In this document: piece after piece, positions 1 to 64,000 of the stretch
Layout: each line of letters starts with the position of its first letter
Position numbering within the stretch: position 1 is the stretch's first letter
Assembly: GCA_050123335.1 (NCBI GenBank)
Contig: JASFHH010000005.1
Location: 792 to 64,791 of the forward strand
DNA from: Gammaproteobacteria bacterium
GTDB taxonomy: Bacteria > Pseudomonadota > Gammaproteobacteria > UBA12402
DNA length: 64,000 nt
Direction of reading: 5' to 3'
Translations under genes and position numbers: made by a program
The notes under the pieces: generated by a model
What the model was told of the DNA's origin: nothing
Seen by the model: the letters and a program-made list of their open reading frames with translations, nothing else
Databases searched by the model: none

Positions 1-8529: not shown

Positions 8530-9324
8530 TTAACTTATAAGTAATTTTTCTGCTCGTTTAACATCTTCAATTGTGTCAATTCCAGACATGGCTGGTCGAT
8601 CTTGATAATCAACAGGCACTGCTCGAATTGCAAAACCATTTTCTAATAAACGTAATTGTTCTAATCCTTCTAGTTTTTCGTAATGAGTTGGTTTTAAAGT
8701 CACGTATTTTTGCAGCATCTCATAACGATAACCATAAATACCGATATGGCGATAAATTGGCGATAGATTAGATTCTTGTCTAAATTTTTCTTCTTTGCGG
8801 ATTGCCGGAATAATATTTTTGGAAAACCATAGTGTGTTATTATTTTTATCTAAAATGACTGTAGTACCGCTAAATGGAGTTTGTTTTTTGTGTTCACGTA
8901 ATTTATCTAATTCTTTCCAGCTTAATTGTGTAACTGGTGTGATGACTTTTACGTTTTTATCCTGAGTTGCGGTTTCAATTAATTTAGTAATAAAGTCTGG
9001 TGGAGTAAATGGTGTATCGCCTTGCAAATTTAAGATGAATTCAGGTTTATAGTTTAACTGTTCAACTGCTTTCCATGCCCGATCGGTCCCGGTAGGGCAG
9101 CTGACAGGTGTCATTACAAAATTAGCGCCAATTTTTTTAGCATGATCGGCGATACGTTTATCATCAGTAGCAATTAATATTTTTGCATCAGCAATATTTT
9201 TAATTGCATCAATTGCTATTTCATAAACGCGTTGCAGCATAGTTTTACCAGCAATTTTAATTAATGGTTTGCCGGGTAATCTAGTGGACGCATATCGCGC
9301 TGGAATTATAATTGTGGTTTTCAT
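8530..9324 (-). CDS. kdsB: 3-deoxy-manno-octulosonate cytidylyltransferase (CMP-KDO synthetase)
   Basis: MKTTIIIPARYASTRLPGKPL N-terminus, typical for KdsB. Start trimmed to the M at 9324; the upstream extension runs through a REP element. Confidence 0.9.
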   Translation of the reverse strand: MKTTIIIPARYASTRLPGKPLIKIAGKTMLQRVYEIAIDAIKNIADAKILIATDDKRIADHAKKIGANFVMTPVSCPTGTDRAWKAVEQLNYKPEFILNLQGDTPFTPPDFITKLIETATQDKNVKVITPVTQLSWKELDKLREHKKQTPFSGTTVILDKNNNTLWFSKNIIPAIRKEEKFRQESNLSPIYRHIGIYGYRYEMLQKYVTLKPTHYEKLEGLEQLRLLENGFAIRAVPVDYQDRPAMSGIDTIEDVKRAEKLLIS

Positions 9325-9330
9325 GTCATT

Positions 9331-9358
9331 GTCATCCCGCGGCTTGACCGCGGGATCC
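9331..9358. repeat. REP-like hairpin (same family)
   Basis: gtcatcccgcggcttgaccgcgggatcc. Confidence 0.6.
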
Positions 9359-9364
9359 ATGTTG

Positions 9365-10081
9365 TTATAAATGTTTTTTAATTTCTTCGGCAATTAATTC
9401 TTTAATTAAATCTAAATTATTCCTTTCGGATTTTTTCGGACCAAGTCCGATTGATGCGCGCTTCTCTAAAAGTTTCTTTAGATTTTCTGGAGCAAAAGTT
9501 TTTGGTGTTCCCATTTGTTGCGCATAAAATTGTATTTTAGCTACATGTTCAACTAATTCAAGCCGCAAATAAGCTTGTTCAACGCTATCGCCAATAGCTA
9601 ACACACCATTTCCCGGCATGATCAATACATCTGCTTGATTAAGTGCTTCAGTAATTATGCTATCATTTTCTGGTGCGCCTGGCATCGCAAAAGGAGTGAC
9701 TGGTATAATATCACCGATGGAAACTATAGCTTCAGGTAAACATGGAGTTAGTGGCTTGCCAACTAATCCATGCGCTGTGGCAAAAGGAGGATGAGAGTGT
9801 ACCACAGCTTTTGCTTCGGTGCGTGCATTGTAAGCTGCTAAATGTAATTTAATTTCAGAGAACGGTTTGCCAATTCCCTCAATTTTTTTGCCGTCCATAT
9901 CTAAAGTGATAATCATATCAGCAACAATGTTACCTTTGCTAACCGCAGTTGGAGTTGCTAGCAATACATCATCAAACTTTGCGCTAATGTTGCCGTCGTG
10001 ATTTGCACCAAAACCTTTTTCGTCGAGTTTTTGTGAATATTTTACGATTTCATTGGTTATGTAGGTTTTTCTATCGCCCAT
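9365..10081 (-). CDS. Class II aldolase/adducin-family protein (FucA/AraD-like), last gene of the BMC operon
   Basis: Metal-binding His context HSHPPFATA, an ANHDGNIS-type N-terminal region, and ~238 aa as typical for L-fuculose-/ribulose-phosphate aldolase or epimerase. Confidence 0.75.
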   Translation of the reverse strand: MGDRKTYITNEIVKYSQKLDEKGFGANHDGNISAKFDDVLLATPTAVSKGNIVADMIITLDMDGKKIEGIGKPFSEIKLHLAAYNARTEAKAVVHSHPPFATAHGLVGKPLTPCLPEAIVSIGDIIPVTPFAMPGAPENDSIITEALNQADVLIMPGNGVLAIGDSVEQAYLRLELVEHVAKIQFYAQQMGTPKTFAPENLKKLLEKRASIGLGPKKSERNNLDLIKELIAEEIKKHL

Positions 10082-10086
10082 TATTT

Positions 10087-10740
10087 TTATCCAAGTTGTT
10101 TGCTTGTGCCACTTGCTTGCATTTTATTTAATTGTTCCAAAATCGAACTTGCGGCTTCCGCTGCAGCATCAATTTCCGCTTCTGGTCCGCTCATGGTTAA
10201 ACGTCCCGATGCACCGAATGGTTTAATTTGAATTAATTTAACTCGCGCAGCTTTTAATGCCTCGTTACATGCAATGGTTAAATAAGCTGCGGGAGTTGTT
10301 TCCATAATCAAAACAGATTCGCCAGCTAAAACCATATTGCCGCGCGCAGTTCCGGTAAACATAATTGCATGATCTTGCTCAACGCTTCTGATAATTTTAT
10401 TAGTCAAGATTTTAACTTCAGCGCGATCATTTTCGTTTAATCCTGTTTCACGAAGTACTGCTTTGCCTGCTTCTTTTACTTCACCTTGGTCAGCGTGTTG
10501 TACTTGCATTAAACCGAATTGCCTTTCAGTTACGACAGAACCTAAGCGCACAGCAGTATTTTTTAGGGCCATATCAATCATGCTGTGAATTTCCATCGCC
10601 GGTGCGATTTCCAGCATTAATGCAGCATCATACTCTGCCGGATCGTAAACCTTATTATCTTTAGCAATAAATTGTGCTAGTTGCGGTTGTAAACTATCAA
10701 TAAAAATTAAAGTTCTTAGTTCAAAATTACTTTTTGTCAT
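10087..10740 (-). CDS. BMC shell protein, tandem-domain BMC-T of EutL/PduB type
   Basis: 217 aa. Segments align with E. coli EutL (…AYLTIACNEALKAARVKLIQIKP… vs …[31 protein letters not shown]…). Located inside the BMC operon. Confidence 0.6.
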   Translation of the reverse strand: MTKSNFELRTLIFIDSLQPQLAQFIAKDNKVYDPAEYDAALMLEIAPAMEIHSMIDMALKNTAVRLGSVVTERQFGLMQVQHADQGEVKEAGKAVLRETGLNENDRAEVKILTNKIIRSVEQDHAIMFTGTARGNMVLAGESVLIMETTPAAYLTIACNEALKAARVKLIQIKPFGASGRLTMSGPEAEIDAAAEAASSILEQLNKMQASGTSKQLG

Positions 10741-10752
10741 GTTGCTCTCCTG

Positions 10753-11655
10753 TTAGTACTTTCCACTTTTGGCTTTTGTGCCGGTTACAATTGCAATACT
10801 AGCTGATGCGCCGATGCGATCAGCGCCTGCTTCAATCATTTTTTTTGCATCCTCTGTGCTGCGAATTCCTCCGGAAGCTTTTACTTCCATGTCACTTCCT
10901 ACAATTTTGCGCATTAATGCAATATCTTCCACAGTTGCACCGCCGGAACCAAAGCCAGTAGAAGTTTTTACAAATGCAGCGCCGGCAGTTTTGGATAACG
11001 CACACGCAATAACTTTTTCGTCGTGATCCAAATTAGAAGTTTCCAAAATAACTTTTACTTTATGTGGTTTGGATGCTTCAACTACTGCTAGAATATCGCG
11101 ATAAACAGTTACATAATCTTTGGATTTTAGTGCACCAATATTAATTACCATATCAATTTCTTCAGCGCCGTTTTTGATTGCTTCTTTTGCTTCAAACGCT
11201 TTAGATTGCGGGCTGGCTGCTCCTAATGGAAATCCGACAACTGCAATTGGTTTGACACTACTACCTTTTAATTCGCGTGATACAAAAGGGATATTACTTG
11301 AATTTACACAAACAGTAGCAAAATGATATTTTTTTGCTTCATCGCAAACTTTTTTAAGTTGTTCACGGGTTGCATCTGGTTTTAATAAGGTGTGATCAAT
11401 CATGCCGGCAAGTTTTGTGTCAACATTACGATCGATTCCTGGATTGGCGCCGATGCGATCTGCGCCTTCACGCAACATATTATTTATTGCTTCAGGTTTT
11501 TTAATCACACATAAGCCGCAATGTTCGCATGAGTCTGGTGATAAACCGCATGCACCAGCAGCAACTAAATCTGGTTGAGTTATTCCAGCTTGTTGTAATT
11601 TTTGAGTCACGCGGCGTGCAATAACTTCAACAAGTTCTTCGATTTTATCGGTCAT
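10753..11655 (-). CDS. deoC: Deoxyribose-phosphate aldolase (DERA) with ~80-aa N-terminal extension (putative encapsulation peptide + Cys cluster)
   Basis: The DeoC core starts near LAGMIDHTLLKPDAT, with catalytic Lys context FVKTSTGF. The extension MTDKIEELVEVIARRVTQKLQQ is predicted to be an amphipathic helix, followed by CGLSPDSCEHCGLCV. Confidence 0.85.
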   Translation of the reverse strand: MTDKIEELVEVIARRVTQKLQQAGITQPDLVAAGACGLSPDSCEHCGLCVIKKPEAINNMLREGADRIGANPGIDRNVDTKLAGMIDHTLLKPDATREQLKKVCDEAKKYHFATVCVNSSNIPFVSRELKGSSVKPIAVVGFPLGAASPQSKAFEAKEAIKNGAEEIDMVINIGALKSKDYVTVYRDILAVVEASKPHKVKVILETSNLDHDEKVIACALSKTAGAAFVKTSTGFGSGGATVEDIALMRKIVGSDMEVKASGGIRSTEDAKKMIEAGADRIGASASIAIVTGTKAKSGKY

Positions 11656-11674
11656 AATTATTCCCTCTTATATA

Positions 11675-11986
11675 TTATCTGGATCCCGGATCAACTGACT
11701 GGGTCCGGGATGACACATGCGCATGTGTCACTTTATCTACTATACCTACAATTACAGAGTGAAATGGATCATCTTTAGTTCCCAGCAATTGTCTGGCTGT
11801 ATTACCTTCGCGTTGAATTAATACAACATCGCCAGGTGCTGCTTGAGCTGTATCACAAGCTAAAAATGAATTACCTAAATCTTTGCCTTGTTCGTCAATT
11901 GGTTGCACGATTAAAACTCGATGTCCTTTGTAACAAGGATGTTTCTCAGTTGCAACTACATTGCCTTTAACTCTGGCTAAGATCAT
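11675..11986 (-). CDS. BMC vertex protein (BMC-P; EutN/PduN/CcmL family)
   Basis: MILARVKGNVVATEKH...GDVVLIQ...VIVGIVD motif pattern. The C-terminal 15-17 codons are read through a REP element plus a palindrome. Confidence 0.8.
   Translation of the reverse strand: MILARVKGNVVATEKHPCYKGHRVLIVQPIDEQGKDLGNSFLACDTAQAAPGDVVLIQREGNTARQLLGTKDDPFHSVIVGIVDKVTHAHVSSRTQSVDPGSR
11681..11730. repeat. REP-like hairpin (inverted orientation) plus adjacent 18-bp palindrome gacacatgcgcatgtgtc
   Basis: ggatcccggatcaactgactgggtccgggatgac. The stem variant GAC/GTC compensates relative to CGG/CCG in the other copies. Confidence 0.55.
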
Positions 11987-12318
11987 TCAAATATTTCCTC
12001 TTTATCTAAAATTCCAACATCTTCTTGATTAACTTGATCTACAATTCCGGTAATCGCAGCATCAACAGGTGTAAATGAATCTGGTAAAGTTAATGCAGCT
12101 TCTCTTGCTGTTATCCAATGTACTAAATCATTTAATCCTGCTTTTACCACTGGATCAACTGCAGCAATTGGTTTGCCTGTTGGTTTTAGATCGTCATTTA
12201 ATGGCTGAATCATTAAAATTTTTATGCCGTTTAAAGCCTCATGTTTTTGTGTTGCAACTACTGTGCCGATTACTTTTGCTAATTGCATTTTATATTCCTG
12301 TCCAATAAATTTCTTCAA
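11983..12318 (-). CDS. BMC vertex protein (BMC-P; EutN/PduN family), second copy
   Basis: MQLAKVIGTVVATQKH...IKILMIQP...ITGIVDQV. A more likely start is the M at 12288, which avoids overlap with the upstream gene. Confidence 0.75.
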   Translation of the reverse strand: MKKFIGQEYKMQLAKVIGTVVATQKHEALNGIKILMIQPLNDDLKPTGKPIAAVDPVVKAGLNDLVHWITAREAALTLPDSFTPVDAAITGIVDQVNQEDVGILDKEEIFE

Positions 12319-12853
12319 TCAAATCCGGATGCGGTGCTGGAATAATTTCACATCCTGCTAATAATCCTTCGGTTTTAATGTGTTTTTTTGCTGCATCAAT
12401 TGAAGCTTCAATGTCAGCTAATTTTCCGGTCATCACAAAATAACCTTTACCACCTAAACCGTTCGCTAATCTAATTTCTACTAATTTTGCTGGTGATGTT
12501 TTAGCGGCTAAATCTGCTCCAACAATGCAGGATGCGATTGAAAAAGTTTCGATAATACCAACGGCATCAAATTTTTTTATTTCAGTTGTTCCGGCAACAG
12601 CGGGAATCACATCCAAATGAATTTGCGGTAAGAATAAATTATTAATTACGCCATCATCGCCAACGTTAATACCTGCTTGCAATGATTCTTCGACATCGGC
12701 AACTTCGCCCGCAAAAATAACCATATATTTACCTGGGCAGATTGGGTTGCTGTTAAGAATTGTAACCGGAGCTTTTTTGGCAATTGCATCAGTTGCAAAC
12801 ATGCCTCGTGCTACTGAGTTGAATTCAATTAGTCCTAGCGATGGTTTTTGCAT
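12290..12853 (-). CDS. BMC shell protein, tandem-domain BMC-T of PduT type
   Basis: 187 aa with two BMC domains (LGLIEFNSVARGMFATDAIAKKAPV... and AVGIIETFSIASCIVGADLAAKTS...). A Cys in the second domain is consistent with the Fe-S-binding PduT type. Confidence 0.8.
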   Translation of the reverse strand: MQKPSLGLIEFNSVARGMFATDAIAKKAPVTILNSNPICPGKYMVIFAGEVADVEESLQAGINVGDDGVINNLFLPQIHLDVIPAVAGTTEIKKFDAVGIIETFSIASCIVGADLAAKTSPAKLVEIRLANGLGGKGYFVMTGKLADIEASIDAAKKHIKTEGLLAGCEIIPAPHPDLIEEIYWTGI

Positions 12854-14183
12854 ATTTAATCTCTATATAATTATCATTTACCTCAGTTATTTTGCCGTCA
12901 ATTGACGCGTGATAAACGGCGCCTAACTTATCTTGCGGCGTAGCCGCTATAATATCACATCTGCGTACCATTTGTCCTAGATTAACTTGGGAAATTGCAG
13001 GTGCTCCAACGTGTTTGTTTAGCGGAATGCGTACCATTTTGATTTGCTGTATTCCTGCAAAAACCGGTTTGCAATTATATTTTTCCAAGTTAAGTTTTTT
13101 CATTACCATTTGAATCGATGGTTTACGATTTTTAAATTGTGAATTGGCTTTAGCCGGTGCATTTTTATGTGGGCTTTTTACTCCACGAGATATTAATTCG
13201 CTTTTATATTCTGCAAAAATTTTGCGAGGTGAAAGATGCATAAAATCACAAGCAATCAATTCACACATGCCGCATTGGCTACATAAAAAAGCAGAAGTAA
13301 TATGCTTTGTTGGTTCAGCACTGTTGTATGCTATTGTGCGCATTGTCATGTGCGGATATAATTCGTGTCCTAATAAATTGCGCGGGCAAAGATCGGTGCA
13401 GCGAAAGCATTGGCAGCATGCAGATTTTGTTTGTTTGATTATTTGTCCCAAAGGTTTTTTTGCTTTACGAATTAATAAGTGATTTTTAGGTAATGCAATT
13501 ACACCACTGGTAGTTTTACCGATACCTTGATTCCAATCATCAACAATTTTTCCCATCATCGGGCCGCCATCAATTAAAACAGCGTCTTTAATTTTTAAGC
13601 CACCTGCTAATTTAATTAAATCGTTGTAAGTTGTGCCAATTGGAACAATTACAACTTTTGGTTCGCGAAGTTCTCCAATTAAAGTTACTGCGCGTTCAGT
13701 TATCGGTTTGCCGTTAACTGCATGTGCAATCTGCATTAAAGTGATTACGTTATTTACGACAATGCCAACGTTTAATGGGATGCCGCCTTCGGGAATTATT
13801 TTTCCGGTTACTTCATACACTAATAAAAATTCATCGCCTGCGGGATAATAATTATCTAACAAATGTAATTTGATCGATCCATCAGATGGTAAATGTTTTT
13901 TGATTGCATCAATTGCGTCGTGATAATGCGATTTTAATGCAATAATTCCTTGCTTAGCAGAAGTTGCTTGCATTGCATATTTCATGCCTTCGATTAATAA
14001 TTCTGGTTTTTGTACCATCATGGTGCGATCGCTGGCAAGAAGTGGTTCGCATTCAGAACCATTAGCAATGATGGTATCAACTTTTGTTTGTAATTTTACA
14101 TGTGTAGGAAATCCGCCGCCACCTGCGCCAATTATTCCGGCGTTTTTTACAGCTTGCACAATTTGTTCCGCTGTTTTTGGCAT
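12825..14183 (-). CDS. PduS/RnfC-family NADH-dependent Fe-S flavoprotein
   Basis: N-terminal GAGGGGFPTHVK (RnfC/PduS nucleotide-binding) motif. Two Cys clusters, CCQCFRCTDLCP and CSQCGMCELIACD, indicate 4Fe-4S ferredoxin-type sites. Confidence 0.8.
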   Translation of the reverse strand: MPKTAEQIVQAVKNAGIIGAGGGGFPTHVKLQTKVDTIIANGSECEPLLASDRTMMVQKPELLIEGMKYAMQATSAKQGIIALKSHYHDAIDAIKKHLPSDGSIKLHLLDNYYPAGDEFLLVYEVTGKIIPEGGIPLNVGIVVNNVITLMQIAHAVNGKPITERAVTLIGELREPKVVIVPIGTTYNDLIKLAGGLKIKDAVLIDGGPMMGKIVDDWNQGIGKTTSGVIALPKNHLLIRKAKKPLGQIIKQTKSACCQCFRCTDLCPRNLLGHELYPHMTMRTIAYNSAEPTKHITSAFLCSQCGMCELIACDFMHLSPRKIFAEYKSELISRGVKSPHKNAPAKANSQFKNRKPSIQMVMKKLNLEKYNCKPVFAGIQQIKMVRIPLNKHVGAPAISQVNLGQMVRRCDIIAATPQDKLGAVYHASIDGKITEVNDNYIEIKYAKTIARTN

Positions 14184-15616
14184 CAGACAATCCTAAAATA
14201 TCCGCTTAATACACATCTTCTAATTCTGGTAAAGTGACGTGCGGTAGTAACACCTTCGCCGGTAGGTGAAGCAATGGTAAAAGATGCTGGACCTTCACCT
14301 TCAATACCGAGTCCTGCAAGTGCCGGACCATTTTTTACAAAAATGGAGGTATTCATTTTTACCGCCATTTTATGCAAGTGTTCAACATTTTTTGAATGCA
14401 TAACCGAAGTATGAAAACATCCATCTTCTAATTGATAAGCAATTTCAATTGCTTCATCAACATCGTTTGCACGAATAAATGGTAATACCGGCATTAATAA
14501 TTCTAATTTTGCAAATGGATGATTAGCATCAGTTTCAACAAAAGCTAAACGTTTAGATGGATCGACTTGCAATCCAATTTGTTGCAAAATTAATTGAATG
14601 TCTTTGCCAACCCATTTTTTATTTGGGTGGCCATCTTGCACAATAATTTTTTCTAATTGTTTAGCTTGGTAATTATTAAGTTCAACTGCGCCATGTTTAA
14701 TTAATGCTTTTTTTAATTCGTCTGCGCAAGCGCGAGTTGCAATAATATTTTTTTCAATTAAACAAATAATATTATTGTCAGTGGATGCACTTATCACAAT
14801 ATCGCGGCCGGCTTTATCAATATCTGCAGTTTCATCAACTACAACTGGAGGATTGCCTGGTCCTGCAGCAATAACTTTTTTGCCGGATTGCATTGCGGCA
14901 TCTACTACAGCAGGGCCGCCGGTAACTACCAGCAAATTAATTTTTGGGTGTTTCATTAAAGTTTGTGCTGATTGAATTGTTGGGTTGATCACGGTTGTGA
15001 TTAAGTTTGGCGGACCACCAGCAGAAATAATTGCTTTATTAATTAAGCTGATAGTTAAGACAGATATTTTTTTAGCGCTTGGATGTGGATTAAAAGCAAC
15101 AGCGTTGCCTCCAGCAATCATAGCAATGGTATTGCTGATAATTGTTTCTGATGGATTAGTGCAGGGCGTGATAGAACCGATTAATCCATAAGGTGCATGT
15201 TCTAAAATGGTTAAGCCGTTGTCGCCGGTAAAAGTTATTGGTTCTAAATCTTCTATGCCCGGAGTGTTGTTAATTGCCAATTCATTCTTTTTTAATTTAT
15301 CTTCGTATCTACCAAGTCCAGTATCGGAAAGTGCTAATCGTGCAATTTGTTCAATGTTTTCGGTACAGATTTCACGAATAGCAGTAATGATTTTTTTACG
15401 TTGCTCTATCGGAATGGTTTTATATTCGAGGAAAGCTTTTTCTGCAGCAAGAATTGCTTCTTCGATATCAGTAAAACACCCCGGGGTGTCATTAGTTTGT
15501 GTGGTGATATTTGGTTTTTGTGGTGCGCTTTTTATTTTAGTTTCCGCAGCAGGAATTACCAATTTATTAACTACACGATCGACAATCGAACTTATTTGTT
15601 GTTCGCTAATAGACAT
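14183..15616 (-). CDS. CoA-acylating aldehyde dehydrogenase (EutE/PduP family) with N-terminal encapsulation peptide
   Basis: ALDH fold with catalytic Cys context (SITPCTNPSE region). The N-terminal amphipathic helix QQISSIVDRVVNKLV followed by a Pro/Thr/Gln linker is typical of PduP/EutE targeting peptides. Confidence 0.85.
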   Translation of the reverse strand: MSISEQQISSIVDRVVNKLVIPAAETKIKSAPQKPNITTQTNDTPGCFTDIEEAILAAEKAFLEYKTIPIEQRKKIITAIREICTENIEQIARLALSDTGLGRYEDKLKKNELAINNTPGIEDLEPITFTGDNGLTILEHAPYGLIGSITPCTNPSETIISNTIAMIAGGNAVAFNPHPSAKKISVLTISLINKAIISAGGPPNLITTVINPTIQSAQTLMKHPKINLLVVTGGPAVVDAAMQSGKKVIAAGPGNPPVVVDETADIDKAGRDIVISASTDNNIICLIEKNIIATRACADELKKALIKHGAVELNNYQAKQLEKIIVQDGHPNKKWVGKDIQLILQQIGLQVDPSKRLAFVETDANHPFAKLELLMPVLPFIRANDVDEAIEIAYQLEDGCFHTSVMHSKNVEHLHKMAVKMNTSIFVKNGPALAGLGIEGEGPASFTIASPTGEGVTTARHFTRIRRCVLSGYFRIV

Positions 15617-15633
15617 AGCAGAGTCCTTCTACT

Positions 15634-15661
15634 GTCATCCCGCGGTTTAACCGCGGGATCC
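15634..15661. repeat. REP-like hairpin (same family)
   Basis: gtcatcccgcggtttaaccgcgggatcc. Confidence 0.6.
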
Positions 15662-15667
15662 AGTGTT

Positions 15668-15955
15668 CTATTTAGAATATTTAGTTTCGCCGTTGATTTC
15701 TAGTTCATCAACAATTGCCATAATGACAGCGTCCACTGGTTTACCGGAGGTCGAGATTGTTTGACGTGCAGAACTTCCTGCTGCGACCAAAACAATTTCA
15801 CCAACTCCAGCGCCGACGGAATCAGCTGCGATTACAAACGAATTCATCGGTTTGCCATCAATATCAACATGTTTAACGATTTGAAGTTTTAATCCTTCGA
15901 GCTTTTCATCTTTTTGGCTGGAAACCACGGTGCCGATAATTTTACCTAATTGCAT
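15668..15955 (-). CDS. BMC vertex protein (BMC-P; EutN/PduN family), third copy
   Basis: MQLGKIIGTVVSSQKDEKL...GEIVLVAAGSSAR...VIMAIVDEL. Confidence 0.8.
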   Translation of the reverse strand: MQLGKIIGTVVSSQKDEKLEGLKLQIVKHVDIDGKPMNSFVIAADSVGAGVGEIVLVAAGSSARQTISTSGKPVDAVIMAIVDELEINGETKYSK

Positions 15956-15976
15956 TACTTAAGCTCCTTAGTTCTT

Positions 15977-16058
15977 GTCATCCCGAACCCAGCTTGTTGA
16001 TTCGGGATCCAGGCGGTTTTTCTGGATCCCGGATAATCGCTGCGCGATTTCCGGGATA
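15977..16058. repeat. Two adjacent REP-like hairpins (AAC/GTT and GGA/TCC stem variants)
   Basis: gtcatcccgaacccagcttgttgattcgggatcc and ggatcccggataatcgctgcgcgatttccgggata. Confidence 0.55.
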
Positions 16059-16146
16059 AATTCCATATAGCATAATTGATATTTGTTTTTATCATAAGGC
16101 AGCTTCTCATTTCTCCAAGACAATATTTTTTCATTTACAATGTCAT

Positions 16147-16440
16147 TTATTTGGATTTAGATTTTTCGCGACCTAAAGGTAATGCAGAATCGATATTTGC
16201 ATGTGGTCTTGGGATGACATGTACCGATACTAATTCGCCAACTTGTTGTGCAGCACGGGCGCCGGCATCGGTTGCAGCTTTAACTGCGGCAACATCACCA
16301 CGCACTACAGCAGTTACATAACCACCACCGATTTTTTCGTAGCTGACTAATTCAACTTTAGCGGCTTTTACCATGGCGTCACTTGCTTCTACCATTGCAA
16401 CAAAACCTTTGGTTTCGATCATTCCTAATGCATCAGACAT
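16147..16440 (-). CDS. BMC hexameric shell protein (BMC-H; PduA/EutM family), first gene of the operon
   Basis: [56 protein letters not shown] is a canonical BMC-H sequence. Confidence 0.9.
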
Positions 16441-16601
16441 GTTGTTCTCCTTAAGATATTAATAATGAATGATGCGATGATATTGATGTTATAAATAAAA
16501 TGCAAGCATTAGTAATCTTAATCGACCAAATTATTGATATTCGATAAAGAATTATCGAATTTTAATGCATCATCCGCGAAATCTACAGGTACAACTATTA
16601 G

Positions 16602-16904
16602 TTATATTTTGTTGTTTCCGATAATAGGTTTTTTCTCTTCAACATTTTCATTTTTTTTAGATTCAATTGTAGCATTTTTAGAAAGTTCACGAATAATTTT
16701 AGCATGACATATGCCAGTGCCTACATTTATAGTAAGGCCTGTAAAAAATAAAACAAATCCCCCTATTGCTCGAAGTGCGGCAAGAGCATCTTTGGAGGTC
16801 ATGCCATCTACTGATAAAACTGGGCCTCCAACCATAAGAGTAATTCCTGCCATATATAAAAAACAAGGACCTATAGAACGTTGAAGACATCCAAAGAAAC
16901 TCAT
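16602..16904 (-). CDS. Small membrane protein (100 aa), hypothetical
   Basis: Three predicted TM segments. No family recognised. Confidence 0.35.
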   Translation of the reverse strand: MSFFGCLQRSIGPCFLYMAGITLMVGGPVLSVDGMTSKDALAALRAIGGFVLFFTGLTINVGTGICHAKIIRELSKNATIESKKNENVEEKKPIIGNNKI

Positions 16905-17098
16905 TTTACACCTCCAATTATTCTTAAATTACGTTACACGCGTTACAGAAATCTTATTACAATTTTACATGTAGCAATTACATTATATACAAGAGAATCT
17001 TAACAAAAAAATATTTTTTTGATCTTTTCTGCGTTATTTTTAAACAGAATAATGATGAATCGCTTGTAGTTATTTGCTTATAATTTATTGCGCAGCAG

Positions 17099-17383
17099 TT
17101 ATAAAGAATCTGGTTTTTCCAACGACTTTTCCTTTTCAGTTGCAAGCCGGCGCTCGACTTTTTTAACATCTTCAGCAGCAGGAAGTGTTTCGGGTTGAAT
17201 ACCTCTTTCTAATAAAGTGTTACGAACTGCAGTATTGTTAGTGACGTGTTCTTTGGAAACTTCGGTTTCTGTTTTCATATTATGTTCTTTTTTATCTCGA
17301 ATAAGAGTAAAATTTTTATTTCCTCCAGTTTGCTCATAAATAGAGTTTATGTGCTGCAGCACATAAAATTTACGCGCGTGCAA
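17099..17383 (-). pseudogene. dinD: dinD (DNA-damage-inducible protein D) C-terminal fragment
   Basis: …KEHVTNNTAVRNTLLERGIQPETLPAAEDVKKVERRL… matches the DinD C-terminus. The DNA is ~85% identical to 20676..20880. Confidence 0.55.
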
Positions 17384-17684
17384 ATCTTGAAATGAAGCGA
17401 GCAGCGATTGAAAAGGTCAGCACTGCTCCTACACCAAAAATTTCCGCATGGAAAGAAAATAAATCGCTCTTATAATGGCTGCAATCATTATAAGGAATAA
17501 AACATGCGTTATTTAAATCGAGATCCACCAGCTTATATCCTAAATATCTAGAACTATAAAACTTGCAAAATAGACTTAAAAAGGATACATTATGAAAATA
17601 TTGTTAATCATTTCTCATCAAGAAGAAAAGCGTTTGTTGACATCATTAATATCAACAGGTTAAATCAAAAACAGGAACGAATTT

Positions 17685-18689
17685 GTGATGTGCAAATCGC
17701 TGAAAATTTTTGTGCTAAAATTATCATGCTTAATGGCGTTTTTTTATCTTGCGATTTTTAATAATGCTTTTGCTTCCAACAACCAAATAACAATTATACC
17801 ACGATATAATATGGAAATTTTCAATCAAAAAATAACGAATATTTACACAAATCCAATTGCTCATAGCAAGGATATAAAAAAAAGAATCAAAGCAGACAGT
17901 CAGCATTTTATCTACAAGTCTTATTTGAACGGAGCACTTGGGGAAGGACCAAAAGCATTGTTTGACAAAAGCCCTTTGTATAGAACGGATATGTTTGATT
18001 GTACTACTTTTGCTAGCACTGTTTTGGCTTTGGTAGAATCAAACAATTTAATTGAATTTAAAAAAAATATCTTAAAAGTTAGATACAAAAACAATGCGGC
18101 ATTATTCATTAATCGCAATCATTTCATCAGTGTGGATTGGAATATCAATAATGAAAAGCAAGGTTTTTTAAAAGACATTAACAGTAAAATTCTTGATGAG
18201 AAAGGAAATCCTATAGCTGTAACTGCAAACGCTTTTATAGATAAACCCAATTGGTATAAGCATTTGCGGGCAAGCACCATCAAATCATTTTATGCAATGC
18301 CAAAAGAGAAAGTAAAAATTTTATATAAAGCACTGCATGATTGCAGTTATAAAGTAAAACCACAGGCTAGCAAAATATTGTATTTGCCATTTAGCAAGCT
18401 ATTTACGAATGGTGCACCTAATCAACAACTATTTGATCAAATACCATCAGCAACAGTTATTGAAATTGTCCGACCAAACTGGAATTTAAAAGATATCATC
18501 GGAACCAATATTAATATTTCCCATATGGGGTTTGGTATCCGCATCAAAGGCAAATTGATATTTAGAGAAGCATCCTTTGTGGATAAAAAAGTTGAAGATG
18601 TCGACCTTGAAAAATATTTAGCGCAGTACCTCAACAGCTCAACTATAAAGGGAATTCGTGTTGAAAAAATTGTATTGCAACACCGATAA
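17685..18689 (+). CDS. Secreted hypothetical protein (signal peptide, 334 aa)
   Basis: N-terminal signal sequence MMCKSLKIFVLKLSCLMAFFYLAIFNNAFA. Lies between two dinD fragments and has no confident family assignment. Confidence 0.45.
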   Translation: MMCKSLKIFVLKLSCLMAFFYLAIFNNAFASNNQITIIPRYNMEIFNQKITNIYTNPIAHSKDIKKRIKADSQHFIYKSYLNGALGEGPKALFDKSPLYRTDMFDCTTFASTVLALVESNNLIEFKKNILKVRYKNNAALFINRNHFISVDWNINNEKQGFLKDINSKILDEKGNPIAVTANAFIDKPNWYKHLRASTIKSFYAMPKEKVKILYKALHDCSYKVKPQASKILYLPFSKLFTNGAPNQQLFDQIPSATVIEIVRPNWNLKDIIGTNINISHMGFGIRIKGKLIFREASFVDKKVEDVDLEKYLAQYLNSSTIKGIRVEKIVLQHR

Positions 18690-18789
18690 AAAGTGACACA
18701 TGCAGATATTATACGCAGTAATTTCACCTAAAGTCTGCATGAAATCTGGGCTTCCTTTTTACAGACCATTTTGTTGACGTCAACAAAAT

Positions 18790-18975
18790 GGTCTGTAGTG
18801 TTATGCTTGGAATTTGTACAGGCTGCTTTTGCTTTGGCTATAACATTATGGAAATTTCTCCATTCTTCATAACCTAACAATTGTTGCAGCTCACGTGCTA
18901 GCCAAAATTCTACACCGTCTTCAGTTTTTTGAGCATGTTCTTCAAAGTTATTTGTTAATGTGTAAATAAAAATCG
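18790..18975 (-). pseudogene. dinD: dinD N-terminal fragment (start codon mutated)
   Basis: DNA ~80% identical to 21390..21600, the 5' end of the dinD-like ORF. An upstream palindrome cagaccattttgttgacgtcaacaaaatggtctg parallels ccattttcctgacgtcaggaaaatgg at 21362. Confidence 0.5.
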
Positions 18976-18986
18976 TTTTAATTTTC

Positions 18987-20102
18987 TTAATGCCATCTAT
19001 ATCTAAATTTTAAATTATTGAATTTATTATATCCAATATAATTCATATGCTGAAGCCGTCCCACAAGAATGCCTGGGGCAATATTCAATTTTTTGGCAAA
19101 TTCAATAATCAGGGCGGTACTCAGTTTATCATTTTTCTTTAACCATTCATTTAAGCGTGATGAAGGGATTAAAGTTTCTGCTGCATATTTATCTGCTTCT
19201 AATTCTTCGGAAGATTTATTTACAGTCTTGTTATTTATTTCAACAAAAAATTCTTTTTTGCTGTGTTTAATTATGTGACCTATTTCATGAAAGATTGTGA
19301 ACCATAAAATGTCGGCTGTTTTACCTCTTAAGCTTAATTGAACTAATGCTTTTTCAGGATTCAACCAGCAAGAAGCTCCATAAATAGGAACTTTTGGAAA
19401 AGGCTTTATAAAGACAATGGCGATTCCACAATCAGCACAAATATTCTTTAATTTAGGAACAAATATTTCTGGATCTTTTTCTTTAGTAAGCGCGCGCATT
19501 TGATCGAGTGATGAAATTAATTTTTCTTTATCAAATAGTTTGCATTGAATTTTTTCTCCTTCAAGCTCTCCCTTTCTTAACCAAACGCTAATAGCACCAA
19601 TATCTGATTTTAGATTCATGGCTTTCCTAAATGCAAGCCGTCGCCGTGTCCATCCTTGTTCCCATTGCTCTGGTGTGGCTACTCCAAAAAAATTTAATAT
19701 GGCAATCATTTGCTCCGCAACAGTATCGCCACATTTAAGAAGCCAACCTCTTTTTTTCATTTCTTTGATTGGAAACTGCTTAAGCCAATCTTTTTCTGCA
19801 GTTAAACGTTCTAACTCTTTTTGCTGGGCAAGGTAAGCACGGTAATTGGCTTCTCTTTGATTCCAAAATGCAGCAGGAGTACCAAGTGCTCTTTCCAACT
19901 GAATAGCTGTCTCTGAAGTAATTGCGGCTTTACCTTTGATAATTTCGTTGATAGTTTTTAATGGGCGACCAATACGTTCTGCAAGCGCTACTTGAGTCAT
20001 ACCTCGTTCTTCAAGAATTTCAAGCAATGTTGCTCCAGGGGCAGAAACGATGTCTGGTTGGTAAAAAAGTTTACTTTTTTCAATCATGGGTATCCTCCAC
20101 AT
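18987..20102 (-). CDS. HigA-like XRE-family HTH antitoxin fused to ImmA/IrrE-family zinc metallopeptidase (COG2856)
   Basis: N-terminal HTH (LLEILEERGMTQVALAERIG…) and a C-terminal HEXXH motif (FHEIGHIIKH). Likely start at MIEKSKLF. Confidence 0.7.
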   Translation of the reverse strand: MWRIPMIEKSKLFYQPDIVSAPGATLLEILEERGMTQVALAERIGRPLKTINEIIKGKAAITSETAIQLERALGTPAAFWNQREANYRAYLAQQKELERLTAEKDWLKQFPIKEMKKRGWLLKCGDTVAEQMIAILNFFGVATPEQWEQGWTRRRLAFRKAMNLKSDIGAISVWLRKGELEGEKIQCKLFDKEKLISSLDQMRALTKEKDPEIFVPKLKNICADCGIAIVFIKPFPKVPIYGASCWLNPEKALVQLSLRGKTADILWFTIFHEIGHIIKHSKKEFFVEINNKTVNKSSEELEADKYAAETLIPSSRLNEWLKKNDKLSTALIIEFAKKLNIAPGILVGRLQHMNYIGYNKFNNLKFRYRWH

Positions 20103-20415
20103 TTATTATTTTTATAGCGTTAACTAAATTCCAATTTATTCCACCACCATCTTTTTTATTTATACTCTTATTTGTTGGTTCAAATATCAATCTTAATGGA
20201 TGTTCCAAATCAAGAGAAAGCAACCCTTTTTTATCACCTATTAGTTCGTGGCAACGACCTGGTAATGTCTTAAAAGCTTCTAAATTAGGAGCAGCTTGTA
20301 AATCATCAAGGCGCGCTCTAATCTTTCGGGCACAATTTTTACCATAAGTTTTAAGCAACTTTTTTTCTGAGTTACAGATTTTCTGAAGCTTTTTATTTTT
20401 AAAGGTGATCTCCAT
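20080..20415 (-). CDS. higB: HigB-like toxin (RelE/ParE superfamily, plasmid-maintenance killer type)
   Basis: …ARKIRARLDDLQAAPNLEAFKTLPGRCHELIGDKKGLLSLDLEHPLRLIFE… is the HigB/RelE-like pattern. Sits upstream of and overlapping the HTH gene. Confidence 0.7.
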   Translation of the reverse strand: MEITFKNKKLQKICNSEKKLLKTYGKNCARKIRARLDDLQAAPNLEAFKTLPGRCHELIGDKKGLLSLDLEHPLRLIFEPTNKSINKKDGGGINWNLVNAIKIINVEDTHD

Positions 20416-20548
20416 GTTATAAATGCGTCTACCCTTATTTTTATTAATAATTATTAAAAAGTGTAGTATAGATTTCGTGGCAAGTCAAATTATATTTAAC
20501 CTTTTGGGTTAAATATAATTTAGAAAATTCAACGTTTTGGGAATTATT

Positions 20549-20577
20549 TGGTGGAGGCGGCGGGAATCGAATCTGCG
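20549..20577 (-). other. Partial copy of the tmRNA (ssrA) 3' end: att-site remnant of an integrated element
   Basis: tggtggaggcggcgggaatcgaatctgcg vs the authentic ssrA 3' end at 32061 (tggtggaggcggcgggaatcgaacccgcg). Preceded by ttttgggaattattt, shared with the 21686 copy. Confidence 0.6.
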
Positions 20578-20628
20578 TTATAGCTTATTGATTTTTGAAC
20601 CGTGGAAACAATCATACAATTCAAATTT

Positions 20629-20652
20629 AACCCCATCGAATTCGATGGGGTT
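20629..20652. repeat. GAATTC-centred hairpin, copy 1 of 3 (others at 21807..21830 and 22059..22082)
   Basis: aaccccatcgaattcgatggggtt / aatcccgtcgaattcgacgggatt / aaacccatcgaattcgatgggttt. The stem changes are compensatory. Copies 1 and 3 are preceded by caaatttaa. Confidence 0.5.
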
Positions 20653-20675
20653 AGAATACTACTTTTATTATAAAG

Positions 20676-21582
20676 AATCCGGTTTTTCCAACGATTTTTT
20701 CTTTTCTGTGGCAAGCCGACGTTCAACTTTTTTAACATCTTCAGCAGCAGAGCGTTCTTCAGGACAAATGCCTCTTTCTAATAATGTTTTGCGAACAGCT
20801 GCGTTGTTAGTAATATGTTCTTGCGAGACGGCAGCTTCTGTTTTCATGTTATGTTCTTTTGCATTAAAAATAGTAATTTCTGTAGCAAAATCTTTAGCCT
20901 TTAAAATGATTGTGGGAGCAAAATCAGCTAAAGGGCGATTTTTTGCTGAAGGTCATTCATGACCTTCAGCCCTTACGGGGCGCACTTCGTGCGACAAAAA
21001 TCTGCAGTCCTGCAGATTTTTTGGAACATTCCATTGATCTTTCATTTCTTGAGTTGTTTTTCTAAAAAGTGAAAAATTACCTTTATCTCGAATAAGAGCA
21101 AAATTTTTATTTCCCCCGGTTTGTTCATAAATAGTTTTTGATAATTCTTTTTCGGTAGTAGCTAATTTTTTACGTGCGGAAACACGTTCAATCTCTAAGA
21201 GCTTTTGTTCAATTAATTCTGTTCGGCGGGTTTGTATGGCGAAGTAAGTTTGCGCAAAGGCAATTTCTGATTTCTTTGGATCGCCATTTTGTGCAATTAG
21301 ATAGCAAGCGTAGCGGGTAAGCATGATGTCGTTGACTTCGCGTTGGCTACCAGAACCCAGTTTGACCATTTTCCTGACGTCAGGAAAATGGTCTACGATA
21401 TTGTGTCCAGAAGTTGTACATGATGCTTTTGCTTTGACTATAACATTAAGAAAATTCTCCCATTTTTCATAACCAAGCAATTGTTGCAATTCGCGTGCTA
21501 GCCAAAATTCCACGTCATCTTCAGTTTTTTGAGCATGTTCTTCAAAGTTGTTTGTTAACGCATAAATAAAATCAGTTTTCAT
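20676..21582 (-). pseudogene. dinD: dinD-like gene disrupted by a ~180-bp palindrome-rich insertion (20880..21060)
   Basis: The N-terminal 175 aa match DinD (…WLARELQQLLGYEKWENFLNVIVKAKASCTTSGHNIVDHFPDVRKMVKLGSGSQREVNDIMLTRYACYLIAQNGDPKKSEIAFAQTYFAIQTRR…). The frame then runs into gaaggtcattcatgaccttc / cgcacttcgtgcg / tctgcagtcctgcaga palindromes, and the C-terminal coding segment resumes out of frame. Confidence 0.6.
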
Positions 21583-21685
21583 TGTTAAACCTCTATTTTT
21601 AATTTTTAAAATTATCAAACGGTAGATTATCGCAAATAAAAAAATTAAAAACTAGCGTAAAAACTACGGGGTTTTGGGAATTATT

Positions 21686-21708
21686 TGGGCGGTGGGAATC
21701 GAACCCGC
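21686..21708 (-). other. Second partial tmRNA 3'-end copy (att remnant)
   Basis: gggcggtgggaatcgaacccgcg, preceded by the same ttttgggaattattt as the 20549 copy. Confidence 0.55.
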
Positions 21709-22469
21709 GTTGTAATTTGTTGATTTTGGCGGTACAGCTATTGATACTACTAAAATGAGAAGTCAGATAGTCTGAACTGATCGGGAATTCCGAATAGTTG
21801 AAATCTAATCCCGTCGAATTCGACGGGATTAGAATACCGCGTGGGGACAATTTGTTCCTTGGTAGCTTGATCAATTGTAGACAAATTGTCGACGGTTTGC
21901 ACTGATTAAATTTAAGCCAAACGTTTTGCCGACGTCGTCAAAATGGTATAAATTATTGAGTAGCAGTTATAAAGAAATTCTTTACAACTGATCTCATTCA
22001 TCTGAAGTTGCGAAACAACCTGTTTCGCAATTACGAAAAAATTGTACAGTTCAAATTTAAACCCATCGAATTCGATGGGTTTAAAATCAGTATTATTAAG
22101 TTGGTTCCAAAATACCCAAAAACTTAATCGTATTGCGATTTTGCAACTTGCTAAACTCAGAAAACAGAAGGTGTTTTAAAAAACCGAAAATACTTATTTA
22201 TTGAAAGTGATTATTAATTATTAATAAATTTAGTGAAATAAAGGATTGTATTTTCTAAATATTGAGGTAGAATAATCGGCCACTGGGAGATTTGTTCAAA
22301 ATCTCACCTGCCAAGAATAATAAAATCATAAAATAAGGTTCAGGCATTTCTCTTGAATTGCTGTCAGATATGGATATTCCTTTTGAACATGGAGCGCATT
22401 GGTCGCTTATTTTCTTAATAGAGTTAATTAGTAATCTAAAAAATTTAATAGTTTTAGGAGAAGAAATAT

Positions 22470-23195
22470 ATGTTTATTGTTGATGAAAAGCAAAAAAAAG
22501 AATGGAGAGGTATACAGTGTGTATTAACTTCGCCTATTGCGTTGTCCTATTTAATTTTGATGTTATTCGCGGTTTTTTTGGCAAATTTGTTTAATGATAT
22601 AAGAGTAATTCACTTAATGTGTGTAGCTGCCTGTTCAATTTCCGCTGGGTTTTTTGGTAGTAAATGGCAAGAGATTGTTAAACAAAGCGAAAGTGATGAA
22701 ACTATACTTTCGCGAGGACAAATGGCGATACGACGATTAAATAACTTATTATCAAATCTGAAAACAACTATTGACACAATTGAAAAATTTCTGGAATTTC
22801 AAATTGAAAATAGCGATAAAAACGCTTTAAAAATATGGTTAGAAAGCTTAGTAAGACAAGTAATTATGATACAAAAAGAAGGCGTAAGTGCTATTGAGGA
22901 TTGGGGTGATTTAATGCCAGATTATAATGTTAAAAAACATGTTGATCTTATAGGAGAATTACGTAGTGATGTTTTAAAAATTAAGAAAGAAAAAGAAGAA
23001 ATAGAAAAGAATAAAGTAATTGAGTCAGAAGAAAAAGAAAATAAAATAAAATATTTAACGAAAGAGTTAGAGATAAAAACAGCAGAGTTACAAGAAGAAC
23101 AACAAAAATTTAACGCATCGCTTTTTGGAGGATTAGATTTTGGTACAATTGATAAGAAAAGTTATTCTGAGCTGCTTTTAGATCTTAAACAATGA
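22470..23195 (+). CDS. Membrane-anchored coiled-coil protein (241 aa), first gene of a putative three-gene Abi-like module
   Basis: Two predicted N-terminal TM helices followed by a Glu/Lys-rich coiled coil. Layout is reminiscent of 2TM effector-associated domains. Confidence 0.45.
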   Translation: MFIVDEKQKKEWRGIQCVLTSPIALSYLILMLFAVFLANLFNDIRVIHLMCVAACSISAGFFGSKWQEIVKQSESDETILSRGQMAIRRLNNLLSNLKTTIDTIEKFLEFQIENSDKNALKIWLESLVRQVIMIQKEGVSAIEDWGDLMPDYNVKKHVDLIGELRSDVLKIKKEKEEIEKNKVIESEEKENKIKYLTKELEIKTAELQEEQQKFNASLFGGLDFGTIDKKSYSELLLDLKQ

Positions 23196-23229
23196 GATTT
23201 TTTAAGAAATTTTTAAATGAGAGGAAAAC

Positions 23230-24057
23230 ATGAGCAAATGGGATCAAATTGTTACTAGTGATGTTAATGATAAAACAGAATTAAAAAATTTAGAAAATGA
23301 TTATGCAAGAGGAGAGTTTTTGCAGAATATGTTAATTAGTACGGCTACAGGCGGTCAATCTCAGAGAGATGATCAATACAAAAAGTTAAGAAGATATTTC
23401 ATGGAAAGTGAACATGCCAATTTATTGCCTTTTTGGGTTAAGAGTAATAGAGATCTGGGAAGTTTCTGGCCATTTATACAAGAACAATTTTCAACTTATC
23501 GAGAAAGACGCGCTTTTATAAGAACAGAATTTGATCGTTTATTGAGTGCACTAGAAGCAAATTGTACTTGTCTGATTGTTGAGTCTGTTAATTTAACAAT
23601 GCGGCAGATAACACATGCAAATTTAAATTCATATTGGAATAAGGCTATAAAAAGAGTAGGGACTGATCCAGAAGGAGCTATTACAATAGCTAAAACATTA
23701 TTAGAAGGGAGTTGTAAGGAGATACTAGATCGTCAATGTGTAGAATATGATGATGACAAAATAACATTACCAAAATTATATAAAATAACAGCCAAATCAT
23801 TACAACTACATTCTACGCAACATATTGAAAAAATTTTTAAGAGTATCTTAGGTGGTTGTTCTGCGATAGTTGGAGGACTTGGCAATGTTAGAAATGAGCT
23901 TGGTGATGCACATCATCGTAAAATAAAACCATTACGTAGACATGCTGAATTAGCTGTTAATATGGCGGGGTCGATGGCAAAATTTTTATTTCAAACTTTA
24001 GAAGACAGAATGGAAATTAAAAAAGGAAAAAAACAAAGCAACGATAACATTAATTAA
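23230..24057 (+). CDS. HEPN/Abi_C-domain protein (AbiJ-like abortive-infection family)
   Basis: C-terminal Rx6H HEPN-type motif within GLGNVRNELGDAHHRK. Overall resembles Abi_C (abortive infection C-terminus) proteins. Confidence 0.55.
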   Translation: MSKWDQIVTSDVNDKTELKNLENDYARGEFLQNMLISTATGGQSQRDDQYKKLRRYFMESEHANLLPFWVKSNRDLGSFWPFIQEQFSTYRERRAFIRTEFDRLLSALEANCTCLIVESVNLTMRQITHANLNSYWNKAIKRVGTDPEGAITIAKTLLEGSCKEILDRQCVEYDDDKITLPKLYKITAKSLQLHSTQHIEKIFKSILGGCSAIVGGLGNVRNELGDAHHRKIKPLRRHAELAVNMAGSMAKFLFQTLEDRMEIKKGKKQSNDNIN

Positions 24058-24186
24058 TTTGGAATATACGCTATTTAAATTTATTTTAGTAAAAAAATAT
24101 GTAAATTTTTGGATTGTAAGAAAAAATGATAAATTTAATATAAAGCGTATCTTATTAATATATTAGTTTCAAGTAAAGGTATTTAC

Positions 24187-24816
24187 ATGATTTGGTCAAA
24201 AATTTTAACATTTTCTAATATAACCAGTATTATTGCAGTTATAATTAGTTTTATTTCTATTTTGATTGCTGGTTTTTCTACTTGGTGGCAATTTCTTAGA
24301 AGGCCAAAAATTAAAGGCATTTTTTCTGAGATTGCATTTGAAAGGCAGGGTGGTGGATATAAACCAACGAAGTTGAGTAATATTGTCGAACCATTCTTTA
24401 TATTAAAAAACATAGGAGCAAGATCAGCAATAGTTGAAAATATAAGATTAAAATTTTTTTTTGATGGAGAATCTTTTTACGCATATCCTTATTTAAAACC
24501 AGCAGAATCGATAGTTACTTGGGATGATCAAAAAGTAAAAAGACATTTTGTTGGTTTAATTTTGCCGTTTAACGAATCTTGGAAATGTGATTTAAAATTC
24601 AAATTAACAAATAAAAAGGATTTTTCTAATATAGGTAATCTTACAGGAACAGTTTTGTTGGAACTAAAATTTATTAAAAAAGGTTGGGTTATGGTAGATA
24701 CAAATACTTCCAATTTTTCATTTACTCGTGAGGAGATACAGATAGATGAGTCTTGGAAAAGGAAATCTGATTTTTATTCAAAAAAAATTTTTAAAAATTT
24801 TAGATCAAATTCATAA
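24187..24816 (+). CDS. Hypothetical protein with N-terminal TM anchor (209 aa), third gene of the module
   Basis: Hydrophobic N-terminus ITSIIAVIISFISILIAGFSTWW. Co-directional with the two preceding genes with short gaps. Confidence 0.4.
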   Translation: MIWSKILTFSNITSIIAVIISFISILIAGFSTWWQFLRRPKIKGIFSEIAFERQGGGYKPTKLSNIVEPFFILKNIGARSAIVENIRLKFFFDGESFYAYPYLKPAESIVTWDDQKVKRHFVGLILPFNESWKCDLKFKLTNKKDFSNIGNLTGTVLLELKFIKKGWVMVDTNTSNFSFTREEIQIDESWKRKSDFYSKKIFKNFRSNS

Positions 24817-25124
24817 CAAAGCAAATATTGGCAACATATCATTGGTTGATCTGATATATATGGTTGGAGCAGATATTCTTTAGAGCGCAATATAAAGCAA
24901 GATTTGTTTGTTGTACAGTTTGTACCTCAAAATAAAGTATATAATTGCTAAGATGATATTTGCTATGGATGAATGCTATTAATGTTGTTAATATCTGGCA
25001 GAGAAAGATCAGAACTAGTATTTTAAAATCGTCGCTATCAATCTATAATTAGGTTTGGAATTCATAACTTAGTTAAGCGATATTGCTGTAAAATGTTGCC
25101 ACAAACACCTTCATTAGAGTATAA

Positions 25125-25364
25125 AGTGGTCAACCCACGTATTATTCGTCAAACACCGCAACTCATTTGTTGCGCGCAGACGTTGATGTCAATACAATTA
25201 GAGCTTGGTTTGGTCATGTCTCAATTAATACAACCAATATTTATGCTGAGGTTGATATTGAGATGAAGGCTAAAGCGTTGGCATTATGTGAGATAGTAGA
25301 AATTAAACAAAAACTAAATTGTAATTATAATAAAAGTTTAAAGGGTTTTTTAGATGCCTTTTAA
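25125..25364 (+). pseudogene. int: Tyrosine recombinase/integrase C-terminal fragment
   Basis: …TATHLLRADVDVNTIRAWFGHVSINTTNIYAEVD… is the catalytic tail of phage-type integrases (H-x-x-R…Y region). An upstream in-frame stop leaves only ~80 codons. Confidence 0.65.
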
Positions 25365-25392
25365 TGTTCAATTATATAAATGAGAGTAAATA

Positions 25393-26309
25393 ATGATTAA
25401 AAATGTTCGCAAAAAAAACATCATTACTTAGCAAGAGTATACCTAAATGGTTTTTGTGATCAGAATAATATGGTTTGGTCATATCATAAAGATGATCTTT
25501 CAAAAATACATTGTCAAACACCAGACAATACAGCAATTGAAAAAAATCTTTATGCTGTGGATGGAATTGATGTTAATGTGTTTGAAGACTTTTTATCTGA
25601 CCAAATAGAAAGTCCAGCAGTAAATGCATTAAAGGAATTACAAAAAGGTCAACTGCCATCAAATAATGATAGACTTGTTTTAGCAAAATTTTTTGGCTTC
25701 ATGTTAGTACGAACTCCGTCATATAAGGCTTCTAATGAACAGCCATTTGAGCGTGAATCTAATATGTTACTAAAATTATACGTACAACATAAAGAGTGTT
25801 TTCAAAATTGGTGTAATAAATATGAAGGAATCAATAATCAACCTATAGCTAAAGATATTGAGCGACTAAGGCAAGAAATCTTAAATGGAAAATACATACT
25901 AAAACCACATCATAATTTTAGTCTTAATACTATAGGAAAATTGGGTTTAAGCATTGATTCTTATTTATTAAATATGAAATGGATAATGATAAAAGCACCC
26001 AAAGGTTATTTCTTTTTAACTTCTGACAATCCTGTTATTATCACAAATCCAGAGTGCAATGGATTTTATTCAACAGGATTAGGACAAGAAAACACTAGAG
26101 TTTTTATCCCAATTTCAAAGGAAATTGGTCTTCTTATGGTTAATTTAGATATTGATGGTTTTGACAATCAATCAATTGATAATAATAGTGAGATTGTAGG
26201 GCATATGAATAAAGCAATCATTCTGTTTGCATCCAAATTTATATTTAGTCATAAAAAAAACGACGACATTACACAATTAATAAAAAAAGTAACTGAAAAT
26301 AAAAATTGA
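25393..26309 (+). pseudogene. DUF4238-family protein, frameshifted in an A8 homopolymer near the 5' end
   Basis: ATG at 25393 (MIKNVRKK…) hits a stop after 12 codons. One extra or missing A in aaaaaaaa (25411-25418) restores …KKHHYLARVYLNGF…, the DUF4238 N-terminal HHY-x-x-x-YL motif. The downstream body contains the DUF4238 hallmark TSDNPV. Confidence 0.6.
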
Positions 26310-26479
26310 AATTATGTGTTGTAGACAGGGCAAAGTCGTTTTTCATCCTGTGTATGCGATTTTAAAAGCGCATTTACTTTTTTACATGTTTATAAAAGAT
26401 ATTAGTGTGACCTATACAGTTTAATTGAGCGGCGACTACTTAACGTTTGGCTTAGTGTTGCATGGATAAAGGCTTTTGG

Positions 26480-26940
26480 TTATTTACTTTAATTAGTTGC
26501 CCCCCAGACTGCCCCCCCCCTGAAATTGGCTTTGTTTTGCAAAAAACAAAGGTAGTTTATTCTATTTGCATTTTTCTTATCAATCTGAGATACTAAAAAC
26601 GTGCTAGTAACACACATGCAAAGCGGTAAAACTGCGTCCGATAACCGCGGTTTTTTTGTACCTAAATGTCGGGCGTTCGTTGGAATACAATACCCTTGGG
26701 AAATACAGCGAGCCACGCTTTGCAGTGGTTACTAACGCCTGACACCAATTAAATTTGGGATTATTAGTAAAATTGCAAAGGAGTAAAATCATGTCACATA
26801 TTTCAAAAAAATTATCTTTATTTATCAATAAGTTAATTGATGCAGAATAGTAAAAGTCTTACACAACAATCAGATGTTTTTCGGTGGTTAAAACATGCTC
26901 AATCATCCATAATTACTATGCGCAAGCTTTCTGAGGAGGA
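26480..26940 (+). other. Structured non-coding leader with poly-C tracts, long-range inverted repeats and a 19-codon ORF with strong SD
   Basis: gttgccccccagactgccccccccc (C6 and C9 tracts). The 22-nt arm gtgctagtaacacacatgcaaagcgg (26601-26626) is complementary to ccacgctttgcagtggttactaac (26712-26735). Hairpin ctttgttttgcaaaaaacaaag. aaggag-N7-ATG at 26791 gives MSHISKKLSLFINKLIDAE*. Locally GC-richer than its surroundings. Confidence 0.3.
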
Positions 26941-26942
26941 AA

Positions 26943-28289
26943 TTGATGACTGCGAAAATACATCAACCAGCGTGTGAATTGACTGAAGGCTGTTGGGTTG
27001 ATTTTAGAGAAATGGTGCAACAAGTTGAACCGGAATTGTTTGACATCATTGAGAAAATAAACCCAAATAAAGAGCACAAATTAATTAAAGCCAGATATTT
27101 ATATGGCGAGCAAATTACTGATCTTGGTACCATTTGTGTTCCAGATAAATTTGGCCGTTTAGTACGTTTAGATAACGCTAATGTCTCCAGTGAGTTGCAA
27201 GATCAATTGGGCTATTGTCCTACGCCGCTAGTTTTGCAATTAAAAAATGCTGGTGAGGTTTTTGTTGAAACAGAAGATCGCATCGCGCCATTAAATATTT
27301 TTATGCCGGGGGATATGTACGGGTTATATGAAATTTTAGTTCCGCTTTCTGGTTGTCCAGCCGTACCTTGTTGGAGTATTACATCCGGAGGCAGATCGGT
27401 ATTTTTAGCATCTAAAATTACCGATGCAATCGGTCACAAAAAATTGCGTAAGGAATTTGGTGTATCACCAGTTCCACCGAAAAACATCAAAGATCAATGG
27501 GCAACTATGAAAACTATTGCTAACCGAGGCAGAAAAGATAATCCTTGGTCATCAGAAATATTAATTTTTACCAAAGAATGGTTTACCGAAAAAGATGACG
27601 ATATTAATTGGATGAGATTTCAAAACTACTTGATGAAAAAAGCGTGGTGGCAATCTCGAAGTACTCGCGCACAAATTGAATATAGTATTATGTGGGAATC
27701 TTTTGCTAAAGCAGTGTGTGCTAGAAATTTAAAACCTAGTTCTTATATTGTTGATACAGTAAAACATTTAATGCTATTAACTGCTGGCACAACTCCCGGA
27801 TTTAAAGCGATTGATACCAGTGAAAACATCATGCCGTCAAAGATTGTAGAAAAAGCATATACGGACATTTACGGTTTAAAAGATTATGCGGCCATTATTA
27901 TGCATCCTCACGTAACTAAATTAAATAGTCATGATGAGCAAGTTTATTACTCGATGGCCTATCCTACTTTAATTTCCGGCACGCCGTCTATTCGTAAAAA
28001 CACAAACACCATGACTGAAATTCGTGACGTGCAGACATTGATGAAAATGCTTGAAAAAATATTATCTTCTTATGAAGATCGTGTTCATAATTCAATGAAA
28101 AACGTTAAGTTTGAATATTTTCATAGTGATGAAGATCGTTTTGGGGAAATCCTAAATAGCCATAGCATAACTAAAACTGATGCGGCAATCTTAAATATTT
28201 TAAACGAACGTTTTCCTGGTAAAAAATTTCCTTCATACGGTTCATTTTTCAGAGGGTGCATTAGAATAAGCAGGAAGAATGTTGGTTAA
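26943..28289 (+). CDS. Hypothetical protein (448 aa), convergent partner of the rSAM-Nudix gene
   Basis: Long ORF with no recognisable motifs. Its 3' end overlaps the 3' end of the opposite-strand rSAM-Nudix gene by 48 nt. Confidence 0.5.
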   Translation: MMTAKIHQPACELTEGCWVDFREMVQQVEPELFDIIEKINPNKEHKLIKARYLYGEQITDLGTICVPDKFGRLVRLDNANVSSELQDQLGYCPTPLVLQLKNAGEVFVETEDRIAPLNIFMPGDMYGLYEILVPLSGCPAVPCWSITSGGRSVFLASKITDAIGHKKLRKEFGVSPVPPKNIKDQWATMKTIANRGRKDNPWSSEILIFTKEWFTEKDDDINWMRFQNYLMKKAWWQSRSTRAQIEYSIMWESFAKAVCARNLKPSSYIVDTVKHLMLLTAGTTPGFKAIDTSENIMPSKIVEKAYTDIYGLKDYAAIIMHPHVTKLNSHDEQVYYSMAYPTLISGTPSIRKNTNTMTEIRDVQTLMKMLEKILSSYEDRVHNSMKNVKFEYFHSDEDRFGEILNSHSITKTDAAILNILNERFPGKKFPSYGSFFRGCIRISRKNVG

Positions 28290-29978
28290 AAACATTTTTT
28301 TAGTTGTAGGAAATAATTGTAACGTTAACAAATTCTCTGGCGAAAAATATTTGTATTCTGCAATTTCTCGCTTGTCAATTTTGTATTTGTTTTTACAGCC
28401 ATTGTTTTCTGCAATCCACCAATGCAACTCATCTACATCGTAATCAGCATTAGATGTGCCTATTTTTTTGATGGGAATTACCGCTAAACCAAGCTCCTCA
28501 TGAGCTTCTCTGATAACTGCTGCTTCCTCTGTTTCACCTTGCTCAATTTTGCCATGAATGGGTGCCCAATGATCTTTGTATGGCTTTTTATTTTGTTTTA
28601 CCAACAGATATTTTCCGTTTTGTATAATAACTATAACTACACCCGAACGTTTTTTATCGGATACACTTGCCACATTAACTATGTCACCTTGCATATAACG
28701 TTCATATTGTTTTTTAGTTAGTGGAATTTGCATAATTTTGTTAGCATTCATACAAGCTTTATCATTGGATTTTTCATTGGTTAAATAGACATGCGCTTTA
28801 GTAAAATTAAAATTGGCGTTTTGCTTTAGTAAAGCTACGATGTTTGCAAAACTAATGTTATTTTCCTTATCGATGCAAAATTGACAGTTTTTTGGAATGT
28901 TTTTTTGAAAATCTTGGATGTGGCTATTATTTTTCAATAAAGTTGCTATAGATTGAGTTTTATCATTTATTGTGCCTATTTTAGCTTTTGGCATTATACC
29001 ATTGCGAGCTAGGCAACATAATTGTAATGATAAATCGGCTAATATGATAAATCTTAATCGTGATATCCAGCAGAAATTAAAATCATCTTTTGGTTTGAAA
29101 GATATTCCATATTGTTTTTCAATAATAAAATCTCTTTTATCTTTGATGTTTTGTTTGAATATATTTATTTGATTTTCAACAAATGGAATGATTTCAGGGT
29201 GATCATCGTAAACTTTTCTACAAATATTTTTTCTAATAGCAATCCAGTTAGCCCCCACATCATACATATCACACATAAATTTACTGATGTTGCGATAATT
29301 TTCCGGAAGCATAATAAAGGTAGCACCAATAAATAATTCTTGTTCTCTATTAAATTTAATAGCCTCAACATGAACCGTTTTTATTTTCTTAATCAAGTTT
29401 TCGTAATTATGTGCCTTATCATTTGATTTATGAACTTGATATCTGGAATTATTATCAAAAGAATCAACACTAATTCGTAAATGATGAACGTAGTTAGCAA
29501 TAGTTTTAATAATATTGCCTTGTAATAAATCACCATTCGTTTCGACAGTAATTTTTAATTTTAAATCGGCTAAATATTTTATAATTTCGATAATTTTAGG
29601 ATGATTTAGAGGATCACCACCACCAGTTAATCTAACACTTTTTCCACCTAAATTTTTGAAATCATCAAAGATAGATTTAAGTTGGTCTAATGGCAATGTT
29701 GAATTTAACTTGGAATTTAATTTCTTTGAAAAACACATGATGCAATTATTTGAACAGTTACTAGTAACATCAATATCTAATCTTATAGGCGATAAAGTTT
29801 GATTAAAATATGCGCTTTTTATCGCTTTTATCCACTCATCTAATTGCTCAGGAAACATCTTAGCGTGATTTTGGTAAAAAACATATGTCTTAGCATTACA
29901 TATAGCGCATATTGCATTCCATTTGCCGTATTGTCGATTAACAAGAATATTTTCGTGGTAATTGAAAACCATCTTCAT
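28242..29978 (-). CDS. Radical SAM (SPASM/twitch-like) enzyme fused to a C-terminal Nudix hydrolase domain
   Basis: CX3CX2C motif (CSNNCIMC) with a downstream GGGDPL SAM-binding motif. Additional Cys-rich region (CWISRL…LCCLARN…CQFC). Nudix box GKIEQGETEEAAVIREAHEELGL at aa ~470-495. An N-terminal CxxC pair is also present. Confidence 0.75.
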   Translation of the reverse strand: MKMVFNYHENILVNRQYGKWNAICAICNAKTYVFYQNHAKMFPEQLDEWIKAIKSAYFNQTLSPIRLDIDVTSNCSNNCIMCFSKKLNSKLNSTLPLDQLKSIFDDFKNLGGKSVRLTGGGDPLNHPKIIEIIKYLADLKLKITVETNGDLLQGNIIKTIANYVHHLRISVDSFDNNSRYQVHKSNDKAHNYENLIKKIKTVHVEAIKFNREQELFIGATFIMLPENYRNISKFMCDMYDVGANWIAIRKNICRKVYDDHPEIIPFVENQINIFKQNIKDKRDFIIEKQYGISFKPKDDFNFCWISRLRFIILADLSLQLCCLARNGIMPKAKIGTINDKTQSIATLLKNNSHIQDFQKNIPKNCQFCIDKENNISFANIVALLKQNANFNFTKAHVYLTNEKSNDKACMNANKIMQIPLTKKQYERYMQGDIVNVASVSDKKRSGVVIVIIQNGKYLLVKQNKKPYKDHWAPIHGKIEQGETEEAAVIREAHEELGLAVIPIKKIGTSNADYDVDELHWWIAENNGCKNKYKIDKREIAEYKYFSPENLLTLQLFPTTKKMFLTNILPAYSNAPSEK

Positions 29979-30239
29979 TACCTTTATTTTTCAATGCCTT
30001 ATAGCGATGTTACTGGCAGTTTCTTGTTTTTTGAGTAAATCCAAGCCAAATGTAACATTTTTGTGTTGAAATTTCGATAACAAAAATAGCGTTTGAATTT
30101 AGATTATCAATCTTATTTTGAAGAAGCTATCATTAAGTTGAGTAATTAATATGCAGGAGTATTTTTAACCGATTCATCTGAAAAAAATAATAGCAAAAAC
30201 CACATTCAGGAAGAATCTTAATTTACAAGGAGAAATGTT

Positions 30240-30728
30240 ATGTTAAATCAACGAACGGATGGTTTTTGGATTGGGAGTGATTCGATGGTTTTTGGCAATA
30301 ACAATCGCAAGATTTATAAAGACACAGAAAAATTTAAAATTTTGTTAATCGAAGATGATGAACTTATTAGCAAAATCAATTTAACTTTTTTAAAACAACT
30401 TGGTTATGACGTGGATGTTGCGCGGAATGGTTGTCAAGCTATTAAGTTTTTAAAAAACGATTACGATTTATTTTTACTTGATGTGGGCTTACCTGATATC
30501 TATGGGGTGAGAGTGTGCGAAATAATAAGAACTATACCAAAATTTTTGCACACCCCCGTGATTTTTCTAACAGCCTTTGGGGAGGGGCTTAAAGCAGAGT
30601 GTAAAGCTGCAGGTGGTAATGATTTTGCGATGAAGCCATTACCAATGGAAGAATTAAAAAATTTGGTTGATAAATGGCTGCTTGATAATAACAACAATTC
30701 GGAAGCAAAATATGGATGCAAGGCTTGA
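30240..30728 (+). CDS. Stand-alone response-regulator receiver (CheY-like) domain protein
   Basis: …KILLIEDDELI…DLFLLDVGLPDIYG…VIFLTAFGE…KAAGGNDFAMKP… carries the receiver-domain Asp and Lys signature. The start may be the M at 30286. Confidence 0.6.
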   Translation: MLNQRTDGFWIGSDSMVFGNNNRKIYKDTEKFKILLIEDDELISKINLTFLKQLGYDVDVARNGCQAIKFLKNDYDLFLLDVGLPDIYGVRVCEIIRTIPKFLHTPVIFLTAFGEGLKAECKAAGGNDFAMKPLPMEELKNLVDKWLLDNNNNSEAKYGCKA

Positions 30729-31070
30729 GTTACAGGATATTATTGATGAACATTTAACAAAAACACACGCTATATTGAATTGCTTATTAGCAGCATGGAG
30801 CAGCGACCATCATGTTGACCAGGATACTATTTTTCACGCGCTTTGGTCGATGGAAGATCATTTATTGGAAATTAAGAAATATCGGGATGCATCGTCTAAA
30901 AGGGGAAGGCAGCATTAATTCTTTTGTTGCATTTCAACTGTACGAAAACATCGTGCAGTTGAAATCGCGTAAATTTAAGTAAGCATTTTGTTAGCATCAA
31001 CAAAATAGTGGGGTTTTGATTAATAAGCTTTCTAAACGGTGTAGATGATGAAATGGCAAGTTTATAATCA

Positions 31071-31946
31071 CTAATTTCCGAGAAATGCATTGTGAACTTG
31101 TGTATTAATTTTTTTACATTCTTTTAGCCTGGATTGATAAAAAGGTGAGTTTTTAATTTCATTAGCTAGCTCATATTTATTAATTTGTTTCCAAGAGAAA
31201 TTAATTTTTGCAATTATCTTTGGTGTAAAGCTTAACATGATTACAAGACTGGTAATTCCAACTAATGTCGTTCTTTTTATGACAATAGCAAGAGCCTTAA
31301 CAAGTTTGGTATATATTTTTTCTATTTTATTAATTAAGTAACGAGGCTTCAGTTTATGATGCTTAGCAAGTTTGTAAATAGGATTTATATAAAACCACCA
31401 GTTGGCAAAGATAGTAATTAAGAAAAAGCTGCTTAATAGAATCCATATCAGAATGTTGTGAGGGTGTAATGTAATGGTGCCAACTTCTAGAAAGTTAGCA
31501 TAGAGCAAGTCTGCGATAATAAAGCATGGAAACGCAAGAGCGGCATATAGTTTAACTGCATAAAAAAAACTGCTTAAAATCAAGTGTTTTATAACAGATG
31601 GTTTATGTTGATAGTAGATATAAAACGATAAGGTTATTAATAGAGAAAAAGCCAAACCAAACAATAAATTATCAAATAGAATAGATACACCAATCCTCGT
31701 TACACTAATAAGTTCATGGAGGTTTATGTGTAGTGAAAAGAAGATTAGATTATTAATCAAGAATAGTATTACATTGCCAACGATAAGAGCTGCTAACAAT
31801 ATTCGTACAGACTCTTTAACTTCTTGTTGTAGATTCGATTGATGATGAATGCAAGGGTGGGTATAAAAATTCAATAATAAAGAGATATATTTTGCGGGAT
31901 CACTGAAGAAGATCTCATTTATAATATTTATGATTTTATTGCTCAT
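31071..31946 (-). CDS. Polytopic membrane protein (291 aa), hypothetical
   Basis: At least six hydrophobic segments. Adjacent to the ssrA 3' end. Confidence 0.4.
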   Translation of the reverse strand: MSNKIINIINEIFFSDPAKYISLLLNFYTHPCIHHQSNLQQEVKESVRILLAALIVGNVILFLINNLIFFSLHINLHELISVTRIGVSILFDNLLFGLAFSLLITLSFYIYYQHKPSVIKHLILSSFFYAVKLYAALAFPCFIIADLLYANFLEVGTITLHPHNILIWILLSSFFLITIFANWWFYINPIYKLAKHHKLKPRYLINKIEKIYTKLVKALAIVIKRTTLVGITSLVIMLSFTPKIIAKINFSWKQINKYELANEIKNSPFYQSRLKECKKINTQVHNAFLGN

Positions 31947-32060
31947 AAAAATTGCTCCAAGTTGGAAATTAGTAGAGAAGATTATTAGCTGCGTAAAATT
32001 ATAAGAAGTTGATCTTTTAATGCAAGCTGTTTAATTATAGATTGTTATGGAAAGGCAGTT

Positions 32061-32417
32061 TGGTGGAGGCGGCGGGAATCGAACCCGCGTCCGCGAACTC
32101 TCCGCCATCGGTTCTACATGCGTAGCTAATCATTAAATTTCATTATTTGCTGCCCGATTAGCAGGGATCACAAATAACTAGCCTAAGTTAAATTTAGCGG
32201 TATTGCCTTAGGCGCACTTTACCGCGAGCTTATGAAATATGACCATCAGATTCAAGCGCATAAGCACACTTGGGTGATGGGCTGTGCCTGTTTAAGCGGC
32301 GACAGCGTAAAGTTCGTCGTTTGCGACTACTTTGTTGCAGCATGATTTACGAGGTTAAGCTACGTCCTCGGCATGCCCCTTTGGTTTTGCAATCCACGTC
32401 GAAGCCGGGTCGCCCCC
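32061..32417 (-). ncRNA. ssrA: tmRNA (ssrA)
   Basis: The 5' end GGGGGCGACCCGGCTTCGACGTGGATTGC… pairs with the 3' end …GCGGGTTCGATTCCCGCCGCCTCCACCA. Internal tag reading frame GCAAACGACGAACTTTACGCTGTCGCCGCTTAA gives ANDELYAVAA*. Confidence 0.85.
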
Positions 32418-32468
32418 AAATAAGGAATTCTGTGTAATTATAGCTTATTTTAAGAAAATTGCTATGGT

Positions 32469-32939
32469 TCAATGCCTTTTAAGTGCTTGTTCTTGCTGGC
32501 GTTTCCAGTCGCGGTCTTTGATGGTTTTGCGTTTATCGAACTGTTTTTTACCCTTGGCCAGGCCAATCTCGCACTTGACGCGGCCGTGTTTCCAGTATAA
32601 AGCTAAAGCGACTATGGTATAGCCTTTACGTTCAACGGCGCCGTATAGTTTATTCAATTCTTCTTGATTCAGCAGTAGTTTGCGGGTGCGGGTTGGATCT
32701 GGTTGTATATGAGTCGAAGCGCTGCCTAGCGGAGTAATATGACAGCCAATCAAAAAAGCCTCACCTTTTTTGAGCACAACATAACTATCCCGCAAATGCA
32801 CTTTTCCAGCGCGCAAGCTCTTAACTTCCCAGCCTTCTAAAACTAATCCAGCCTCAAAGCGTTGCTCGATAAAATAATCATGCTTAGCTTTTTTGTTAAT
32901 TGTAATAGTTGCTGGCGATGTTTTTTTCGTTTTGCTCAT
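32469..32939 (-). CDS. smpB: SsrA-binding protein SmpB
   Basis: …[28 protein letters not shown]…[19 protein letters not shown]… is canonical SmpB, directly adjacent to ssrA. Confidence 0.95.
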
Positions 32940-32990
32940 GTTTGAAGTATAATAGCAGAGTAATTAAATCTCAATGTATAAGGACAATTA

Positions 32991-33977
32991 ATGAAAATTT
33001 CCGAAGGTGGTTTGATCGAAAATTTACGGCAACACTTTCAAGCGAAAGTGCCTGATGATATTGTCGGCATCGGCGACGATTGCGCGGTGATCCCACAAAA
33101 AGAAAATAAATCGTTATTAATTACCACGGATTTATTAATTGATGGAACGCATTTTTTGCGTGATAAAATTGCAGCACTTGATTTAGGTTATAAATCTATC
33201 GCCGTAAATTTAAGTGATATTGCGGCAATGGGCGGCACACCAAAATATGCATTTTTATCGGTAGCGTTACCACAGGATATTCCTAGTGATTGGCTGGAAA
33301 ATTTTATTGCAGGAATAAATTCCATTTTAACTGAGCACCAAGTGTTATTATTAGGTGGTGATACTTCTAAAGCAAAGGAAAGTATTTTTATTAATGTCGT
33401 AATTATTGGTGAAGCAGAACAAGGAAAAATAAAATATCGTTCTGGTGCGAAACCGGATGATATAATTTGTGTTACTGGTAATCTTGGAGATTCAAAGGCA
33501 GGGCTTGAATGTATTTTGCAAAATCATTGCGATAATAATTTAGCCAAAAAATTGTTGCGTCAACATTATCGTCCGCAGCCGCAAATTAGTGAGGGATTAT
33601 TTTTAGCGCAATATTCGGGAACGCATGCGATGTTGGATGTTTCGGATGGCATAAATATAGATTTAGTACATATGCAGGAAGCCTCAAATTGTGGAGCGAA
33701 AATAGATTTAGAGAAATTACCAGTTTCTGAGAATTTATTACAATTTGCAGAGGAGTTTGATGCAAATGCCTTTGAAATGGCTGCGATTGGTGGCGAAGAT
33801 TATTGTTTGTTAGCAGCAATAGAAAAAAATTCATTTAAAGACATTGCGCGAGAGTTTCAAAACAAATTTAAGCGTGCATTAATACCGATTGGTGAAATTA
33901 CTAAAGAAAAAGAATTTAAATATTTTTTACATGGCAAAGAACATAAATTATTTTTAAAAAGCTTTGAGCATTTTTGA
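32991..33977 (+). CDS. thiL: Thiamine-monophosphate kinase
   Basis: PurM-like fold with IGDDCAVI, LITTDLLIDGTHF, AVNLSDIAAMGG and LLGGDTS motifs matching ThiL. Confidence 0.85.
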   Translation: MKISEGGLIENLRQHFQAKVPDDIVGIGDDCAVIPQKENKSLLITTDLLIDGTHFLRDKIAALDLGYKSIAVNLSDIAAMGGTPKYAFLSVALPQDIPSDWLENFIAGINSILTEHQVLLLGGDTSKAKESIFINVVIIGEAEQGKIKYRSGAKPDDIICVTGNLGDSKAGLECILQNHCDNNLAKKLLRQHYRPQPQISEGLFLAQYSGTHAMLDVSDGINIDLVHMQEASNCGAKIDLEKLPVSENLLQFAEEFDANAFEMAAIGGEDYCLLAAIEKNSFKDIAREFQNKFKRALIPIGEITKEKEFKYFLHGKEHKLFLKSFEHF

Positions 33978-33985
33978 GGGTTTAG

Positions 33986-34732
33986 ATGAAAAATTTTATT
34001 TATGGAATACACGCAATCGAAGCCGCTTTAAAAAAGTTACGAACCAATGTGCAGAAAATTTTTATGCAGCAAAATCGTAATGATAAACGTGCGCAAAAAA
34101 TTTTGCAGTTAGCAAAAGAACATAAAGTTGCAATAAGTTTTGTTTCACCAGCCGAGCTGCAAAACTTGGTTAAAGATACGTGTCACCAAGGAATTGTTGC
34201 GCAAATTCAGCTAGCCGCAAAAACCAGCGAACATGATTTAGATGAATTATTGGATGAGTTAACTGAGCCGGCATTTTTGCTGATTCTTGATGGGGTGCAG
34301 GACCCACATAATTTAGGTGCATGTTTGCGTTCGGCTGAAGCAGCGGGAGTGCAAGCTGTTATTGCACCAAAAGATCGTGCGGTTGGTTTAACTTCGACAG
34401 TATATAAAATTGCTAGCGGTGCGGCTGAAACAATTCCGTTTATTCAGGTAACTAATTTAGCTAGAACGATGCGTAAATTAAAAGACCAAGGAATTTGGTT
34501 AATGGGAGCTGACGAACAAGGTGAAGAAAATTTATTTAACGCTGATTTATCAGGATCGATTGCGATTGTGATGGGTGCAGAAGGAAAAGGTTTACGCCGT
34601 TTGACCAAAGAACATTGTGATCAGTTGCTGCATATTCCGATGGCGGGATCAGTTGCCAGTCTTAATGTTTCGGTTGCCACCGGAATTTTTTTGTTTGAAG
34701 TAGTGCGGCAGCGATTGTTAGTTAAACATTAA
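33986..34732 (+). CDS. rlmB: 23S rRNA (guanosine2251-2'-O)-methyltransferase RlmB (SpoU/TrmH family)
   Basis: [11 protein letters not shown]…[24 protein letters not shown]…[17 protein letters not shown] is near-identical in pattern to E. coli RlmB. Confidence 0.85.
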
Positions 34733-35816
34733 ATCTAAAATGCATTACATCGCCATCTTGCACAATATAATCTTTACCTTCAAGCCGTAAGCGGCCGGCA
34801 TCACGTGCGCCATGTTCGCCGTGATATTTAATATAATCATCAAACGCAATTACTTCAGCGCGAATAAATCCTTTTTCAAAATCAGTGTGAATTTTTCCTG
34901 CAGCTTGTGGTGCGGTTGAGCCTTTTTTTACTGTCCAGGCGCGAACTTCTTTAGGACCGGCAGTAAAAAAAGTTTGTAAACCAAGTAATTCATAACCGGC
35001 GCGAATCACACGGTTTAGTCCTGGTTCTTTTAAGCCGACATCTGCTAAAAATTCTTGCTTTTCTTCATCATTTAATTCAACTAATTCTGCTTCAAGTGCT
35101 GCGCAAATTGCAACAACTTGTGCGTTTTCCTGCGCGGCTAATTGAGTAACTTGATCTAAATAAGGATTATTTTGCAGTCCATCTTCATTTACATTGGCAA
35201 TGTATAAAGTTGGTTTTGCAGTTAGTAATTGTAATTGTTTTAAAATAATTTTTTGTTCGTCATTTTCTAAAGGTAACATGCGAATTGGTTTGCCGGCATC
35301 AAGATGTGCGTACACCGTTTGTAAAAATTCATGTTCGGCAATGGCTTTTTTATTGCCGCTTTTAGCATTTTTACCGACTTTGTTTAAAGCTTTATTTATT
35401 GTGTCCAAATCAGCCAGCATTAATTCGGTGTTAATTACTTCAATATCATCAAGTGGTGCAATTTTGCCAGCAACATGGACAATGTTAGGGTTTTCAAAAC
35501 AACGCACAACATGTGCAATTGCATCTACTTCGCGAATATTTGCTAAGAATTTATTACCAAGGCCTTCACCTTTCGCCGCGCCTTTAACTAAACCTGCAAT
35601 ATCTACAAATCTAATACTGGTTGGAATGATTTTGGCAGGATTTGCGATATCAGCTAACTGCTGTAGGCGTGCGTCAGGTACCGGAACAACGCCAACGTTT
35701 GGCTCAATAGTGCAGAATGGAAAATTTTCCGCTGCAATACTTGCTTTAGTTAGCACATTGAACAAAGTTGATTTGCCTACATTTGGTAAGCCTACAATGC
35801 CGCATTCGAATCCCAT
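34722..35816 (-). CDS. ychF: Ribosome-binding ATPase YchF (Obg-like)
   Basis: [26 protein letters not shown]-loop, a TGS domain and a C-terminal …HFRFNV. Confidence 0.95.
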
Positions 35817-35857
35817 AATTTGTCCTCTAAATTAACGACTGCATTCTAGCTTAATTG

Positions 35858-36259
35858 TCAGTTCAGATTAATTTGGATATTCTGAGGAGAAAGAAAGCTG
35901 TTTGGATATGCCTCTACACAGTTATTCTCAGGCTTATTACTAAAAAATAGTGATAATAGTAGTGGTGTATTGACTTCTTGTGTGTGAAAGCTCTTAAGCG
36001 TAAATCCGTTGTTGTACAGCATCTGATTGATCATCATCATGTAGAACTGTGCTCCTTTTTCATCAGATAATTGAGTTTGAAAAGTAACATTGAATATATA
36101 ATCATCACATTCTTTTATAGAAAAATGTTTTACATCATTATCAATATCATCGCAATCGCAAGTAAATATGTCTTTTAGTTTTTCAACTATTTCGAAAGAG
36201 TTACAAGTATCGTCAATGTGAGATTCTTTAATTTGCATATATATGTTATAAGTACTCAT
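35858..36259 (-). CDS. Hypothetical protein (133 aa)
   Basis: ORF only. Acidic, Cys-containing, no family recognised. Confidence 0.35.
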   Translation of the reverse strand: MSTYNIYMQIKESHIDDTCNSFEIVEKLKDIFTCDCDDIDNDVKHFSIKECDDYIFNVTFQTQLSDEKGAQFYMMMINQMLYNNGFTLKSFHTQEVNTPLLLSLFFSNKPENNCVEAYPNSFLSPQNIQINLN

Positions 36260-36610
36260 GTTTTTTTCCTTTTAGTAAGTGTTTTGTTATTATTATGCTG
36301 TTTATTGATGTTTCTTGTTTAAGTGACAAATATTATCATTTCGTTTTGATTATAACAATTATTATTTGAGGCAAGCTTAAATATTTCGGGGTTGTTTACA
36401 TAAATCAAATAATCGAGACATCTTTCTAACTTAATTGATTGTAATTCGCGATAAATTTGTTATGCTTATAACCTTCAGCAATAAAATCATATGCTTATAA
36501 AAAAGCGCAAAAAAGCGCAAAAAAGTGCACGGTCTTAAGTTTTCCTTAATAATTACAGTCTATAATTTACACGAAACAGATTTTTTTGTATTAAACTTGG
36601 AGAGGTAATT

Positions 36611-37024
36611 ATGAGTTATACTAAAAATAATAAGTGGTCATCATTATTTAAAGAAGTGGATGAAGTGTTAGAAGTAGGGAAAAGTTTAAAGAAAGAGATT
36701 TTGAATCTTTTAAAGCAGCCAATACCAAAAGAGATTCATAAAGTAGGTGCATTTCAGAAGTTTATTGAAAAAGAGGAAAATAGAAAAAGGATAGTTCGTG
36801 TAGCATATTTCGATGAAGATTTATGTGGAGAATTTCTTAAAAAAACGAATATTTATATCGAGAGGGCTGAGAAATTAGCTAAGATGAATAAATATGATGG
36901 TTGTGTTTATGTGTCTAATCGTTACTTGAGTCATCTTCAGCCTTTACAAAAAGATTTGGGAAGAATACTAGATAATTATAGAAAGCTAGAGAGACAATAT
37001 AACAATCCTTGTTCTATTTTATAA
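36611..37024 (+). CDS. Hypothetical protein (137 aa)
   Basis: ORF with SD ggagaggtaatt upstream. No family recognised. Confidence 0.4.
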   Translation: MSYTKNNKWSSLFKEVDEVLEVGKSLKKEILNLLKQPIPKEIHKVGAFQKFIEKEENRKRIVRVAYFDEDLCGEFLKKTNIYIERAEKLAKMNKYDGCVYVSNRYLSHLQPLQKDLGRILDNYRKLERQYNNPCSIL

Positions 37025-37101
37025 AACCAAAATACTACCAAATTCAAATCTAACATGTTATAACCTTGAAATAAATTCATAAATATTTCGAGGTTTTTTA
37101 C

Positions 37102-38712
37102 ATGAATCACATAGTCGAAACATCTTTATTTGGTGACGATTTGCTTAGGTCGCCAGTTTTGAATAAAGGTACAGCATTTACTGCTGAAGAGCGTGAAACT
37201 TTCAATTTATTAGGCAAGTTGCCGCCAAAAATAGAAACTTTAACTGAGCAGGTAACACGTGCTTATCAGCAGTTTCAAAATCAGCCTTCTGAATTAGCCA
37301 AGTATACTTTTCTTAATGATTTGCATGATCGTAATGAAACTTTATTTTATAAATTAGTTGGTGATCATTTGACGGAAATGATGCCGATTATATATACGCC
37401 GGTAGTGGGTGAGGCAGTGCAAGAATTTAGTGCGGAATATCGTCGGCCGCGCGGCTTATTTATTTCTTATCCTGATAAGGATAAGATTGCGCAGATTCTT
37501 GCAAATGTGTCTGATGATATTGATATTGTACTGGTTACCGATAGTGAAGCTATTTTAGGACTTGGTGATCAAGGCGTCGGCGGAATTAATATTTGTATTG
37601 GCAAATTGGCAGTTTATACATTGTGTGCTGGTTTGAATCCTCATAAAGCTTTACCAGTAGTTTTAGATGTTGGGACTAATAATCAAGCATTGTTAAATGA
37701 TCCTTGCTATTTAGGCTGGAAGCATCCGCGAATCACAGGTTCTGAATATGATGATTTTATTGATACGTTTGTAAGAGCGGTGCAAAAACGGTTTCCAAAT
37801 GTGTTTTTGCATTGGGAGGATTTTGCGCGTGACACTGCCAGGGAAAATTTACTACGTTATCGTAGCAAAATGTGCACGTTTAATGATGATATGCAAGGAA
37901 CAGGTGCGGTGGTATTAGCTGCTTTATTAACGGCGACCAAAAGATTAGATCAAAAGTTGTCTGAGCAAAAGATTGTGTTTTTTGGTGCCGGTACTTCTGC
38001 TACGGGGATTGCTGATCAAATTTGTGATGCAATGGTGCGCGAAGGTATTTCAATACAAGAAGCGCGCGATAAAGTTTATCTGTTGGGCAGGCGTGGATTA
38101 ATTACTGAAAATTTGGACAATGTTACTTCTTTTCAAAAAGTATATGCAAAAGATTTAGCTAACATGGATTTGCTGGAAGTAGTGCAAAAAGTGAAACCGA
38201 CCGTTTTAATCGGAGTGTCTACAGTTGGCGGTGCTTTTAGCGAAGATATAGTCAAAGCTATGGCAGATAATGTGACGCACCCAATCATCTTTCCATTATC
38301 AAATCCGACTGCAAAGTCTGAGGCAATCCCTGCTGATATTGCACAATGGACTAATGGTAAAGCGTTGGTGGCGACAGGCAGTCCTTTTGATGGTGTTTCG
38401 CAATGTAATAATGCATTTGTCTTTCCTGGCATTGGTTTGGGCGTGATTGCAGTAAAAGCTAGGCGTTTGACTTCTGAGATGATTTGGGCTGGTTGTTGTG
38501 CGTTGACCAAATGTGTGCCAACAACACAAGATATTGCTGCACCTTTATTGCCCGGATTGGAAGATATTCAAGCAGTGAGCAGCAAAGTTGCTGCTGCAGT
38601 GGCTAAACAAGCGATTATTGATGGGGTGGCTCCGCAGATTGATATTGAGCAGGCGGTTTTTGACGCTATTTGGCGGCCAAAATATGTACCATATCAGCTA
38701 ATAAAAAAATAA
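37102..38712 (+). CDS. maeA: NAD-dependent malic enzyme
   Basis: Malic-enzyme signature FNDDMQGTGAVVLAALL, dinucleotide-binding VFFGAGTSATGIA, ~536 aa. Confidence 0.9.
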   Translation: MNHIVETSLFGDDLLRSPVLNKGTAFTAEERETFNLLGKLPPKIETLTEQVTRAYQQFQNQPSELAKYTFLNDLHDRNETLFYKLVGDHLTEMMPIIYTPVVGEAVQEFSAEYRRPRGLFISYPDKDKIAQILANVSDDIDIVLVTDSEAILGLGDQGVGGINICIGKLAVYTLCAGLNPHKALPVVLDVGTNNQALLNDPCYLGWKHPRITGSEYDDFIDTFVRAVQKRFPNVFLHWEDFARDTARENLLRYRSKMCTFNDDMQGTGAVVLAALLTATKRLDQKLSEQKIVFFGAGTSATGIADQICDAMVREGISIQEARDKVYLLGRRGLITENLDNVTSFQKVYAKDLANMDLLEVVQKVKPTVLIGVSTVGGAFSEDIVKAMADNVTHPIIFPLSNPTAKSEAIPADIAQWTNGKALVATGSPFDGVSQCNNAFVFPGIGLGVIAVKARRLTSEMIWAGCCALTKCVPTTQDIAAPLLPGLEDIQAVSSKVAAAVAKQAIIDGVAPQIDIEQAVFDAIWRPKYVPYQLIKK

Positions 38713-38812
38713 TAAAAAATTCTTTGTAAAAACCAGAAAAATTATGTATAACAATAATAGACGTTGTTTAATTCATGAAGAATAACCGCAATATATCAGA
38801 GGAGCTGAAGCA

Positions 38813-39007
38813 ATGTACGACCATAAGTTAATGGATGATTTTCTGTCTGAATTTGAAATCAAATGCAAAGAAGTTGGTGATAACAAACACAAAGTCGATT
38901 ACAACAAAAACAAACCAAAAATGACCTCTTTAGAAGCACGCCGAGCAGTTGAAGAGTTGTTAGATCTTAAGCATTATATTGACGATATTTACGACGAAGT
39001 TTATTAG
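38813..39007 (+). CDS. Small protein (64 aa) sharing the MTSxEARRAVEELLDLKHY motif with the HicB C-terminal extension
   Basis: KMTSLEARRAVEELLDLKHYIDDIYDE vs KMTSAQMRRAVEELLSLKHYLDESFDE at 7969..8511. Confidence 0.4.
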   Translation: MYDHKLMDDFLSEFEIKCKEVGDNKHKVDYNKNKPKMTSLEARRAVEELLDLKHYIDDIYDEVY

Positions 39008-39073
39008 TGTTACATTTCTTTTCTTATTAAGTAATTCTGCTAAACTTTATGTTTTTAAACATAAGGTTTATCT

Positions 39074-39511
39074 ATGATCGCTTTATTACAGCGCGTTATT
39101 CATGCTAGTGTAAAAGTTGAAAGTAAAATTGTTGGTACGATTGATTCTGGTTTATTAGTTTTTATTGGAGTAGAGCGGGAAGATCAGGAAAAAAATGCTG
39201 ATCGATTGCTTGAACGAGTTTTAGGTTATCGCATTTTTGGTGATGCTGATGACAAGATGAATTTAAGTGTGCAGGATGTTAAAGGCGGTTTATTGTTAGT
39301 GCCGCAATTTACACTTGCCGCTGATACTAAAAAAGGCATGAGACCGAGTTTTACTTCTGCAGCACCACCCGAGCAAGGTCATAAATTATTTCGTTATCTG
39401 CTGAATCAAGCTAAACAGCGTCATCATTTTGTTGCCGCTGGTCAATTTGGTGCGCATATGCAAGTTGATTTGTGTAACGATGGGCCAGTTACGTTTCTGT
39501 TGAGAGGGTGA
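39074..39511 (+). CDS. dtd: D-aminoacyl-tRNA deacylase
   Basis: MIALLQRV…VGTIDSGLLVFIGVE…SAAPPEQG…GQFGAHMQVDLCNDGPVTF has the Dtd signature motifs. Confidence 0.9.
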   Translation: MIALLQRVIHASVKVESKIVGTIDSGLLVFIGVEREDQEKNADRLLERVLGYRIFGDADDKMNLSVQDVKGGLLLVPQFTLAADTKKGMRPSFTSAAPPEQGHKLFRYLLNQAKQRHHFVAAGQFGAHMQVDLCNDGPVTFLLRG

Positions 39512-39521
39512 TTTAAGAAAT

Positions 39522-39731
39522 GTGCATAAGGTTTTTGAGTCTATGGGATTAACACCAATACAGGTTATTACCATGTTATATAAATACATTGAACGAGAGC
39601 GAAAAATATCGTTCAGCTTATCTATTCCTAATGAAAAAACTGCCAAAGCTATTAGAGAAGCTAAGGCAGGAAAAGGTTTAATTAAGAGTGGTAGTTTGGA
39701 TGAACTATTTGATAAGTGGGAGATTGAATAA
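39522..39731 (+). CDS. dinJ: DinJ/RelB-family antitoxin
   Basis: …GLTPIQVITMLYKYIERERKISFSL…AIREAKAG…SLDELFDKW… parallels E. coli DinJ (…GLTISDLVRITLTKVAREKALPFDL…DLFDKLGI). Confidence 0.65.
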   Translation: MHKVFESMGLTPIQVITMLYKYIERERKISFSLSIPNEKTAKAIREAKAGKGLIKSGSLDELFDKWEIE

Positions 39732-39734
39732 ATT

Positions 39735-39806
39735 ATGCTGAATATTTTAAGGAAAAAACAGTTTGATAGAGATGTCAAACTTGCTAAAAAAGGCATAAGG
39801 ATATGA
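39735..39806 (+). pseudogene. yafQ: Truncated yafQ-like (RelE-family) toxin remnant
   Basis: MLNILRKKQFDRDVKLAKKGIRI* matches the YafQ N-terminus (…YSKDVKLAQKR…) and stops after 23 codons. The downstream frame is degraded. Confidence 0.45.
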
Positions 39807-40070
39807 AAAAGCTAAAAAATGTATTAATACATCTGGTGCGTCAAAATCATCTTTCATCACGATATAAATGCCATCGTTTGCGCGGTGAATTTTTTGGGTG
39901 TTGGGAATCACTCCTTCTAATTAACTTAACCATAAGTCTTTGATTTTTGATTAGGGAAATTAATTTTTTTCGTTTTTTTTCCAGAAAATGATATTACTTA
40001 AGCTTTTCTTAATATTGATATACTATTATTAATAATAGTAAAGTTATTATTATGATGATGGGGGTGTAGC

Positions 40071-41051
40071 ATGAAAAAACAATTCGAAATAATAGCTGTA
40101 AATATATGCCAAGAGTTAGCGCAAGGCAACAACCGATATTTAATAAAAAATATGCAAATGATTTTTAAAACAGTTGGCAAAACTGTTAATTTAACTGATT
40201 TATCAAATCAATTTAGAATAAAAATGCAAGCACCTGAGCCCAAGTACATATCCAAAAAGATAGAAAAATTCACTGATAGAAACCTACGGATAGAAACTAT
40301 AAATCGTAATTTACTGCATAATATTCAAATGCCAGTTGCTTCTCCGTTGGTACCTATACTGAAAGAGTATAATAAAAAACTTAAAACTAATGAAGGGTTT
40401 CGAAATCACCCTGAACTCAATAAAAAAGGAACTGAGCCGGTAATTTTGTATATTAAAGAAGTAATAAAAATAGGTAAGCGCCAAGAAAGTTTGAGACCTT
40501 TAAGAAATGAGCTAGAGGCTTTGAGAGAAGCTATAGGTAACGGTGCTTCTTATCTGCTATCTATAAGAAAAAATCTTTCAGCCCCAAAACTAGTTCAATC
40601 TGCAAAAATAAAGAAATTAGATCAAGCTTATACAAGTTTGATGGAAATTACATCAGATATCAAAATGTCATTAAAAAAAGAAAGAGCTACTAAAAAAGAA
40701 TTAACAGGGGTATTAAAGAATTCATGGAATAAATTTTGCGAAGTCACTAAAGAAGCTTTTGTTGGGTCAGAAAAAAATTCAAATGATGCAGTTAAAAAAA
40801 ATAGCTTACGTAAAGTAATTCGTTTGAAGGTTATCAAAAAAACTTTTATCGAAAAAGTGTTGGATACATTAAAATGGTTATTAGGTGGGAGAAAAGCCAG
40901 GAAGTATTTTGTAGATGTGCGCAAAAACAGCTATTCATATAATCATAGTCGTAATTATTTCTATAAGAAAGCTGAACAATTACAGAAACAGGTTTTTAAA
41001 AACCAAGATGTAGAAAAGCAAACCTCAACTTTAGCTATTATTTCAGGCTAA
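40071..41051 (+). CDS. Hypothetical Lys-rich helical protein (326 aa)
   Basis: ORF only. Highly basic, with predicted helices and no signal peptide. Confidence 0.45.
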   Translation: MKKQFEIIAVNICQELAQGNNRYLIKNMQMIFKTVGKTVNLTDLSNQFRIKMQAPEPKYISKKIEKFTDRNLRIETINRNLLHNIQMPVASPLVPILKEYNKKLKTNEGFRNHPELNKKGTEPVILYIKEVIKIGKRQESLRPLRNELEALREAIGNGASYLLSIRKNLSAPKLVQSAKIKKLDQAYTSLMEITSDIKMSLKKERATKKELTGVLKNSWNKFCEVTKEAFVGSEKNSNDAVKKNSLRKVIRLKVIKKTFIEKVLDTLKWLLGGRKARKYFVDVRKNSYSYNHSRNYFYKKAEQLQKQVFKNQDVEKQTSTLAIISG

Positions 41052-41232
41052 AGGTTTTGGTATAAAAATTTTGCCACAAACGCTCTTGCTACCACATGTG
41101 AGTGAGAGTATTATATGCTTAAATTATTGTGCCCCCGTTTTCGGGGATGACCCGAAGAGTTTTGCTTCTCCCCCTATAAGAACCCCCATCGAAAAAAATA
41201 TTTTGCACTGCGTGCAAAATTAGAATATTAAA

Positions 41233-41304
41233 TAGGCGATAGTGGTTTCGAACCACTGACCTCTGCCGTGTGAAGGCAGCGCTCTACCTCTGAGCTAATC
41301 GCCC
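41233..41304 (-). tRNA. tRNA-Val (anticodon CAC)
   Basis: The reverse complement GGGCGATTAGCTCAGAGGTAGAGCGCTGCCTTCACACGGCAGAGGTCAGTGGTTCGAAACCACTATCGCCTA folds as a cloverleaf with a TTCACAC anticodon loop. The 5' half resembles E. coli tRNA-Val (GGGTGATTAGCTCAG). G1-U72 wobble; no encoded CCA. Confidence 0.7.
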
Positions 41305-41317
41305 AATGCGAAGTATT

Positions 41318-42424
41318 CTACGATAAAAAATCACCTAATTCTAGTTGTTGATTTAGTTCTTCAGGTTGAAATCGCACTCCAATACCGATCAGTCTTACTG
41401 GCTGTTGCTGGCGGTTTATGCCTTCAATTAATAATTGTTCATATGTTTTTAAATTCGTATTTGTGGAAATACATTCAACGGTTGTTTGGGTAAAATCATG
41501 GAATTTTATTTTAATGAATTGATTTTTGATTTTTAAGTTAGGATCTAAGCGGCGAGTTAATCTGGTAATTAATTTTGGTAATTGTGCTAGGCATTCAGCT
41601 TTTGTAGATAAATCTTTTGTAAAAGTTTCTTCAACACTGAGTGATTTGCGGGCGCGGTTTGGTTGAACTTCGCGATGATCGATGCCGCGGCAAAGTTCGT
41701 ATAATTTTGCTCCAAAATTACCGAAATGTTTTATTAAATCTGCTAAAGATAATTTTTGTAAATCAGCGCAAGTTTTGATATTCATAGTTGCAAATTTTTT
41801 TGCAGTGACTTTGCCAATGCCAAATATTTTTTCTATTGGTAACGTTCGCATAAAATTTGCAACTTCATTTGGAATAATTACAAATTGGCCGTTTGGTTTG
41901 TTCCAATCGCTTGCAATTTTAGCTAGGAGTTTATTAGGTGCGATACCGGCGGATGCAGTAAGTTTTAGTTGCCAATTAATTTTATCGCGAATACTTTTGG
42001 CAATCATAGTAGCGCTGCCGCAATAATGTTTGCAGTTGGTTACATCTAAATATGCTTCGTCGAGGGATAAAGGTTCCACTAGATCAGTAAAGGTTAAAAA
42101 GATTTCGTGAATAATTTTAGATGCTTCACGGTATTTTGACATATTTACTGGTAATAAAATTAGTTTTGGACATGCACGTAATGCACGAGCGGTTGCCATA
42201 GCAGAATGTACTCCAAATTTTCTGGCGATATAATTGCAAGAACAAATTACTCCACGCTCATCAGGATTACCTCCGACTGCAATAGGTTTATTTTTTAATT
42301 TTGGGTTGTCGCGTATTTCAATGGCTGCGTAGAAGCAGTCCATGTCAACATGAATTATTTTTTTACCAGCAGAACTTACGCGAAAAGCGATCTGCTTTGT
42401 TAAAAGCTCGCTCAAGTCAGTCAT
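41318..42424 (-). CDS. dinB: DNA polymerase IV
   Basis: …KIIHVDMDCFYAAIEIRDNPKLKNKPIAVGG… is the DinB N-terminus with Y-family palm motifs, 368 aa. Confidence 0.9.
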   Translation of the reverse strand: MTDLSELLTKQIAFRVSSAGKKIIHVDMDCFYAAIEIRDNPKLKNKPIAVGGNPDERGVICSCNYIARKFGVHSAMATARALRACPKLILLPVNMSKYREASKIIHEIFLTFTDLVEPLSLDEAYLDVTNCKHYCGSATMIAKSIRDKINWQLKLTASAGIAPNKLLAKIASDWNKPNGQFVIIPNEVANFMRTLPIEKIFGIGKVTAKKFATMNIKTCADLQKLSLADLIKHFGNFGAKLYELCRGIDHREVQPNRARKSLSVEETFTKDLSTKAECLAQLPKLITRLTRRLDPNLKIKNQFIKIKFHDFTQTTVECISTNTNLKTYEQLLIEGINRQQQPVRLIGIGVRFQPEELNQQLELGDFLS

Positions 42425-42427
42425 TTA

Positions 42428-42997
42428 TTATTTATAAACTCCTTCCTTTCGCTCGCTTTTGCCTCGCATCTCATCTTTTCGCGTAAGTCCTAACCAATTA
42501 TTATAATGAATTCTATCTGGCATAACGCATTTTTTTTCTTTTTGTACAATATCAGAATAACCAACAGGGATTACGCAAAATGGCATAATATTTTTTGGTA
42601 TTTTTAGCAAAGATCTAATTGCTTCTGCTCTTTCTTCGTTGGGATAAATTCCACACCAGACACTGCCCAAACCTAAAGCTCGAGCAGCTAACAAAATATT
42701 TTGGCTAGCAGCCGCCAGGTCAAGCGGCCAAAAATTTTTGTGTCCTGATTCTGGGTCAGCACAAGGGACTATCACCAAATTAGCAGAAGCACTTGCTTGT
42801 GCGTGTGGGTGCGCTGTGGGGATTTGTGCCAATAGATTTTTATCTCTTATTACGATAAAATGCCATGGTTGTTTGCCAACTGCGGATGGCGCGCTCATTG
42901 CAGCTTTAAGTAATTGATTTACGATGTCATCATCAACGTGTTTATCAGTAAACTGACGCACACTGCGTCGAGTAAAAATTGCTTCTAATGTATCCAT
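42428..42997 (-). CDS. Nitroreductase-family oxidoreductase
   Basis: FTRRSVRQFTDKHV…LKAAMSAPSAVGKQPWHFIVI has the nitroreductase FMN-binding signature. Confidence 0.8.
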   Translation of the reverse strand: MDTLEAIFTRRSVRQFTDKHVDDDIVNQLLKAAMSAPSAVGKQPWHFIVIRDKNLLAQIPTAHPHAQASASANLVIVPCADPESGHKNFWPLDLAAASQNILLAARALGLGSVWCGIYPNEERAEAIRSLLKIPKNIMPFCVIPVGYSDIVQKEKKCVMPDRIHYNNWLGLTRKDEMRGKSERKEGVYK

Positions 42998-43107
42998 ATT
43001 TTTTCTCCTGTGAAACTTAATATATTAATACCATAAAGATGTTGTTTCGGTAAGTTTTTATTACGGAATTTGCTTAAATCTGATACACTGCAAAATTTGT
43101 ATATATA

Positions 43108-43313
43108 ACAGTACTTACGAGATATTTTGCATTTAGCGCATCGAGCGATGGTTGTTTGCAAACTTTTGAGGGGCAGGATGCCACGAACAAAGCAACACAT
43201 GGATGTGCTGGCTAATTTTCCCAACTAACTTGGGAAAATTAGCCAGGAGCGCGTTTGCAAACAACCCTCCGAGTGTGCGCTTGTCAGTTCGTAAAATATC
43301 TCGTAAGTACCGT
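43108..43313. mobile_element. MITE-like palindromic element (~206 bp) with nested inverted repeats
   Basis: Terminal IRs acagtacttacgagatattttgc / gtaaaatatctcgtaagtaccgt. Inner IRs ggttgtttgcaaac / gtttgcaaacaaccc. Central palindrome gctggctaattttcccaactaacttgggaaaattagccagg. Confidence 0.5.
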
Positions 43314-43333
43314 AAATTAAAAAGTGTGATATT

Positions 43334-45853
43334 GTGCGATTAAAATATTTAAAAACATTATTGTTGCTTATTATGCTTAGCCCAATCGCTTGGGGTTCTG
43401 TTAATACAATTTGTCAGCGGCAGGCATTCATTGCAAAACAACTGGGTTGGATCACACAGAAAAATGCATGCAATCTTTGTAATGGTTATTTTCGAGAATT
43501 ACCAATTATTTATCTACCCAATCCGCGAGTTAAATCACAAACCGATAATTATAATATTCATGCTGATCATGTGATTATTCCGTTAAAACATGGTCCGTAT
43601 GTTTTTAAACATAATGTAACTATTACCCAAATTGATCGGCAACTTATTGCAGATAAAGCTTATGCTTATCGTGATAAAAACACCGGCAAAGTAGCATTAA
43701 TTAAAACTACAGGGAATGTTCGTTTGCGTGCACCAAGTAAATTAATTATCGCTAAGTCAGCCAGTTATAATGTAAAAACCAAAAAAATTCTTTTGCATGA
43801 TGCGCATTATCGTCTTGCACGCGGCAATACCAGTGTGCTTACAGTTAAAAACCCAAAGACAGGAAAAACTGAAAAACATGTTTATCAATTAAGTGCACAC
43901 GGTTCAGCAAAACAAGTTCAGCATACAGATGACAAAATTACCGTTTTAAAAAATGCAACTTATTCTACTTGTCAGCCAAATCGTTGTGAAGTTTGGGTTA
44001 TTGAAGGTAGCACGATTAAATTAAACTCAAATACAGGTAGAGGGGAATCGTGGAATACCAGATTATATGTTCAGGGTTTGCCAATTTTATATTTACCTTA
44101 TTTTAATTTTCCAATTAATCATAAACGGCATACGGGATTTTTATTTCCAAAGATTGGTATTTCTTCGTCACGAGGGTTTTCAATTGCTACGCCATTTTAT
44201 TGGAATATTGCACCCAATTATGATGCTACGATTACGCCAAATTATATGCAAAAACGCGGTGTGCTTTTACAAGGTGTTTTTCGTTATTTGATCCCTCACA
44301 GCAACGGGCGAGTTGGGTTTGGTTATTTGCCGAATGATCGGAAGTTTAAACGATTTAAAAGGAATAATCCGGGCGCAACAGGAAGTGATGATCGCAAAAA
44401 GTTTTTCTTTAAGAACTTAACAAAATTTAATCAAAATTTATCTGCAATGGTTGATTACAATAAAGTTAGTGACGATTATTATCTTCACGATTTAGGCAGT
44501 AGTTTAATTAACAATAGTGAGAATCAATTATTACGCCAGGCACGAATTAAATATACTAATGATATTTGGAGCTTTTTGGGAAATTTGCAGTCGTATCAAA
44601 CATTGCACCCAGTTGATCAAGCTGATATTAGCAATCAGTATGCGCGTTTACCACAATTACAAATAGGTGCTAATTTTCCCGCTAATCCTAATGCGTTACA
44701 TTTTGGTTTTAATGGCGAATGGACTCGTTTTACTTTTAAGCAAAATCCATATCCTGATACTACGCACATTTTAGGTGTTAGTACGCGTACCAGTTTAAGA
44801 CCGTATGTTAGTTTACCGCTGAATTGGCTGTTTGCTTATATAACGCCGCGTGCGCAATTACAATTCACTTCTTATCAGTTACAAAAACCGCAGTTTGGTT
44901 TCACTAAATCTCCTAGTGTAGCGATACCAATTCTTGACGTAAAAGGCGGAATGTATTTTGATCGTATTGCGCATTTGTTTAGGCACGATTATCAACAGAC
45001 TTTAGAACCAACAGTATATTATCTTTATGTGCCATATCATAATCAAAACGATATCCCATATTTTGATACTAGTACTCAAACATTTGATTATAATTTTATG
45101 TTTTTGGATAATCGTTTTAGTGGGATTGACCGTATTGGAGATGCTAATCAAGTAACTTTAGGTGTTACTACCCGTTTTCTTGATCAGGATACCGGTGATG
45201 AAAAAGCATCAGCAAGTATCGGCAGAATTTATTACTTCAAGAAAAGAAGGGTGCGGCTTTGCTACAGTAATAATTGCCCGGAAAGTGTAGATGATCAGTA
45301 TCATGCTTCGCCGATCACTGCTATGGCTACTTATAATTTTGATCCCAGATGGAGTATTGATGGCAAAGCCACTTGGAGTAATGTTAATAAATCTCTTAAT
45401 AATCGTGATATTGGTTTGCGTTATCGCCCAGATGCAGATCATATTTTTAATGTAGATTACAATTACATAAGACAAGGAGATGAAACTCCGGGATTGCCGG
45501 TTAATGATCCAGGGAATGATTTAAAGCAAACTAATGTTGCCGGTTACTGGAAGATTAGTCAGCATTGGGGTATCATGGGTCGTTGGAATTATAATTGGAG
45601 CCATAAAAGTAGTCAGGCATTTTTATATGGATTTTCCTATGATAGTTGTTGTTGGGCGATAAAATTTGTGGTTGCACGTACTTTTAGTTCATTGGGTCCA
45701 GCGCCAGATTATCAAAGAAGATATGATAATGGTTTTTATGTAGAAGTTGCTTTGAAAGGTTTGGGAACTTTTGCTAATACTGGTACGGGAGACTTTTTGG
45801 CGCAATCAATTTCTGGTTATCATGATGTGTTTGAGCGGGAGAGTAGATTATGA
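43334..45853 (+). CDS. lptD: LPS-assembly outer-membrane protein LptD (OstA/Imp)
   Basis: 839 aa, signal peptide, N-terminal OstA domain and C-terminal beta-barrel with the aromatic-rich terminal strand. Conserved lptD-surA synteny. Confidence 0.9.
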   Translation: MRLKYLKTLLLLIMLSPIAWGSVNTICQRQAFIAKQLGWITQKNACNLCNGYFRELPIIYLPNPRVKSQTDNYNIHADHVIIPLKHGPYVFKHNVTITQIDRQLIADKAYAYRDKNTGKVALIKTTGNVRLRAPSKLIIAKSASYNVKTKKILLHDAHYRLARGNTSVLTVKNPKTGKTEKHVYQLSAHGSAKQVQHTDDKITVLKNATYSTCQPNRCEVWVIEGSTIKLNSNTGRGESWNTRLYVQGLPILYLPYFNFPINHKRHTGFLFPKIGISSSRGFSIATPFYWNIAPNYDATITPNYMQKRGVLLQGVFRYLIPHSNGRVGFGYLPNDRKFKRFKRNNPGATGSDDRKKFFFKNLTKFNQNLSAMVDYNKVSDDYYLHDLGSSLINNSENQLLRQARIKYTNDIWSFLGNLQSYQTLHPVDQADISNQYARLPQLQIGANFPANPNALHFGFNGEWTRFTFKQNPYPDTTHILGVSTRTSLRPYVSLPLNWLFAYITPRAQLQFTSYQLQKPQFGFTKSPSVAIPILDVKGGMYFDRIAHLFRHDYQQTLEPTVYYLYVPYHNQNDIPYFDTSTQTFDYNFMFLDNRFSGIDRIGDANQVTLGVTTRFLDQDTGDEKASASIGRIYYFKKRRVRLCYSNNCPESVDDQYHASPITAMATYNFDPRWSIDGKATWSNVNKSLNNRDIGLRYRPDADHIFNVDYNYIRQGDETPGLPVNDPGNDLKQTNVAGYWKISQHWGIMGRWNYNWSHKSSQAFLYGFSYDSCCWAIKFVVARTFSSLGPAPDYQRRYDNGFYVEVALKGLGTFANTGTGDFLAQSISGYHDVFERESRL

Positions 45854-45864
45854 ATAAAAAAGTT

Positions 45865-46015
45865 ACCACAAGTTTCGCGAATTGCGAAACTTGTTCCTTG
45901 AATTTATCGCCGGCGCGAAGTAAATTCGCGCACGGCGATCCAAGGGGAGAACCCCTGTTCTCCCCTTGGAAATCCCCATCGGGTAAGGTGTTTCGCACAA
46001 GTGCGAAATTAGTAA
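45865..46015. repeat. Palindrome-rich ~150-bp insertion between lptD and surA
   Basis: caagtttcgcgaattgcgaaacttg, gcgcgaagtaaattcgcgc, ccaaggggagaacccctgttctccccttgg, gtgtttcgcacaagtgcgaaa. It artificially extends the surA ORF upstream. Confidence 0.45.
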
Positions 46016-46020
46016 TTATA

Positions 46021-47010
46021 ATGTTTTTATTATTGTGTTGTTCTTTAGTGATGACAAATGCATTTGCAGTTGGCGTAGCATCGTCGCCTGTTCCACTTGA
46101 TCGCATTGCTGCTATAGTTAATAATGATGTAATTACTGAATCACAGCTCGATCATCAAATTGCAATTACAAAAAATGAAATTCGGCAAGCGAATATGCAA
46201 TTGCCGCCCGAAAATGTATTACGCAAACAAGTGTTGCAGCAATTAATTGATCAGCAATTGCAATTGCAGTTAGCTGAGAGTTCGGGTATTAACGTTAGTG
46301 ATGCAGAATTAAATTTAGGGTTGCAGCGAATTGCAAAACAGCGGAACATAAGTGTGCATCAGCTTTATCAACAGGTGCAAAAAGTTGGTTACACAATTAA
46401 AGAATTTCGGCAAGAGGCGCGTAATCAAGTTAAAATTGAAAAATTGCAGCAACGAAATATTATTTCCCGGATTAGAGTTACCCCACAAGAAGTAAATGAT
46501 TTTTTACTTACGATGAAGCGCAGTGGACAATCAGTATCACGAGAATATCATTTACGTGATATACTTATTCCATTAGCTGATGCTCCATCACCAGCACAAA
46601 TTGCAGAAGCCGAAAAACAGGCAAAAAATATTATGCAGCAGCTTAAGCATGGCGCTAATTTTCAGCAATTAGCAATAGCAAAATCAAGCGGTAGCAAAGC
46701 ACTGCAAGGAGGCGATCTTGGATGGCGTAAATTAGCTGAATTGCCGGCAGTTTTTGCCGACAAGGTAAAGAAAATGAAAATTGGTGATGTGGCTGGCCCA
46801 ATTCGTGCTTCCAATGGAGTGCATATAATAAAATTATTAAGTACACGTGGGCCGCAATCTTCACAGCAAGTTAACAAAAAAGAGATTCAGCAAATGATTT
46901 TTCAGCGGAAAGCTGAAGAAGAGCTGCAGCAGTTTATTAATACTTTGCGAAGTCAGGTATATGTTAAAAGATTTCCTGCAAAACAGGAAGCTGTAGAAAC
47001 CAGCGATTAA
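46021..47010 (+). CDS. surA: Periplasmic chaperone/peptidyl-prolyl isomerase SurA
   Basis: Signal peptide MFLLLCCSLVMTNAFA, a SurA N-domain (…DRIAAIVNNDVITESQL…) and one parvulin PPIase domain. Start set at the M at 46021, after the palindromic insertion. Confidence 0.85.
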   Translation: MFLLLCCSLVMTNAFAVGVASSPVPLDRIAAIVNNDVITESQLDHQIAITKNEIRQANMQLPPENVLRKQVLQQLIDQQLQLQLAESSGINVSDAELNLGLQRIAKQRNISVHQLYQQVQKVGYTIKEFRQEARNQVKIEKLQQRNIISRIRVTPQEVNDFLLTMKRSGQSVSREYHLRDILIPLADAPSPAQIAEAEKQAKNIMQQLKHGANFQQLAIAKSSGSKALQGGDLGWRKLAELPAVFADKVKKMKIGDVAGPIRASNGVHIIKLLSTRGPQSSQQVNKKEIQQMIFQRKAEEELQQFINTLRSQVYVKRFPAKQEAVETSD

Positions 47011-47088
47011 GAATCGAATTTATTTTTGTAAAAATCGCTTGACGCAAAGGCTGCTAATCGGTTTAATGCGTGATAGTTTTTGTTTTAT

Positions 47089-47161
<73 letters not shown>

Positions 47162-47969
47162 TATTATTTTTCAAGGTCTATACCCGGATCATGGGTTACG
47201 TTTTATACCGAAGACATAGGTAATACTCTTGGACCAAAAGCCTAATAGTGTAACCTATGTCTCCGGCATATTCTGTTATCTATGTGTCAGGTAGCGCACA
47301 AGGCTTTAAGCGATTTTTCAGTTTTCCAAATTTAGTGTTGTGTGTAATTCTGGTGTAATTGTGCAGAAAAAATTGTGATTTTTATTAGTTGATTTTATTA
47401 TTCGTTGGAAGCGTATAGTTTTTCTAATATATCCATTGCTGACTGAATATGCTCACCGTTTTGATGATTGTAGTGATTATGTAAAGCTTTACATAATCAC
47501 TATTTGTTATGACTATCTGCTTAATTATATTAATACTTATCTTATAATCTGCTTTATTCTACATACTTTAAAAGAACGTAAAAATAAGCTTAAAATGCAA
47601 GCTGATATAAATTTACTGCAGCAAAAAATTAAGGAAATCAATATTGCAAAAGAGTTTGCTGATGCTAAAAAAAGAACAGTTGAAAATAAAATAGATGTTT
47701 TAGAAAAACAGATTGCTAAGTTAAAGCAACAATTAAAAAATTGCGCGGTCTTTATTTCGTAAAATAAAGGTGGTGAGAACAATCCGAACCATGATTTTTT
47801 TCATTTTTGAGATTTATTGTGGGAATTTCTTACGTTATCATCGAATGGAAATAATAAAGTTGATCCTAAAGTTTTAACTCTATCAAAACTGGTAGATTCA
47901 ATCACGTTTCGTAAAATGATGTACAAAACTATAACTAATAGTTAAAACTAGTATCGATGAGAAAAATTA

Positions 47970-49172
47970 TTATAATGGCTTTATTTTGCTAGTTTTACAA
48001 CTATGTAGTTCAATATCACGTAACAATTTTTTATGTAAGCTCGCTAGCAACCCTATATAATCTTTTTGAAACAACTCACTTAAAATCCAATATTTTTTAT
48101 AGTTCAGAATTTTGTAAGTATCATTGTTTGAATTTAATAATAATGTTAGAAATCTTTCGGCAGATAATATATCTTTTTTTCTTATTTTAAATGCTATAGA
48201 AGCAAAGATAAGTGATTGAACTCTCCCAAAGTTTTTATAGAATCTTTTGCTTAAAAATAATTTTGTATACCAATTTCTCGTAAAGTTCCCATTATTTTTT
48301 ATGCGAAGTGAAAATGATGTAAAGTTTTGTTCTTTCATCTCATTAAACACATTTCTTATTTCATAAGTTTTTTCTATACTAGAATATAATTTCTTTCCCA
48401 TGTAAAAATTATCAAAACAATACTTATTGTTAGGGTTAAAATTATTTTTTGTCTTTTTATTATAGTGTATGACTTCTTGGTGATTTCCGTAAAATTCTGG
48501 GATAAAAGTGGCTATATACAAAAATAAATCGGTAGGCAATGACCCATTTAATAAAAGCGCGACACTAACAACATATTTAAACATTTCTTTTTTAAAGTTT
48601 TGGGTTGTTTTAAGAAAGCTTAATTCATTTATAATATTTTTTAATTTTCTATCATATTTATTTAATTTAGTTAAAAATGTAACATTACTTCTATGACAAA
48701 TATTGTTGTCTTTAATAAGTTTATGTAGTTGCTTTGCTGAATATAACAATCTACTTGGATTAATTGAATAAAATCTTACATTATATGGTAATTTATTATA
48801 ATAAAGTAAGCTGTAATCACATTGATGTGTTGTAATTTCAACAGTGGTGCTGATATTGCCAACTTTTTTTACTACTTTTGTTCCATCTTTATATTCTTTT
48901 ATGCATTCTGAAAAATTGTTATCTATCATTTCATTGTTGATTGATAAAAAAGGCATTAATCTATCTAATTCAAAGACTTTACACGTATATATAACTGGTG
49001 GGTGTGTGGTTACCGTATTATATGAAGGTATAAAAGTAATGGTTTTGGATACGCCAAAAATCATTTTATGTTTTTTACATGTATGTAAAATTTCATCCCA
49101 TATTAGCATATATTCTTCTTTAATTTTTTCATATTTCTTAATTTCTTTTTTTTGTTTCAAATGGAATAACAT
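47970..49172 (-). CDS. Hypothetical Asn/Lys/Tyr-rich protein (400 aa), islet cargo
   Basis: ORF only. Very AT-rich codon usage and no recognisable domain. Confidence 0.45.
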   Translation of the reverse strand: MLFHLKQKKEIKKYEKIKEEYMLIWDEILHTCKKHKMIFGVSKTITFIPSYNTVTTHPPVIYTCKVFELDRLMPFLSINNEMIDNNFSECIKEYKDGTKVVKKVGNISTTVEITTHQCDYSLLYYNKLPYNVRFYSINPSRLLYSAKQLHKLIKDNNICHRSNVTFLTKLNKYDRKLKNIINELSFLKTTQNFKKEMFKYVVSVALLLNGSLPTDLFLYIATFIPEFYGNHQEVIHYNKKTKNNFNPNNKYCFDNFYMGKKLYSSIEKTYEIRNVFNEMKEQNFTSFSLRIKNNGNFTRNWYTKLFLSKRFYKNFGRVQSLIFASIAFKIRKKDILSAERFLTLLLNSNNDTYKILNYKKYWILSELFQKDYIGLLASLHKKLLRDIELHSCKTSKIKPL

Positions 49173-49445
49173 ATAATATATCTCCTAATTGTTATCTTTT
49201 TAAGAAATCTTGATTCATTGGTTGCGTATTATAATAAAAACAAGTTGGTATTTCTATCTCTCAAATTAAACTATTTATTTGGCATTACAACATTTTTTCA
49301 TATCATTAGGTCATAATTAAATTATAATAATGGATTATAAGGTTTATGCAAGTGTTTACTTTATGATTGTTTACTTTATAATCGCAATATAAATTGCTTA
49401 TATTGTTTCGCCAATTATCGAAATGCTAATAGTATGGATTGAGTT

Positions 49446-50852
49446 ATGTATAAAGAAAAACCAAATTTTTTTGTATTGTTTGCATCGGCCATCGCCATTT
49501 TTGTTATATCAATGGATATTGCAAATGCAAATATTAGTACGCCTTTTATAGCGGATTCATTTCACTTAACAATAAATTGTGCTTCGCTTGTTTTACTAAC
49601 CTATTATTTGGCATTAACCAGCTTACTTTTGCCGTTTGGCAGATTAAGTGATTTAAAAGGAACAATGAAAGTACTTAAAATAGGGTTTGTAATTTTTATT
49701 TTTGGATCTTTTTTTTCCGGGTTATCTACAAATATATGGTTGCTAGGAGTTTTTAGATTTTGTCAGGGGATTGGTGGAGCAATGTTGTTGACAACCTATG
49801 GGGCTACGGTTACAAAGTACTTGCCGTCTTATTTTACAGGCAGAGCATTTGGAGTTATTACGATTTTTGCTGGCGCCGGTTTTGCTTTCGGTTTTTTGCT
49901 AGGAGGCCTTCTTATAAGATACTATTCATGGAGATTGGGATTTCTGATTAATATTCCTTTCTGTGTTATCGGGCTATTTCTTCTTAAAGAATACTTTGTC
50001 GATATTAGGGAGATAAGCCAGCAAAATGCCATGAAAAAATTTGATGTAATAGGTAGCGTATTGATTTCAATTGTTTTCTTTTTGTTAGCTTATTTACTAA
50101 ATCAATTTAATAATATATTAGTACTATATATTTTTGCAATTATTGTTGTTGGTATTATTTGTTTTATATTTTTTGTTTATAGAGTAAAAAATTGTCCTAA
50201 TCCACTTATAGATATTAATCTTATTAAAGATTCTGCATTACTATTTGCTTTTATTAGTGTTGCTATTGTTAATATGGTATTTGATGGTTTTAATTTTATT
50301 GTGCCATTTTATTTAAAAATGATAAAACAACTTCCTGCAGCAGAGATAGGTATTATTTTAACAATTTTACCAATTACTTCTTTATTTGCTGGGTTTGGAA
50401 TTGGATATTGCATAGATAAATGTGGTGCGCAAAGAAATATCATTTTCTCTACAGTAATGTTGGTTTTATCCTCAATGTTGTTTTTTTGTTTTCAACAATA
50501 TACTTCATTGATTTATATAATTATTTCTTTGATAGTATTAGGTGTGGTTATTGCTATTTTTTTTACAGCAAACATTACATTTATTATGGGTCATGCTAAC
50601 TCAGAAAATGCTGGTATGGTAGCATCAATAAAAGCTGTGGTTTCATATTTTGGGGGATTTGTTAGTATTGCAATATTCGCGCAAATATTATCTGGTAATT
50701 ATATTATTAAATCAGAAGCTATTCATAAAGTTTCTGCCCAATACAATTTGATGATGCATTTTAGATATGCTTGTTTGTTTAGTGTGGTATTATCAGTGAT
50801 TGTGTGCTTTTTATCTTTTTTTTCTAAACAAAGAAAATGCCAAAATAGTTAA
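49446..50852 (+). CDS. MFS transporter (DHA2/EmrB-like drug:H+ antiporter, ~14 TMS)
   Basis: 468 aa with multiple TM helices. MFS motif-A-like GRLSDLKG between TM2 and TM3. Confidence 0.75.
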   Translation: MYKEKPNFFVLFASAIAIFVISMDIANANISTPFIADSFHLTINCASLVLLTYYLALTSLLLPFGRLSDLKGTMKVLKIGFVIFIFGSFFSGLSTNIWLLGVFRFCQGIGGAMLLTTYGATVTKYLPSYFTGRAFGVITIFAGAGFAFGFLLGGLLIRYYSWRLGFLINIPFCVIGLFLLKEYFVDIREISQQNAMKKFDVIGSVLISIVFFLLAYLLNQFNNILVLYIFAIIVVGIICFIFFVYRVKNCPNPLIDINLIKDSALLFAFISVAIVNMVFDGFNFIVPFYLKMIKQLPAAEIGIILTILPITSLFAGFGIGYCIDKCGAQRNIIFSTVMLVLSSMLFFCFQQYTSLIYIIISLIVLGVVIAIFFTANITFIMGHANSENAGMVASIKAVVSYFGGFVSIAIFAQILSGNYIIKSEAIHKVSAQYNLMMHFRYACLFSVVLSVIVCFLSFFSKQRKCQNS

Positions 50853-50912
50853 TTGGCTATATAACATTTGGGTTGCTTTGATTAATAATTTTTTGTGTTA
50901 TTATATGTTTTT

Positions 50913-52685
50913 TTAATGATATGTTCCTGGTTGTAATGTTACAGTATCTTTTGATTTTTCCTCGGAGATATTTTCAAAATTGACGTTACTTTGTGAAGTT
51001 TCTTCAATGATGGTAGTGCATCGATTAGAAATTTCAGACCAATTAAAATTTTTAAGATTAGTGTGAACTTGTCCCCACATTTTATCAATTTCAGCAGGTG
51101 AAGCAATAGTTAAGAAAGTTATTAATTTTCCAACGATTGTCATCACTTTATTTTGAATACTTTTTGTAAAAGGTAGGGTATCTTGGGCAAAATTAAAAGA
51201 GCCTTCTATTGAACCAGCAGTACTAGTGAGAAGAGTTGCAATGCATACAAATATATATAAGACTAATTGTTCTGGAACAGGGGTTATCGCAATTGTGGTA
51301 ATGCCAAGAAGTAATCCACAAAGTATAGATAATGCTAGACATATTAACGTTCCAAATTTTGACAAGGCTGTTTTTGTATTGCAATTTGTACTATCATTTT
51401 TATCGGGTTTATGGCACCTGATGAAATTAAGAGCGCTTTTTAATAATCTAAAAATTGTTAAAGTATAAAAAATAAAAAATAAAAATTCCGAGCCTAGTCC
51501 TATACAATATCCTAAAATTTTTGGTACTGTATAACCTATCATCGCCCAAAAATCTGTAAAAGCGTTTTCTGCTTGTTCTCGAAAGCCTAAGGTTCCAGGG
51601 ATTATTATAATTGCGCTAGAAAGCATTAATGAATAAGTCGTTACAGTTTTATACAAGGGAATATCTTTATTGAGAAGTCGTGCTATAAATTCAGCCTTTT
51701 GTTTTTTTGACAAGCATTTTGAGTGATTGTTAATTATATCAACAAGATCAAGTAACTTACTTTTGTGTAGCGCATCAAAATTTCTGCAAATACCTTTTAG
51801 TAGAAAACTGCGTTTTTGTTTATTGGTTAAGTTAGTTGGAATTTGTTTGCGTTGTATACAGCTAAAGAAACTATATTTATTTTCTCCAAGCTTCCTGCAT
51901 TTTTTACACAAATAGCTATATATAGTGCTCATAAAATTGTCAAAAGAATTAATCAATAAAGGCAGATTATCACTCAGTAAATGTTCAACACCGCTTGCAA
52001 TGGCTATTCCCCCAGGTATTCCTAAAGGGAAGGCAATGCTAAATTTAATTGCATCGGAAGAGATTAAAGAGACAGGCAGTCCTAATTTAATAAAATTAGC
52101 AAAAGTAAGCATAGGAAAGAAAATTCGAAGAGTTCCTCCTAAATATTCATCTACTTTTTTTAAAATAGCCAAAGGAAAACTTCTAATTTTTTTCAGGTAT
52201 TTTTTACAATTTATATGTTTATTAATTTCATACTCAACTTTCAATTTAGTATAATAGGTGCTCAATGGTGCTTGAGCTAATACAATAATTACGCTGCCTA
52301 ATATTCCACATGAAATTAATAAACTTTTGGCAGTCGGATCTTTGACTTGAAAAATACCTAATGGGCTTGGATTATCAGATTTCACAACTATTTTATCAAG
52401 AAAAAGGAAAAATAGACTGGGTAAGCTAAACAAAATTGAAGAGGCTGCTATAAATCCCCCTGTATATGCGGTTAAACCGTTACATATTTTATAACTAATA
52501 GAAATACAGTCTTTTTTATGATGTGTACAACAACATATTTCAATTTTTGTATCTTTGGTTTTTATATTGTAGATAATTAGTGGTTTTGTTTCTTCAGTAT
52601 TTTTTTTTGAAGAAGTTGTTTTACATCTATTAGAATCGCAGTAATACGATAATAGTCGGACACTTTTTTCAATGCCTTCATACAT
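50913..52685 (-). CDS. Large polytopic membrane protein (590 aa), hypothetical
   Basis: ORF with >8 hydrophobic segments and a Cys-rich N-terminus (CCCTHHKKDC). No family recognised. Confidence 0.45.
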   Translation of the reverse strand: MYEGIEKSVRLLSYYCDSNRCKTTSSKKNTEETKPLIIYNIKTKDTKIEICCCTHHKKDCISISYKICNGLTAYTGGFIAASSILFSLPSLFFLFLDKIVVKSDNPSPLGIFQVKDPTAKSLLISCGILGSVIIVLAQAPLSTYYTKLKVEYEINKHINCKKYLKKIRSFPLAILKKVDEYLGGTLRIFFPMLTFANFIKLGLPVSLISSDAIKFSIAFPLGIPGGIAIASGVEHLLSDNLPLLINSFDNFMSTIYSYLCKKCRKLGENKYSFFSCIQRKQIPTNLTNKQKRSFLLKGICRNFDALHKSKLLDLVDIINNHSKCLSKKQKAEFIARLLNKDIPLYKTVTTYSLMLSSAIIIIPGTLGFREQAENAFTDFWAMIGYTVPKILGYCIGLGSEFLFFIFYTLTIFRLLKSALNFIRCHKPDKNDSTNCNTKTALSKFGTLICLALSILCGLLLGITTIAITPVPEQLVLYIFVCIATLLTSTAGSIEGSFNFAQDTLPFTKSIQNKVMTIVGKLITFLTIASPAEIDKMWGQVHTNLKNFNWSEISNRCTTIIEETSQSNVNFENISEEKSKDTVTLQPGTYH

Positions 52686-52861
52686 GATATGTTCCTATTT
52701 TTTTTAATTCTTTAAATAATGTATAATAACCTAAAATTAGTAATAGCGCTAATAATAAATTAGAAAAAAGTAAAATATTAAGCAAGACAATTTTTAACAA
52801 AAAATGATTGTATAATAGATTGTAGTTATTAGTTATAATTATCTTTTTTAAATATGACAAA

Positions 52862-53104
52862 AATATTGGTGACGTATAAGAAAAACTTTGAATGGAGAAG
52901 ACTTCGCTTGTAACATGTATAAAACGCGACCCAAAAAGATTATATAGTAAAACTTTTAATAAAAAGATTTCCAGCATGAATGGAATAAGCTCTGAATATG
53001 AACCACCAACTAATTCTGAACTAGTGATTAACACTGAAAATAACAAAATTTCCGAGTGTGTAACACTAATTACTGAATATTTGTCCATAAGCCATTTAAT
53101 ATAA
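52862..53104 (+). pseudogene. cysC: Adenylyl-sulfate kinase (cysC) C-terminal remnant
   Basis: …VTCIKRDPKRLYSKTFNKKISSMNGISSEYEPPTNSELVINTENNKISECV… parallels the APS-kinase C-terminus (…[36 protein letters not shown]…). Only ~55 codons are retained. Confidence 0.5.
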
Positions 53105-53122
53105 ACTTGTTATGGATAATTT

Positions 53123-53875
53123 CTAGGTCAAACGATATTGCGATAAAAATTTGTAATAATGTTTATTGTTCTCATATAATTCCAGCAGTGTTTGGGAGTT
53201 GTATAACATGTCAAATGATGTAGATTCTGTTTTCTTAAATCCAGAGCTTTCTCCAACTTCTTGAAAAGCTATTTTGAATATTTCCCATCGTGAGTCAAAG
53301 CATGGCTTCCATTGTAAAGCCGTAGATAAATATGGGATATCTACTGCTTTACAATATGCTCTAATTATTTTTTCAGGGTTATTAACTAAGTCGTCTGCAT
53401 CAATAACAACAGGAATTGTACCAGTTTTTTCTTGAACGGCTCTAAATATTTGATATTGTTCTCGAATACCAATACATAAAGAGTTAAAGTTTAATTTTTT
53501 ACTTAACTTGGCTAACGATATAATTGTTTTTTTGAGATCTCGGATGATAAATGTATTTGTTATTTTCTTAATAAAATCTGTATCTTGAATAAACTCATTC
53601 GAAACAAAAAATGACAGCTCTTTAAAAAAAGTGTTTTTTGATTTAGAACTATTTATTAATAAATTTTTTATTTGATTATATGATGCTGGATTATCGAGTT
53701 GCTCAATAATACGAGGAGGGCTTAAATTAAACTGTTGCTGTCCTTTATGTTTTTTGGAATAATAATAAGCAAATGGTTCATGAAAAATTTCAAAATCACC
53801 GCGTTCAATCATCATACGTTCAAATGCGGTAGAGAGACTACGAGAATATCCCCATAAACCAATTAACTTTTCCAT
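53123..53875 (-). CDS. Putative sulfotransferase-family protein
   Basis: N-terminal GYSRSLSTAF resembles a PAPS 5'-phosphosulfate-binding loop. ~250 aa. Lies next to the cysC (PAPS synthesis) remnant. Confidence 0.4.
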   Translation of the reverse strand: MEKLIGLWGYSRSLSTAFERMMIERGDFEIFHEPFAYYYSKKHKGQQQFNLSPPRIIEQLDNPASYNQIKNLLINSSKSKNTFFKELSFFVSNEFIQDTDFIKKITNTFIIRDLKKTIISLAKLSKKLNFNSLCIGIREQYQIFRAVQEKTGTIPVVIDADDLVNNPEKIIRAYCKAVDIPYLSTALQWKPCFDSRWEIFKIAFQEVGESSGFKKTESTSFDMLYNSQTLLELYENNKHYYKFLSQYRLT

Positions 53876-54077
53876 ATATGTTCCTCACTATTAGCTATGT
53901 ATACTAGCAGACAAGGCAAAAATTGTTTAATAACTGCGCATTGTTCAAAATAACTACAAAAATCAATGCTTGAATAAACCTTGAAAGTAATTATTGTGAC
54001 AATAATTTTATTATTGAAAAATTATAGCAAGTTCAGTTGAATATTTAAATAAACAAAAATATAAGTTCAGAATTTTG

Positions 54078-54461
54078 TTAACCTAAATTCAAGTTTAAAA
54101 ACGTATTTCTGTATAAAATGTTTATATGAAAGGCGTGTGTAATTTTGGTGTAATTGTACAGTTTGTTTATTTTCACCAAAACCTTGAACATCTTTGCTGT
54201 ATCAGTTGTGCGTGCTTTTCCATTTGGCGTTTCCATTTTCAAGTGCCCGATATTATCGGACACTTGAGTAAATCCTTGTTTTATAAGTTTATTTTTTAAA
54301 TCAGACCAATATTTTCTTGGTCTGGTTGAACCAGTTAATGCTTCAATGATATCGATAACAGAAAACCACCATTCGCCATTATGGATGGTTTTGCGGATTT
54401 CTTTGCCTTTAAAGACAGCAATTTTGGTTGATGTCTCTATAGCTGTGTTATTTTTGTTCAT
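54078..54461 (-). CDS. Bro-N/KilA-N-like domain protein (phage antirepressor-like), possibly truncated
   Basis: …KIAVFKGKEIRKTIHNGEWWFSVIDIIEALTGSTRPRKYWSDLKNKL… is the Bro-N pattern, 127 aa. Its 3' end contains the direct repeat shared with 47338. Confidence 0.5.
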   Translation of the reverse strand: MNKNNTAIETSTKIAVFKGKEIRKTIHNGEWWFSVIDIIEALTGSTRPRKYWSDLKNKLIKQGFTQVSDNIGHLKMETPNGKARTTDTAKMFKVLVKINKLYNYTKITHAFHINILYRNTFLNLNLG

Positions 54462-54935
54462 AATTTGTTTTCCCTTTTAAGTTTGGATGATTTTTCTTAG
54501 CCTCCAAAATTTCTTTTTTAGCCTTTATTAATCGTTCGTCATTGTTCTGGAAATTAAGAGCTGATGCGGTGGGATTTAGATTATAGTATTATGATTAGAT
54601 TAACTTTTAGTGAGGAGAAGTCAATTAAAAAATTAATTTTGCTGTAATGAAATTGGGTTTGCATTAATGGACCTGTAATTATTATTAACATCTTCTTTTA
54701 ACAATTTCAAGAGCTAACATAGTACCACCTGAAATTAACAAGCCGGTACTTACGTTTAATAAAAATTCTATTTGGGGGTTATATTCTGCAACAACATTAT
54801 CTATATTTAAAATGCAAATATTTTATTTACCATTTTATTGTAATCAACTTTTATTCTAGACCATCAACCTTAACAGAGTCTTAAGGAATTTCTCATTTCA
54901 AATAAGCGTTTGATTATATTGATAAACTTTTTTAC

Positions 54936-56172
54936 TTTGTAGGGGACAATTTTGTATGAATAAAGAAATAACTCGCTGATTTTACGGGAAAATGTATAAT
55001 CTCATTTTTGAATATTTGAAGTTTAAAAGGAGGTTATATGAATCCCACCAGCGAGTTAGTGAAGATTTTAAGTAAAAATCTCGATTGGCACAAGTCTAGA
55101 TTGAATTGTTTTGTAAAAATGTTGCTATCGTTGTTCGTTGTAAGAACAGTTAATCTGCGAGAATTAGCGGTAGCATTCGATAGTAATGCGCAACTTGGTT
55201 CGCGATATAAAAGGATAAAAAGGTTTTTTGCGCAATTCAAAATTAAGCAAGAAGTTTTAGCCAAATTAATTTTCGAATTATTTTTTTTTAAAATCAGATA
55301 AAATTTATTTAACAGTGGATCGCACAAACTGGTGGTGGGGTAAATCCAGCATTAATATTTTAACTTTAGGAATTGCGCATGAAGGAATTTCGATTCCATT
55401 ATTTTGGAATTTACTTAAGGGCACCAGTTCGACAGGCGATGATCAGTTTGAAATTGTAAAAAGATTTGTAAAAGTGTTTGGTAAAGATTGTATTGCTGGC
55501 GTTTTGGCAGACCGAGAATTTGCGAATAAATATTTTTTTAGGAATTTGGTTAAAGCCAAAATACCCTTTTATATAAGGGTTAAAGAAGGATCGAAAGCAA
55601 ATATATTTTATGAAAAAACATTTAAGGTTAAGAAATTATTTAACCAGCTAAAACAGAAATCTCAGATGTCATATATTCAGCCAGTTACAATTCATGGACA
55701 AAAATTATTTGTAGCGGCAGGAAGATCTGAGTCAGGTGAATTATTACTTGTGGCAACGAATCAATACAAAGCAAAAAATGCGGTATCAATATATTTACGC
55801 AGATGGGAAATTGAGGTTTTATTTCAAAGTTTAAAAAGCAGAGGATTTAATTTTGAAGATACACATATTACCAAGCGTGAAAGAATTGAGACTTTGATGT
55901 CCTTACTTGTTGTTGGTTTTAGTTGGGCGCATAAAATTGGTGAATGGCGTGATACTAAAAAACCTGTTGTTTTTAATAAATATCGTGATGGCAGAAGACC
56001 GCAATATAGTTTCTTTCGTTATGGATTAGATTTTATTCGTGATGTGATTTTACATGTAGCCAGACTTAAAAAACAGTTTCGGCGGTGTTTGAAGTTGCTT
56101 TTTTTTCCTCCGAAACCACTCAAAACTTCAATCCAGGAAACAATATCATGATCTTTTGTTCCCTACAGAGAC
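54936..56172 (+). mobile_element. IS4-family insertion sequence (~1.24 kb) with imperfect terminal inverted repeats
   Basis: IRL ctttgtaggggacaattttg (54936-54955) vs the reverse complement of IRR gtctctgtagggaacaaaag (56153-56172). Encodes a DDE transposase. Confidence 0.7.
55038..56151 (+). pseudogene. IS4-family DDE transposase split by a +1 frameshift at a T10 run
   Basis: The two ORFs 55038..55301 and 55315..56151 are in different frames, joined across tttttttttt (55283-55292). The C-terminal YLRRWEIEVLFQSLKSRGFNFE matches the IS4 Y-R-E-K signature. Confidence 0.7.
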
Positions 56173-56301
56173 TTTTTTAAGTTTTTTTGTTTTTGTTAAT
56201 AAAACCTTAAGAATTAGTTGGTATTATCAACGCAAGAAACCAATAGCAGTTTGTTTATCATAATTGCTATTTTAAAAACTATAATTAACAGGAACTTTAA
56301 A

Positions 56302-59300
56302 ATGAAAATGCATAAAATTTTAAGAAAGCTAATCGAAGATTATTTCATTCATCATTCATTAAATATATCAAATGTAAACACAATTAGAAAATCGTTAATC
56401 ACAGCATTGTCGAAACACATTAAAACATTAAAATTTTACGATGCTCCGGCATTTAAATTTTCAGATCCAAAAAAACCAAACTTAAAAGAATTTACAGATG
56501 AATTAAATAAGCTAATAGGAAATTTTCTTGTGTCTCAGAATGAGCTTTCTACCATTATAAATAAAATAGAAAATGAAACTAAAACAAAGAAAATTTCAAG
56601 TGATGATGATTTGGTTAATTTTTTGGAGGACCTTCACAAAAATCACCAAAAATACTTAGATAGATTATCCCCTCAAATACTTGAAATAATTACGTCTAAA
56701 AGACCTAATTATGATCTTAATCTTTTATTCAGGCAAAAAATCAAGCTAACCACTAAATATTTTTTATTTATGGCCCTAAAAAGCAGGAAAAATTTTATCG
56801 CGTGGGTATATGAAAATCAAAAAGTGACGTTTGATCTTGGGATGATGTTACAAAACAAAGGTTTTCCTTGTCTTGCAAAGAAAATTTATCAAGAACTTCT
56901 TTCGTTGAATGAGCAAGAAATTAAGATGTCCTTCTTATCCAAATCACAAAAGCCCCAGTTAGCACCAATGTTTATTTATCTTGATTTCAATAAATTAATA
57001 GAAAAACTGGATCATAATGCATGTAAAGCCACAGCTTTTTTTATCGAACAAATGGCTGAATCAATTTTGTTCAATAAATCTATCGACGCATGGATCCATT
57101 TTCATCAAAGGTCTTCTGAAGAAGAACCTTTTTCTAACATCTATACACCTATCGAAAATCGAAACAACTATAATTTAGTTTCTAAACAATTGCGAAATCT
57201 CTACACAATTATATCGCCAATATATAATGGTAATCGTACGTTTTATGATATATGGAATAATAACCTGGTAATAAAAAACTGTTTTGATTTATCTAATCGT
57301 CTGGCAAAAAGGATAATCGAAAAACTAATACTTTCACTTTATGATAAATACCAAATAGTTCGTATAAAACGAGGTGAAATTAATGGCAGAATAGCCAAGA
57401 TGATACAAAATCTTTATTTTTTAACTAATTCAAAAAGTGACAATTTAATTGCTAGAATAAAAAATTACAGTCGTAATCAAATAATTGATCAAGCAATGAA
57501 AGAAAAAGATTTATTTGTGGGCAAAGATGAAAAATGCCTATATTCGGAAGTTAAAACAGAAATTACATATTTACTTAGAGATCTGGCTTTTCTGCTTAAA
57601 ATTATATATAGAACGCCTACTAAATTAGATCCTTGCACAAAAGTATTGGATGATTCGGAAATTAATAATTATATATTAGCAATAGAAGCAATTATTAAAG
57701 GCGATCTTAATGCGTTAAAAGAAGTTTTTAATATTAAATTTTTAACATGTTATATTACTCCTGAAATTGCACAAAAGAAAAAGAAATTAAATATTCCTTT
57801 TTTGGGCGCAGAAGGATGGACATTATTGCATTGTGCTTTTGATAATGCATTTATCGGGAAAAAGAAAAAAGCATACGTTAAAATTTTAGAATTTTTATAT
57901 GAAAAAATTGAAACATATGAATTAAATTTTATTTTTGATGCGTTTTCCACAAGGTTAGATTTTTCTAACATTAAGGAAAAAAAACCACTGTCAAAATATT
58001 TGCAGTCATATTATTTCTATAACTTTCCTGAATATTCTCGTAGGCGTATTAATACAAAATTATTGTCATCATCCGATGCGCAGAAGTTGTATAAAAAAAT
58101 AACACCACTTTACTGCCTATCTGATAAATGGAGTGATGCATATAATAAACTCATATCAAAATACCATCTTGGATCATTATTAATAGAAAAACGTGAATAT
58201 AAACAAGCTCGTGATAATTTTAAATTTATTATAGACGTTTATGAAAAAAATAATCAAAAAAATCAAAGAGCGAAGTATAACGATAAATATTTAAACCTTG
58301 TCGCAAAATCATACTATTTTTTGGGAATATGTAATTTTAGATTAAACAAACCATCAATGACTGATGATATGATCAATAAACTTGACAACGCGAGTCGTTA
58401 TATAAAAAGCACAACAATTATGTTTCGTCGTGCTATGCAAGTTGCAAAGAAAATCAAATCTAAAACAAACGATACTTATAGGTTTTTAAGTAGCTGTTAT
58501 TGTACTTTAAGCGCTTACTATAGACAAAAGGCTCAAAATGGTAGTGCTGTTAAATCTCTATGTTTAGCAAGAAAACTATTAGAAGAAGCCTTATCAACAG
58601 AACAAAATCGCACATTAAGAAGCCTTGATTTTTGGCAACTGCGGTCGATAGCAAATGAACAGTATCAAATATTGTACAATTCATCCGTCAAAGAAGGTAT
58701 GTCAGAGTTACAAGTCCTTGTAGTGAGCTTAATGGATATTGAAATGTCAGCTATTACACCAAAAAAAATGTTTTCCGATGTTATTTATGATGTTAATAAA
58801 AACGAACGTATAGAAATTATGGAAAATATTTTACTCTGGTCAGAATTTAATAAAAGTCTCCTTGTGCGCAGATTTGGCACAGGAAAAAATTATAATGTAT
58901 TAATTAATAAATTAGGAAATATCTGGGAAAAGCTCGCATTTGAAAGGGTATATGAAAAAGTAATTAATCTCAATCAAAAAGTAAAAGATAAATTACCGCT
59001 GCAAATTGCGATGGAAGCAAATAATGCAAAAGCAGTTACACTATTATTAAAGTATGGAGCAGATATTAATAAATTGAAAGACTTTGATCCAATACAATGG
59101 GCAATTGATAATAATCATCATAAAATAGTTACTTTATTTGTGTTAAAAGGATTTAAGATCGATTATGAATTTAAAACGGATTATTATGATGATAGCTCTC
59201 CAAGAAATCTGCTTGATTATGCTATTCAGCAAAATAATAGTGAGCTGATTAATATTTTATTAAGTAAACAACATAAAGTAGACAGGATAAACATAAAAAA

Positions 59301-64000: not shown

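Follow-up and report, generated by a model that had tools for sequence, protein, structure and literature searches.

Among the described bacterial microcompartments (BMCs), the SPU5 type was introduced by Sutter et al. (2021, PMC8217296) and curated by Dwyer et al. (2024, PMC11585597), in both cases as a bioinformatic description only. It is defined by the absence of RpiB, and its description names no phosphotransacylase (PTAC) or alcohol dehydrogenase (PMC8217296, Supplementary Data 2). All SPU and HO loci are characterised by a triplet of BMC-P genes (PMC11585597; PMC8217296, Supplementary Data 2). Experimental data come from the SPU6 BMC of Chloroflexi, whose deoxyribose-5-phosphate aldolase (DERA) and RPI have been characterised; DERA activity was demonstrated for the SPU6 orthologue, and the N-terminal extension of SPU DERA was described in the same work (Dwyer et al., 2024, PMC11585597). 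A third reference system is the MNdh/BMC-T(SE) module, classically PduS/PduT, in which the MNdh class was defined by Sutter et al. (2024, PMC11626177): the MNdh gene lies beside that of BMC-T(SE) in 97% of MNdh loci, and in vitro work on a Clostridium pair has characterised NADH oxidation and the Fe-S clusters, while the SPU5 version is a predicted one.

The locus reported here lies in a 64-kb stretch of DNA (the window) from an uncultured gammaproteobacterium with ankyrin-repeat proteins, for which the Legionellales-like affiliation suggested in the initial annotation was not established. It matches the published SPU5 subtype in all testable features, and we consider it, with a probability of roughly 0.8, a SPU5-type metabolosome for the catabolism of 2-deoxyribose-5-phosphate derived from deoxynucleosides or DNA. 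The features and their predicted products are as follows:

6032-6784, minus strand: triose-phosphate isomerase (TIM, tpiA), 250 aa, no terminal extension (TIGR00419, 212.6 bits vs cut-off 130.6)
9334-9356, unstranded: REP-like perfect palindrome (9-bp stem, 7 G-C pairs) in the 40-nt gap between aldolase stop and kdsB start
9365-10081, minus strand: class II (FucA-family) aldolase-like protein, 238 aa (PF00596, 132.9 bits)
10087-10740, minus strand: second BMC-T, BMC-T(dp), a CsoS1D/CcmP-type double-stacking gated trimer, 217 aa, gating pair E72-R73 (CcmP NF053796, 180 bits)
10753-11655, minus strand: DERA, 300 aa (TIGR00126, 277 bits vs cut-off 117)
11675-11986, minus strand: BMC-P3 pentamer protein, 103 aa (PF03319, 86.4 bits)
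11983-12288, minus strand: BMC-P2 pentamer protein, 101 aa from the ATG at 12288 (PF03319, 82.6 bits)
12290-12853, minus strand: BMC-T(SE), PduT-type tandem-domain trimer, 187 aa (two PF00936 domains, 125 bits)
12825-14183, minus strand: MNdh (PduS homologue), 452 aa (PF01512, PF10531, Fer4_17, PF13375)
14183-15616, minus strand: CoA-acylating aldehyde dehydrogenase (AldDH), 477 aa (PF00171; NCBIfam PRK15398, 647 bits vs cut-off 403)
15668-15955, minus strand: BMC-P1 pentamer vertex protein, 95 aa (PF03319, 102.1 bits)
15956-16146, minus strand: 191-nt spacer after BMC-H with two REP-like GC-rich palindromes (16026-16057 and 15980-16008) and a third hairpin
16147-16440, minus strand: BMC-H hexamer shell protein, 97 aa, first operon gene (PF00936, 105.6 bits)

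The ten-gene operon with a full shell (9365-16440) proposed in the initial annotation was recovered with unchanged coordinates, and the HMM searches suggested there placed all ten ORFs above Pfam gathering thresholds. The genes are co-directional on the minus strand, in the order BMC-H, BMC-P1, AldDH, PduS-like, PduT-like BMC-T, BMC-P2, BMC-P3, DERA, second BMC-T and class II aldolase, and since the gaps between them range from -29 to 51 nt, with the 191 nt after BMC-H as sole exception, they fit a single operon. This operon is resident and not recently imported, because its GC3 (0.15-0.33) overlaps the 0.22-0.42 range of the window's housekeeping genes.

The published SPU5 example GCA_001801785.1 (Gammaproteobacteria bacterium RIFCSPHIGHO2_02_FULL_42_13, L087/L088) has the same gene set and order, likewise without RpiB, PTAC or alcohol dehydrogenase, with a pore cysteine in its BMC-T(s) and with encapsulation peptides (EPs) at the N-terminus of AldDH and the C-terminus of the aldolase, as in the window. 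The gene order of the window recurs in that genome and in four or more further metagenomic loci; it is identical in full in L081, L082, L088 and L089/L090, L087 agrees for the genes called there, and the partial loci L001 and L085/86 have nine and eight of the ten genes, respectively. Every operon protein is 55-86% identical to its counterparts in related loci. The BMC-T(dp) shares 82% identity with A3C55_04370 of RIFCSPHIGHO2_02_FULL_42_13, labelled SPU5 in the 2021 BMC catalogue, and with the gene order also the same, the locus fits, essentially cleanly, a type already catalogued in related uncultured bacteria. It is thus a good but ordinary example. Nor are its three vertex paralogs unusual, as had been thought, the BMC-P triplet being standard for SPU and HO loci (PMC8217296, PMC11585597).

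The gene neighbourhood differs from that of the published example. In relatives, genes for cytidine deaminase and PNP_UDP_1 flank L081, L082 and L084, thymidine kinase flanks L081 and L085-87, PHO4/PhoU flank L081, and a 405-aa PF01676 metalloenzyme, probably phosphopentomutase, lies in the flank of L087. In the window, by contrast, no cdd, nucleoside-phosphorylase, tdk or deoB gene flanks the operon, and no other nucleoside-catabolic gene, transporter or regulator was found beside it. The neighbouring tpiA and PGAM-family genes had been placed just downstream; both are present (the latter at 6875-7528), but kdsB (8530-9324) and a plus-strand hicA/hicB pair (7724-8511) intervene, and in the window tpiA is further separated from the operon by the PGAM-family gene itself. 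Only the tpiA linkage is kept in relatives, with the TIM gene immediately after the aldolase in L081, L089 and L090 and one gene away in L082 (64-67% identity between the TIM of L081/L082 and that of the window). TIM is probably a partner enzyme in the cytosol, acting on the triose-phosphate product. The PGAM-family gene is not conserved beside related loci.

The reading of the locus as an SPU-like BMC that traps acetaldehyde was right in its core, given the DERA, the EP-tagged acylating AldDH and the complete shell. DERA, the signature enzyme here as in SPU6, would generate the aldehyde: besides its TIGR00126 match, it aligns with the solved DERA 5dbu (251 bits over residues 81-296), and the catalytic D168, K230 and K259 are invariant across 28 homologues. 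An N-terminal extension of approximately 80 aa comprises an amphipathic helix (residues 2-22), a Cys36/43/46/49 cluster and a GADRIGA element, and the putative EP helix has the highest hydrophobic moment of the protein. The NCBI annotation (P0069) gives only 216 aa, a shortening that is a known mis-annotation of SPU DERA (PMC11585597). SPU6 and the window share the DERA N-terminal helix and Cys-containing extension, the BMC-P triplet, BMC-H and BMC-T(dp), but an RpiB-like partner occurs in SPU6 only, PduS is absent from it, and its AldDH carries a C-terminal EP and belongs to a different branch (27-32% identity to the AldDH of the window). The cysteine spacing differs too, Cx3Cx4Cx3C in SPU6 vs Cx6CxxCxxC here. 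C43, C46 and C49 are invariant across the 28 homologues and C36 is kept in at least 90% of them; this conserved four-cysteine cluster represents a small new lead.

The closest solved homologue of the AldDH is the BMC AldDH 5jfl (437 bits), with Cys285 aligned to its active-site cysteine. The EP of this enzyme, already proposed, lies in the N-terminal residues ~5-20 and is followed by a linker of ~25 aa; residues 6-20 show the top helical hydrophobic moment of the protein (0.64 vs a 95th percentile of 0.47). The PduS homologue, whose closest solved homologue is RnfC 7zc6, has its domains in the circularly permuted MNdh order: NADH/FMN, SLBB, two 4Fe-4S motifs (CxxCxxCxxxC at 256 and CxxCxxCxxxxC at 301) and a C-terminal RnfC_N barrel. 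Its gene adjoins that of a tandem BMC-T with a C39-P-G-K pore motif, aligned with the CPGK of the solved PduT homologue 3nwg (155 bits). The four-domain MNdh, the adjacent CPGK BMC-T and the presence of AldDH without alcohol dehydrogenase all resemble the published module, suggesting that the pair forms an MNdh/BMC-T(SE) module for NAD+ regeneration. Cofactor recycling would thus be accounted for within the locus (PMC11626177), where the initial annotation had expected it to be encoded elsewhere or done differently. The absence of a PduL-type phosphotransacylase and an alcohol dehydrogenase from the locus was correctly observed, and neither these nor Pta or RpiB turned up in a scan of nearly all ORFs of 120 aa or more in the 64-kb window; this is typical of SPU5 and no oddity (PMC8217296 Supplementary Data 2).

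As for the shell, BMC-H exceeds the NCBIfam cut-off of the EutM equivalog NF012018 (138.7 vs 133 bits), is 77-86% identical to its positional orthologues in L001 and L081-L086, and is preceded by a ribosome-binding site (AAGGAGA, 8 nt 5' of the ATG). BMC-P1 shows 72-75% identity to positional orthologues and only 34-41% to its paralogues BMC-P2 and BMC-P3. For BMC-P2 (70-74% identity to positional orthologues) the listed ORF begins at an upstream TTG (12318), but the PF03319 match begins at residue 11, and M11 is probably the true start. The second BMC-T, initially called EutL-type, is instead assigned by sequence to BMC-T(dp) of the CsoS1D/CcmP type, because its best NCBIfam match is CcmP, its closest solved homologues are 7dhq, HO-5816, CcmP and CsoS1D, with the ER pair aligned, and its orthologues bear PF27545 (CsoS1D_N); the EutL-type identity for 10087-10740 was accordingly dropped.

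From these similarities we infer shell assembly, substrate and product for this SPU5 locus. Deoxyribose-5-phosphate would arise in the cytosol through nucleoside phosphorylase, cytidine deaminase and phosphopentomutase, encoded beside the operons of relatives and not in the window, and may enter, as hypothesised in the literature, via the pores of BMC-H or the gated pore of BMC-T(dp). Encapsulated DERA, judging from homology and its conserved catalytic residues, would cleave it into glyceraldehyde-3-phosphate plus acetaldehyde, and encapsulated AldDH, through Cys285, would use CoA and NAD+ to turn acetaldehyde into acetyl-CoA, forming NADH. MNdh may regenerate NAD+ inside the shell, with electrons going from FMN via two 4Fe-4S clusters to a 4Fe-4S cluster in the CPGK pore of BMC-T(SE) and on to a cytosolic acceptor. 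Since there is no PTAC, acetyl-CoA and CoA would probably be exchanged through the BMC-T(dp) pore, another published hypothesis, while glyceraldehyde-3-phosphate would leave the shell for the cytosol, where the linked TIM would interconvert it and DHAP. The organelle thus probably degrades DNA deoxyribose while trapping toxic acetaldehyde. The EP-tagged aldolase-like protein would be co-encapsulated, most likely for a second cleavage (to DHAP and an aldehyde) or for triose-phosphate condensation, its role being uncertain either way because of an altered metal site.

This protein underlies a different and unlikely explanation, in which the BMC would chiefly use another sugar phosphate, and the class II aldolase would split this into DHAP and an aldehyde such as lactaldehyde, glycolaldehyde or acetaldehyde, much as in PVM-type BMCs or a 5-deoxyribose shunt, with DERA secondary. 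The closest solved homologues of the aldolase are FucA (about 1e-19). Its conserved C-terminal EP (~221-238, the region of top hydrophobic moment), the retained E73, H92 and H94 (FucA numbering) and the DHAP-handling TIM next to it in relatives are consistent with this, as are weak top NCBIfam matches that include ribulose-1-phosphate and fuculose-1-phosphate aldolases. However, no NCBIfam equivalog cut-off was reached, and in all five SPU5 orthologues aligned FucA Y113 is replaced by Glu and H155, the third zinc ligand, by Asn (Asn158 here); the latter change was found by tblastn in seven of seven BMC-embedded loci. Moreover, L085/86 and L001 have DERA yet lack the aldolase, and the flanking genes of relatives are deoxynucleoside genes. 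The conserved His-to-Asn change at the predicted zinc site is itself a small new lead.

Very unlikely is an HO-type BMC, known from Myxococcota including Haliangium ochraceum, with DERA as a mere peripheral addition. The catalogue places the SPU5 AldDH nearest to the HO type (PMC8217296), HO loci also have the BMC-P triplet, BMC-T(dp) and, in some cases, a pfam00596 aldolase, the BMC-T(dp) of the window matches HO-5816 with 173 bits, and solitary EP-bearing DERA genes occur in Myxococcales genomes (L002-L009). Nevertheless, HO main loci as described lack DERA, here inside the operon; PduS/PduT are reported only as rare satellites in three HO genomes, while MNdh belongs to the operon of the window; the pore cysteine is missing from HO BMC-T(s), whereas the BMC-T(s) of the window has CPGK; and the 82%-identical BMC-T(dp) orthologue is catalogued as SPU5. 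An ethanolamine/propanediol-type or carboxysome-like compartment, suggested by the automatic names EutM, EutE and EutN (the first two given by NCBI) and by best scores of BMC-P and BMC-T(dp) against CcmL and CcmP models, is refuted for the window, which contains no EutBC, PduCDE, glycyl-radical enzyme, RuBisCO or carbonic anhydrase, with scores well below cut-off (CcmL 64-103 vs 125, CcmP 180 vs 340) and SPU BMC-T(dp) proteins known to cluster with carboxysomal ones (PMC8217296).

Compared with the SPU5 example, the operon preferred here as a deoxyribose-5-phosphate metabolosome also has REP-like palindromes in its gaps, a further small new lead. The pattern ATCCSG..CSGGAT occurs seven times in the window vs 0.03 expected. 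The RNA of the 191-nt spacer folds with -54.5 kcal/mol (z = -4.0 vs shuffles), and its palindromes may act in mRNA stability or attenuation; that at 9334-9356 may be a terminator or mRNA stabiliser. Another (11683-11711) lies inside the 3' end of the BMC-P3 ORF, which it extends, encoding a non-conserved C-terminal tail in a protein otherwise 73-79% identical to orthologues of 86-94 aa.

Ten ORFs, all on the minus strand, were identified between positions 9365 and 16440, and every one of them (10/10) scored above curated family thresholds, bearing out the inventory of ten co-directional genes proposed in the initial annotation. Listed in transcription order, they are:

16147-16440, minus strand: BMC-H, the first gene
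15668-15955, minus strand: BMC-P1, the second gene
14183-15616, minus strand: CoA-acylating aldehyde dehydrogenase (AldDH; PRK15398, 647 bits)
12825-14183, minus strand: PduS/RnfC-like flavo-iron-sulfur protein (MNdh), the fourth gene
12290-12853, minus strand: PduT-like tandem BMC-T, or BMC-T(SE), the fifth gene
11983-12288, minus strand: BMC-P2, whose real start, according to the Pfam match, is probably Met11 of the listed ORF
11675-11986, minus strand: BMC-P3, the seventh gene
10753-11655, minus strand: deoxyribose-phosphate aldolase (DERA; TIGR00126, 277 bits)
10087-10740, minus strand: second BMC-T, assigned to BMC-T(dp), the ninth gene
9365-10081, minus strand: class II aldolase family protein (PF00596, 133 bits), the tenth gene

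Intergenic gaps range from -29 to 51 nt, the exception being a 191-nt spacer located 3' of BMC-H. Within 7 kb, the shell set comprises three proteins with PF00936, of which just one is a BMC-H, and three with PF03319, each scoring over the gathering threshold; outside the operon, the 64-kb window yielded no further shell gene. Since these shell genes cluster with enzymes, the region constitutes, at the gene level, a bacterial microcompartment (metabolosome) locus. The second BMC-T had been described as EutL-type, a label that does not hold: the CcmP model gave the top score, its closest solved relatives are HO-5816, CcmP and CsoS1D, the gating Glu-Arg pair E72-R73 is aligned, and its orthologues bear the PF27545 CsoS1D_N domain. 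Judged by sequence, this protein is a double-stacking BMC-T(dp). A 100-aa membrane ORF upstream of the operon (16602-16904) was discarded as a member of the system, as it has no family match and what lies upstream of the operon is different in every relative.

The locus falls cleanly within SPU5, an already catalogued subtype of sugar-phosphate-utilising (SPU) microcompartment that is found in related uncultured Gammaproteobacteria. According to the catalogue (Sutter et al., 2021; PMC8217296), SPU5 loci all contain AldDh and never pfam02502, pfam01791 being present in four loci and an aldolase of pfam00596 in five; AldDh carries its encapsulation peptide (EP) at the N-terminus and the aldolase at the C-terminus; the shell is formed by a triplet of BMC-P, a single BMC-H and the PduS-associated BMC-T(s) with a cysteine pore, plus a CsoS1D-clade BMC-T(dp) in four loci, about half of them; satellite loci are lacking, and the hosts belong to the Proteobacteria and, in one case, to the Chloroflexi. 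The operon agrees with this description on every testable item. In addition, its BMC-T(dp) is 82% identical over the full length to A3C55_04370 (P0308) of Gammaproteobacteria bacterium RIFCSPHIGHO2_02_FULL_42_13, which is marked 'bmcType=SPU5 (main)' in the catalogue BMC-T(dp) tree (PMC8217296), and both the locus of that organism and a better assembly of the same MAG (loci L087/L088) show the gene order of the window. The operon departs from the general SPU criterion of Sutter et al. (2021), which places an RpiB-type pfam02502 in the locus: neither the operon nor the scanned ORFs of the window yielded one. The absence of RpiB is a stated hallmark of SPU5 (PMC8217296, PMC11585597). In the tblastn comparison, AldDH was 73-76% identical to its counterparts in the syntenic loci L081-L086 and 63% to that of L001, with values of 46-53% for SPU3-like and 27-32% for SPU6 loci. 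The SPU-like functional reading of the initial annotation was broadly right, and the published SPU model fits the operon. The suggested unusualness was not sustained: the oddities flagged at the time (the vertex triplet, the lack of a phosphotransacylase, PTAC, and of an alcohol dehydrogenase) turned out to be ordinary features of SPU5. SPU5 had been defined from eight loci, to which the window adds a complete, compact and intact operon.

Gene order is strongly conserved across the window and its relatives. The ten-gene order was also found in loci L081, L082 and L089/L090; in L084 it is kept up to the contig end with one amidase gene inserted, and L001 and L085/86 represent nine-gene and eight-gene forms, respectively. 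Every protein encoded in the operon is 55-86% identical to those of these related loci (tblastn matrix). The three BMC-P paralogues, whose presence in one small locus had been considered unusual, share 34-41% identity among themselves and 55-79% with their positional orthologues; they are therefore closer to the latter than to each other, indicating that the triplet is old and typical. The GC3 of the operon overlaps that of the window's housekeeping genes, and a recent horizontal acquisition was rejected on this basis. For DERA, more than 120 cluster representatives were retrieved at identities of at least 68%, and more than 120 for BMC-T(dp) at 77% or more, which indicates that metagenomes contain SPU5 far more often than would be expected from the catalogue. 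In a scan of species-representative genomes, the best full-length identity among the matches listed was 63% (L001), and shorter, core-only matches reached 72%.

The published SPU model (Dwyer et al., 2024; PMC11585597) is the basis of the mechanism proposed here, all of whose steps we infer for the window locus. Deoxyribose-5-phosphate from the cytosol would enter the shell and be cleaved by encapsulated DERA to give glyceraldehyde-3-phosphate plus acetaldehyde, and AldDH would convert the acetaldehyde into acetyl-CoA, yielding NADH. DERA activity has been demonstrated for an SPU6 orthologue (PMC11585597). In the window protein, D168, K230 and K259, which are invariant in 28 homologues, correspond by motif (EIDMV, FVKTSTG, EVKASGG) to D102, K167 and K201 of the Escherichia coli enzyme, and Cys285 of AldDH is matched in the alignment by its counterpart in the solved BMC AldDH 5jfl. 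Both enzymes have a terminal amphipathic helix with the top hydrophobic moment of the protein, after which comes a linker of low conservation; in AldDH this helix is N-terminal and spans residues 6-20.

The initial annotation had concluded that cofactor recycling must be encoded elsewhere or done differently. An MNdh/BMC-T(SE) module sits in the locus. Homologues of PduS act as metabolosome NADH dehydrogenases (MNdh), delivering electrons to the neighbouring BMC-T(SE) at its CP(G/S)K pore (Sutter et al., 2024; PMC11626177); redox activity and Fe-S clusters were shown in vitro for a Clostridium pair, and 361 loci contain the module and no alcohol dehydrogenase (PMC11626177). The window MNdh displays the permuted domain order (PF01512, residues 12-153; PF10531, 166-211; 4Fe-4S dicluster, 255-312; PF13375, 381-440), with Cys motifs at residues 256 and 301. 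Its gene overlaps by 29 nt that of BMC-T(SE), which carries CPGK at residues 39-42, C39-P-G-K being aligned with the solved PduT homologue 3nwg. The presence in the operon of these domains, Cys motifs and a CPGK BMC-T largely explains the recycling that seemed to be missing. By analogy, electrons from luminal NADH would pass through FMN and two 4Fe-4S clusters to a 4Fe-4S cluster at the BMC-T(SE) pore. With PTAC absent, acetyl-CoA and CoA could be exchanged through the BMC-T(dp) pore, as hypothesized by Dwyer et al. (PMC11585597), who noted that SPU loci lacking PTAC usually have BMC-T(dp). SPU microcompartments are among the most widespread types, and enzyme work has so far dealt with one pair, from SPU6. 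The operon is a reasonable engineering candidate as a minimal NAD+-self-sufficient metabolosome with acetyl-CoA as product and without an alcohol by-product, an appeal that also rests on electron export by MNdh/BMC-T(SE).

Nearly all window ORFs of at least 120 aa were scanned against families, and those scanned gave no match to PduL, Pta, alcohol dehydrogenase, RpiB, nucleoside phosphorylase or phosphopentomutase, in agreement with the reported lack of PduL and alcohol dehydrogenase in the locus. Downstream of the operon lie the following genes:

8530-9324, minus strand: kdsB
7724-8511, plus strand: hicA/hicB pair, between kdsB and the PGAM-family gene
6875-7528, minus strand: PGAM-family gene
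6032-6784, minus strand: tpiA

It had been suggested that tpiA and the PGAM-family phosphatase could handle the triose phosphate released by DERA, and only the first half of this proposal found support in the relatives. A triosephosphate isomerase (TIM) gene lies directly 3' of the aldolase gene in L081, L089 and L090, and with one gene inserted between them in L082, a conservation which indicates that the link with tpiA is ancestral; in the window, kdsB, hicAB and the PGAM gene have separated tpiA from the operon. The window TIM has no terminal extension and is thus probably cytosolic. No related locus contains an equivalent of the PGAM gene, which was for this reason rejected as part of the system and is probably unrelated to the compartment. 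The flanks of related loci are informative with respect to the substrate: genes for a cytidine deaminase and a PNP_UDP_1 nucleoside phosphorylase border the operon in L081, L082 and L084, and a thymidine kinase gene does so in L081 and L085-87; the L087 flank encodes a 405-aa PF01676 metalloenzyme with the size and family of phosphopentomutase, and a phosphate transporter pair adjoins the operon in L081. The location of deo-type genes beside the operon in several lineages supports the model of a deoxynucleoside- or DNA-scavenging substrate. The value of the locus lies in its completeness, in this synteny support for the deoxynucleoside model and in three minor unexplained details, and it opens no new category.

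According to the criteria of Dwyer et al. (PMC11585597), SPU loci are characterized by a DeoC-type DERA (pfam01791) with catalytic Asp/Lys/Lys and with an N-terminal extension, made up of an amphipathic helix and a short structured element, that non-BMC DERAs lack, and the window DERA shows both traits. It carries an N-terminal extension of 80 aa that is conserved in 28 homologues; solved DERAs align from residue 81 onward only. The NCBI annotation for the window MAG is a 216-aa protein starting at Met85, devoid of the conserved encapsulation extension. The record of RIFCSPHIGHO2_02_FULL_42_13 is likewise truncated (217 aa) and that of GCA_023135155.1 to a lesser degree (278 aa), a mis-annotation already described (PMC11585597). 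Within the extension, a helix is predicted at residues 2-22 (AlphaFold2), and between this EP helix and the catalytic barrel there are four cysteines, Cys36/43/46/49 (Cx6CxxCGxC; window 11509-11550). In SPU5-type homologues three of them are invariant and one is conserved in at least 90%. SPU6 and SPU3 DERAs also contain four cysteines in this position, differently spaced; no such cluster is present in SPU4-like DERAs and some others. The main text of PMC11585597 describes in the extension only 'two beta strands' of low confidence, and the Cys cluster is unmentioned there. A profile search with the extension against PDB and Pfam returned sub-threshold matches only, to the eS26 zinc ribbon (E = 0.07) and to Fer4 (E = 0.09-0.13), and the AlphaFold2 pLDDT over the extension was 33-58. 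A connection of the cluster with MNdh was considered and rejected on two counts: SPU6 DERAs have the cluster yet, according to the literature, no PduS, and the SPU4-like locus L036, which contains PduS and PduT, lacks it. As the cluster does not co-vary with MNdh, a role as electron relay is unlikely, and the simplest guess is a structural metal site. Residues 54-74 (window 11434-11496; GADRIGAN) resemble the C-terminal AGADRIGASAS of the same protein, at about residues 276-286 (sub-threshold profile match to the C-termini of solved DERAs, E = 0.02), and may represent a partial internal duplication.

The class II aldolase-like protein, whose top hydrophobic-moment window falls in the C-terminal EP region, with a conserved amphipathic helix after a variable linker, differs from active FucA-like enzymes in its zinc site. 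It keeps Glu73, His92 and His94 of FucA, but His155, the third zinc ligand, is replaced by Asn158 (9608-9610), leaving the three-His site (H92, H94, H155) incomplete. Asn occupies this position in 7/7 BMC-embedded orthologue loci (L081, L082, L087-L090 and L016), and His is kept at FucA 155 in three other aldolase homologues of the loci. Furthermore, Tyr113 is changed to Glu in all five aligned SPU5 orthologues, and no NCBIfam equivalog cut-off was reached by the protein.

GC-rich palindromes of the form ATCCCG...CGGGAT occur seven times in the window, compared with 0.03 expected, and six of the seven are located in or beside the operon and tpiA:

15980-16008 and 16026-16057: in the 191-nt spacer 3' of BMC-H
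15637-15659: between BMC-P1 and AldDH
11683-11711: inside the 3' end of BMC-P3, encoding its non-conserved tail
9334-9356: after the aldolase stop codon
6809-6839: between the PGAM gene and tpiA
21808-21829: the seventh copy

The copies at 9334-9356 and 6809-6839 flank the kdsB-hicAB-PGAM segment that parts the operon from tpiA. The RNA of the 191-nt spacer folds with z = -4.0, and in L087/L088 a similar palindrome is found between the BMC-T(dp) and aldolase genes. These REP-like elements could tune transcript stability and shell-protein stoichiometry. Consensus scans for promoters and terminators gave no more sites than in shuffled sequence.

With regard to the host, thought initially to be Legionellales-like, the window proteins match exactly the proteins MGD9107871-885 of an NCBI MAG, 'Gammaproteobacteria bacterium'. 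The window YchF is 100% identical to the protein of this MAG, 82-96% to metagenome proteins and no more than 70-74% to any named organism, being equally distant from Legionella species (70-73%), unclassified Thiotrichales, sulfur oxidisers and Rifle groundwater MAGs. A single-gene YchF neighbour-joining tree placed the window with uncultured sequences, then with groundwater gammaproteobacterial MAGs, and outside Legionella. No Dot/Icm genes were detected among the window ORFs scanned, a literature search on Legionella/Legionellales and microcompartments found no paper linking them, and the names Legionellales and Coxiellales are absent from the BMC catalogue supplements (PMC8217296). The window encodes a 1361-aa ankyrin-repeat protein (56218-60303), beside a DDE transposase gene (55315-56151), and L082, on a 1.8-Mb contig, encodes, in between its SPU5 aldolase and TIM genes, a protein with a eukaryote-type RhoGEF (DH) domain (12596-14005; 31.1 bits versus a gathering threshold of 27.6). 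Both proteins are hints that fit a host-associated lifestyle and do not prove it. A more ambitious scenario, which we regard as improbable, is that a possibly host-associated uncultured gammaproteobacterial lineage, as the ankyrin and RhoGEF proteins might indicate, would live on host deoxynucleosides by means of SPU5, with two conserved and so far unremarked features, a metal or Fe-S site formed by the four DERA cysteines and the His-to-Asn metal-site change of the encapsulated aldolase, reflecting chemistry beyond the published SPU scheme; if true, possible readings would be redox switching of DERA or a new activity within the aldolase family.

The window also bears ordinary Gram-negative chromosomal genes (lptD, surA, smpB beside tmRNA, ychF, thiL and a malic enzyme gene), together with toxin-antitoxin and abortive-infection genes and many ORFs without family. 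The defence-rich region includes:

18987-20102: HigA-like gene
20953-21618: dinD
23230-24057: Abi_C
25470-26309: DUF4238

Amid defence and toxin-antitoxin genes, an unusual fusion of a radical SAM protein with a C-terminal NUDIX domain (578 aa) is encoded at 28242-29978. Near the ankyrin gene, many ORFs of 400-590 aa match no family, an effector-like pattern. The tmRNA next to smpB is located at 32061-32417, and a thiM-thiD operon for thiamine salvage (60363-62593) has a TPP riboswitch upstream (62585-62682).

Follow-up and report, generated by a model that had tools for sequence, protein, structure and literature searches.

A conserved four-cysteine mini-domain, putatively metal binding, in the N-terminal extension of an SPU-type microcompartment DERA

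Few metabolosome types are as widespread as the SPU microcompartments, and to our knowledge their signature DERA has been studied so far only with its N-terminal extension removed. What this extension consists of, and what it could do, is the question raised by a DERA (deoC) gene in the 64,000-nucleotide stretch of DNA analyzed here (the window; contig JASFHH010000005.1 of the Gammaproteobacteria bacterium assembly GCA_050123335.1). The locus encodes BMC-H, BMC-T, BMC-P triplet, and acylating AldDH proteins alongside DERA, and its gene order recurs in six other genomes. By gene content, it fits an SPU-type microcompartment locus and appears SPU5-like: there is no RpiB, a class II aldolase has a putative C-terminal encapsulation peptide, of the kind reported for SPU5 class II aldolases (PMC11585597), and a PduS homolog and a double-domain BMC-T (best NCBIfam match CcmP, below cutoff) are present. 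The window DERA itself shows the traits of the SPU type, i.e., an extension of ~70 to 80 residues with an amphipathic helix, which is absent from non-microcompartment DERAs. The features of the locus are as follows.

10753..11655, minus strand: DERA (deoC) gene, 300 amino acids plus stop, SPU-type microcompartment signature enzyme (open reading frame, Pfam DeoC, TIGR00126, Foldseek)
11663..11668, minus strand: Shine-Dalgarno sequence AGAGGG, 7 nucleotides 5' of the ATG at 11655 (read from the sequence)
12290..12853, minus strand: PduT-like BMC-T with pore motif ICPGK and two BMC domains (best NCBIfam match the eut_PduT model, below cutoff)
12825..14183, minus strand: PduS/MNdh homolog with FMN-binding and 4Fe-4S domains (Pfam Complex1_51K, Fer4_17, SLBB, RnfC_N)
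15551..15607, minus strand: N-terminal encapsulation-peptide-like helix of AldDH, SEQQISSIVDRVVNKLV (gene 14183-15616; hydrophobic moment 0.49; Aldedh Pfam match)
9368..9421, minus strand: C-terminal encapsulation-peptide-like tail of the class II aldolase, NNLDLIKELIAEEIKKHL (gene 9365-10081)

Residues 1 to 80 of the 300-residue DERA open reading frame correspond to positions 11416-11655 of the minus strand, and the three strings quoted in the original prediction, MTDKIEELVEVIARRVTQKLQQ, CGLSPDSCEHCGLCV, and LAGMIDHTLLKPDAT, are all found in the translation. Residues 1 to 81 are translated and conserved, and the upstream start codon is real. Apart from having a Shine-Dalgarno sequence, the DERA ATG stands only 19 nucleotides after the stop codon (TAA) of the preceding BMC-P gene, and no in-frame start lies farther upstream. 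More than 100 homologs with 68 to 94% identity span 100% of the query, including the extension, and the open frame of the extension is also kept at the protein level in 105 cluster representatives. Compared with six orthologous loci, pN is below pS in the amphipathic helix (0.21 to 0.31 versus 0.74 to 1.09) and in residues 36 to 75 (0.28 to 0.34 versus 0.55 to 1.0), while pN is about equal to pS in the linker of residues 23 to 35. The upstream Met, which the original prediction had taken as the start, is thus upheld. It is very improbable that this Met is mis-called, with the protein truly beginning at M85 and the “extension” untranslated: NCBI records P0069 and P0087 (216 aa) do begin at the internal Met, but against them stand the ribosome-binding site and short gap, the conserved frame, and the pN and pS values, and the literature documents exactly such an artefact. 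Dwyer et al. (2024, PMC11585597) describe the start-codon mis-annotation of SPU-type DERAs, and the M85 start of P0069 (216 aa, identical to the window DERA) is an annotation error of this kind.

Pfam DeoC spans residues 85 to 283 (E-value 1e-16), and the sequence reaches 277 bits with TIGR00126, the NCBIfam deoC equivalog (cutoff, 117), over residues 82 to 290. Solved DERAs of ~220 residues with 58 to 62% identity align to the barrel only; because these and the model boundaries cover just the barrel, the extension is ~81 residues long, and canonical DERA begins near residue 82 to 85, in line with the ~80-residue extension ahead of the DeoC fold that had been predicted. A Foldseek search against the PDB returned 8qps, 6msw, and 5dbu at the same identities, with TMt values of 0.94 to 0.97 and RMSD values of 0.8 to 1.5. 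D168, K230, and K259 are invariant among 116 homologs and lie in the motifs EIDMV, FVKTSTG, and VKASGG; by motif, they probably correspond to D102, K167, and K201 of the Escherichia coli enzyme, following the D/K/K catalytic alignment of PMC11585597. On its equivalog score, fold, and catalytic residues, the window protein is predicted to be a DeoC class I aldolase, which would cleave 2-deoxyribose 5-phosphate; a related SPU6 DERA is active (PMC11585597).

The extension and barrel can be divided into six segments.

11590..11652, minus strand: residues 2 to 22, amphipathic helix, putative encapsulation peptide, TDKIEELVEVIARRVTQKLQQ (AlphaFold2 helix, pLDDT 72 to 82)
11551..11589, minus strand: residues 23 to 35, variable linker (length and sequence vary in alignments; pN about equal to pS; pLDDT ~63 to 68)
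11509..11550, minus strand: residues 36 to 49, Cys4 motif C36-x6-C43-x2-C46-G47-x-C49, putative metal-binding knuckle (conservation; pLDDT ~81)
11434..11508, minus strand: residues 50 to 74, K53-P54, helix 54 to 62, and “GADRIGAN,” resembling α8/β8 of the barrel itself (pLDDT 79 to 84)
11404..11433, minus strand: residues 75 to 84, connector and short helix (residues 80 to 83) leading into β1 (AlphaFold2 secondary structure)
10756..11403, minus strand: residues 85 to 300, class I aldolase TIM barrel (pLDDT >90; 58 to 62% identity to solved DERAs)

The helix of residues 2 to 22 has a hydrophobic moment of 0.57 (shuffle P value of ~0.012), and V9, I12, V16, and L20 are nearly invariant among homologs. 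The helical amphipathicity proposed for the extension is borne out by these values and by the AlphaFold2 model, as is its likeness to the helix of the neighboring AldDH (moments of 0.57 and 0.49); the AldDH and class II aldolase helices of the locus are of the same type as that of DERA. PduP/EutE-type AldDHs and other metabolosome cargo likewise carry a terminal amphipathic helix of ~18 to 20 residues and, after it, a linker of low conservation; this layout is present here, with the terminal helix (residues 2 to 22) parted from the enzyme by such a linker. We therefore regard the helix as a putative encapsulation peptide, a function suggested by the literature on its relatives. In classical encapsulation peptides, the enzyme domain follows directly, whereas in this DERA the linker and the barrel are separated by a conserved Cys4 mini-domain of ~40 residues.

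The four cysteines of this mini-domain, C36, C43, C46, and C49, are spaced C-x6-C-x2-C-x2-C. In an alignment of 149 sequences with a mean column identity of 23%, conservation reaches at least 90% at each of C36, C43, C46, G47, and C49. The predicted cysteine cluster is real, and its strong conservation is what a metal or Fe-S site would lead one to expect. At least four cysteines occur in 76 of 87 diverse cluster representatives (50% clustering; ~87%). Their spacing drifts by clade while the count stays at four, being C-x(3-11)-C-x2-C-x2-C in the main clade and C-x3-C-x4-C-x3-C in 113 of 119 Anaerolineales SPU6 sequences, and the sequences keeping four cysteines share only ~23 to 35% identity across the module. 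A few lineages are without the cysteines yet retain the helix and “GAxRIG” element. Unlike the linker of residues 23 to 35, the cysteine module is under purifying selection. The cysteines had been placed in a linker, which does not agree with these data; the unconstrained linker ends at residue 35, and the cysteines open a conserved mini-domain (residues 36 to 74). Immediately before the barrel, the module is also found in fusions of the types EP-Flavoprotein-Cys4-DERA and RpiB-Cys4-DERA, in which a flavoprotein (PF02441) or RpiB domain lies upstream of the cysteine motif; fusion proteins P0130, P0144, P0160, P0161, and P0165 retain Cys4, helix, and GAxRIG before the barrel.

Alignment to homologs, the check that had been proposed, shows that the cluster is not locus-specific but family-wide in extension-bearing DERAs of many phyla. 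This agrees with the published extension of all SPU-type DERAs and the fit of the locus to SPU5. Every SPU-type DERA bears an N-terminal extension of ~70 residues, which has been read as an encapsulation peptide (Dwyer et al. 2024, PMC11585597). The extension and its encapsulation reading are thus already published, and the Cys4 motif is an undiscussed detail of it; no discussion of the motif was found in the literature searched, and Dwyer et al. (2024, PMC11585597) mention neither cysteines nor metal. The SPU6 DERA of Chloroflexi bacterium GWB2_54_36 (PMC11585597) shares with the window DERA the class I barrel and an extension of ~70 to 80 residues starting with an amphipathic helix. Both adjoin AldDH and shell genes, and annotations of both often misplace the start codon. 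SPU6-clade relatives also have four cysteines but space them C-x3-C-x4-C-x3-C, and the window locus differs from SPU6 in its lack of RpiB, its class II aldolase with a C-terminal peptide, its CcmP/CsoS1D-like BMC-T, and its MNdh and PduT pair. Flavoprotein-DERA fusions have been reported for Hodarchaeales archaeal microcompartments (PMC12747264); these, and the RpiB-DERA fusions of SPU3, have an extra domain inserted, while the window DERA has neither.

Outside DERAs, no convincing carrier of the module was found among 110 matches from 1.84 billion representatives. Eukaryotic C2H2 zinc-finger arrays among them were rejected as spurious repeats of “CSECGKCFIRK.” P0143, in which a DERA-like N terminus is joined to a complete 2x[4Fe-4S] ferredoxin, was also rejected as a carrier; its only source is one contig of 622 bp, possibly a chimera made in assembly. 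One fibronectin-repeat protein is also present among the non-DERA matches.

The second half of the mini-domain appears to copy a part of the barrel. Its conserved helix and “GAxRIG” element occupy residues 54 to 71, with G64 and R67 invariant or nearly so, and D79 and A83 of the adjoining connector are nearly invariant as well. An hhalign comparison of residues 55 to 74 with residues 268 to 287 gave a probability of 76% (P value of 2.2e-5), and in a profile search of PDB sequences residues 50 to 74 weakly matched the C termini of solved DERAs. In this search the module had no significant PDB chain, its weak matches being DERA C termini, eS26, the TnpB zinc finger, and ferredoxins; no significant Pfam family was found at E-values up to 10, and the Fer4 matches were all sub-threshold. 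With a shallow alignment, AlphaFold2 modeled residues 23 to 80 at low confidence, as in the published models of the SPU6 enzyme, which have low confidence in the extension region (PMC11585597). With a diverse alignment, the pLDDT of residues 41 to 70, which had been between 50 and 60, rose to ~80, and the mini-domain of residues 36 to 74 reached ~80.

We propose, as the probable explanation, that SPU-type DERAs carry an encapsulation helix, a free linker, and a metal-stapled adaptor mini-domain, in which the metal site would most likely be structural. The helix of residues 2 to 22 would drive aggregation together with other cargo, docking to the shell, or both, and residues 23 to 35 would serve as the free linker. 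C36, C43, C46, and C49 would bind one metal center, for which Zn(Cys)4 and an Fe-S cluster appear about equally plausible, and this metal would staple a short loop onto the conserved helix and “GAxRIG” segment, which copies the last helix-strand of the barrel. Fixed to the barrel, the mini-domain (residues 36 to 74) could form a rigid adaptor joining the flexible targeting arm to the TIM barrel, and it may also offer an interaction surface. Since extension-deleted enzymes are active, the Cys4 site is probably outside the catalytic mechanism. We infer a structural rather than a relay role, which is the parsimonious default, because SPU6 loci without MNdh/PduT keep Cys4 and because the few lineages that lost the cysteines kept the helix and GAxRIG.

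The redox-handle, shell-docking, and regulatory roles first suggested for the cysteine cluster are hypothetical, and two other readings of the cysteines have to be weighed against this proposal. One, in line with the literature, takes all 80 residues for a long encapsulation peptide plus linker, in which the cysteines would bind nothing, being either relics or partners in occasional disulfides. Dwyer et al. (2024, PMC11585597) see a putative encapsulation peptide in the whole ~70-residue extension, and removing it solubilizes the protein, giving a soluble, dimeric, and active DERA; the low confidence of residues 23 to 80 under the shallow alignment and the natural variants without cysteines point the same way. 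However, four cysteines kept at ≥90% amid ~23 to 35% identity, with compensating shifts in position, are difficult to reconcile with relics, and purifying selection on the cysteine region but not on the true linker, retention of the module as an internal segment of fusion proteins, and the rise in pLDDT to ~80 with the diverse alignment make this reading improbable.

The other reading is that Cys4 holds a redox-active [4Fe-4S] or [2Fe-2S] cluster, acting as a luminal relay to MNdh(PduS)/PduT or to a flavin, or as a sensor of O2 or redox state through which DERA assembly or activity is switched; we consider this unlikely. The stretch C43-x2-C46-G-x-C49-x3-K53-P54 mirrors the ferredoxin motif CxxCGxCxxxCP, looking like half of a ferredoxin site, and resembles Fer4 (PF00037) in its C-x2-C-G-x-C-x3-[K]-P pattern and in the short helical turn past the third cysteine. 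Among the sub-threshold Pfam classes, Fer4-type families are the most frequent, matched over residues 39 to 50 by about one-third of the N-terminal sequences (Fer4 itself by 5 of 15), but the Fer4 scores of 12 to 13 bits (best, 12.6 to 13.2) lie below the gathering cutoffs of 21 to 25. The complete CxxCxxCxxxCP is present in P0208, and SPU6 sequences have a cysteine at position 53; the complete motif is absent from the window DERA, where, as in most relatives, position 53 is Lys and P54 is kept. This Lys replaces the fourth motif cysteine, so that the upstream cysteine would have to be the fourth ligand, and the module has neither the second motif nor the (βαβ)2 fold of Fer4. Some of the weak PDB matches are 4Fe-4S proteins, and P0143 runs from a DERA-like N terminus into a ferredoxin but is weakened by its possibly chimeric contig. 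A CxxCxxC run with a distal cysteine also binds structural zinc. Medium-chain alcohol dehydrogenases have a structural Zn(Cys)4 lobe, C-x2-C-x2-C-x7-C, which is a non-catalytic, non-redox part of the enzyme; like the window motif, it brings together a CxxCxxC run and a single distal cysteine in a short loop. The two are unrelated in sequence and fold, and their order is reversed, with the distal cysteine upstream here.

MNdh and the CPGK-bearing PduT are encoded in the window locus, and a PF02441 flavoprotein domain lies directly 5' of the motif in some DERAs. On the other hand, SPU6 loci keep Cys4 without this conduit, and the MNdh/PduT link was rejected as a general explanation; the co-occurrence of Cys4 with MNdh was assessed from a handful of loci (10 in a contig scan with a narrow pattern) and the literature. 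The DERA reaction is non-redox, several lineages have lost the cysteines, and the extension-deleted SPU6 enzyme is active (PMC11585597). It is doubtful that the SPU signature aldolase is an Fe-S protein whose ferredoxin-like cluster forms an O2/redox switch or, in the flavoprotein fusions, a luminal flavin-to-Fe-S path. If the redox reading were true, a non-redox microcompartment signature enzyme would carry a redox cofactor that published work missed through deletion of the extension.

Returning to the structural proposal, the window locus adds a member to the known family of SPU-type DERAs, with the Cys4 site as its undiscussed feature. Genome annotation with a start at M85 hides the extension. 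In this family, the extension appears to be two-part, with a helix for targeting and a conserved Cys4 mini-domain that probably binds metal and that copies part of the barrel. The insolubility of full-length DERA may stem from a missing cofactor, and constructs would better be designed by removing residues 1 to 30, not residues 1 to 80.

The gene for deoxyribose-phosphate aldolase (DERA, the class I deoC product of 300 residues) lies within a single-strand microcompartment operon, with the following genes in operon order.

Microcompartment operon of the window, in operon order
16147-16440, minus strand, BMC-H shell protein
15668-15955, minus strand, BMC-P shell protein
14183-15616, minus strand, acylating aldehyde dehydrogenase (AldDH)
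12825-14183, minus strand, PduS homolog (MNdh)
12290-12853, minus strand, PduT-like BMC-T with ICPGK
11983-12318 and 11675-11986, minus strand, two BMC-P shell proteins
10753-11655, minus strand, DERA
10087-10740, minus strand, CcmP/CsoS1D-like double BMC-T
9365-10081, minus strand, class II aldolase whose C-terminal tail resembles an encapsulation peptide

The same gene order is found in Coxiellaceae, other Gammaproteobacteria, Aminicenantes, and unclassified MAGs. RpiB is absent from the locus, and the gene content fits what Dwyer et al. 2024 (PMC11585597) give for the SPU5 subtype; the locus is a further SPU5-like member, from a gammaproteobacterial MAG, of a known SPU type. The MNdh and PduT-like genes (12290-14183), a pair described in the literature as a conduit for electrons from NADH to the outside, overlap by 29 nt. 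The terminal tail of the class II aldolase (NNLDLIKELIAEEIKKHL) is amphipathic, and the downstream KdsB-like ORF (8530-9393, TTG start) overlaps the aldolase gene by 29 nt, so its start has probably been called too early. Directly upstream of BMC-H, a 100-aa ORF (16602-16904) contains hydrophobic stretches of membrane-like character and matches no Pfam family, and the locus is adjoined at 18987-20415 by a gene with HTH and Peptidase_M78 (IrrE-like) domains overlapping a HigB-like toxin ORF, a probable toxin-antitoxin or regulator pair.

The canonical DERA enzyme starts at about residue 82 to 85. The Pfam DeoC match covers residues 85 to 283, the curated deoC equivalog TIGR00126 covers residues 82 to 290 (277 bits; cutoff, 117), and the closest solved DERAs (Geobacillus 8qps, B. 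halodurans 6msw, and S. suis 5dbu; ~220 aa, 58 to 62% identity) superpose on the barrel part only, with TMt values of 0.94 to 0.97. The N-terminal extension of about 80 residues named in the original prediction (11416-11655, minus strand, the codons for residues 1 to 80) is thereby confirmed. The objection that the start codon was miscalled was also tested and is not upheld: the ATG at 11655, located 19 nt downstream of the TAA of the preceding BMC-P gene, has AGAGGG upstream of it at a spacing of 7 nt; there is no earlier in-frame start; and more than 100 homologs (68 to 94% identity) span 100% of the query. Against six orthologous loci, pN is lower than pS in the N-terminal helix (0.21 to 0.31 versus 0.74 to 1.09) and in residues 36 to 75 (0.28 to 0.34 versus 0.55 to 1.0), whereas pN and pS are about equal in residues 23 to 35. 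In NCBI, the identical protein (P0069, 216 aa, “MAG: Gammaproteobacteria bacterium”) begins at M85, which is the annotation error that Dwyer et al. 2024 (PMC11585597) document for SPU DERAs, the extension often being missed by automated annotation. Because of these four lines of evidence, the start at 11655 is real. P0069 and P0087 (216 aa, identical or near-identical to DERA; 10753-11403 from M85) both omit the extension, leaving the cysteine motif invisible in the annotation.

The extension appears to have two functional parts. Residues 2 to 22 are modeled by AlphaFold2 as a helix of the same kind as the N-terminal helix of AldDH, with near-invariant V9, I12, V16, and L20 and a hydrophobic moment of 0.57 (shuffle P of ~0.012), which agrees with the encapsulation-peptide-like amphipathic helix originally proposed. 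Residues 23 to 35 vary in length and sequence, with no detected constraint. They are followed by the Cys4 motif (residues 36 to 49) and by residues 50 to 74, comprising K53-P54, a helix (residues 54 to 62), and “GADRIGAN,” in which G64 and R67 are invariant or near-invariant even among sequences only 23 to 59% identical in this region. When AlphaFold2 was run on a shallow alignment, residues 23 to 80 received pLDDT values of 50 to 60; an alignment of 149 diverse sequences gave 81, 84, and 79 for residues 41 to 50, 51 to 60, and 61 to 70, values that speak for a folded module, and against a linker, in residues 41 to 70. The cysteines, which had been placed in a linker, are thus in a predicted fold within the conserved residues 36 to 74.

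Profile-profile comparison (hhalign) aligned residues 55 to 74 (EAINNMLREGADRIGANPGI; 11434-11491) with α8/β8 of the barrel, residues 268 to 287 (EDAKKMIEAGADRIGASASI; 10795-10854), with a probability of 76%, a P value of 2.2e-5, and 50% identity, and a PDB profile search with the module returned independent weak matches to the α8/β8 C-terminal segment of other DERAs. Because of these matches, the module looks like a partial internal duplication of the last helix-strand unit of the barrel joined to a cysteine knuckle. Could the copy in residues 55 to 74 have originated by partial tandem duplication?

All sequence strings quoted in the original prediction occur in the translation. The four cysteines (C36, C43, C46, and C49; C-x6-C-x2-C-x2-C) are present as predicted, but they are a family-wide trait and not confined to this locus. 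A profile of the extension only, searched against 1.84 billion cluster representatives, retrieved 110 proteins; four eukaryotic C2H2 zinc-finger arrays and one fibronectin-repeat protein were excluded as spurious. The remaining 105 comprise 68 that continue into a DERA barrel, 22 truncated right behind the module, and 15 from frameshifted, variant, or very short contigs. The CxxCxxC core occurs in 86 of the 105, and in 79 of these a fourth cysteine lies 3 to 11 residues upstream (most commonly 6). Among 87 representatives with the GAxR anchor, 76 have at least four cysteines; the others comprise 7 with three and 4 with at most two. Ligand positions shift between clades while the count remains four: 113 of 119 Anaerolineales/Chloroflexi (SPU6) sequences have C-x3-C-x4-C-x3-C at positions 40/44/49/53 (anchored on the invariant Gly), and other small clades have C-x4-C-x4-C plus a cysteine inside GAC-R. 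P0141, P0226, P0218, and P0228, from rare lineages, have lost the cysteines and kept “V-x-N-I...G-x-x-R-I-G.” A constant count with drifting spacing has the look of a metal-ligand set, and the putative site probably binds metal.

About 17 proteins of 430 to 516 aa hold the module internally. According to Pfam, P0130, P0144, P0160, and P0161 begin with an amphipathic helix and continue through a flavoprotein domain (PF02441) and the Cys4 module into DeoC, and P0165 has the order RpiB, Cys4, DeoC; one flavoprotein-DERA gene (L013 10001-11425) is accompanied by PTAC, AldDH, MNdh, BMC-T, and RpiB in a full SPU locus. The extra domains are placed behind the N-terminal helix and ahead of the Cys motif, and the Cys4-helix-GAxRIG unit stays joined to the barrel in all fusions. 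In P0143 (L018 143-610), an ORF of 155 aa on a metagenome contig of 622 bp, the N terminus corresponds to the helix and Cys motif of DERA, and behind these come a complete pair of ferredoxin motifs (2x[4Fe-4S]) and a tail that is hydrophobic. Either genuine recombination or chimeric assembly could account for this ORF. Some DERAs with extension and Cys4 (L015 3800-4717 and L016 2220-3137, P0128; L006 5840-6745) have no shell genes within 4 to 10 kb and neighbor DUF362 and phospholipid-synthesis genes, one of them in a Myxococcia MAG. By analogy with the satellite cargo genes reported for HO-type microcompartments, they may be satellite cargo genes. A satellite-like cluster in a PVC-group MAG (L010 6700-10909) contains three BMC-P genes, an FAD-linked oxidase, RpiB, and a Cys4-bearing DERA; BMC-H, AldDH, and MNdh were not found within 10 kb.

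We favor, as the fairly probable reading, that the putative Cys4 site would be a structural, metal-stapled adaptor; the main rival, a redox-active Fe-S role, appears rather unlikely. Fe-S is favored by the correspondence of C43-x2-C46-G-x-C49-x3-K53-P54 to the ferredoxin motif CxxCGxCxxxCP, in which Lys here takes the place of the final Cys, by the complete motif in P0208, by the Cys at position 53 of SPU6 enzymes, and by the existence of flavoprotein fusions. It is also favored by the Pfam classes hit below threshold, among which Fer4-type families come up most often; each of these families matches 2 to 5 of 15 members, pairing residues 39 to 50 with Fer4 positions 4 to 15. However, every one of these scores is under threshold, which counts for zinc. 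So does the occurrence of CxxCG as a signature of rubredoxin or zinc knuckles, and of CxxCxxC plus a distal Cys as the structural zinc site of medium-chain alcohol dehydrogenases. Service to the MNdh-PduT conduit is argued against by SPU6 loci reported without it (PMC11275729; PMC11585597), by the complete SPU6 locus L019, whose DERA has four cysteines with no MNdh-PduT system within 10 kb on either side, and by the activity of an extension-deleted SPU6 enzyme (PMC11585597), because of which the site is probably not catalytic either. Taken together, these points favor the structural adaptor.

The extension and its encapsulation-type helix are already known: Dwyer et al. 2024 (PMC11585597) described an ~70-residue N-terminal extension (a helix and two low-confidence β-strands) on all SPU DERAs, absent from non-microcompartment DERAs, whose deletion made the otherwise insoluble protein soluble, dimeric, and active, and interpreted the whole of it as a putative encapsulation peptide. 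A DERA Cys motif, metal, or Fe-S cluster is unmentioned there, in the 2014 and 2021 locus catalogues, in the MNdh paper, and in the Asgard microcompartment preprint; targeted full-text searches for a Cys motif or metal in DERA, of partial coverage and so no proof of absence, likewise returned nothing. The additions of the present analysis are the apparent division into two functional parts, the conserved Cys4 site with clade-specific spacing, the partial repeat of the helix-strand unit that ends the barrel, and the module's attachment to the barrel in fusion proteins. The Cys4 finding refines the recent model of the extension without overturning anything.

Follow-up and report, generated by a model that had tools for sequence, protein, structure and literature searches.

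Tandem genomic islands with displaced 3'-end fragments are reportedly found at the tmRNA gene (ssrA), and the Trb-2 island of Legionella pneumophila Corby lies in this gene. P4-like satellites and integrative elements are said to carry a variable defence hotspot adjoining the integrase. In E. coli, DinD is SOS-induced and is reported to inhibit RecA. The locus described here lies in a 64-kb stretch of DNA that was analysed as a whole (the window). It resembles the tandem tmRNA islands in that an array lies at the tmRNA 3' end, the gene is restored, old boundaries carry direct repeats of the 3' end, and accessory and defence cargo follow in series. It differs in that its units have no integrase, are reduced to 1-3 kb, and each open with a DinD-family gene after a conserved leader. 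We found no description in the literature of a leader plus DinD-family gene opening a tmRNA island. The likeness to P4-like elements comes from L. pneumophila, where a P4-type integrase immediately precedes dinD in an element that also has AlpA and a P4-alpha-like primase. The window, in contrast, lacks an integrase, AlpA and a primase, and P4-like membership therefore cannot be claimed for its units. As DinD family, the window genes match the NCBIfam model NF008573 above cut-off (242 bits, curated, applied to the whole-protein score). E. coli DinD belongs to another subfamily, like the second Bro-N gene of the relative L003, is ~34% identical to the window protein, and its gene adjoins neither tmRNA nor an integrase.

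Our data suggest that ~17.1-32.06 kb of the window is probably a fossil tandem array of dinD-led genomic islands integrated successively in the tmRNA 3' end; wreckage of this sort is an ordinary kind of finding. The intact tmRNA gene lies at 32061-32417 on the minus strand (ARAGORN and Rfam, 219 bits), with SmpB at 32469-32939. Its 3' end at 32061 marks the integration site, and accessory DNA begins at 32060, directly at that end. The tmRNA 3' core was present in three same-orientation copies, and the two displaced fragments had 1-2 mismatches in 21 nt (0 expected by chance). One is attR-like and lies at 21679-21710 (minus strand), with the right-end motif preceding it in gene orientation at 21710-21727. 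The other, which is probably older, lies at 20547-20578 (minus strand; 94% identity to 32059-32090), with the motif at 20578-20595. In front of both displaced cores (29-32 nt) stands this island-end motif, AAAATCAAYAARYTAYAA, and behind them come the same ~95-nt leader and dinD. These flanks are shared with the relative L002, which has two fragments, and partly with L. pneumophila. The leader at 21583-21678 (minus strand, ~95-96 nt) separates the tmRNA core from dinD, and L003 and L002 have the same sequence after their tmRNA end. The earlier note had placed a partial tmRNA 3' end and/or a GAATTC hairpin beside each dinD copy. We observed this at the dinD units, but neither feature lies beside the 17099 fragment. 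GAATTC hairpins were present at 20628-20653 (a 26-nt perfect, terminator-like hairpin just downstream of the long copy), 21804-21833 and 22056-22085.

Three dinD-like stretches had been noted at about the right positions, and their DNA identity was 80-92%. We observed 81% identity between 20668-20860 and 17099-17291 (E 1e-48), 92% between 21082-21134 and 17291-17343, and 80% between 21364-21615 and 18764-19018 (E 2e-58). The pieces are real, as the DNA identity and significant NCBIfam matches bear out. All three stretches match NF008573, and the fragments match the expected parts of the model. The proposed number of copies did not stand: the dinD-like sequence probably amounts to two genes plus small remnants.

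The long copy, dinD-2 (20668-21582, minus strand), is a full-length DinD gene inactivated only by a 78-nt insertion. With the insertion removed, it encodes 278 aa scoring 358 bits to NF008573 (cut-off 242), and this protein was 87-90% identical to P0001-P0003 and of the same length. We observed no other lesion. A broken frame had been proposed, but there is no frameshift: 20668-21582 stays in one frame, interrupted by a lone TGA at 20953-20955, and this in-frame TGA leaves dinD-2 without an uninterrupted reading frame.

The insertion had been described as a 180-bp palindrome cluster. Our analysis reduced it to 78 nt (26 codons, in frame); the ~144 nt more that had been counted into it are genuine dinD coding sequence, which every homologue has and the 17099 fragment has lost. 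It is a hairpin-rich tract at 20938-21023, in which a 70-nt element (20946-21015) stands between direct repeats ATTTTTTG (20938-20945 and 21016-21023), so that the 78 nt are the element plus an 8-9 bp target duplication. At its breakpoints, the flanks overlap by 7-9 nt in the uninterrupted dinD of L003 and L002. The palindromes listed earlier exist and are perfect, but linkers and the flanking repeat are also there, and the tract is not made only of palindromes. Its fold z-score was -4.85. The same insertion sequence was present in L029, an independent contig, and a JGI contig carries the same truncated protein (two other assemblies).

Like MITEs, Rickettsia RPEs, Neisseria Correia elements and REP/BIME, the insertion is short, hairpin-rich and intragenic, has a length divisible by 3, and comes with a target-site duplication, the repeat standing on both sides as in a MITE. 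Unlike them, it is single copy in everything searched, the element is 70 nt, its terminal inverted repeats are very weak (CTGAAGG versus CCTGCAG, 6/7 nt match), and it adds a stop. An RPE-like element was rejected, the 26 codons containing a TGA and not keeping the host ORF open, and REP/BIME was rejected since the insertion is intragenic and single copy, not extragenic and highly repeated. The element ends did not match the IS in L002. We found no second copy in the 64-kb window, 1.5 Mb of fetched loci, IMG/VR, plasmids or phages, and no copy of hairpin 1 (the only part queried there) among GTDB representative genomes. The insertion had no sequence similarity to any collection searched.

It is possible, if rather unlikely, that the 78 nt are filler DNA from break repair by repeated fold-back or template switching, as at the palindromic junctions of the broken copy, dinD-1, and not a mobile element. 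The single-copy status of the insertion in all searches fits this reading. So does the layout of its end, an inverted target copy (ACAAAAAT) beside a CTGCAG core, after which the target recurs. The same layout recurs at the junction of the dinD-1 C-terminal fragment (17335-17367: CATAAA, TTTATG, TGCTGCAGCA, CATAAA), and the palindrome of the N-terminal fragment is lengthened by 4 nt copied from the other arm. However, for most of the 70 nt (hairpins 1 and 2), at 54% G+C compared to ~35% locally, the window offers no template, and an 8-9 bp direct target duplication is the usual mark of transposition. The 70-nt hairpin-rich insertion is most likely a small non-autonomous mobile element, which would have arrived by transposition.

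The N-terminal part of dinD-1 (18764-18982, minus strand) comprises codons 1-73 and is 94.5% identical in amino acids to residues 1-73 of P0001. Its start codon is mutated, as reported, to ATT (18980-18982), and it ends exactly at a palindrome, here 38 nt and perfect (18760-18797). The C-terminal part (17099-17343, minus strand) comprises codons ~150-278, carries a 144-nt in-frame deletion at A-run microhomology, and is syntenic with an intact dinD abutting the BMC operon in the P0001 relative. Codons 74-149 are replaced by a foreign segment of 1.4 kb (17344-18763, plus strand) with an AmiA-like amidase gene at 17685-18689 (Pfam PF07313, E 3.6e-36) and a 22-nt junction palindrome at 17346-17367. 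A HigB-like/HigA-like cassette (HTH plus M78 peptidase; 18987-20415, minus strand) is inserted in the dinD-1 leader, as Pfam matches and leader homology indicate, with leader remnants at 20521-20546 and 18984-19018. HTH_3 scored 47 bits, above its cut-off, and the HigB-like toxin 21.5 bits, below its cut-off of 27. With an ATT start and missing codons, dinD-1 has no uninterrupted reading frame.

The two fragments had been counted as separate copies. They lie on the same strand, and for each the nearest relative is L003, followed by L002 and the long copy. Because they are non-overlapping and collinear, they are probably parts of one gene, a reading that rests on parsimony and does not amount to proof. 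We consider it unlikely that they come from two dinD copies, with at least three dinD islands below 21.7 kb. The 1.4 kb of unrelated DNA between them would suit such an origin; no att core between or beside the fragments joins them, and the C fragment is less similar to P0001 than the N fragment is. Against this, residues 1-73 and 150-278 follow in the right order without overlap and with one nearest-relative ranking, and there is just a single leader remnant and a single downstream end.

Island B (21711-32060, minus strand), probably the youngest, was annotated from ORFs plus Pfam, PADLOC and NCBIfam matches and contains no integrase. After the tmRNA end it opens with a different sequence. 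Its cargo includes a 291-aa membrane-like ORF, a response regulator, a radical-SAM/NUDIX fusion (pVip-like), a 448-aa ORF, DUF4238, an AbiJ-like protein and others, and the stretch 27895-30962 shares 82% identity with the block after dinD in L002. Defence-type cargo across the array comprises AbiJ-like, DUF4238, pVip-like and HigBA-like proteins and DinD itself, a match to PADLOC's candidate defence family PDC-S13. Within the right arm of island B, an isolated dinD-type palindrome (21922-21947) and a dinD 3'-end remnant (21947-21976) make up 21922-21976 (minus strand). The remnant includes 20 nt of downstream sequence, matches 17079-17108 at 90%, and also matches the end of L003. A further isolated palindrome at 30984-31009 (repeat family D4) is perhaps a small dinD remnant; L002 has an intact dinD there beside the same cargo block. 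The flank TAAATTTAAG is common to 30984, 21922 and L003 3696. The two free-standing copies in the window, at 21922 and 30984, stand on either side of the 9-kb cargo of island B.

Repeated integration at the tmRNA gene, as first proposed, agrees with the three same-orientation cores and the shared end motif, leader and dinD. The gene order was the reverse of that proposed: dinD is the first, tmRNA-proximal gene of each unit and not the terminal one. The tmRNA end-leader-dinD unit was also present in relatives; L003 has an intact tmRNA, 92 nt and then dinD, and L002 a tmRNA fragment, an IS and then dinD. Both also have this leader in front of a gene of a different DinD subfamily. An intact element with integrase and dinD, which the earlier note had suggested seeking, was found in L. 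pneumophila Corby, where a tmRNA 3' fragment and a P4-type integrase are followed 22 nt later by dinD, then AlpA and the primase. Outside Legionellales, dinD was not linked to integrases or tmRNA. The DNA between tmRNA and dinD/BMC was wholly different in the P0001 contig, L002, L003 and the window.

In the proposed order of events, each incoming island would have supplied a new tmRNA 3' end, and the island before it would have been moved outward, with a 29-32 nt copy of the former end standing in front of it. Islands of this family would carry on the tmRNA side the ~95-nt leader and a DinD-family gene (with an integrase between core and dinD in L. pneumophila) and end in the right-end motif. 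On this layout the window would hold two such units and remains of others. Unit 2 (21710 to 20579) keeps a full dinD, which the 70-nt insertion would have killed. In unit 1 (20578 to 17079), the HigBA-like cassette would have entered the leader, the start codon been lost, codons 74-149 been swapped for the amidase-gene segment, and 144 nt of dinD-1 been lost by slippage. Island B would have lost its dinD almost entirely. We found no integrase or recombinase in the islands or the 64-kb window, no Phage_integrase Pfam match among the island ORFs scanned, and no tblastn match of two Legionella integrases to the whole window. As no integrase lies within 64 kb, we infer both mobility and an integrase-mediated origin, and with its integrases lost the array would now be immobile.

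No integrase was seen in close relatives with the tmRNA-leader-dinD arrangement, so dinD could be an old chromosomal neighbour of ssrA and not island cargo. If so, there would be no dinD islands, and the extra copies would reflect local tandem duplication of the ssrA 3' end and dinD, followed by divergence and decay. This is improbable, even with dinD directly after an intact tmRNA and no integrase in L003, a lone dinD in the P0001 relative that lies between its island zone and BMC operon, and no integrase in the loci of this clade. Between themselves the two window copies share only ~81% identity, against 82-89% with orthologues in other genomes; being closer to these, they fit separate acquisitions and not local duplication. 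In addition, a conserved right-end motif that is no part of tmRNA precedes each core fragment, one leader serves different DinD subfamilies in L002 and L003, and the L. pneumophila fragment, integrase and dinD lie inside an obvious P4-like island. Successive island integration remains our preferred reading. That dinD-2 is still functional, through a tolerated in-frame palindromic element like the Rickettsia RPEs or through TGA readthrough or recoding, is scarcely credible: the insertion is exactly 26 codons in a gene otherwise without lesion, but the TGA sits in the perfect arm of hairpin 1 and is thus intrinsic to the inserted element, the L003 dinD ends in TGA at the homologous stop position, so that TGA is a stop in this clade, and gene callers cut the protein to 209 aa.

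Within dinD-2, a 30-nt perfect palindrome lies at 21364-21393 (codons D-H-F-P-D-V-R-K-M-V). Genes of the dinD family contain a covarying 30-nt palindrome, and in E. coli dinD it lies at the same codons. Synonymous-site constraint in dinD-family genes was confined to the palindrome codons, and several independent dinD truncations stop at palindrome edges. These data demonstrate nucleic-acid-level constraint and breakpoint clustering at the palindrome. A conserved palindrome in dinD genes generally, where they tend to break, is unreported. A purely mutational origin of the palindrome-linked features, by quasipalindrome template switching, is the alternative. We tentatively propose that the palindrome could function at the nucleic-acid level, whether as a hairpin or cruciform, as an operator or as a recombination site, and may also be a fragile or recombinogenic point of cassette exchange in dinD-led defence islands. 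If this is true, one palindrome-directed process would lie behind the truncations at the palindrome, the free-standing copies, the palindromic junctions and, possibly, the hairpin insertion.

The region is a real, ordinary decayed array of tmRNA-targeting islands in an AT-rich, uncultured, Legionella-related gammaproteobacterium, whose top DinD homologues carry the names ‘Gammaproteobacteria bacterium’ and Legionella pneumophila. About 15 kb of accessory DNA, in which the dinD pieces sit, separates the end of a microcompartment (BMC) operon (~16.1–16.4 kb) from the tmRNA gene (32061–32417, minus strand), which smpB adjoins. The earlier note had read repeated dinD-like fragments here as layered island decay. 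We observed that the fragments are real: 17099–17291 matched 20668–20860 (81% DNA identity, E = 1e-48), 17291–17343 matched 21082–21134 (92%), and 18764–19018 matched 21364–21615 (80%, E = 2e-58). Every piece also matched NCBIfam NF008573 (DinD) at the expected model positions. The idea of layered decay was broadly right, but its anatomy required correction. Perfect palindromes with arms ≥9 nt numbered 30 in the whole window vs ~3.6 in shuffles, 12 of them in the 5.6-kb dinD zone (16.5–22.1 kb). A 79-nt perfect palindrome (39-nt arms, 1-nt centre) lies distant from this zone at 60304–60382.

The N-terminal piece holds residues 1–73 and has the mutated start codon noted earlier (ATT), and the C-terminal piece holds residues ~150–278. 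The two do not overlap, are collinear and share a strand, and their nearest relatives rank identically (locus L003 of a relative, then locus L002 of another, then the long copy). On the contig of the closest relative with context, that of homologue P0001, one intact dinD adjoins the BMC operon at the position of the C piece. Between the two pieces lies a 1.4-kb segment with an AmiA-like amidase gene. The simplest reading is that both pieces are one gene, dinD-1, in which codons 74–149 were swapped for this segment. A database look-up of genomic contexts for the amidase-like gene returned no record. A remnant of a dinD 3′ end plus the 20 nt downstream of it lies at 21947–21976. A dinD-type palindrome lies at 30984–31009, where L002 has an intact dinD beside the same cargo block. 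At the C-fragment junction (17335–17367), the 22-nt perfect palindrome TTTATGTGCTGCAGCACATAAA has a CTGCAG core between two copies of the neighbouring native CATAAA, one inverted and one direct. Separately, the DinD-like sequences of P0001 and L003 (2714–3571) matched the N-terminal part (~265 positions) of a PADLOC model for a Type I specificity subunit, implying that some systems have a DinD-like domain joined to HsdS.

The long copy, dinD-2 (20668–21582, minus strand), had been described as a frame broken by a 180-bp insertion made only of palindromes. We observed one frame throughout its 305 codons, with a single TGA. Without the insertion it encodes 278 aa, equal in length to its closest homologues and 87–90% identical to them (358 bits vs the NF008573 cut-off of 242). 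Breakpoints set by comparison with the uninterrupted dinD genes of L003 and L002 fell at 20945 and 21015–21017, and the flanks overlap by 7–9 nt in those genes. The insertion is therefore 78 nt long: a 70-nt element (20946–21015) plus a duplicated ATTTTTTG. The other ~144 nt are ordinary dinD coding sequence, which the 17099 fragment lacks owing to an in-frame deletion at an A-run. On the plus strand, the order is ATTTTTTG, the hairpin CTGAAGGTCAT-TC-ATGACCTTCAG, CCCTTACGGGG, the hairpin CGCAC-TTC-GTGCG, ACAAAAAT, CTGCAG-TC-CTGCAG and ATTTTTTG; CCCTTACGGGG and ACAAAAAT lie between hairpins, so the insertion is not palindromes alone. The 70-nt element has four hairpins and weakly inverted termini (6/7 nt). 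The insertion folded much better than shuffled sequence (z = −4.85), and its G+C was 54% vs ~35% in the surrounding region.

Several readings were rejected. TGA recoding in dinD-2 was dismissed because L003 ends dinD with TGA. The ends of the 70-nt element were unrelated to those of the L002 IS, and a patchwork of local sequence was tested and ruled out. An assembly artefact was ruled out by an independent Logan contig from SRR11697952 (L029) with an identical insertion sequence, and by a JGI contig (3300042731) encoding the same 209-aa truncated protein. The start of the former and the end of the latter fall within the insertion hairpins. Because these two independent short-read assemblies both break there, such elements may be systematically lost at contig ends. 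We found no second copy in the window (each hairpin, ≤3 mismatches), in IMG/VR, or in plasmids and phages (blastn); in 1.5 Mb of fetched loci only L029 matched, which is the same locus. Hairpin 1 gave 25 unrelated single matches across GTDB genomes, with no common flanks, and an Rfam scan of 20400–22200 at permissive E-values found no known RNA family.

The target duplication favours a tiny, transposed element of the non-autonomous kind. Filler DNA left by fold-back repair is the alternative, and three observations suggest it. At its right end the insertion repeats the target in inverted form about a CTGCAG core, the C-fragment junction is laid out alike, and the N-fragment palindrome (18760–18797) is lengthened by four copied bases.

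The tmRNA 3′ core occurred exactly three times in the window, in identical orientation. In gene orientation, both displaced cores (20547–20578 and 21679–21710) are preceded by AAAATCAAYAARYTAYAA and followed by a ~96-nt leader, AAATAATTCCCAAAAC...GTAGTTTTTACGC, and then dinD. These junctions occur twice in L002, where the leader also stands before the remains of a gene from the other DinD subfamily, and L003 has an intact tmRNA, leader and dinD in that order. The motif upstream of the core is recognisable in L. pneumophila Corby. The search for an intact element with integrase and dinD, proposed in the earlier note, succeeded in this strain (CP000675.2, 207598–228434), where the order is a 29-nt tmRNA fragment, a P4-type integrase, 22 nt, dinD, AlpA and primase. 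Just upstream, an AbiEi/AbiEii pair is accompanied by the integrase end of a conjugative element, which indicates that a cultured species has a tandem array at its tmRNA gene. Comparison of the leader with the flanks of the L. pneumophila integrase gave a match in the tmRNA core alone, so the leader is not a remnant of them. No integrase was detected in the window by Pfam, NCBIfam, PHROGs or tblastn, so the array is a fossil. dinD-1 and dinD-2 are ~81% identical to each other vs 82–89% to orthologues elsewhere, which argues for separate acquisitions.

The cargo was defence-flavoured (AbiJ-like, DUF4238, a pVip-like radical-SAM/NUDIX fusion and HigBA), and DinD itself matched PADLOC PDC-S13. 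The 578-aa fusion (28242–29978) joins a radical-SAM domain, with a weak PADLOC pVip match, to a NUDIX hydrolase domain. This possible defence gene is also conserved in L002 and one JGI contig. A further dinD-punctuated cassette array is metagenomic contig L082 (1–7769), where a Fic gene and two AbiE-like gene pairs are interspersed among one intact dinD and two fragments. Among 119 further loci with sufficient DNA upstream, dinD showed no general linkage to integrases or to tRNA/tmRNA genes; the tie is absent outside Legionellales. The window array shows that a DinD-family gene is the conserved first gene of tmRNA-linked defence islands in Legionellales.

A 30-nt palindrome within dinD-2 (21364–21393) spans codons ~64–73, D-H-F-x-D-V-x′-K-M-V. 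We compared 129 distinct sequences from the window, relatives, L. pneumophila, 160 metagenomic and viral loci, and E. coli dinD; loci with the palindrome in dinD-family ORFs include L002, L003, L030–L192 and L195. Pairing held at 92% of positions vs 82.8% in shuffles (0 of 500 reached the observed value), and slid controls paired at ≤53%. Both-sided changes occurred in 11 of 15 pairs, counts that ignore kinship among sequences. The x/x′ codons covaried (GTT/AAC, GCT/AGC, CCT/AGG, GCC/GGC, CGT/ACG and GCG/CGC), and other codons changed in step (CAT..ATG to CAC..GTG; GAC..GTC to GAT..ATC). E. coli dinD kept 13 of 15 pairs despite differing sequence and amino acids. Among 116 distinct ORFs, synonymous-codon entropy was ~0.8–1.07 gene-wide except at the motif codons, where it was low (H 0.08, V 0.22, F 0.27, K 0.28); the constraint is limited to the palindrome's ten codons. 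Two origins fit this pattern: selection for a hairpin, a cruciform or a site of protein binding, and mutational homogenisation of a quasipalindrome. We found no published description of the palindrome, and no relevant literature on dinD with a hairpin, tmRNA island or defence.

The palindrome also coincides with breakpoints. At least four independent dinD truncations lie at palindrome edges (window N fragment, 18764; L002, ~2946; L082, 7257; L093, another fetched locus, 186), and in fetched locus L181 the break is at the contig start. The truncated copies start or stop within one or two codons of the edge. This clustering suggests that the palindrome is a fragile or recombinogenic site. Free-standing dinD-type palindromes occur at 21908–21947 and 30970–31009 and in L003 (3690–3731, palindrome at 3696), all with the flank TAAATTTAAG. 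As direct repeats, the window pair (21922 and 30984) flanks the 9-kb cargo block of island B, the youngest island, and resembles another set of paired att-like sites. In fetched locus L064, an isolated palindrome (5856–5879) ~145 nt upstream of dinD is identical to one inside that gene, reminiscent of paired operators.

The island array is a textbook situation, chiefly useful as a worked example of the decay of tmRNA-linked defence islands. Two features go beyond the textbook and merit further work: the orphan insertion with its hairpins, and the palindrome of dinD. The 70-nt four-hairpin insertion, for which no relatives were found, may represent a very small mobile element sighted for the first time, or else the footprint of hairpin-driven repair. 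The palindrome is the more general point, being kept in dinD genes that range from that of E. coli to those of Legionellales and prophages. The biology of dinD, a classic SOS reporter gene, is poorly understood, and a structured element embedded in it would be directly testable in E. coli.

Follow-up and report, generated by a model that had tools for sequence, protein, structure and literature searches.

A probable integration hotspot, now decayed, at the 3' end of the tmRNA gene ssrA in a gammaproteobacterial MAG contig

The window, by which we mean the whole 64-kb stretch of DNA analyzed here, comes from a MAG contig of an uncultivated, probably intracellular gammaproteobacterium. It contains an intact ssrA gene (Table 1), which is full-length, ends in CCA, and was placed at the same position by ARAGORN and by Rfam RF00023 (219 bits, full model 1–374). 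Two partial copies of its 3' end lie farther out, both in the orientation of ssrA. The outer copy (att3) repeats the 30-nt core with 28 of 30 positions matching and retains the CCA end; the inner copy (att2) matches at 22 of 23 positions over the T-arm part and has lost the terminal TCCACC through a 6-nt deletion. The 23-nt core with at most three mismatches occurred three times (0.00 expected from shuffled sequences). These data agree with the first-pass annotation, which had placed the tmRNA end at 32061 and reported two partial copies in the same orientation, and they delimit the direct repeats.

A common non-ssrA sequence had also been described ahead of both copies. It does precede each of them, and the window has exactly two occurrences of the shared flank TTTTGGGAATTATTTGG, which start at 20535 and 21672 (0.07 expected), but TTTTGGGAATTATTT is not specific to the island: in a related species (L094) it comes immediately after the authentic ssrA, and the att2 and att3 flanks are 84.6–91% identical to the sequence at that place (84.6% for att2). 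On its opposite side, each scar is accompanied by a conserved arm of 18–35 nt, a palindrome with GAATTC at its center and no mismatch, and dinD as a gene or a relic. Among the four displaced copies of the two genomes, identity to ssrA always stops at the same nucleotide (ACGCGGG, on the 5' side of the T stem), and beyond this boundary they have a common P arm that is unrelated to ssrA.

Table 1 Features of the ssrA locus, listed from ssrA outward (positions in the window).
Feature	Position	Strand	Evidence or remarks
Intact tmRNA gene ssrA, tag ANDELYAVAA	32061..32417	-	ARAGORN, Rfam RF00023, alignment with relatives
Putative recombination core (last 30 nt of ssrA), attL-type site	32061-32090
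Segment A, composite of cargo blocks between ssrA and inner scar	21711..32060		10,350 nt
Multi-pass membrane protein, 291 aa	31071..31946	-	No family match
83-aa ORF beside receiver gene	30667..30918	+
Orphan receiver domain	30240..30728	+	Pfam Response_reg 74.5 bits
Fused radical-SAM/Nudix protein, 578 aa	28242..29978	-	Pfam; rare family
448-aa protein, convergent conserved partner of the radical-SAM/Nudix gene	26943..28289	+	No Pfam family
DUF4238 gene	25394..26309	+	Pfam DUF4238 104.5 bits (cutoff 27); PADLOC DUF4238-Pers
RitC-type tyrosine recombinase, C-terminal relic, ~80 aa	25125..25364	+	Pfam Phage_integrase E 5e-4; tblastn
Three co-oriented genes (241 aa, 275 aa AbiJ-like, 209 aa)	22470..24816	+	phrog_23253 3.5e-62
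275-aa AbiJ-like protein, Abi_C/HEPN C-terminus	23230..24057	+	Pfam Abi_C 62.3 bits (cutoff 24)
Field of unit fragments	21711..22085	-
Orphan palindrome H3	22056-22085
dinD 3' relic, 30 nt	21947-21976
Palindrome H2	21804-21833
P arm in unit-fragment field	21711-21727
Inner scar att2	21639..21710	-	Core 21686-21710; conserved flank 21639-21685 runs into dinD(ii)
Segment B, 1.1-kb att-bounded unit (flank, dinD(ii), palindrome H1, P arm)	20579..21685	-
dinD(ii), nearly complete	20668..21582		NCBIfam DinD match
69-nt double-hairpin insertion in dinD(ii)	20946-21014		Second 9-bp duplication copy at 21015-21023
Terminator-like palindrome H1	20628-20653
P arm of segment B	20579-20596
Outer scar att3	20534..20578	-	Core 20549-20578, 28/30, CCA end, then 16 nt conserved flank
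HigB-like toxin gene	20080..20415	-	Pfam, below cutoff (21.5 vs 27)
HigA-HTH/M78 peptidase fusion	18987..20102	-	Pfam; TIGR02607 51.4 bits (cutoff 47.7)
dinD(i), split copy	17099..19014	-	N-terminal part 18764-19014, C-terminal part 17099-17348

The hairpins and dinD-like fragments that had been noticed next to the scars could be located. H1, H2 and H3 are perfect palindromes of 26–30 nt, centered on GAATTC and unique in the window, and each is still fully self-complementary although substituted. The nearly complete dinD(ii) scored 260.6 bits against the DinD model NF008573 (cutoff 242), and its reading frame is broken by 78 inserted nucleotides (20946..21023), which comprise a double hairpin of 69 nt and the second copy of a 9-bp target duplication, GATTTTTTG, whose first copy lies at 20937–20945. 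With those 78 nt removed, the gene reads as a 278-aa DinD. The 69-nt insertion is absent from the L094 dinD; two independent assemblies terminate within it. The halves of dinD(i) are ~1.4 kb apart, with an AmiA-like gene (17685..18689, + strand) in the gap. No dinD copy has an intact frame, and those besides dinD(ii) are fragments. Since the copies are only 80–85% identical among themselves and to the L094 dinD, they are not recent duplicates.

Outside att3, the HigB/HigA-type genes and dinD fragments reported before were recovered, and the former (18987..20415) sit between the att3 flank and the start of dinD(i). The HigA-HTH/M78 protein matched PADLOC PD-Lambda-2_B (E 1.3e-38) and the adjacent HigB-like gene had no PADLOC match; a complete PD-Lambda-2/HigBA-type module was rejected, as there is a B-like protein only and the HigB-like protein scored below its Pfam cutoff. 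The first-pass annotation had read the region from 16.5 to 20.5 kb as older layers of the same process. This reading needs revision, because a profile search for a further att copy in that region found none and dinD(i) occupies the location at which, in a relative with 95% SmpB identity, an intact dinD abuts the BMC locus. The region may thus be the displaced original flank, later entered by higBA and the AmiA-like gene, and not a set of older islands.

Segment A corresponds to the ~10-kb cargo segment claimed next to ssrA. Its composition deviates at 22–27 kb (GC 0.29–0.30) and at 29–32 kb, though it is core-like at 25–29 kb. A HEPN/Abi_C module of three genes had been proposed here, of which the Abi_C assignment of the middle gene stood (PADLOC AbiJ E 1.3e-13, aligned over residues 146–255 only); for the flanking 241-aa and 209-aa genes no family match was found. 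The frameshift claimed for the DUF4238 gene is real in the sequence: an A8 run at 25411–25418 puts ATG 25394 in a different frame from the main ORF (25470..26309). An A9 run would mend the frame, and the frameshift could be a sequencing error. As a defence candidate, this gene thus combines a match above the cutoff with a reading frame that is not intact. The orphan receiver and the membrane protein are both present as described. The pair of receiver gene and 83-aa ORF is kept beside ssrA in three other contigs (L001, P0001 and L094), and the 291-aa membrane gene is missing in L001, a 99.7%-identical strain. With toxin-antitoxin genes, an AbiJ-like gene, DUF4238, the RitC relic and a cassette shared with another element, this cargo is typical of islands and largely of the conflict type.

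The shared cassette had been annotated as a pair of radical-SAM and Nudix genes; it is a single fused ORF (radical-SAM residues ~60–400, Nudix 443–561) whose conserved partner is the 448-aa protein. The best fold match of the AF2 model (pLDDT 77) was DesII (E 2e-14), followed by SkfB/SuiB and viperin. Unlike DesII, viperin and BlsE, the protein has extra conserved cysteines and scores far below the NCBIfam cutoffs (viperin 58/180, MoaA 62/284). An assignment to the prokaryotic viperins (pVip) was rejected (58.2 bits against the viperin_w_prok cutoff of 180; viperin fold ranked 11th or lower). The 448-aa protein has an N-terminal cyclic-nucleotide-binding-like (CNB-like) fold, but differs from cyclic-nucleotide-binding effectors such as PycTIR in its remaining ~290 residues, which match nothing. 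Its more distant homologues adjoin other enzymes instead of the radical-SAM/Nudix gene. The three-domain cassette (radical SAM, Nudix, CNB-like) is common to the ssrA island and a relaxase-bearing element; it is the best-conserved cargo and the most novel item at the locus, and is uncharacterized. It is conceivable, if rather doubtful, that the two genes form an undescribed mobile-element system of intracellular-type Gammaproteobacteria, in which the enzyme would synthesize or degrade a modified nucleotide (or nucleotide-sugar) that its partner senses. If so, the cassette would represent a novel module for conflict or signalling based on nucleotides.

Across the 64-kb window, no ORF of at least 120 aa contains a Phage_integrase domain and no intact integrase of any kind was found; the sole relic comes from another element type. 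The integrase remnant of the first-pass annotation does exist, but it is a RitC-type tail with one frameshift and mutated catalytic H/R positions, 54–63% identical to its homologues (tblastn, E 2e-20). In the two homologue contexts inspected, the corresponding gene comes third in an uninterrupted row of three recombinase genes on an E. coli IncF plasmid and ends an IS-disrupted recombinase gene run on a Megaera plasmid. Owing to this homology to the gene that closes recombinase-in-trio elements, the relic was ruled out as the integrase of the ssrA island and is uninformative on it. A complete recombinase-in-trio element was likewise rejected: the likeness is confined to the C-terminus of the third or last recombinase, and what remains here is the last ~80 codons of one gene with a frameshift, lacking the three adjacent genes and the element ends. 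The lack of an integrase domain in these ORFs makes the earlier conclusion that the island is fixed plausible; it falls short of proof, because an integrase encoded elsewhere could move the att-bounded 1.1-kb unit.

Comparison with related genomes (L001, P0001 and L094) showed gene content that varies from the end of ssrA onward. L001 is 99.7% identical to the window over thiL–smpB–ssrA and diverges exactly after CCACCAAA, the CCA end of the tmRNA, whereas the block that follows is only 88.6% identical, a step which indicates horizontal replacement. In the P0001 contig of the 95%-SmpB relative, the 8.4 kb between ssrA and dinD/BMC hold another set of genes. In L094, arm, core and flank occur at three places with different cargo between them (Fic, an IS), and ssrA is followed first by a decayed unit built like the 1.1-kb dinD unit; a dinD unit thus accompanies the attachment site in two species. 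In the window, the receiver/radical-SAM block is ssrA-proximal to the scars, but L094 has it on their distal side, so the history of the array was not a simple stack. Larger rearrangements also affected the locus, since in two more distant relatives (L088 and L091) ssrA adjoins a homologue of hicB; in the window, the hicB homologue is 23.5 kb from ssrA, beyond kdsB and the BMC locus, and its junction has no scar. Our searches found neither a circle junction nor an empty-site contig, and no member of the presumed element family in intact or excised form. A 1361-aa ankyrin protein is encoded elsewhere in the window, and the named SmpB closest to that of the window belongs to Coxiellaceae.

Repeats with a shared arm and flank, polymorphism that starts at the exact end of ssrA, an equivalent layout in a second species and broken genes together point to the 3' end of ssrA as an integration hotspot. 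Serial site-specific integration followed by decay, as proposed in the first-pass annotation, is supported by L001, L094 and the 95%-SmpB relative, and we consider it likely that several recombinations by elements with the same attP took place. This attP would combine the conserved P arm, CAAAATCAAnAAnnTAcAA, with a core identical to the final ~24–30 nt of ssrA, from the 5' side of the T stem. Each integration would restore a working ssrA from element-borne sequence and displace the old 3' end outward, with its downstream flank AAATAATTCCCAAAAC... and dinD behind it. Read from ssrA, the order is the 10.35-kb composite island (membrane gene, receiver block, radical-SAM/Nudix and 448-aa genes, frameshifted DUF4238, RitC relic, AbiJ-like module, dinD relic), att2, the 1.1-kb unit (flank, dinD, terminator and P arm only), att3, what is presumably the oldest flank–dinD copy, later invaded by higBA and the AmiA-like gene, and the BMC locus. 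A tyrosine integrase presumably acted, and the dinD-bearing units may have arrived as att-bounded circles; the order of events is inferred. With the integrase lost, the scars altered by point changes or the 6-nt deletion and several cargo genes broken, the array is probably no longer mobile on its own.

One alternative is that the 1.1-kb dinD units are integrase-less, CIME-like cassettes which an integrase encoded elsewhere still cuts out and inserts again at ssrA, in the manner of an integron-like array. Segment B, one gene plus a terminator, lies exactly between two att sites (P arm and core), a decayed unit of this design comes first after ssrA in L094, dinD(ii) was intact until the recent 69-nt insertion, and cis-mobilisable elements and accretion have been described for ssrA islands (PMC3146451). 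Such continued movement appears unlikely, however, given the mutated cores (two mismatches in one, the 6-nt deletion in the other), the age of the unit copies at 80–85% identity, and searches in which a circular junction, an empty-site variant and a candidate integrase were all unseen.

We regard as quite improbable an ancient local tandem duplication of ssrA tail, flank, dinD and terminator by unequal crossing-over or slippage, with copies that diverged and gaps filled by indels, in which no integrase took part. It would account for the missing integrase, the head-to-tail core–flank–dinD–hairpin–arm unit with a period of 1,137 nt, and the first L094 unit beginning at the authentic ssrA; moreover, the copies (80–85%) are about as diverged from one another as the two species are, which would allow both to share a single old duplication. 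However, the junction falls at the canonical T-stem boundary of a tDNA, a place that random breakage would seldom hit, and unrelated cargo sets in immediately behind the core in three independent instances (window ssrA, L001 ssrA and L094 att'). Further, the P arm has been conserved while its neighbours differ, being dinD/hairpin in the window and, in L094, either a dinD relic or Fic, and the step in identity in L001 requires horizontal exchange.

The array middle (21005–30240) is supported by one long contig and protein-level records only, same-strain assemblies break at 21003–21005, 18918 and 16922, and two strains occur together in one sample. Nevertheless, a chimeric MAG contig or collapsed or expanded repeats, with scars and dinD copies not truly contiguous, is hardly credible: an independent Logan assembly (L082) matches 18918–21005 at 100%, spanning 20549–20578 and both flanks, so the outer copy is real; JGI contigs of another sample keep the order on both sides (smpB–291 aa–68 aa–receiver; dinD tail–higB–higA–AmiA–BMC); L094, from an unrelated ENA sample, has the same architecture; and the dinD copies, ~19% different, are too dissimilar for repeat collapse.

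For serial integration at ssrA there are well-known counterparts, and the locus is a clear but ordinary case of this process. CP4-57 at E. coli ssrA and the Legionella ICEs at the tmRNA gene are tmRNA-integrated islands. Both the way in which tDNA islands form and their tandem arrays at ssrA have been described (PMC4383910, PMC3146451), and the tmRNA gene is the most enriched island target (PMC4383910). Like the islands found by Islander (PMC4383910), the locus has a tmRNA gene that island sequence has made whole again, a 3' fragment displaced to the far end with its orientation kept, and content that varies from the tDNA end; in contrast, its scars are degraded and the interval contains no integrase gene, which Islander requires for each island, so that the array would fail this filter. 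The tandem ssrA islands of Dehalococcoides (PMC3146451) resemble it in a hypervariable region where direct repeats of the ssrA 3' end, each beside a conserved non-ssrA motif, delimit adjacent islands downstream of an intact ssrA, and in segments without integration genes, read there as cis-mobilisable or fixed. Those islands have a 20-bp repeat, mostly the serine recombinase DsiB, and reductive dehalogenase cargo, whereas the repeat here comprises 24–30 nt from the T stem, no integrase is left, and the cargo is of the toxin-antitoxin, Abi and dinD type. The array leaves the current understanding of island biology unchanged, and provides a clean, well-delimited example of a tmRNA gene gathering and then fossilising mobile DNA. 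The exact arm, core and flank sequences can be used to seek the missing integrase and intact elements.

CIMEs, which are att-flanked segments without recombination or transfer genes, and their accretion are known from ICESt1/ICESt3-type elements. Segment B is similar in lacking such genes and standing in tandem with larger elements, and differs in being a single-gene (dinD) unit that recurs in two species and whose mobilization is putative. CIMEs and accretion are also cited within PMC3146451, and in accordance with the accretion model, att2 and att3 delimit adjacent segments and share the P arm and flank, a structure that recurs in L094.

Serial integration at the 3' end of the tmRNA gene (ssrA), leaving a now decayed array with defence-type cargo, had been proposed in the first-pass annotation, and this central claim was borne out by the repeats in the window and by comparison with L001, a contig of the same species, and L094, a contig of a related species. 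The finding is real, and we consider it very probable that the array consists of decayed islands arranged in tandem at the tmRNA gene, a well-known kind of structure. Two partial copies of the ssrA 3' end, an outer (att3) and an inner one (att2), were confirmed in the orientation of the gene; the 23-nt core occurred three times in the window with up to three mismatches, compared with 0.00 times in shuffled sequences. As had been observed, both copies have the same neighbouring sequence, TTTTGGGAATTATTTGG, which occurs exactly twice in the window. In all four displaced copies (two each in the window and L094), identity to ssrA begins at one nucleotide, at ACGCGGG on the 5' side of the T stem, and the gene-body side bears a common non-ssrA arm, CAAAA(A)TCAAnAAnnTAyAA (P arm), whose neighbours vary (dinD tail and hairpin in the window, dinD relic or Fic gene in L094). 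On the other side of the core, a flank of more than 50 nt leading to dinD is common to att2, L094 att'' and the authentic L094 ssrA, and 16 nt of it are retained at att3. This flank had been taken for non-ssrA sequence; in L094 it directly follows the authentic gene. Unrelated sequence starts directly after the core in three cases (ssrA of the window and of L001, and L094 att'). A profile of arm, core and flank (nhmmer) found att2, att3 and ssrA only in the window and no fourth scar; TCTGCGTTAT near 17030 was rejected as a candidate on this basis. TCCACC, a 6-nt stretch just before the flank, is mostly or wholly absent (4–6 nt deleted) in three of the four displaced fragments; its absence may go back to a shared deletion or to the attP sequence that the element family had from the start.

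Features of the ssrA-associated array and of related loci (window positions unless a contig is named)
Feature	Position	Strand	Remarks
hicAB/hicB regions	window 7724-8530; L088 5366-5857; L091 2067-2427		
BMC locus	9365..16440	-	
Small membrane ORF	16602..16904	-	
dinD(i)	17099-19014	-	split, AmiA-like gene inside
higB-like + higA/M78	18987..20415	-	PD-Lambda-2_B-like, E 1e-38
att3 core	20549-20578	-	last 30 nt of ssrA, 28/30 identical
First GAATTC palindrome	20628-20653		perfect; scores as terminator behind dinD
dinD(ii)	20668..21582	-	
att2 core	21686-21710	-	shortened ssrA end: TCCACC missing, otherwise 22/23
Stretch of unit fragments	21711-22085	-	
Second GAATTC palindrome	21804-21833		perfect
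Third GAATTC palindrome	22056-22085		perfect
Three co-oriented genes	22470..24816	+	family match for middle gene (23230..24057) only
Tyrosine-recombinase C-terminal relic	~25125-25364	+	
DUF4238 gene	25394..26309	+	A8 run at 25411-25418 puts ATG 25394 out of frame
448-aa protein	26943..28289	+	no family; convergent to rSAM-Nudix
Radical-SAM + Nudix	28242..29978	-	single fused 578-aa protein
Orphan receiver domain	30240..30728	+	162 aa
83-aa ORF	30667..30918	+	
291-aa membrane protein	31071..31946	-	no family
ssrA	32061..32417	-	intact; tag ANDELYAVAA; ARAGORN and Rfam agree, 219 bits over whole model
DDE transposase	55315..56151		low-GC region after tRNA-Phe
1361-aa ankyrin-repeat protein	56218..60303		low-GC region after tRNA-Phe
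Displaced ssrA fragments without most or all of TCCACC	window 21686-21710; L094 3057-3078, 4415-4435		
Receiver/small-ORF pair	window 30240..30918; L001 1883-2098; L094 6653-7331		
rSAM/Nudix + partner cassette	window 26943..29978; L094 7603-9684; L095 1032-4119		
L094, second item after ssrA			relic of dinD N-terminus
L094, third item	L094 3057-3078		P arm + core
L094, fourth item			Fic gene
L094, fifth item	L094 4391-4495		P arm + core + long flank; 87.5% to window 21727-21626
L094, sixth item			IS + intact dinD; 87% protein identity to repaired dinD(ii)
L094, last item			68-aa ORF/receiver/rSAM-Nudix/448-aa block; 81.8% to window 30962-27895

The GAATTC-centred hairpins reported beside the scars proved to be three perfect palindromes, each fully self-complementary despite differing at several positions, and no others of this kind were found elsewhere in the window. 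Positions 20579-21685 form exactly one unit of flank, dinD, terminator and P arm, and the first element of L094 is a decayed unit of the same design. The dinD copy of the window unit, dinD(ii), is interrupted by a 69-nt double-hairpin element (region 20937-21023) with a 9-bp target duplication, GATTTTTTG; once 78 nt are removed, the gene encodes a DinD of 278 aa, as long as those of relatives. L094 dinD lacks the insert, which has no second copy within the window. The ends of two independent assemblies fall within it, so it is probably a miniature element with several copies in this genome. DinD corresponds to PADLOC candidate PDC-S13. Since identity among the dinD copies, and between them and L094 dinD, is only 80–85%, they are old or were separately acquired, and a recent duplication is ruled out.

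A GTDB genome scan with SmpB gave a best identity of 73% with no synteny beyond smpB and was of no use as an empty-site test; looking up the contigs found in an SmpB homologue search proved more productive. The exact ssrA pattern had no match in metagenome contigs, so the source samples are absent from that collection; a relaxed pattern matched L091 only, and three scans of viral contigs (core plus flank; arm plus core) gave no matches. In relatives with 82% SmpB identity, ssrA is not adjacent to smpB. The proposed comparison with related genomes showed content differing from the ssrA end onward in L001, L094 and a relative with 95% SmpB identity. L001 is 99.7% identical to the window over thiL-smpB-ssrA and diverges exactly after ...CCACCAAA; 57 nt later follows a homologue of the 83-aa ORF at only 88.6%, and the 291-aa gene is absent. 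Such a step from 99.7% to 88.6% at the ssrA end is the mark of DNA replaced by horizontal transfer. In the 95%-SmpB relative (P0001 contig), compared by gene map only, dinD is intact (278 aa) and adjoins the same BMC locus, and the 8.4 kb that separate it from ssrA hold a different gene set. This set consists of three unknown genes, a 68-aa ORF with a receiver, two genes for CsrA, another receiver, an HTH/S24 repressor, Vut_1 and cpYpsA, and includes no integrase. L094, 86–88% identical to the window over smpB-ssrA, is the key comparison locus: its authentic ssrA is directly followed by AAATAATTTCACAAAAC-TACGTAGTTTTTACGCTAGTTT, which in the window flanks att2 (84.6% over 78 nt) and att3. An AAA_14/DUF4143 ATPase gene (window 1794..2960; PADLOC candidate PDC-S01, E 1e-52) has homologues between smpB and ssrA in L094 (825-2189) and next to rlmB in the 95%-SmpB relative, and looks like a wandering single-gene element.

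Mechanistically, the pattern fits an integrase that recombines the element attP (P arm-core-P') with the ssrA 3' end, each integration regenerating the target gene and displacing its old end, a principle formalised by Islander (PMC4383910). Units bearing dinD may have been carried along as elements excised through alternative att sites. Similar tandem arrays have been reported for Dehalococcoides ssrA, where some att-flanked segments lack an integrase and are read as cis-mobilisable or fixed (PMC3146451); the window likewise holds tandem att-flanked segments without integrase, and no integrase domain was found in any ORF of at least 120 aa across the 64 kb. That the att-bounded units are still-mobile cassettes is unlikely, given the mutated cores, the lack of junction reads and the missing integrase. 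Pure tandem duplication without an integrase can give head-to-tail units, but it leaves unexplained the breakpoint at the T-stem boundary, the three cargo starts exactly after the core and the identity step in L001, and we regard it as quite improbable. Assembly chimerism is highly improbable: although the middle 9 kb of the array rest on one long contig, independent contigs contradict it at both edges, as does the L094 architecture, and the outer copy with both flanks, reproduced at 100% identity over 18918-21005 in the independent Logan assembly L082, is no single-assembly artefact.

For the serial integrations, composition gave partial support: 22–27 kb and 29–32 kb deviate (GC 0.29–0.31), but 25–29 kb is core-genome-like. 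The stretch at 16.5–20.5 kb had been read as older layers of the same process; no att for separate older islands was found there. The outermost flank-dinD(i) occupies the position of the intact dinD beside the BMC locus in the 95%-SmpB relative, and 17–20.5 kb is hence better read as original flank that was displaced, or as the oldest layer, into which higBA and the AmiA-like gene would have been inserted later. In the more distant relatives L088 and L091 (about 77.5% nucleotide identity), a hicB homologue lies immediately next to ssrA, whereas in the window it is found at 7969..8511, 23.5 kb from ssrA and on the far side of kdsB and the BMC locus. The hicB junction at 8511-8530 was rejected as an outer att, with no ssrA-like sequence there; adjacency in the relatives without a scar in the window indicates that larger rearrangements or older events also shaped the region.

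The presumed integrase remnant is indeed a tyrosine-recombinase relic, but not of the island's integrase. It shares 54–63% identity (E 2e-20) with plasmid-borne recombinases, and two genomic contexts of its homologues were inspected. One lies on an E. coli IncF plasmid, where three overlapping tyrosine-recombinase genes follow one another as in recombinase-in-trio elements and the homologue is the third; the other lies on a Candidatus Megaera plasmid, where the homologue ends an IS-disrupted run of recombinase genes. These contexts identify the relic as RitC-type, debris of another kind of element, and as such it does not bear on which enzyme acted at ssrA.

By profile matches, the cargo appears to be of conflict type (AbiJ-like HEPN, DUF4238, the HigBA/M78 module and DinD); two of the genes concerned are disrupted. 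The annotated three-gene HEPN/Abi_C module consists of three co-oriented genes, but only the middle one has a match (Abi_C, 62 bits; PADLOC AbiJ; phrog_23253), and its phage homologues were limited to four weak and uninformative partial matches. The DUF4238 gene is frameshifted in the sequence, as had been noted, though possibly through a sequencing error in the A8 run, and both the orphan receiver and the membrane protein were found in the ssrA-proximal segment. The receiver (162 aa) is paired with a 68–83-aa ORF near ssrA in four genomes with differing surroundings. Two CsrA paralogues and another receiver come after the pair in the 95%-SmpB relative; this suggests that it is a regulatory module belonging to an integrative element.

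The most interesting cargo item is an uncharacterised cassette, which together with the definition of the att arm, core and flank is a useful by-product of this analysis. The supposed rSAM-Nudix gene pair contains both domains, but in one protein. The rSAM family is rare (14 cluster representatives at E < 1e-30 among 1.84 billion); it is fused to Nudix in three proteins and elsewhere encoded as separate 442-aa rSAM and 132-aa Nudix genes. Wherever the neighbourhood was readable (window, L094, L095-L099), a convergent gene for a 442–448-aa partner lies beside it (83% identical in L094, 63% in L095-L099). Contigs of equal size in both homologue lists (3643, 3704, 4058, 5251, 6453, 17945, 69765) indicate at least seven co-occurrences. 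In L095-L099 the trio adjoins CsrA, a sigma-70 factor and a MobA/TraI relaxase; the cassette is found at ssrA islands as well as on this relaxase/CsrA/sigma-70 element. A universal partnership was rejected for the wider family, as distant partner homologues (32% and 50% identity) are not with rSAM genes and adjoin a methyltransferase, or an MFS transporter and a dehydrogenase. The rSAM model (pLDDT 77) is closest in fold to DesII (E 2e-14), followed by SkfB/SuiB, viperin and BlsE, and five extra cysteines are conserved. Scores against curated families were all far under the cutoffs, and with DesII as nearest fold an identification as pVip was rejected. No described family or system matched the pair. 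The partner's N-terminus has a cyclic-nucleotide-binding-like fold, and a nucleotide-linked function of the pair is hypothetical.

Elsewhere in the window, the roughly 13 kb after tRNA-Phe (47088..47162) deviate strongly and are low in GC (0.27–0.30; 47088-60300); they also encode an MFS transporter and a sulfotransferase. Neither a tRNA-Phe direct repeat nor an integrase was found for this region, which is possibly a second, scar-less island. The BMC locus has three EutN/CcmL genes and also encodes BMC-H and CsoS1D-like shell proteins; its other products are an aldehyde dehydrogenase, a PduS/RnfC-like protein and two aldolases, one of class II and one of DeoC type. It resembles a sugar-phosphate-utilisation type and is unusual in a genome otherwise resembling an intracellular Coxiellaceae/Legionellales-type organism. 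A TPP riboswitch (62585-62682, minus strand, 67.6 bits) upstream of thiM-thiE-thiD is ordinary.

Follow-up and report, generated by a model that had tools for sequence, protein, structure and literature searches.

A predicted solitary Abi_C/HEPN defence RNase in a decayed tmRNA-integrated island of a gammaproteobacterial MAG

Three genes on the same strand, named g1, g2 and g3, were analysed in a window of 64,000 nucleotides of a low-G+C gammaproteobacterial MAG. The middle gene, g2, is quite probably a solitary HEPN defence RNase, and g1 and g3 are then unrelated cargo of the same tmRNA-integrated island, independent of g2. By analogy, g2 is assigned to the AbiJ/SadR type, a very widespread family of anti-phage genes that encode stand-alone HEPN RNases, in which it is an unremarkable member. 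That g1 lies beside g2 is best put down to the tendency of defence genes to cluster in islands.

Gene layout and the Abi_C/HEPN protein g2

The ORF list of the window placed all three genes on one strand with the same coordinates as in the initial annotation, and the public MAG record also annotates them as genes (locus tags PVI75_01820 to _01830). The features are as follows:

22470–23195, + strand: g1, ORF of 241 aa
23230–24057, + strand: g2, Abi_C/HEPN protein of the AbiJ/SadR type, 275 aa
23890–23913, + strand: HEPN catalytic motif RNELGDAH (R221, N222, D226, H228), g2 residues 221–228
24187–24816, + strand: g3, ORF of 209 aa

A gap of 34 bp separates g1 from g2 and one of 129 bp separates g2 from g3; close spacing therefore holds for the first pair only. 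The initial annotation had described three tightly spaced co-directional genes; the shared direction stands for all three, and the tight spacing stands for g1–g2 but not for g2–g3. A separate ribosome-binding site was present for each of g1 and g2. Because the gap is only 34 bp and no terminator-like site was found between them, g1 and g2 are probably co-transcribed at the present locus. A promoter scan of the locus, where the DNA is AT-rich, performed no better than on shuffled sequence. An identical g3 was present on other contigs with the g1–g2–g3 order kept; since all of these contigs were assembled from the same population, they do not count as independent evidence.

Residues 181–254 of g2 matched Pfam Abi_C (PF14355) with an E-value of 4.8e-17 and 62.3 bits, against a gathering cut-off of 24, and the match spanned model positions 1–82 of 83. 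The motif RNELGDAH fits R-x6-H, with a polar N following the R, and g2 shows the helical-bundle fold of HEPN domains. The proposal that the middle gene carries a HEPN motif in an Abi_C-like C-terminus was thus borne out. Residues R221, N222, D226 and H228 were invariant across a 26-sequence alignment of g2 homologues. The initial annotation had held that its reading would fail if the motif were not conserved in homologues; RNxxxDxH was found in 119 of 120 homologous proteins, and among the homologues encoded at the surveyed loci it was found in 78 of 81, two of the remaining three being truncated ORFs. Altogether 986 homologues of g2 were found, and among the matches listed the identity was 44–52% over 84–95% of the length. 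Homologues are listed as 'abortive infection family protein' in Klebsiella, Smithella, Acidobacteriota and Bacillota.

The N-terminal domain of g2 (about residues 20–125) is all-helical and strongly conserved within its own family, and it is likely the trigger-sensing part of these RNases. A Pfam search with residues 1–180 gave no match at E≤0.1, AbiJ_NTD models included, although Pfam may lack NTD1/NTD2 models. PDB sequence searches with the family profiles of g2 and of g1 returned coiled-coil or designed proteins only. Since the PADLOC AbiJ model aligned to residues 146–255 only and the N-terminus had no Pfam AbiJ_NTD match, g2 probably belongs to a subfamily other than lactococcal AbiJ. The AbiJ family was classed as HEPN in 2013; its N-terminal domains vary, and its solo genes often lie in R-M operons (PMC3710099). 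Like g2, AbiJ/Abi_C proteins combine a C-terminal HEPN domain bearing an Rx4-6H motif with a non-catalytic N-terminal domain, and the AbiJ solo genes found within R-M operons have a parallel in the g2 homologues that neighbour HsdS.

The nearest experimental parallel used here is SadR, the Staphylococcus aureus defensive RNase (Kondo et al., Nat Commun 2026), a 266-aa Abi_C protein with the motif RNEYGDAH (PMC13590631). As a single gene, SadR protects against both phages and plasmids, and its product degrades ssRNA; mutants of the R, N and H of its motif lost both RNase activity and defence (PMC13590631). SadR and g2 were compared by motif, size and architecture. Both are of similar size (266 and 275 aa), both have a C-terminal Abi_C domain and no recognised N-terminal domain, and the motif is near-identical and occupies the same relative position (residues 225–232 in SadR, 221–228 in g2). 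Each is a single-gene unit in a mobile-element integration hotspot, rlmH/SCCmec for SadR and ssrA for g2, whereas their hosts differ (Bacillota versus a gammaproteobacterial MAG). From the SadR and HEPN literature, we infer that g2 would be kept inactive in uninfected cells until its N-terminal domain senses a cue derived from phage or plasmid. The HEPN domain would then cleave single-stranded RNA, which would stop translation and block propagation of the phage or plasmid.

Genomic context of g2 homologues and the flanking gene families

The context of g2 was surveyed at 80 genome loci from many phyla, with neighbours taken from crude ORF calling. The 419 neighbour proteins fell into 377 clusters, and the sole recurrent partners were type I HsdS (11/80 loci) and HsdR (5/80 loci). 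Neither neighbour was tightly co-directional at 37 of 71 loci, and on three annotated plasmids the g2 homologue was monocistronic, with opposite-strand genes on both sides. ORFs resembling g1 or g3 were found at none of the 80 loci (BLASTP E≤1; phmmer --max; for g1 also the family HMM), and the three closest g2 homologues likewise had no such neighbours. Membrane proteins made up 25% of genes at position −1 and 23% at +1, compared with 21–36% two to three genes away, and are thus not enriched beside g2 homologues. Across the 80 loci the g2 family has no conserved partner gene, as expected of a single-gene unit.

The initial annotation stated that the flanking genes encode membrane-anchored proteins, and hydropathy agrees, with two predicted helices in g1 and one in g3. 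In g1, the hydrophobic helices lie at residues 23–41 and 46–64. The AlphaFold model (pLDDT 80) shows a helical hairpin (first helix 22–41, second from 44) and then long helices up to residue 220, and PDB sequence matches to positions 153–226 were all coiled-coil proteins. The description of g1 as two transmembrane helices plus a long coiled coil therefore holds; the architecture is an N-terminal two-helix hairpin, a predicted helical cytoplasmic region and a coiled coil. A word-indexed homology search returned the query alone, which made g1 look like an orphan; exhaustive HMMER then recovered 310 cluster representatives with E≤1e-3, of which 58 had E≤1e-10, and the alignments covered almost the whole protein. 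Family members are mostly 250–310 aa long and share W12, P22, G63, G83, A86, E143, W145, D147 and P150, with an IExWxDIIPEA signature in the conserved helical domain. Many carry a C-terminal CxxC...CxxC zinc ribbon, which is absent from g1. Beyond coiled-coil noise, no relatives of g1 or its family were found in Pfam, PADLOC, PHROG or PDB; matches of family members to PADLOC LmuB and JetC were rejected as noise of this kind. A tblastn search of one family member against 72,556 plasmids gave no match.

A resemblance of g1 to effector-associated 2TM modules or SLATT was not upheld, as neither g1 nor 25 family members had a SLATT Pfam match at E≤0.01. Like SLATT and other two-membrane-helix effectors, g1 has a two-helix hairpin, and by the positive-inside rule both of its termini are predicted to be cytoplasmic. 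Unlike in SLATT, the membrane helices of g1 occupy the very N-terminus, ahead of about 180 residues of helical and coiled-coil sequence, with the zinc ribbon in many family members.

The g1-family context was surveyed at 67 loci, mostly short metagenomic contigs with crude ORF calling. The genes were usually solitary, their surroundings varied and contained many restriction-modification genes and integrases, and the family recurs beside restriction-modification, GmrSD, OLD/AbiEii-type ATPase and integrase genes. An Abi_C gene was adjacent at 0 of 67 loci, and the single weak Abi_C-like match among them lay 2.7 kb away. No nucleotide-signalling enzyme or reverse transcriptase was among the top 25 of 101 neighbour Pfam families. 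There is some chance, which we rate as rather low, that the g1 family represents a novel family of membrane-anchored proteins that act as single genes in defence or abortive infection or, in a weaker variant, that g1 was recruited here as a partner of the Abi_C RNase.

The g3 protein has one N-terminal membrane helix (residues 12–30, hydropathy) and, by alignment, a conserved C-terminal domain. Only two relatives are known, with 49% and 43% identity. Each lies between a type IV coupling protein gene of the TraG/TrwB type, from which it diverges, and a MobA_MobL/TraI relaxase gene directly downstream, heading a relaxase operon in a conjugative element with no Abi_C gene nearby. A tblastn search of g3 against 72,556 plasmids gave no match, and no relaxase or coupling-protein remnant was found near g3 in the window. 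Because the only two relatives both stand first in relaxase operons, g3 most likely remains from a conjugative or mobilisable element.

The island at the tmRNA gene

The genes g1 to g3 sit in a low-G+C, defence-type genomic island of about 10.4–11.5 kb that is integrated at the tmRNA 3' end. The features of the island are as follows:

32061–32417, − strand: tmRNA gene (ssrA) (ARAGORN; Rfam RF00023, 219 bits)
20547–20578, unstranded: direct repeat of the tmRNA 3'-terminal 32 nt, distal att-like boundary of the island array (30/32 identical)
21679–21710, unstranded: second, more degenerate tmRNA 3'-end repeat, inner att-like boundary (22/23 identical in the core)
25167–25364, + strand: C-terminal remnant of a tyrosine integrase, pseudogene (Pfam Phage_integrase positions 140–169 of 172, E 5e-4)
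25470–26309, + strand: DUF4238 gene, independent single-gene defence candidate (Pfam DUF4238, E 9e-30; PADLOC DUF4238-Pers, E 1e-17)

Both repeats match positions 32059–32090; the window holds three matches, where shuffled sequence gave an expectation of 0, and the inner repeat lies about 760 bp upstream of g1. The nested att-like repeats suggest several tandem insertions at ssrA. The integrase remnant adjoins g3 and marks a decayed mobile-element junction just downstream of it; upstream of the remnant, stop codons occur throughout all three reading frames. The G+C content was 0.27–0.32 for g1–g3 and 0.37–0.44 for core genes. Nearby defence-type genes were a DinD-like PDC-S13 gene, DUF4238 and a radical-SAM/Nudix fusion; one DUF4238 protein alone guards E. 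coli from T7 (PMC9122126). As in known ssrA islands, foreign DNA is flanked by tmRNA 3'-end direct repeats, G+C is lowered and the cargo is of the defence/toxin-antitoxin kind. Unlike those islands, the present one is decayed, and its integrase survives as a remnant only.

Alternative readings of the locus

The initial annotation had favoured a membrane-linked three-gene Abi system over a solitary AbiJ. All three genes point the same way and both flanking proteins have membrane helices, which fits a three-component abortive-infection system; we nevertheless regard such a system as highly improbable. Synteny of the triplet in other genomes had been named as a check, and a lack of co-occurrence elsewhere as grounds for refutation; such a lack was the outcome, as the three families showed no cross-association, and the triplet occurred only in assemblies of the same population. 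In addition, 129 bp precede g3, whose relatives lie in relaxase operons away from Abi_C genes, and g1 lacks a SLATT signal. With no g1 or g3 relatives at the 80 g2-homologue loci, the data favour a solitary AbiJ-like gene. A lineage-specific g1–g2 operon appears unlikely; in it, g1 would sit in the membrane and act on the HEPN RNase as sensor, regulator or antitoxin, or would itself be a second effector that damages membranes, and g3 would be unrelated. In its favour are the 34-bp gap on one strand free of terminator-like sites, the defence-island-like contexts of both families and the same gene order in other assemblies, all from one population. However, a g1-family gene occurred at 0 of 80 g2-homologue loci, the one Abi_C-like match across the 67 g1-family loci was weak and non-adjacent, and both families are usually solitary. 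SadR also acts as a single gene, and membrane proteins are not enriched beside g2 homologues.

It is very unlikely that g2 serves, like AbiV, as the toxin in a type III-like toxin-antitoxin pair with a neighbouring non-coding RNA as antitoxin. The precedent is HEPN-AbiV, which requires an RNA component (review PMC13064643), and the AT-rich 129-bp spacer after g2 might offer a place for such an RNA. However, the predicted folding of this spacer does not exceed that of its shuffled versions (z −0.7), the spacer has no Rfam match, only low-complexity A-rich runs and no tandem-repeat array were found near g2, and g2 homologues do not have conserved flanks. The reading of g2 as a solitary HEPN defence RNase, with g1 and g3 as independent island cargo, is therefore preferred.

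This analysis keeps a false 'new three-gene system' out of catalogues. The g1 family is a sizeable, unannotated membrane-protein family and a reasonable candidate for defence screening. As predicted here, g2 adds one member to the stand-alone Abi_C/HEPN defence RNases, a class that was already recognised and has now been validated by experiment, and the g2 family has an N-terminal domain that is conserved yet unannotated.

The middle gene g2 and its family

Three co-directional ORFs had been claimed in the initial annotation, and all were found on the + strand at exactly those coordinates:

22470-23195, + strand: g1, 241 aa
23230-24057, + strand: g2, the middle gene, 275 aa
24187-24816, + strand: g3, 209 aa

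The public MAG record (Gammaproteobacteria bacterium) calls the same three proteins under tags PVI75_01820 to _01830. The gap between g1 and g2 is 34 bp, with a purine-rich ribosome-binding site ahead of each gene, and an AT-rich spacer of 129 bp lies between g2 and g3. Membrane helices had been proposed for both flanking proteins, and a Kyte-Doolittle scan placed hydrophobic helices at residues 23-41 and 46-64 of g1 and at residues 12-30 of g3.

The Abi_C-like C-terminus and RNELGDAH motif read in the middle gene were confirmed: residues 181-254 of g2 matched Pfam Abi_C (PF14355; 62.3 bits, cut-off 24), and the motif occupied residues 221-228. A total of 986 homologues were found at E<=1e-3. 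Among the 120 listed, most were 245-280 aa long with 44-52% identity and 84-95% query coverage, all contained PF14355, and those with a name (from Klebsiella, Smithella, Acidobacteriota and Bacillota) were called 'abortive infection family protein'. The motif was conserved as RNxxxDxH in 119 of these 120 and in 78 of 81 homologues from fetched loci, where two of the three exceptions were truncated ORFs. R221, N222, D226 and H228 were invariant in an alignment of 26 homologues, as were T40, R54, P67, R74, F79, W80, F82, Y90 and R93 in the strongly conserved N-terminal region, which was recognised by no library. The g2 family was matched over its full length by phrog_23253 (E 3.5e-62) and was present on 67 plasmid records. 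The PADLOC AbiJ model covered residues 146-255 of g2 only; thus g2 and lactococcal AbiJ have the same HEPN module but probably different N-terminal domains.

The flanking genes g1 and g3

It had been proposed that g1, g2 and g3 form one membrane-linked Abi module. For comparison of neighbours, 80 genomic loci with g2 homologues were fetched from Proteobacteria, Chloroflexota, Bacillota, Bacteroidota, Planctomycetota, Verrucomicrobiota, Campylobacter and a Paceibacterota MAG. None of the 80 loci held a relative of g1 or g3 (BLASTP E<=1; phmmer --max), and the g1-family HMM gave no match on them. The 419 flanking proteins fell into 377 clusters, and no partner recurred other than type I R-M specificity subunits, at 11 loci, and HsdR, at 5. 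Membrane helices were predicted in 25% of the neighbours at position -1 and 23% at +1, versus 21-36% at positions two or three away, with no enrichment directly beside the g2 homologues of these loci. Neither neighbour was co-directional within 60 bp in 37 of 71 loci, and three annotated plasmids had opposite-strand genes on both sides of the g2-family gene. Even the three closest homologues (50-52% identity), which have an N-terminal extension in common with g2, had no g1- or g3-like neighbours. With the partners absent and the flanks this diverse across the 80 loci, the three-gene module is unsupported, and it is highly improbable that g1, g2 and g3 work as one system.

Two neighbours of g2 homologues are of note. 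At L015, one of the 80 loci, a co-directional 184-aa protein lies 48 bp upstream of the g2 homologue; its two membrane helices span residues 41-59 and 66-84, and it is SLATT-like by eye and has no sequence kinship to g1. At L157, the 233-aa neighbour (1222-1923, - strand) of the second-closest g2 homologue bears the HEPN-like motif EIRNIFAHHHG, which suggests a second HEPN gene.

A word-indexed homology search with g1 returned the query itself only; exhaustive HMMER returned 310 cluster representatives at E<=1e-3, of which 58 reached E<=1e-10. Members, mostly of 250-310 aa, could be aligned across almost the whole protein with 20-34% identity. A W and a P ahead of the first membrane helix, a G within the second, an RGKxAIRxLKLLL helix, an IExWxDIIPEA signature and a coiled coil mark the alignment, by which this is a real family; most members end in a CxxC...CxxC zinc ribbon that g1 itself does not have. 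The context of the g1 family was compared in 67 metagenomic loci, where 243 neighbouring proteins formed 195 diverse clusters and the multi-member clusters derived from near-duplicate contigs. When Pfam families were tallied over 118 non-redundant neighbours, those ranking highest were phage integrases, NYN, DNA methylases, Mrr_cat, GmrSD_N, AAA_21/AAA_15 and several restriction endonucleases, interspersed with housekeeping enzymes. This tally and the diversity of the neighbours indicate that the g1 family tends to occupy defence or mobile regions alone. The g2-family HMM gave one weak match on the 67 loci (E 7e-5), at a distance of 2.7 kb from the g1 homologue. Because of the short g1-g2 gap and the lack of a terminator-like site between the two genes, g1 may be co-transcribed with g2; a lineage-specific coupling of the two is unlikely.

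Only two relatives of g3 were found (49% and 43% identity), and identical g3 copies on other contigs came from assemblies of the same population. For both relatives the next gene downstream encodes a MobA_MobL/TraI relaxase, while a small gene and one for a TraG/TrwB-type coupling protein are transcribed divergently from them. There was no Abi_C gene near the two, no relaxase or coupling-protein remnant within the window, and no g3 relative in the plasmid collection. These relatives sit in conjugative-element backbones with coupling protein and relaxase (locus L001 and the contig of P0124). Ankyrin or leucine-rich-repeat proteins and an ETX_MTX2-ankyrin protein are encoded there too, a hint that the hosts are intracellular bacteria.

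The ssrA-integrated island

The following features surround the three genes:

17099-17348 and 18764-18983: degraded DinD/Bro-N copies, 81-90% identical
18987-20415, - strand: HigB-like toxin gene (111 aa) overlapping a 371-aa HTH and M78-peptidase gene
20547-20578: repeat of the last 32 nt of the tmRNA 3' end, 30/32 identical
20605-20657, 21783-21835 and 22035-22087: 53-nt repeat containing the palindrome CCCATCGAATTCGATGGG
20953-21618, - strand: DinD/Bro-N gene (NCBIfam DNA damage-inducible protein D, E 2e-77; PADLOC PDC-S13, E 7e-82)
21679-21710: more degenerate tmRNA 3'-end repeat
25167-25364: tyrosine-integrase C-terminal remnant, stop codons in all upstream frames
25470-26309, + strand: DUF4238 gene (Pfam E 9e-30; PADLOC DUF4238-Pers), directly after the remnant
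26668-26751, + strand: sRNA-Xcc1-like match (Rfam), full model length, E 4e-6, 48.4 bits (gathering score 53)
26943-28289, + strand: 448-aa ORF with no family match, convergent with the next gene and overlapping its 3' end
28242-29978, - strand: radical-SAM/Nudix fusion, 578 aa
32059-32090: tmRNA 3'-end copy at the gene (repeat match)
32061-32417, - strand: tmRNA gene

The tmRNA 3'-end core had three matches in the window versus none expected, and these copies bound nested or tandem ssrA-integrated islands. The 53-nt repeat sits immediately internal to both distal att-like copies; its third copy (22035-22087) has no att. The G+C content of g1-g3 is 27-32%, whereas tpiA, smpB and the genes of the microcompartment reach 37-44%. 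The 371-aa protein matched PADLOC PD-Lambda-2_B (E 1e-38) and RmrA/CapP-type models. The DUF4238 family has been reported to act in E. coli as a single-gene anti-T7 defence (PMC9122126), and the sub-threshold sRNA match lies in the spacer between this gene and the 448-aa ORF. The radical-SAM half of the fusion gave a partial prokaryotic viperin match (E 3.5e-19, model positions 5-137 of 257), and the Nudix half matched PADLOC PDC-S07. The g1-g3 stretch is a decayed, ssrA-integrated island with defence cargo, probably composite.

Between the degraded DinD/Bro-N copies is an AmiA-like amidase gene (17685-18689), a layout resembling an older copy interrupted by an insertion. Elsewhere, a bacterial-microcompartment cluster (8530-15616, - strand) encodes BMC shell proteins, class II and DeoC-type aldolases, an RnfC/Nuo51-like flavoprotein, an aldehyde dehydrogenase and a cytidylyltransferase, and an AAA_14/DUF4143 ATPase gene (1794-2960, + strand) matched PADLOC candidate PDC-S01 (E 1e-52).

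Proposed action of g2

Anantharaman et al. 2013 assigned the AbiJ family to the HEPN superfamily; its N-terminal domains vary and were proposed as sensors restraining a suicidal RNase, and its members occur as solo genes in R-M operons (PMC3710099). SadR, an S. aureus Abi_C protein of 266 aa with the motif RNEYGDAH, degraded ssRNA and not DNA or dsRNA, and as a single gene protected against phages and plasmids; the mutants R225A, N226A and H232A lost both activities (Kondo et al. 2026; PMC13590631). In the same study, 2,257 of 2,815 Abi_C proteins surveyed had no recognised N-terminal domain.

The size, architecture and motif position of g2 all fit the SadR class. g2 combines the Abi_C/HEPN fold and the catalytic motif with a helical N-terminal domain that is conserved, and the genes of its family are solitary in their genomic context. 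By analogy with SadR, we infer that g2 would act as a self-contained sensor-effector, in which the N-terminal domain would hold the HEPN RNase in check until an infection cue; g2 would then cleave ssRNA, stopping translation and the spread of the phage or plasmid. No RNA antitoxin was apparent near g2, where there were no tandem repeats and no Rfam match and the spacer fold had a z of -0.7.

Judged by its sequence, g2 is a further member of a known, experimentally characterised class. The g2 family's N-terminal domain, which carries no annotation, remains of interest, as does the unannotated g1 family, with at least 310 cluster representatives and its association with defence and mobile regions.

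Follow-up and report, generated by a model that had tools for sequence, protein, structure and literature searches.

A one-base lesion in an adenine tract interrupts a DUF4238 gene, probably a young pseudogene, in an apparently decaying ssrA island of an uncultured gammaproteobacterium

An interrupted gene of the DUF4238 family (Pfam PF14022) lies at positions 25393 to 26309 on the forward strand of the 64,000-nt stretch of DNA analysed here, referred to as the window. An earlier note, made from the letters of this DNA, had placed a run of eight adenines (A8) at 25411-25418, shortly after ATG 25393, and had proposed that the DUF4238 frame is broken there; coordinates and frames were both confirmed. 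The locus comprises the following features.

25304..25331, + strand: promoter-like site TAAACA-16-TATAAT, recognised by consensus match alone (10 of 12 positions), 62 nt upstream of ATG 25393
25393..25431, + strand: original start codon and 12-codon frame-0 remnant (MIKNVRKKNIIT, then stop); this ATG corresponds by homology to the start codon used by the intact relative in contig L002
25401..26309, + strand: open -1 frame with the whole DUF4238 domain, from KKHHY to TGA
25411..25418, + strand: A8 tract, in which 1 nt has been deleted; relatives share the in-frame state, A9 (KKK)
25413..25419, + strand: heptamer A_AAA_AAC in frame 0; a -1 slip leads into the DUF4238 frame
25470..26309, + strand: 279-aa ORF predicted by gene callers (P0001), which starts at an internal conserved Met and is devoid of the HHY...FCDQ block

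Following the start codon (25393-25395), the sequence reads ATT AAA AAT GTT CGC, then the A8 tract, which has C on either side, and then CATCATTAC. Translation in frame 0 gives MIKNVRKKNIIT and ends at TAG 25429-25431. The premature stop described previously therefore stands, whereas the product given for it, MIKNVRKK, is too short, the frame having 12 codons and not 8. The -1 frame is open from 25401 to TGA 26307-26309 and encodes ...KKHHYLARVYLNGFCDQNNMVW...; between the stop that precedes it (25398-25400) and ATG 25470 it holds no ATG, GTG or TTG start and, by reading of the sequence, no CTG, ATT, ATC or ATA either. No uninterrupted ORF runs from the start codon into the domain, the HHY frame being startless and frame 0 closing after 12 codons. 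When the length of the tract was varied in silico, A6, A9 and A12 gave ORFs of 304, 305 and 306 codons, respectively, and A7, A8, A10 and A11 led to a stop after 12-22 codons. Between the tract and ATG 25470 lie 17 codons, HHYLARVYLNGFCDQNN, with 8 of the 57 residues that are invariant in the five closest family members, and the relation between the two frames is therefore not a chance one. Apart from the tract no second lesion was found in the gene, and the repaired protein keeps all 57 of these residues.

The product of the A9 variant, 305 amino acids long, matches the Pfam DUF4238 model with residues 9-289 over profile positions 1-280 of 281 (131 bits, cut-off 27) and the PADLOC model DUF4238-Pers with 8e-20. 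The expectation that a shift by one nucleotide within the tract yields a full-length DUF4238 protein was thereby borne out, and these matches over the full profile demonstrate that the domain is truly split by a frameshift at or beside the tract and is not a chance similarity. The N-terminal [KR]HHY..YL..F block and the TSDNP motif are both present, the block in the -1 frame relative to the ATG. The locus is a broken new member of the known DUF4238 family. A homologue from E. coli, a single-gene system of a P2 hotspot, alone protects against phage T7 (Rousset et al. 2022, PMC9122126). With this anti-phage system (DUF4238-Pers) the gene shares a full-length domain, the KK[KR]HHY...YL..F and TSDNP motifs, a length of about 300 amino acids and the location in a mobile defence island; it differs in being out of frame after codon 8 and in its low identity (about 22-25%) to the plasmid-borne members that were found, all 20 of which match as a single in-frame piece. 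An AlphaFold model of the protein reached a mean pLDDT of 87.6 and a pTM of 0.83, and a comparison of this model with solved structures revealed no neighbour.

The gene is located next to the tmRNA gene ssrA, in a region with the following features.

20547..20571, + strand: exact repeat (25/25 nt) of the ssrA 3' end, comprising its last 23 bases and two more; outer boundary of a second island remnant
21688..21710, + strand: repeat of the ssrA 3' end (22/23 nt); inner island boundary
23230..24057, + strand: AbiJ-like abortive-infection gene (Abi_C domain), inner island
24994..25364, + strand: tyrosine-recombinase remnant, corresponding to residues 214-337 of a 337-aa integrase from the three-recombinase cluster of contig L003
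28242..29978, - strand: radical-SAM and NUDIX fusion gene, matching the PADLOC pVip HMM, inner island
32059-32083: copy of the ssrA-end repeat at the tmRNA gene
32061..32417, - strand: tmRNA gene (ssrA), the 3' end of which is the island attachment site

The region adjoins ssrA at its 3' end, and direct repeats of that end mark its limits. The two distal copies also share further flanking similarity, and the repeats indicate two tandem islands at ssrA, an inner one of about 10.4 kb and an outer remnant of 1.1 kb. Four notable genes were recognised in the inner island, namely the AbiJ-like gene, the DUF4238 gene, the radical-SAM/NUDIX fusion and a response regulator. A Bro-N gene is the sole gene of the outer remnant, and an HTH-peptidase M78 gene lies just beyond both ssrA-end repeats. 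An extension of the frame upstream of the Bro-N gene at A7 21638-21644 was considered and rejected, as the extension is non-coding and leads into the att repeat. The earlier suggestion that the DUF4238 gene sits in a defence island agrees with the AbiJ-like and pVip-HMM-matching genes in the same island and with the activity of the E. coli homologue against T7 (PMC9122126).

The recombinase remnant directly upstream of the DUF4238 gene consists of the last 124 codons; the N-terminal part is gone and the rest carries an internal frameshift. No intact integrase was found, and none of the island ORFs scanned matched the Pfam model Phage_integrase. The truncated and frameshifted state of this adjacent integrase indicates that the island has lost its integrase and is decaying. 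In a related metagenome-assembled genome (MAG), GCA_023480665.1 (L003, 6352-9910 and 10001-10960; L004), a DUF4238 relative adjoins three adjacent tyrosine recombinases, a cluster resembling a recombinase-in-trio element; one of these recombinases has a homologue in the window, of which just the tail survives, in the opposite relative orientation. Two further observations concern the DNA downstream of the DUF4238 gene. A gene at 26943-28289 (+), whose 447/448-aa product matched nothing in Pfam or PADLOC, is convergent with the radical-SAM and NUDIX gene at 28242-29978 (-) and overlaps it by 48 nt; the two may form a two-gene defence module. The stretch 26668-26751 (+) resembles sRNA-Xcc1 (RF02221), an sRNA associated with integrons and mobile elements, over the full length of the Rfam model, with a score below the gathering threshold (48.4 bits, threshold 53, E 3e-6).

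The state of the tract in relatives was used to judge which form is ancestral. The closest relative, P0002 on contig L002, has 65% protein identity and 75% DNA identity, its start codon is homologous to ATG 25393 and its upstream region aligns with the window. It begins ATG ACT AAC AAA ATT CGA AAG AAG AAG CAT CAT TAT, that is MTNKIRKKKHHY. Four further relatives with 48-57% identity show the following tracts.

L086: CGC AAA AAA AAG CAT CAT, equal to the window sequence plus one G
L088: AGA AAG AAA AAA CAC CAT
L089: AAT AAG AAA AGG CAC CAT
L003: ACT AAG AAA AGG CAC CAC

All five of these closest relatives (48-65% identity, on AT-rich contigs with 31-40% GC) are in frame, and each has nine nucleotides of Lys/Arg codons with at least one G inside, against eight nucleotides in the window. 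A 1-nt deletion in the window follows from this comparison. The lost base may have gone either by slippage in an A9 run or by loss of the G from an A8-G run. Across these five relatives, the comparison of tract length among orthologues, proposed earlier as a check, gives no support to a switch.

A wider survey covered 80 DUF4238 loci from metagenomes, and a simple motif search found the N-terminal block in 54 (L003 and 53 of the 80). The usual N-terminus of the family in this survey is a short leader followed by K-K-[KR]-H-H-Y, as in MDKKRHHY, MNKKRHHY and MKKKRHHY; family-wide it can be written M-x-KK[KR]HHY, with R-K-K-K-H-H in the closest clade. One surveyed locus, L085, carries an in-frame A8 at the equivalent place. 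A start-less N-terminus occurred in one of the 53 interior loci, away from a contig end and unexplained (L019). The identity to the outgroup P0003 is 57.0% for the repaired window protein and 57.8% for the intact P0002 and gives no sign of an accelerated rate. As the rest of the gene is undamaged and its divergence from the outgroup resembles that of the intact P0002, the lesion appears to be recent on the scale of this clade. A protein-based scan of GTDB genomes for relatives gave no confirmed match, and a search of metagenome and genome contigs for the exact flanks with a variable tract length gave no match. Exact look-up of the A9 and A6 proteins among about 15 billion proteins found neither of them and hence no in-frame allele. 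Look-up of the flanking genes for sister strains led from one gene to a JGI contig only and from the other to nothing.

Statistics of homopolymers and codons within the window show how ordinary the tract is. Synonymous codons were shuffled 200 times among the 44 long ORFs of the window (47 kb of coding sequence). Coding A8 runs numbered 19, compared to 17.8 +/- 3.0 expected, and A8 tracts are accordingly ordinary here and no mark of a contingency locus. Coding runs of A>=9 numbered 2, compared to 7.3 +/- 1.9 expected, and none of the 200 shuffles was as low. In many genomes, selection against A/T runs becomes apparent once they reach nine bases (Baranov et al. 2005, PMC1088944), and the depletion from nine bases in the window reproduces this threshold. 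An in-frame A9 allele therefore belongs to an unstable and avoided class, and its loss by slippage is unsurprising. Lys is encoded by AAA in 86% of cases in the coding sequence of the window, and 0 of the 20 Lys-Lys-Lys triplets in the 44 long ORFs are written AAAAAAAAA. The conserved Lys-Lys-Lys motif and the AAA bias together suffice to explain why a poly-A run stands 18 nt downstream of the start, without any selection for a switch. Four intact genes of the window have the same layout.

200-1435, + strand: intact gene with an A8/A9 run in the first 6% of its coding sequence
22470-23195, + strand: intact gene with an A8/A9 run in the first 6% of its coding sequence
47970-49172, - strand: intact gene with an A8/A9 run in the first 6% of its coding sequence
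50913-52685, - strand: intact gene with an A8/A9 run in the first 6% of its coding sequence

None of these four genes had a Pfam match. The earlier note had called a homopolymer at the N-terminus the classic configuration for ON/OFF switching; the KK[KR]HHY motif, the AAA bias and the four intact genes of like layout account for it here. The 3' ends of genes are also rich in long runs, with 8 of 27 runs >=8 falling in the last 12% of coding sequence.

Other runs in the window deserve mention in their own right. C6 at 26500-26505 and C9 at 26512-26520, 12 nt apart, are the only G/C runs >=6 in the whole window, which has 33% GC. They lie about 200 nt downstream of the DUF4238 stop codon in a spacer of 630 nt, C9 being expected about 0.01 times by chance (an estimate); poly-C is a more typical contingency tract than A8, and no significant RNA fold was found at these runs. 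An IS4-family DDE transposase gene (55040-56151, +) is split at T9 55281-55289, and deletion of one T joins the two ORFs into one of 370 aa (PF01609, 1.4e-9). Two explanations are considered, a second slippage pseudogene or an IS gene expressed via 9T transcriptional slippage (Baranov et al. 2005, PMC1088944). Also in the window are a gene for a 1,361-aa ankyrin-repeat protein at 56218-60303 (+), which hints at a host-associated lifestyle, and a gene for a DinB/Pol IV-family polymerase at 41318-42424 (-).

The results are best explained by a young pseudogene, or a revertible OFF allele that has no evolved switch, in a decaying island, and we consider this reading probable. The ancestral gene would have begun M-x-x-x-x-R-K-K-K-H-H-Y with nine bases of Lys codons. 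In an AT-rich genome these codons could have turned into an A-rich run, A9 or A8 followed by G as in L086, from which one base would have been lost; we infer replication slippage as the simplest cause. Ribosomes starting at ATG 25393 would terminate after 12 codons, the HHY...FCDQ block, which is the most conserved part of the family and confidently folded in the model, could not be translated in frame, and the gene would be functionally OFF as A8. Some full-length protein may still be made if RNA polymerase slips on A8 or if ribosomes slip by -1 on A_AAA_AAC, a leak that is likely small and incidental, and reversion from A8 to A9 is possible in principle. Since leak and reversion are inherent to any A8 tract, neither would be an evolved feature.

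The suggestion of a fresh pseudogene, one of two options in the earlier note, fits well with the single lesion, the retention of 57 of 57 invariant residues, the unaccelerated divergence from P0003 and the decayed integrase that adjoins the gene. Among known phenomena, the slippage pseudogenes or "authentic frameshifts" at homopolymers in AT-rich bacteria (PMC1088944; PMC3711429) fit best and show no essential difference, as they are likewise singletons at A/T runs of 8-9 nt with homology on both sides and with potential for partial rescue at the mRNA level. In the scheme of Antonov et al. 2013 (PMC3711429), singleton frameshifts are indel mutations or sequencing errors, and phase variation is assigned where frameshifted homologues with repeats form clusters. 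Being a singleton with no such cluster, the locus belongs to the class of indels or errors and not to that of phase variation.

The second option of the earlier note, an evolved phase-variable switch, found no positive support and is unlikely in our judgement. Slippage between A8 and A9 would here toggle a costly, possibly abortive-infection-type defence gene. The single lesion, with start codon and promoter-like site both intact, would equally suit a contingency gene in its OFF phase, and the tract lies in the 5' coding region, where one added base restores the full ORF. To be ON, the gene would need A9, a length that this coding sequence otherwise avoids, and this could be read as the unusual retention of a mutable tract. 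Defence genes are moreover known targets of phase variation, among them the mod genes of restriction-modification systems and pglX of BREX. However, the homopolymer is interrupted by G in each of the five close relatives, N-terminal frameshifts do not recur among the 53 interior loci apart from the one start-less case, A8 is not over-represented, and eight bases are short among poly-A contingency tracts. Four intact genes share the layout, the conserved motif accounts for the position, the tract has equal length in three assemblies that possibly derive from one sample, and no ON allele occurs among the roughly 15 billion proteins. Contingency loci built on simple sequence repeats, such as poly-G/C in type III mod genes and poly-A in Mycoplasma p78 (cited in PMC3711429), are alike in that a repeat in the 5' coding sequence sets the frame, with A8 corresponding to OFF and A9, A6 or A12 to ON; the tract studied here differs in the respects just given. 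That the A-tract is a locally evolved contingency switch, with a small A9 subpopulation or slippage-derived protein providing defence and most cells spared the cost, seems quite improbable. If true, an uncultured AT-rich gammaproteobacterium would provide the first case of phase variation in a DUF4238 system, and this system might belong to a wider set of accessory genes with N-terminal A8/A9 tracts.

A sequencing or assembly error, by which the organism would truly have A9 and an intact gene, is likewise an unlikely explanation. Indel errors occur most often at homopolymers, errors are frequent among singleton frameshifts that have BLASTp and Pfam validation (Antonov et al. 2013, PMC3711429), and the second frameshift in the window also falls at a long run, T9 55281-55289. 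On the other hand, about 113 of the 115 runs >=7 in the window, including 27 runs >=8, fall in long ORFs that are intact and would be disrupted by a change of one base; the 1,361-codon ORF alone carries 11 runs >=7 and stays intact. Over 5,391 bp, A8 included, the Logan assembly of SRR11697952 agrees with the window at 100% identity, so that two different assemblers gave the same tract, and a contig from JGI (sample 3300042731) has the same 106-base spacing from the upstream fragment ORF to the 279-codon ORF. The other homopolymers in intact ORFs and the second assembly with the same A8 thus make an error unlikely; a small residual chance is due to the three assemblies, which agree in tract length and may share reads from one sample or project. 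Furthermore, both broken genes are mobile or accessory and stand in decaying contexts. The 279-aa product is recorded from JGI and Logan and not from NCBI, where neighbouring proteins of the same MAG are present, which is consistent with treatment as a pseudogene in the NCBI annotation.

Programmed recoding would supply low levels of full-length DUF4238 protein by -1 frameshifting on A_AAA_AAC or by transcriptional slippage on A8 and would so keep a toxic effector scarce; we regard this as very unlikely. The heptamer does lie in frame 0, a -1 slip on it gives MIKNVRKKNHHY..., exactly the DUF4238 frame, and IS1 uses the identical heptamer. Slippery A/T runs can also allow a disrupted ORF to be rescued in the mRNA, where RNA polymerase can insert an extra A (Baranov et al. 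2005, PMC1088944). Yet the heptamer is an automatic by-product of A8 followed by C, the relatives have no frameshift, and the frame-0 product is a peptide of 12 amino acids with no plausible function. A stimulatory downstream structure was not found (fold z = +0.31 and -0.46 versus shuffled sequence), nor was a Shine-Dalgarno-like element seen in the 18 nt upstream on reading the sequence. In these respects, the lack of a stimulator, of conservation and of a functional upstream product, the locus differs from IS1-type frameshifting and from 9A/9T transcriptional slippage in IS genes.

That the 279-aa protein from ATG 25470 serves as a functional, N-terminally shortened DUF4238 is scarcely credible, although gene callers predict it and its ORF is otherwise intact: its start is an internal Met conserved in relatives (NNMVW) with no Shine-Dalgarno-like sequence before it, and the product, being deprived of nine invariant residues (K7, H10, H11, Y17, L18, F21, C22, D23 and Q24, both His included) and of the segment lost in the OFF state, which is modelled as the first strand and helix of the fold (pLDDT about 95 for residues 11-30), is unlikely to work.

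The locus should accordingly be annotated as a frameshifted DUF4238 pseudogene at 25393-26309 and not as a 279-aa hypothetical protein. Beyond annotation it has little importance unless switching between A8 and A9 is proven, in which case it would be a notable phase-variable defence of the abortive-infection type. Within a single 64-kb window, the avoidance threshold between eight and nine nucleotides of poly-A is visible, and the preferred reading as a young pseudogene would make the DUF4238 gene an example of how defence genes decay in an immobilised island via slippage at runs of Lys codons.
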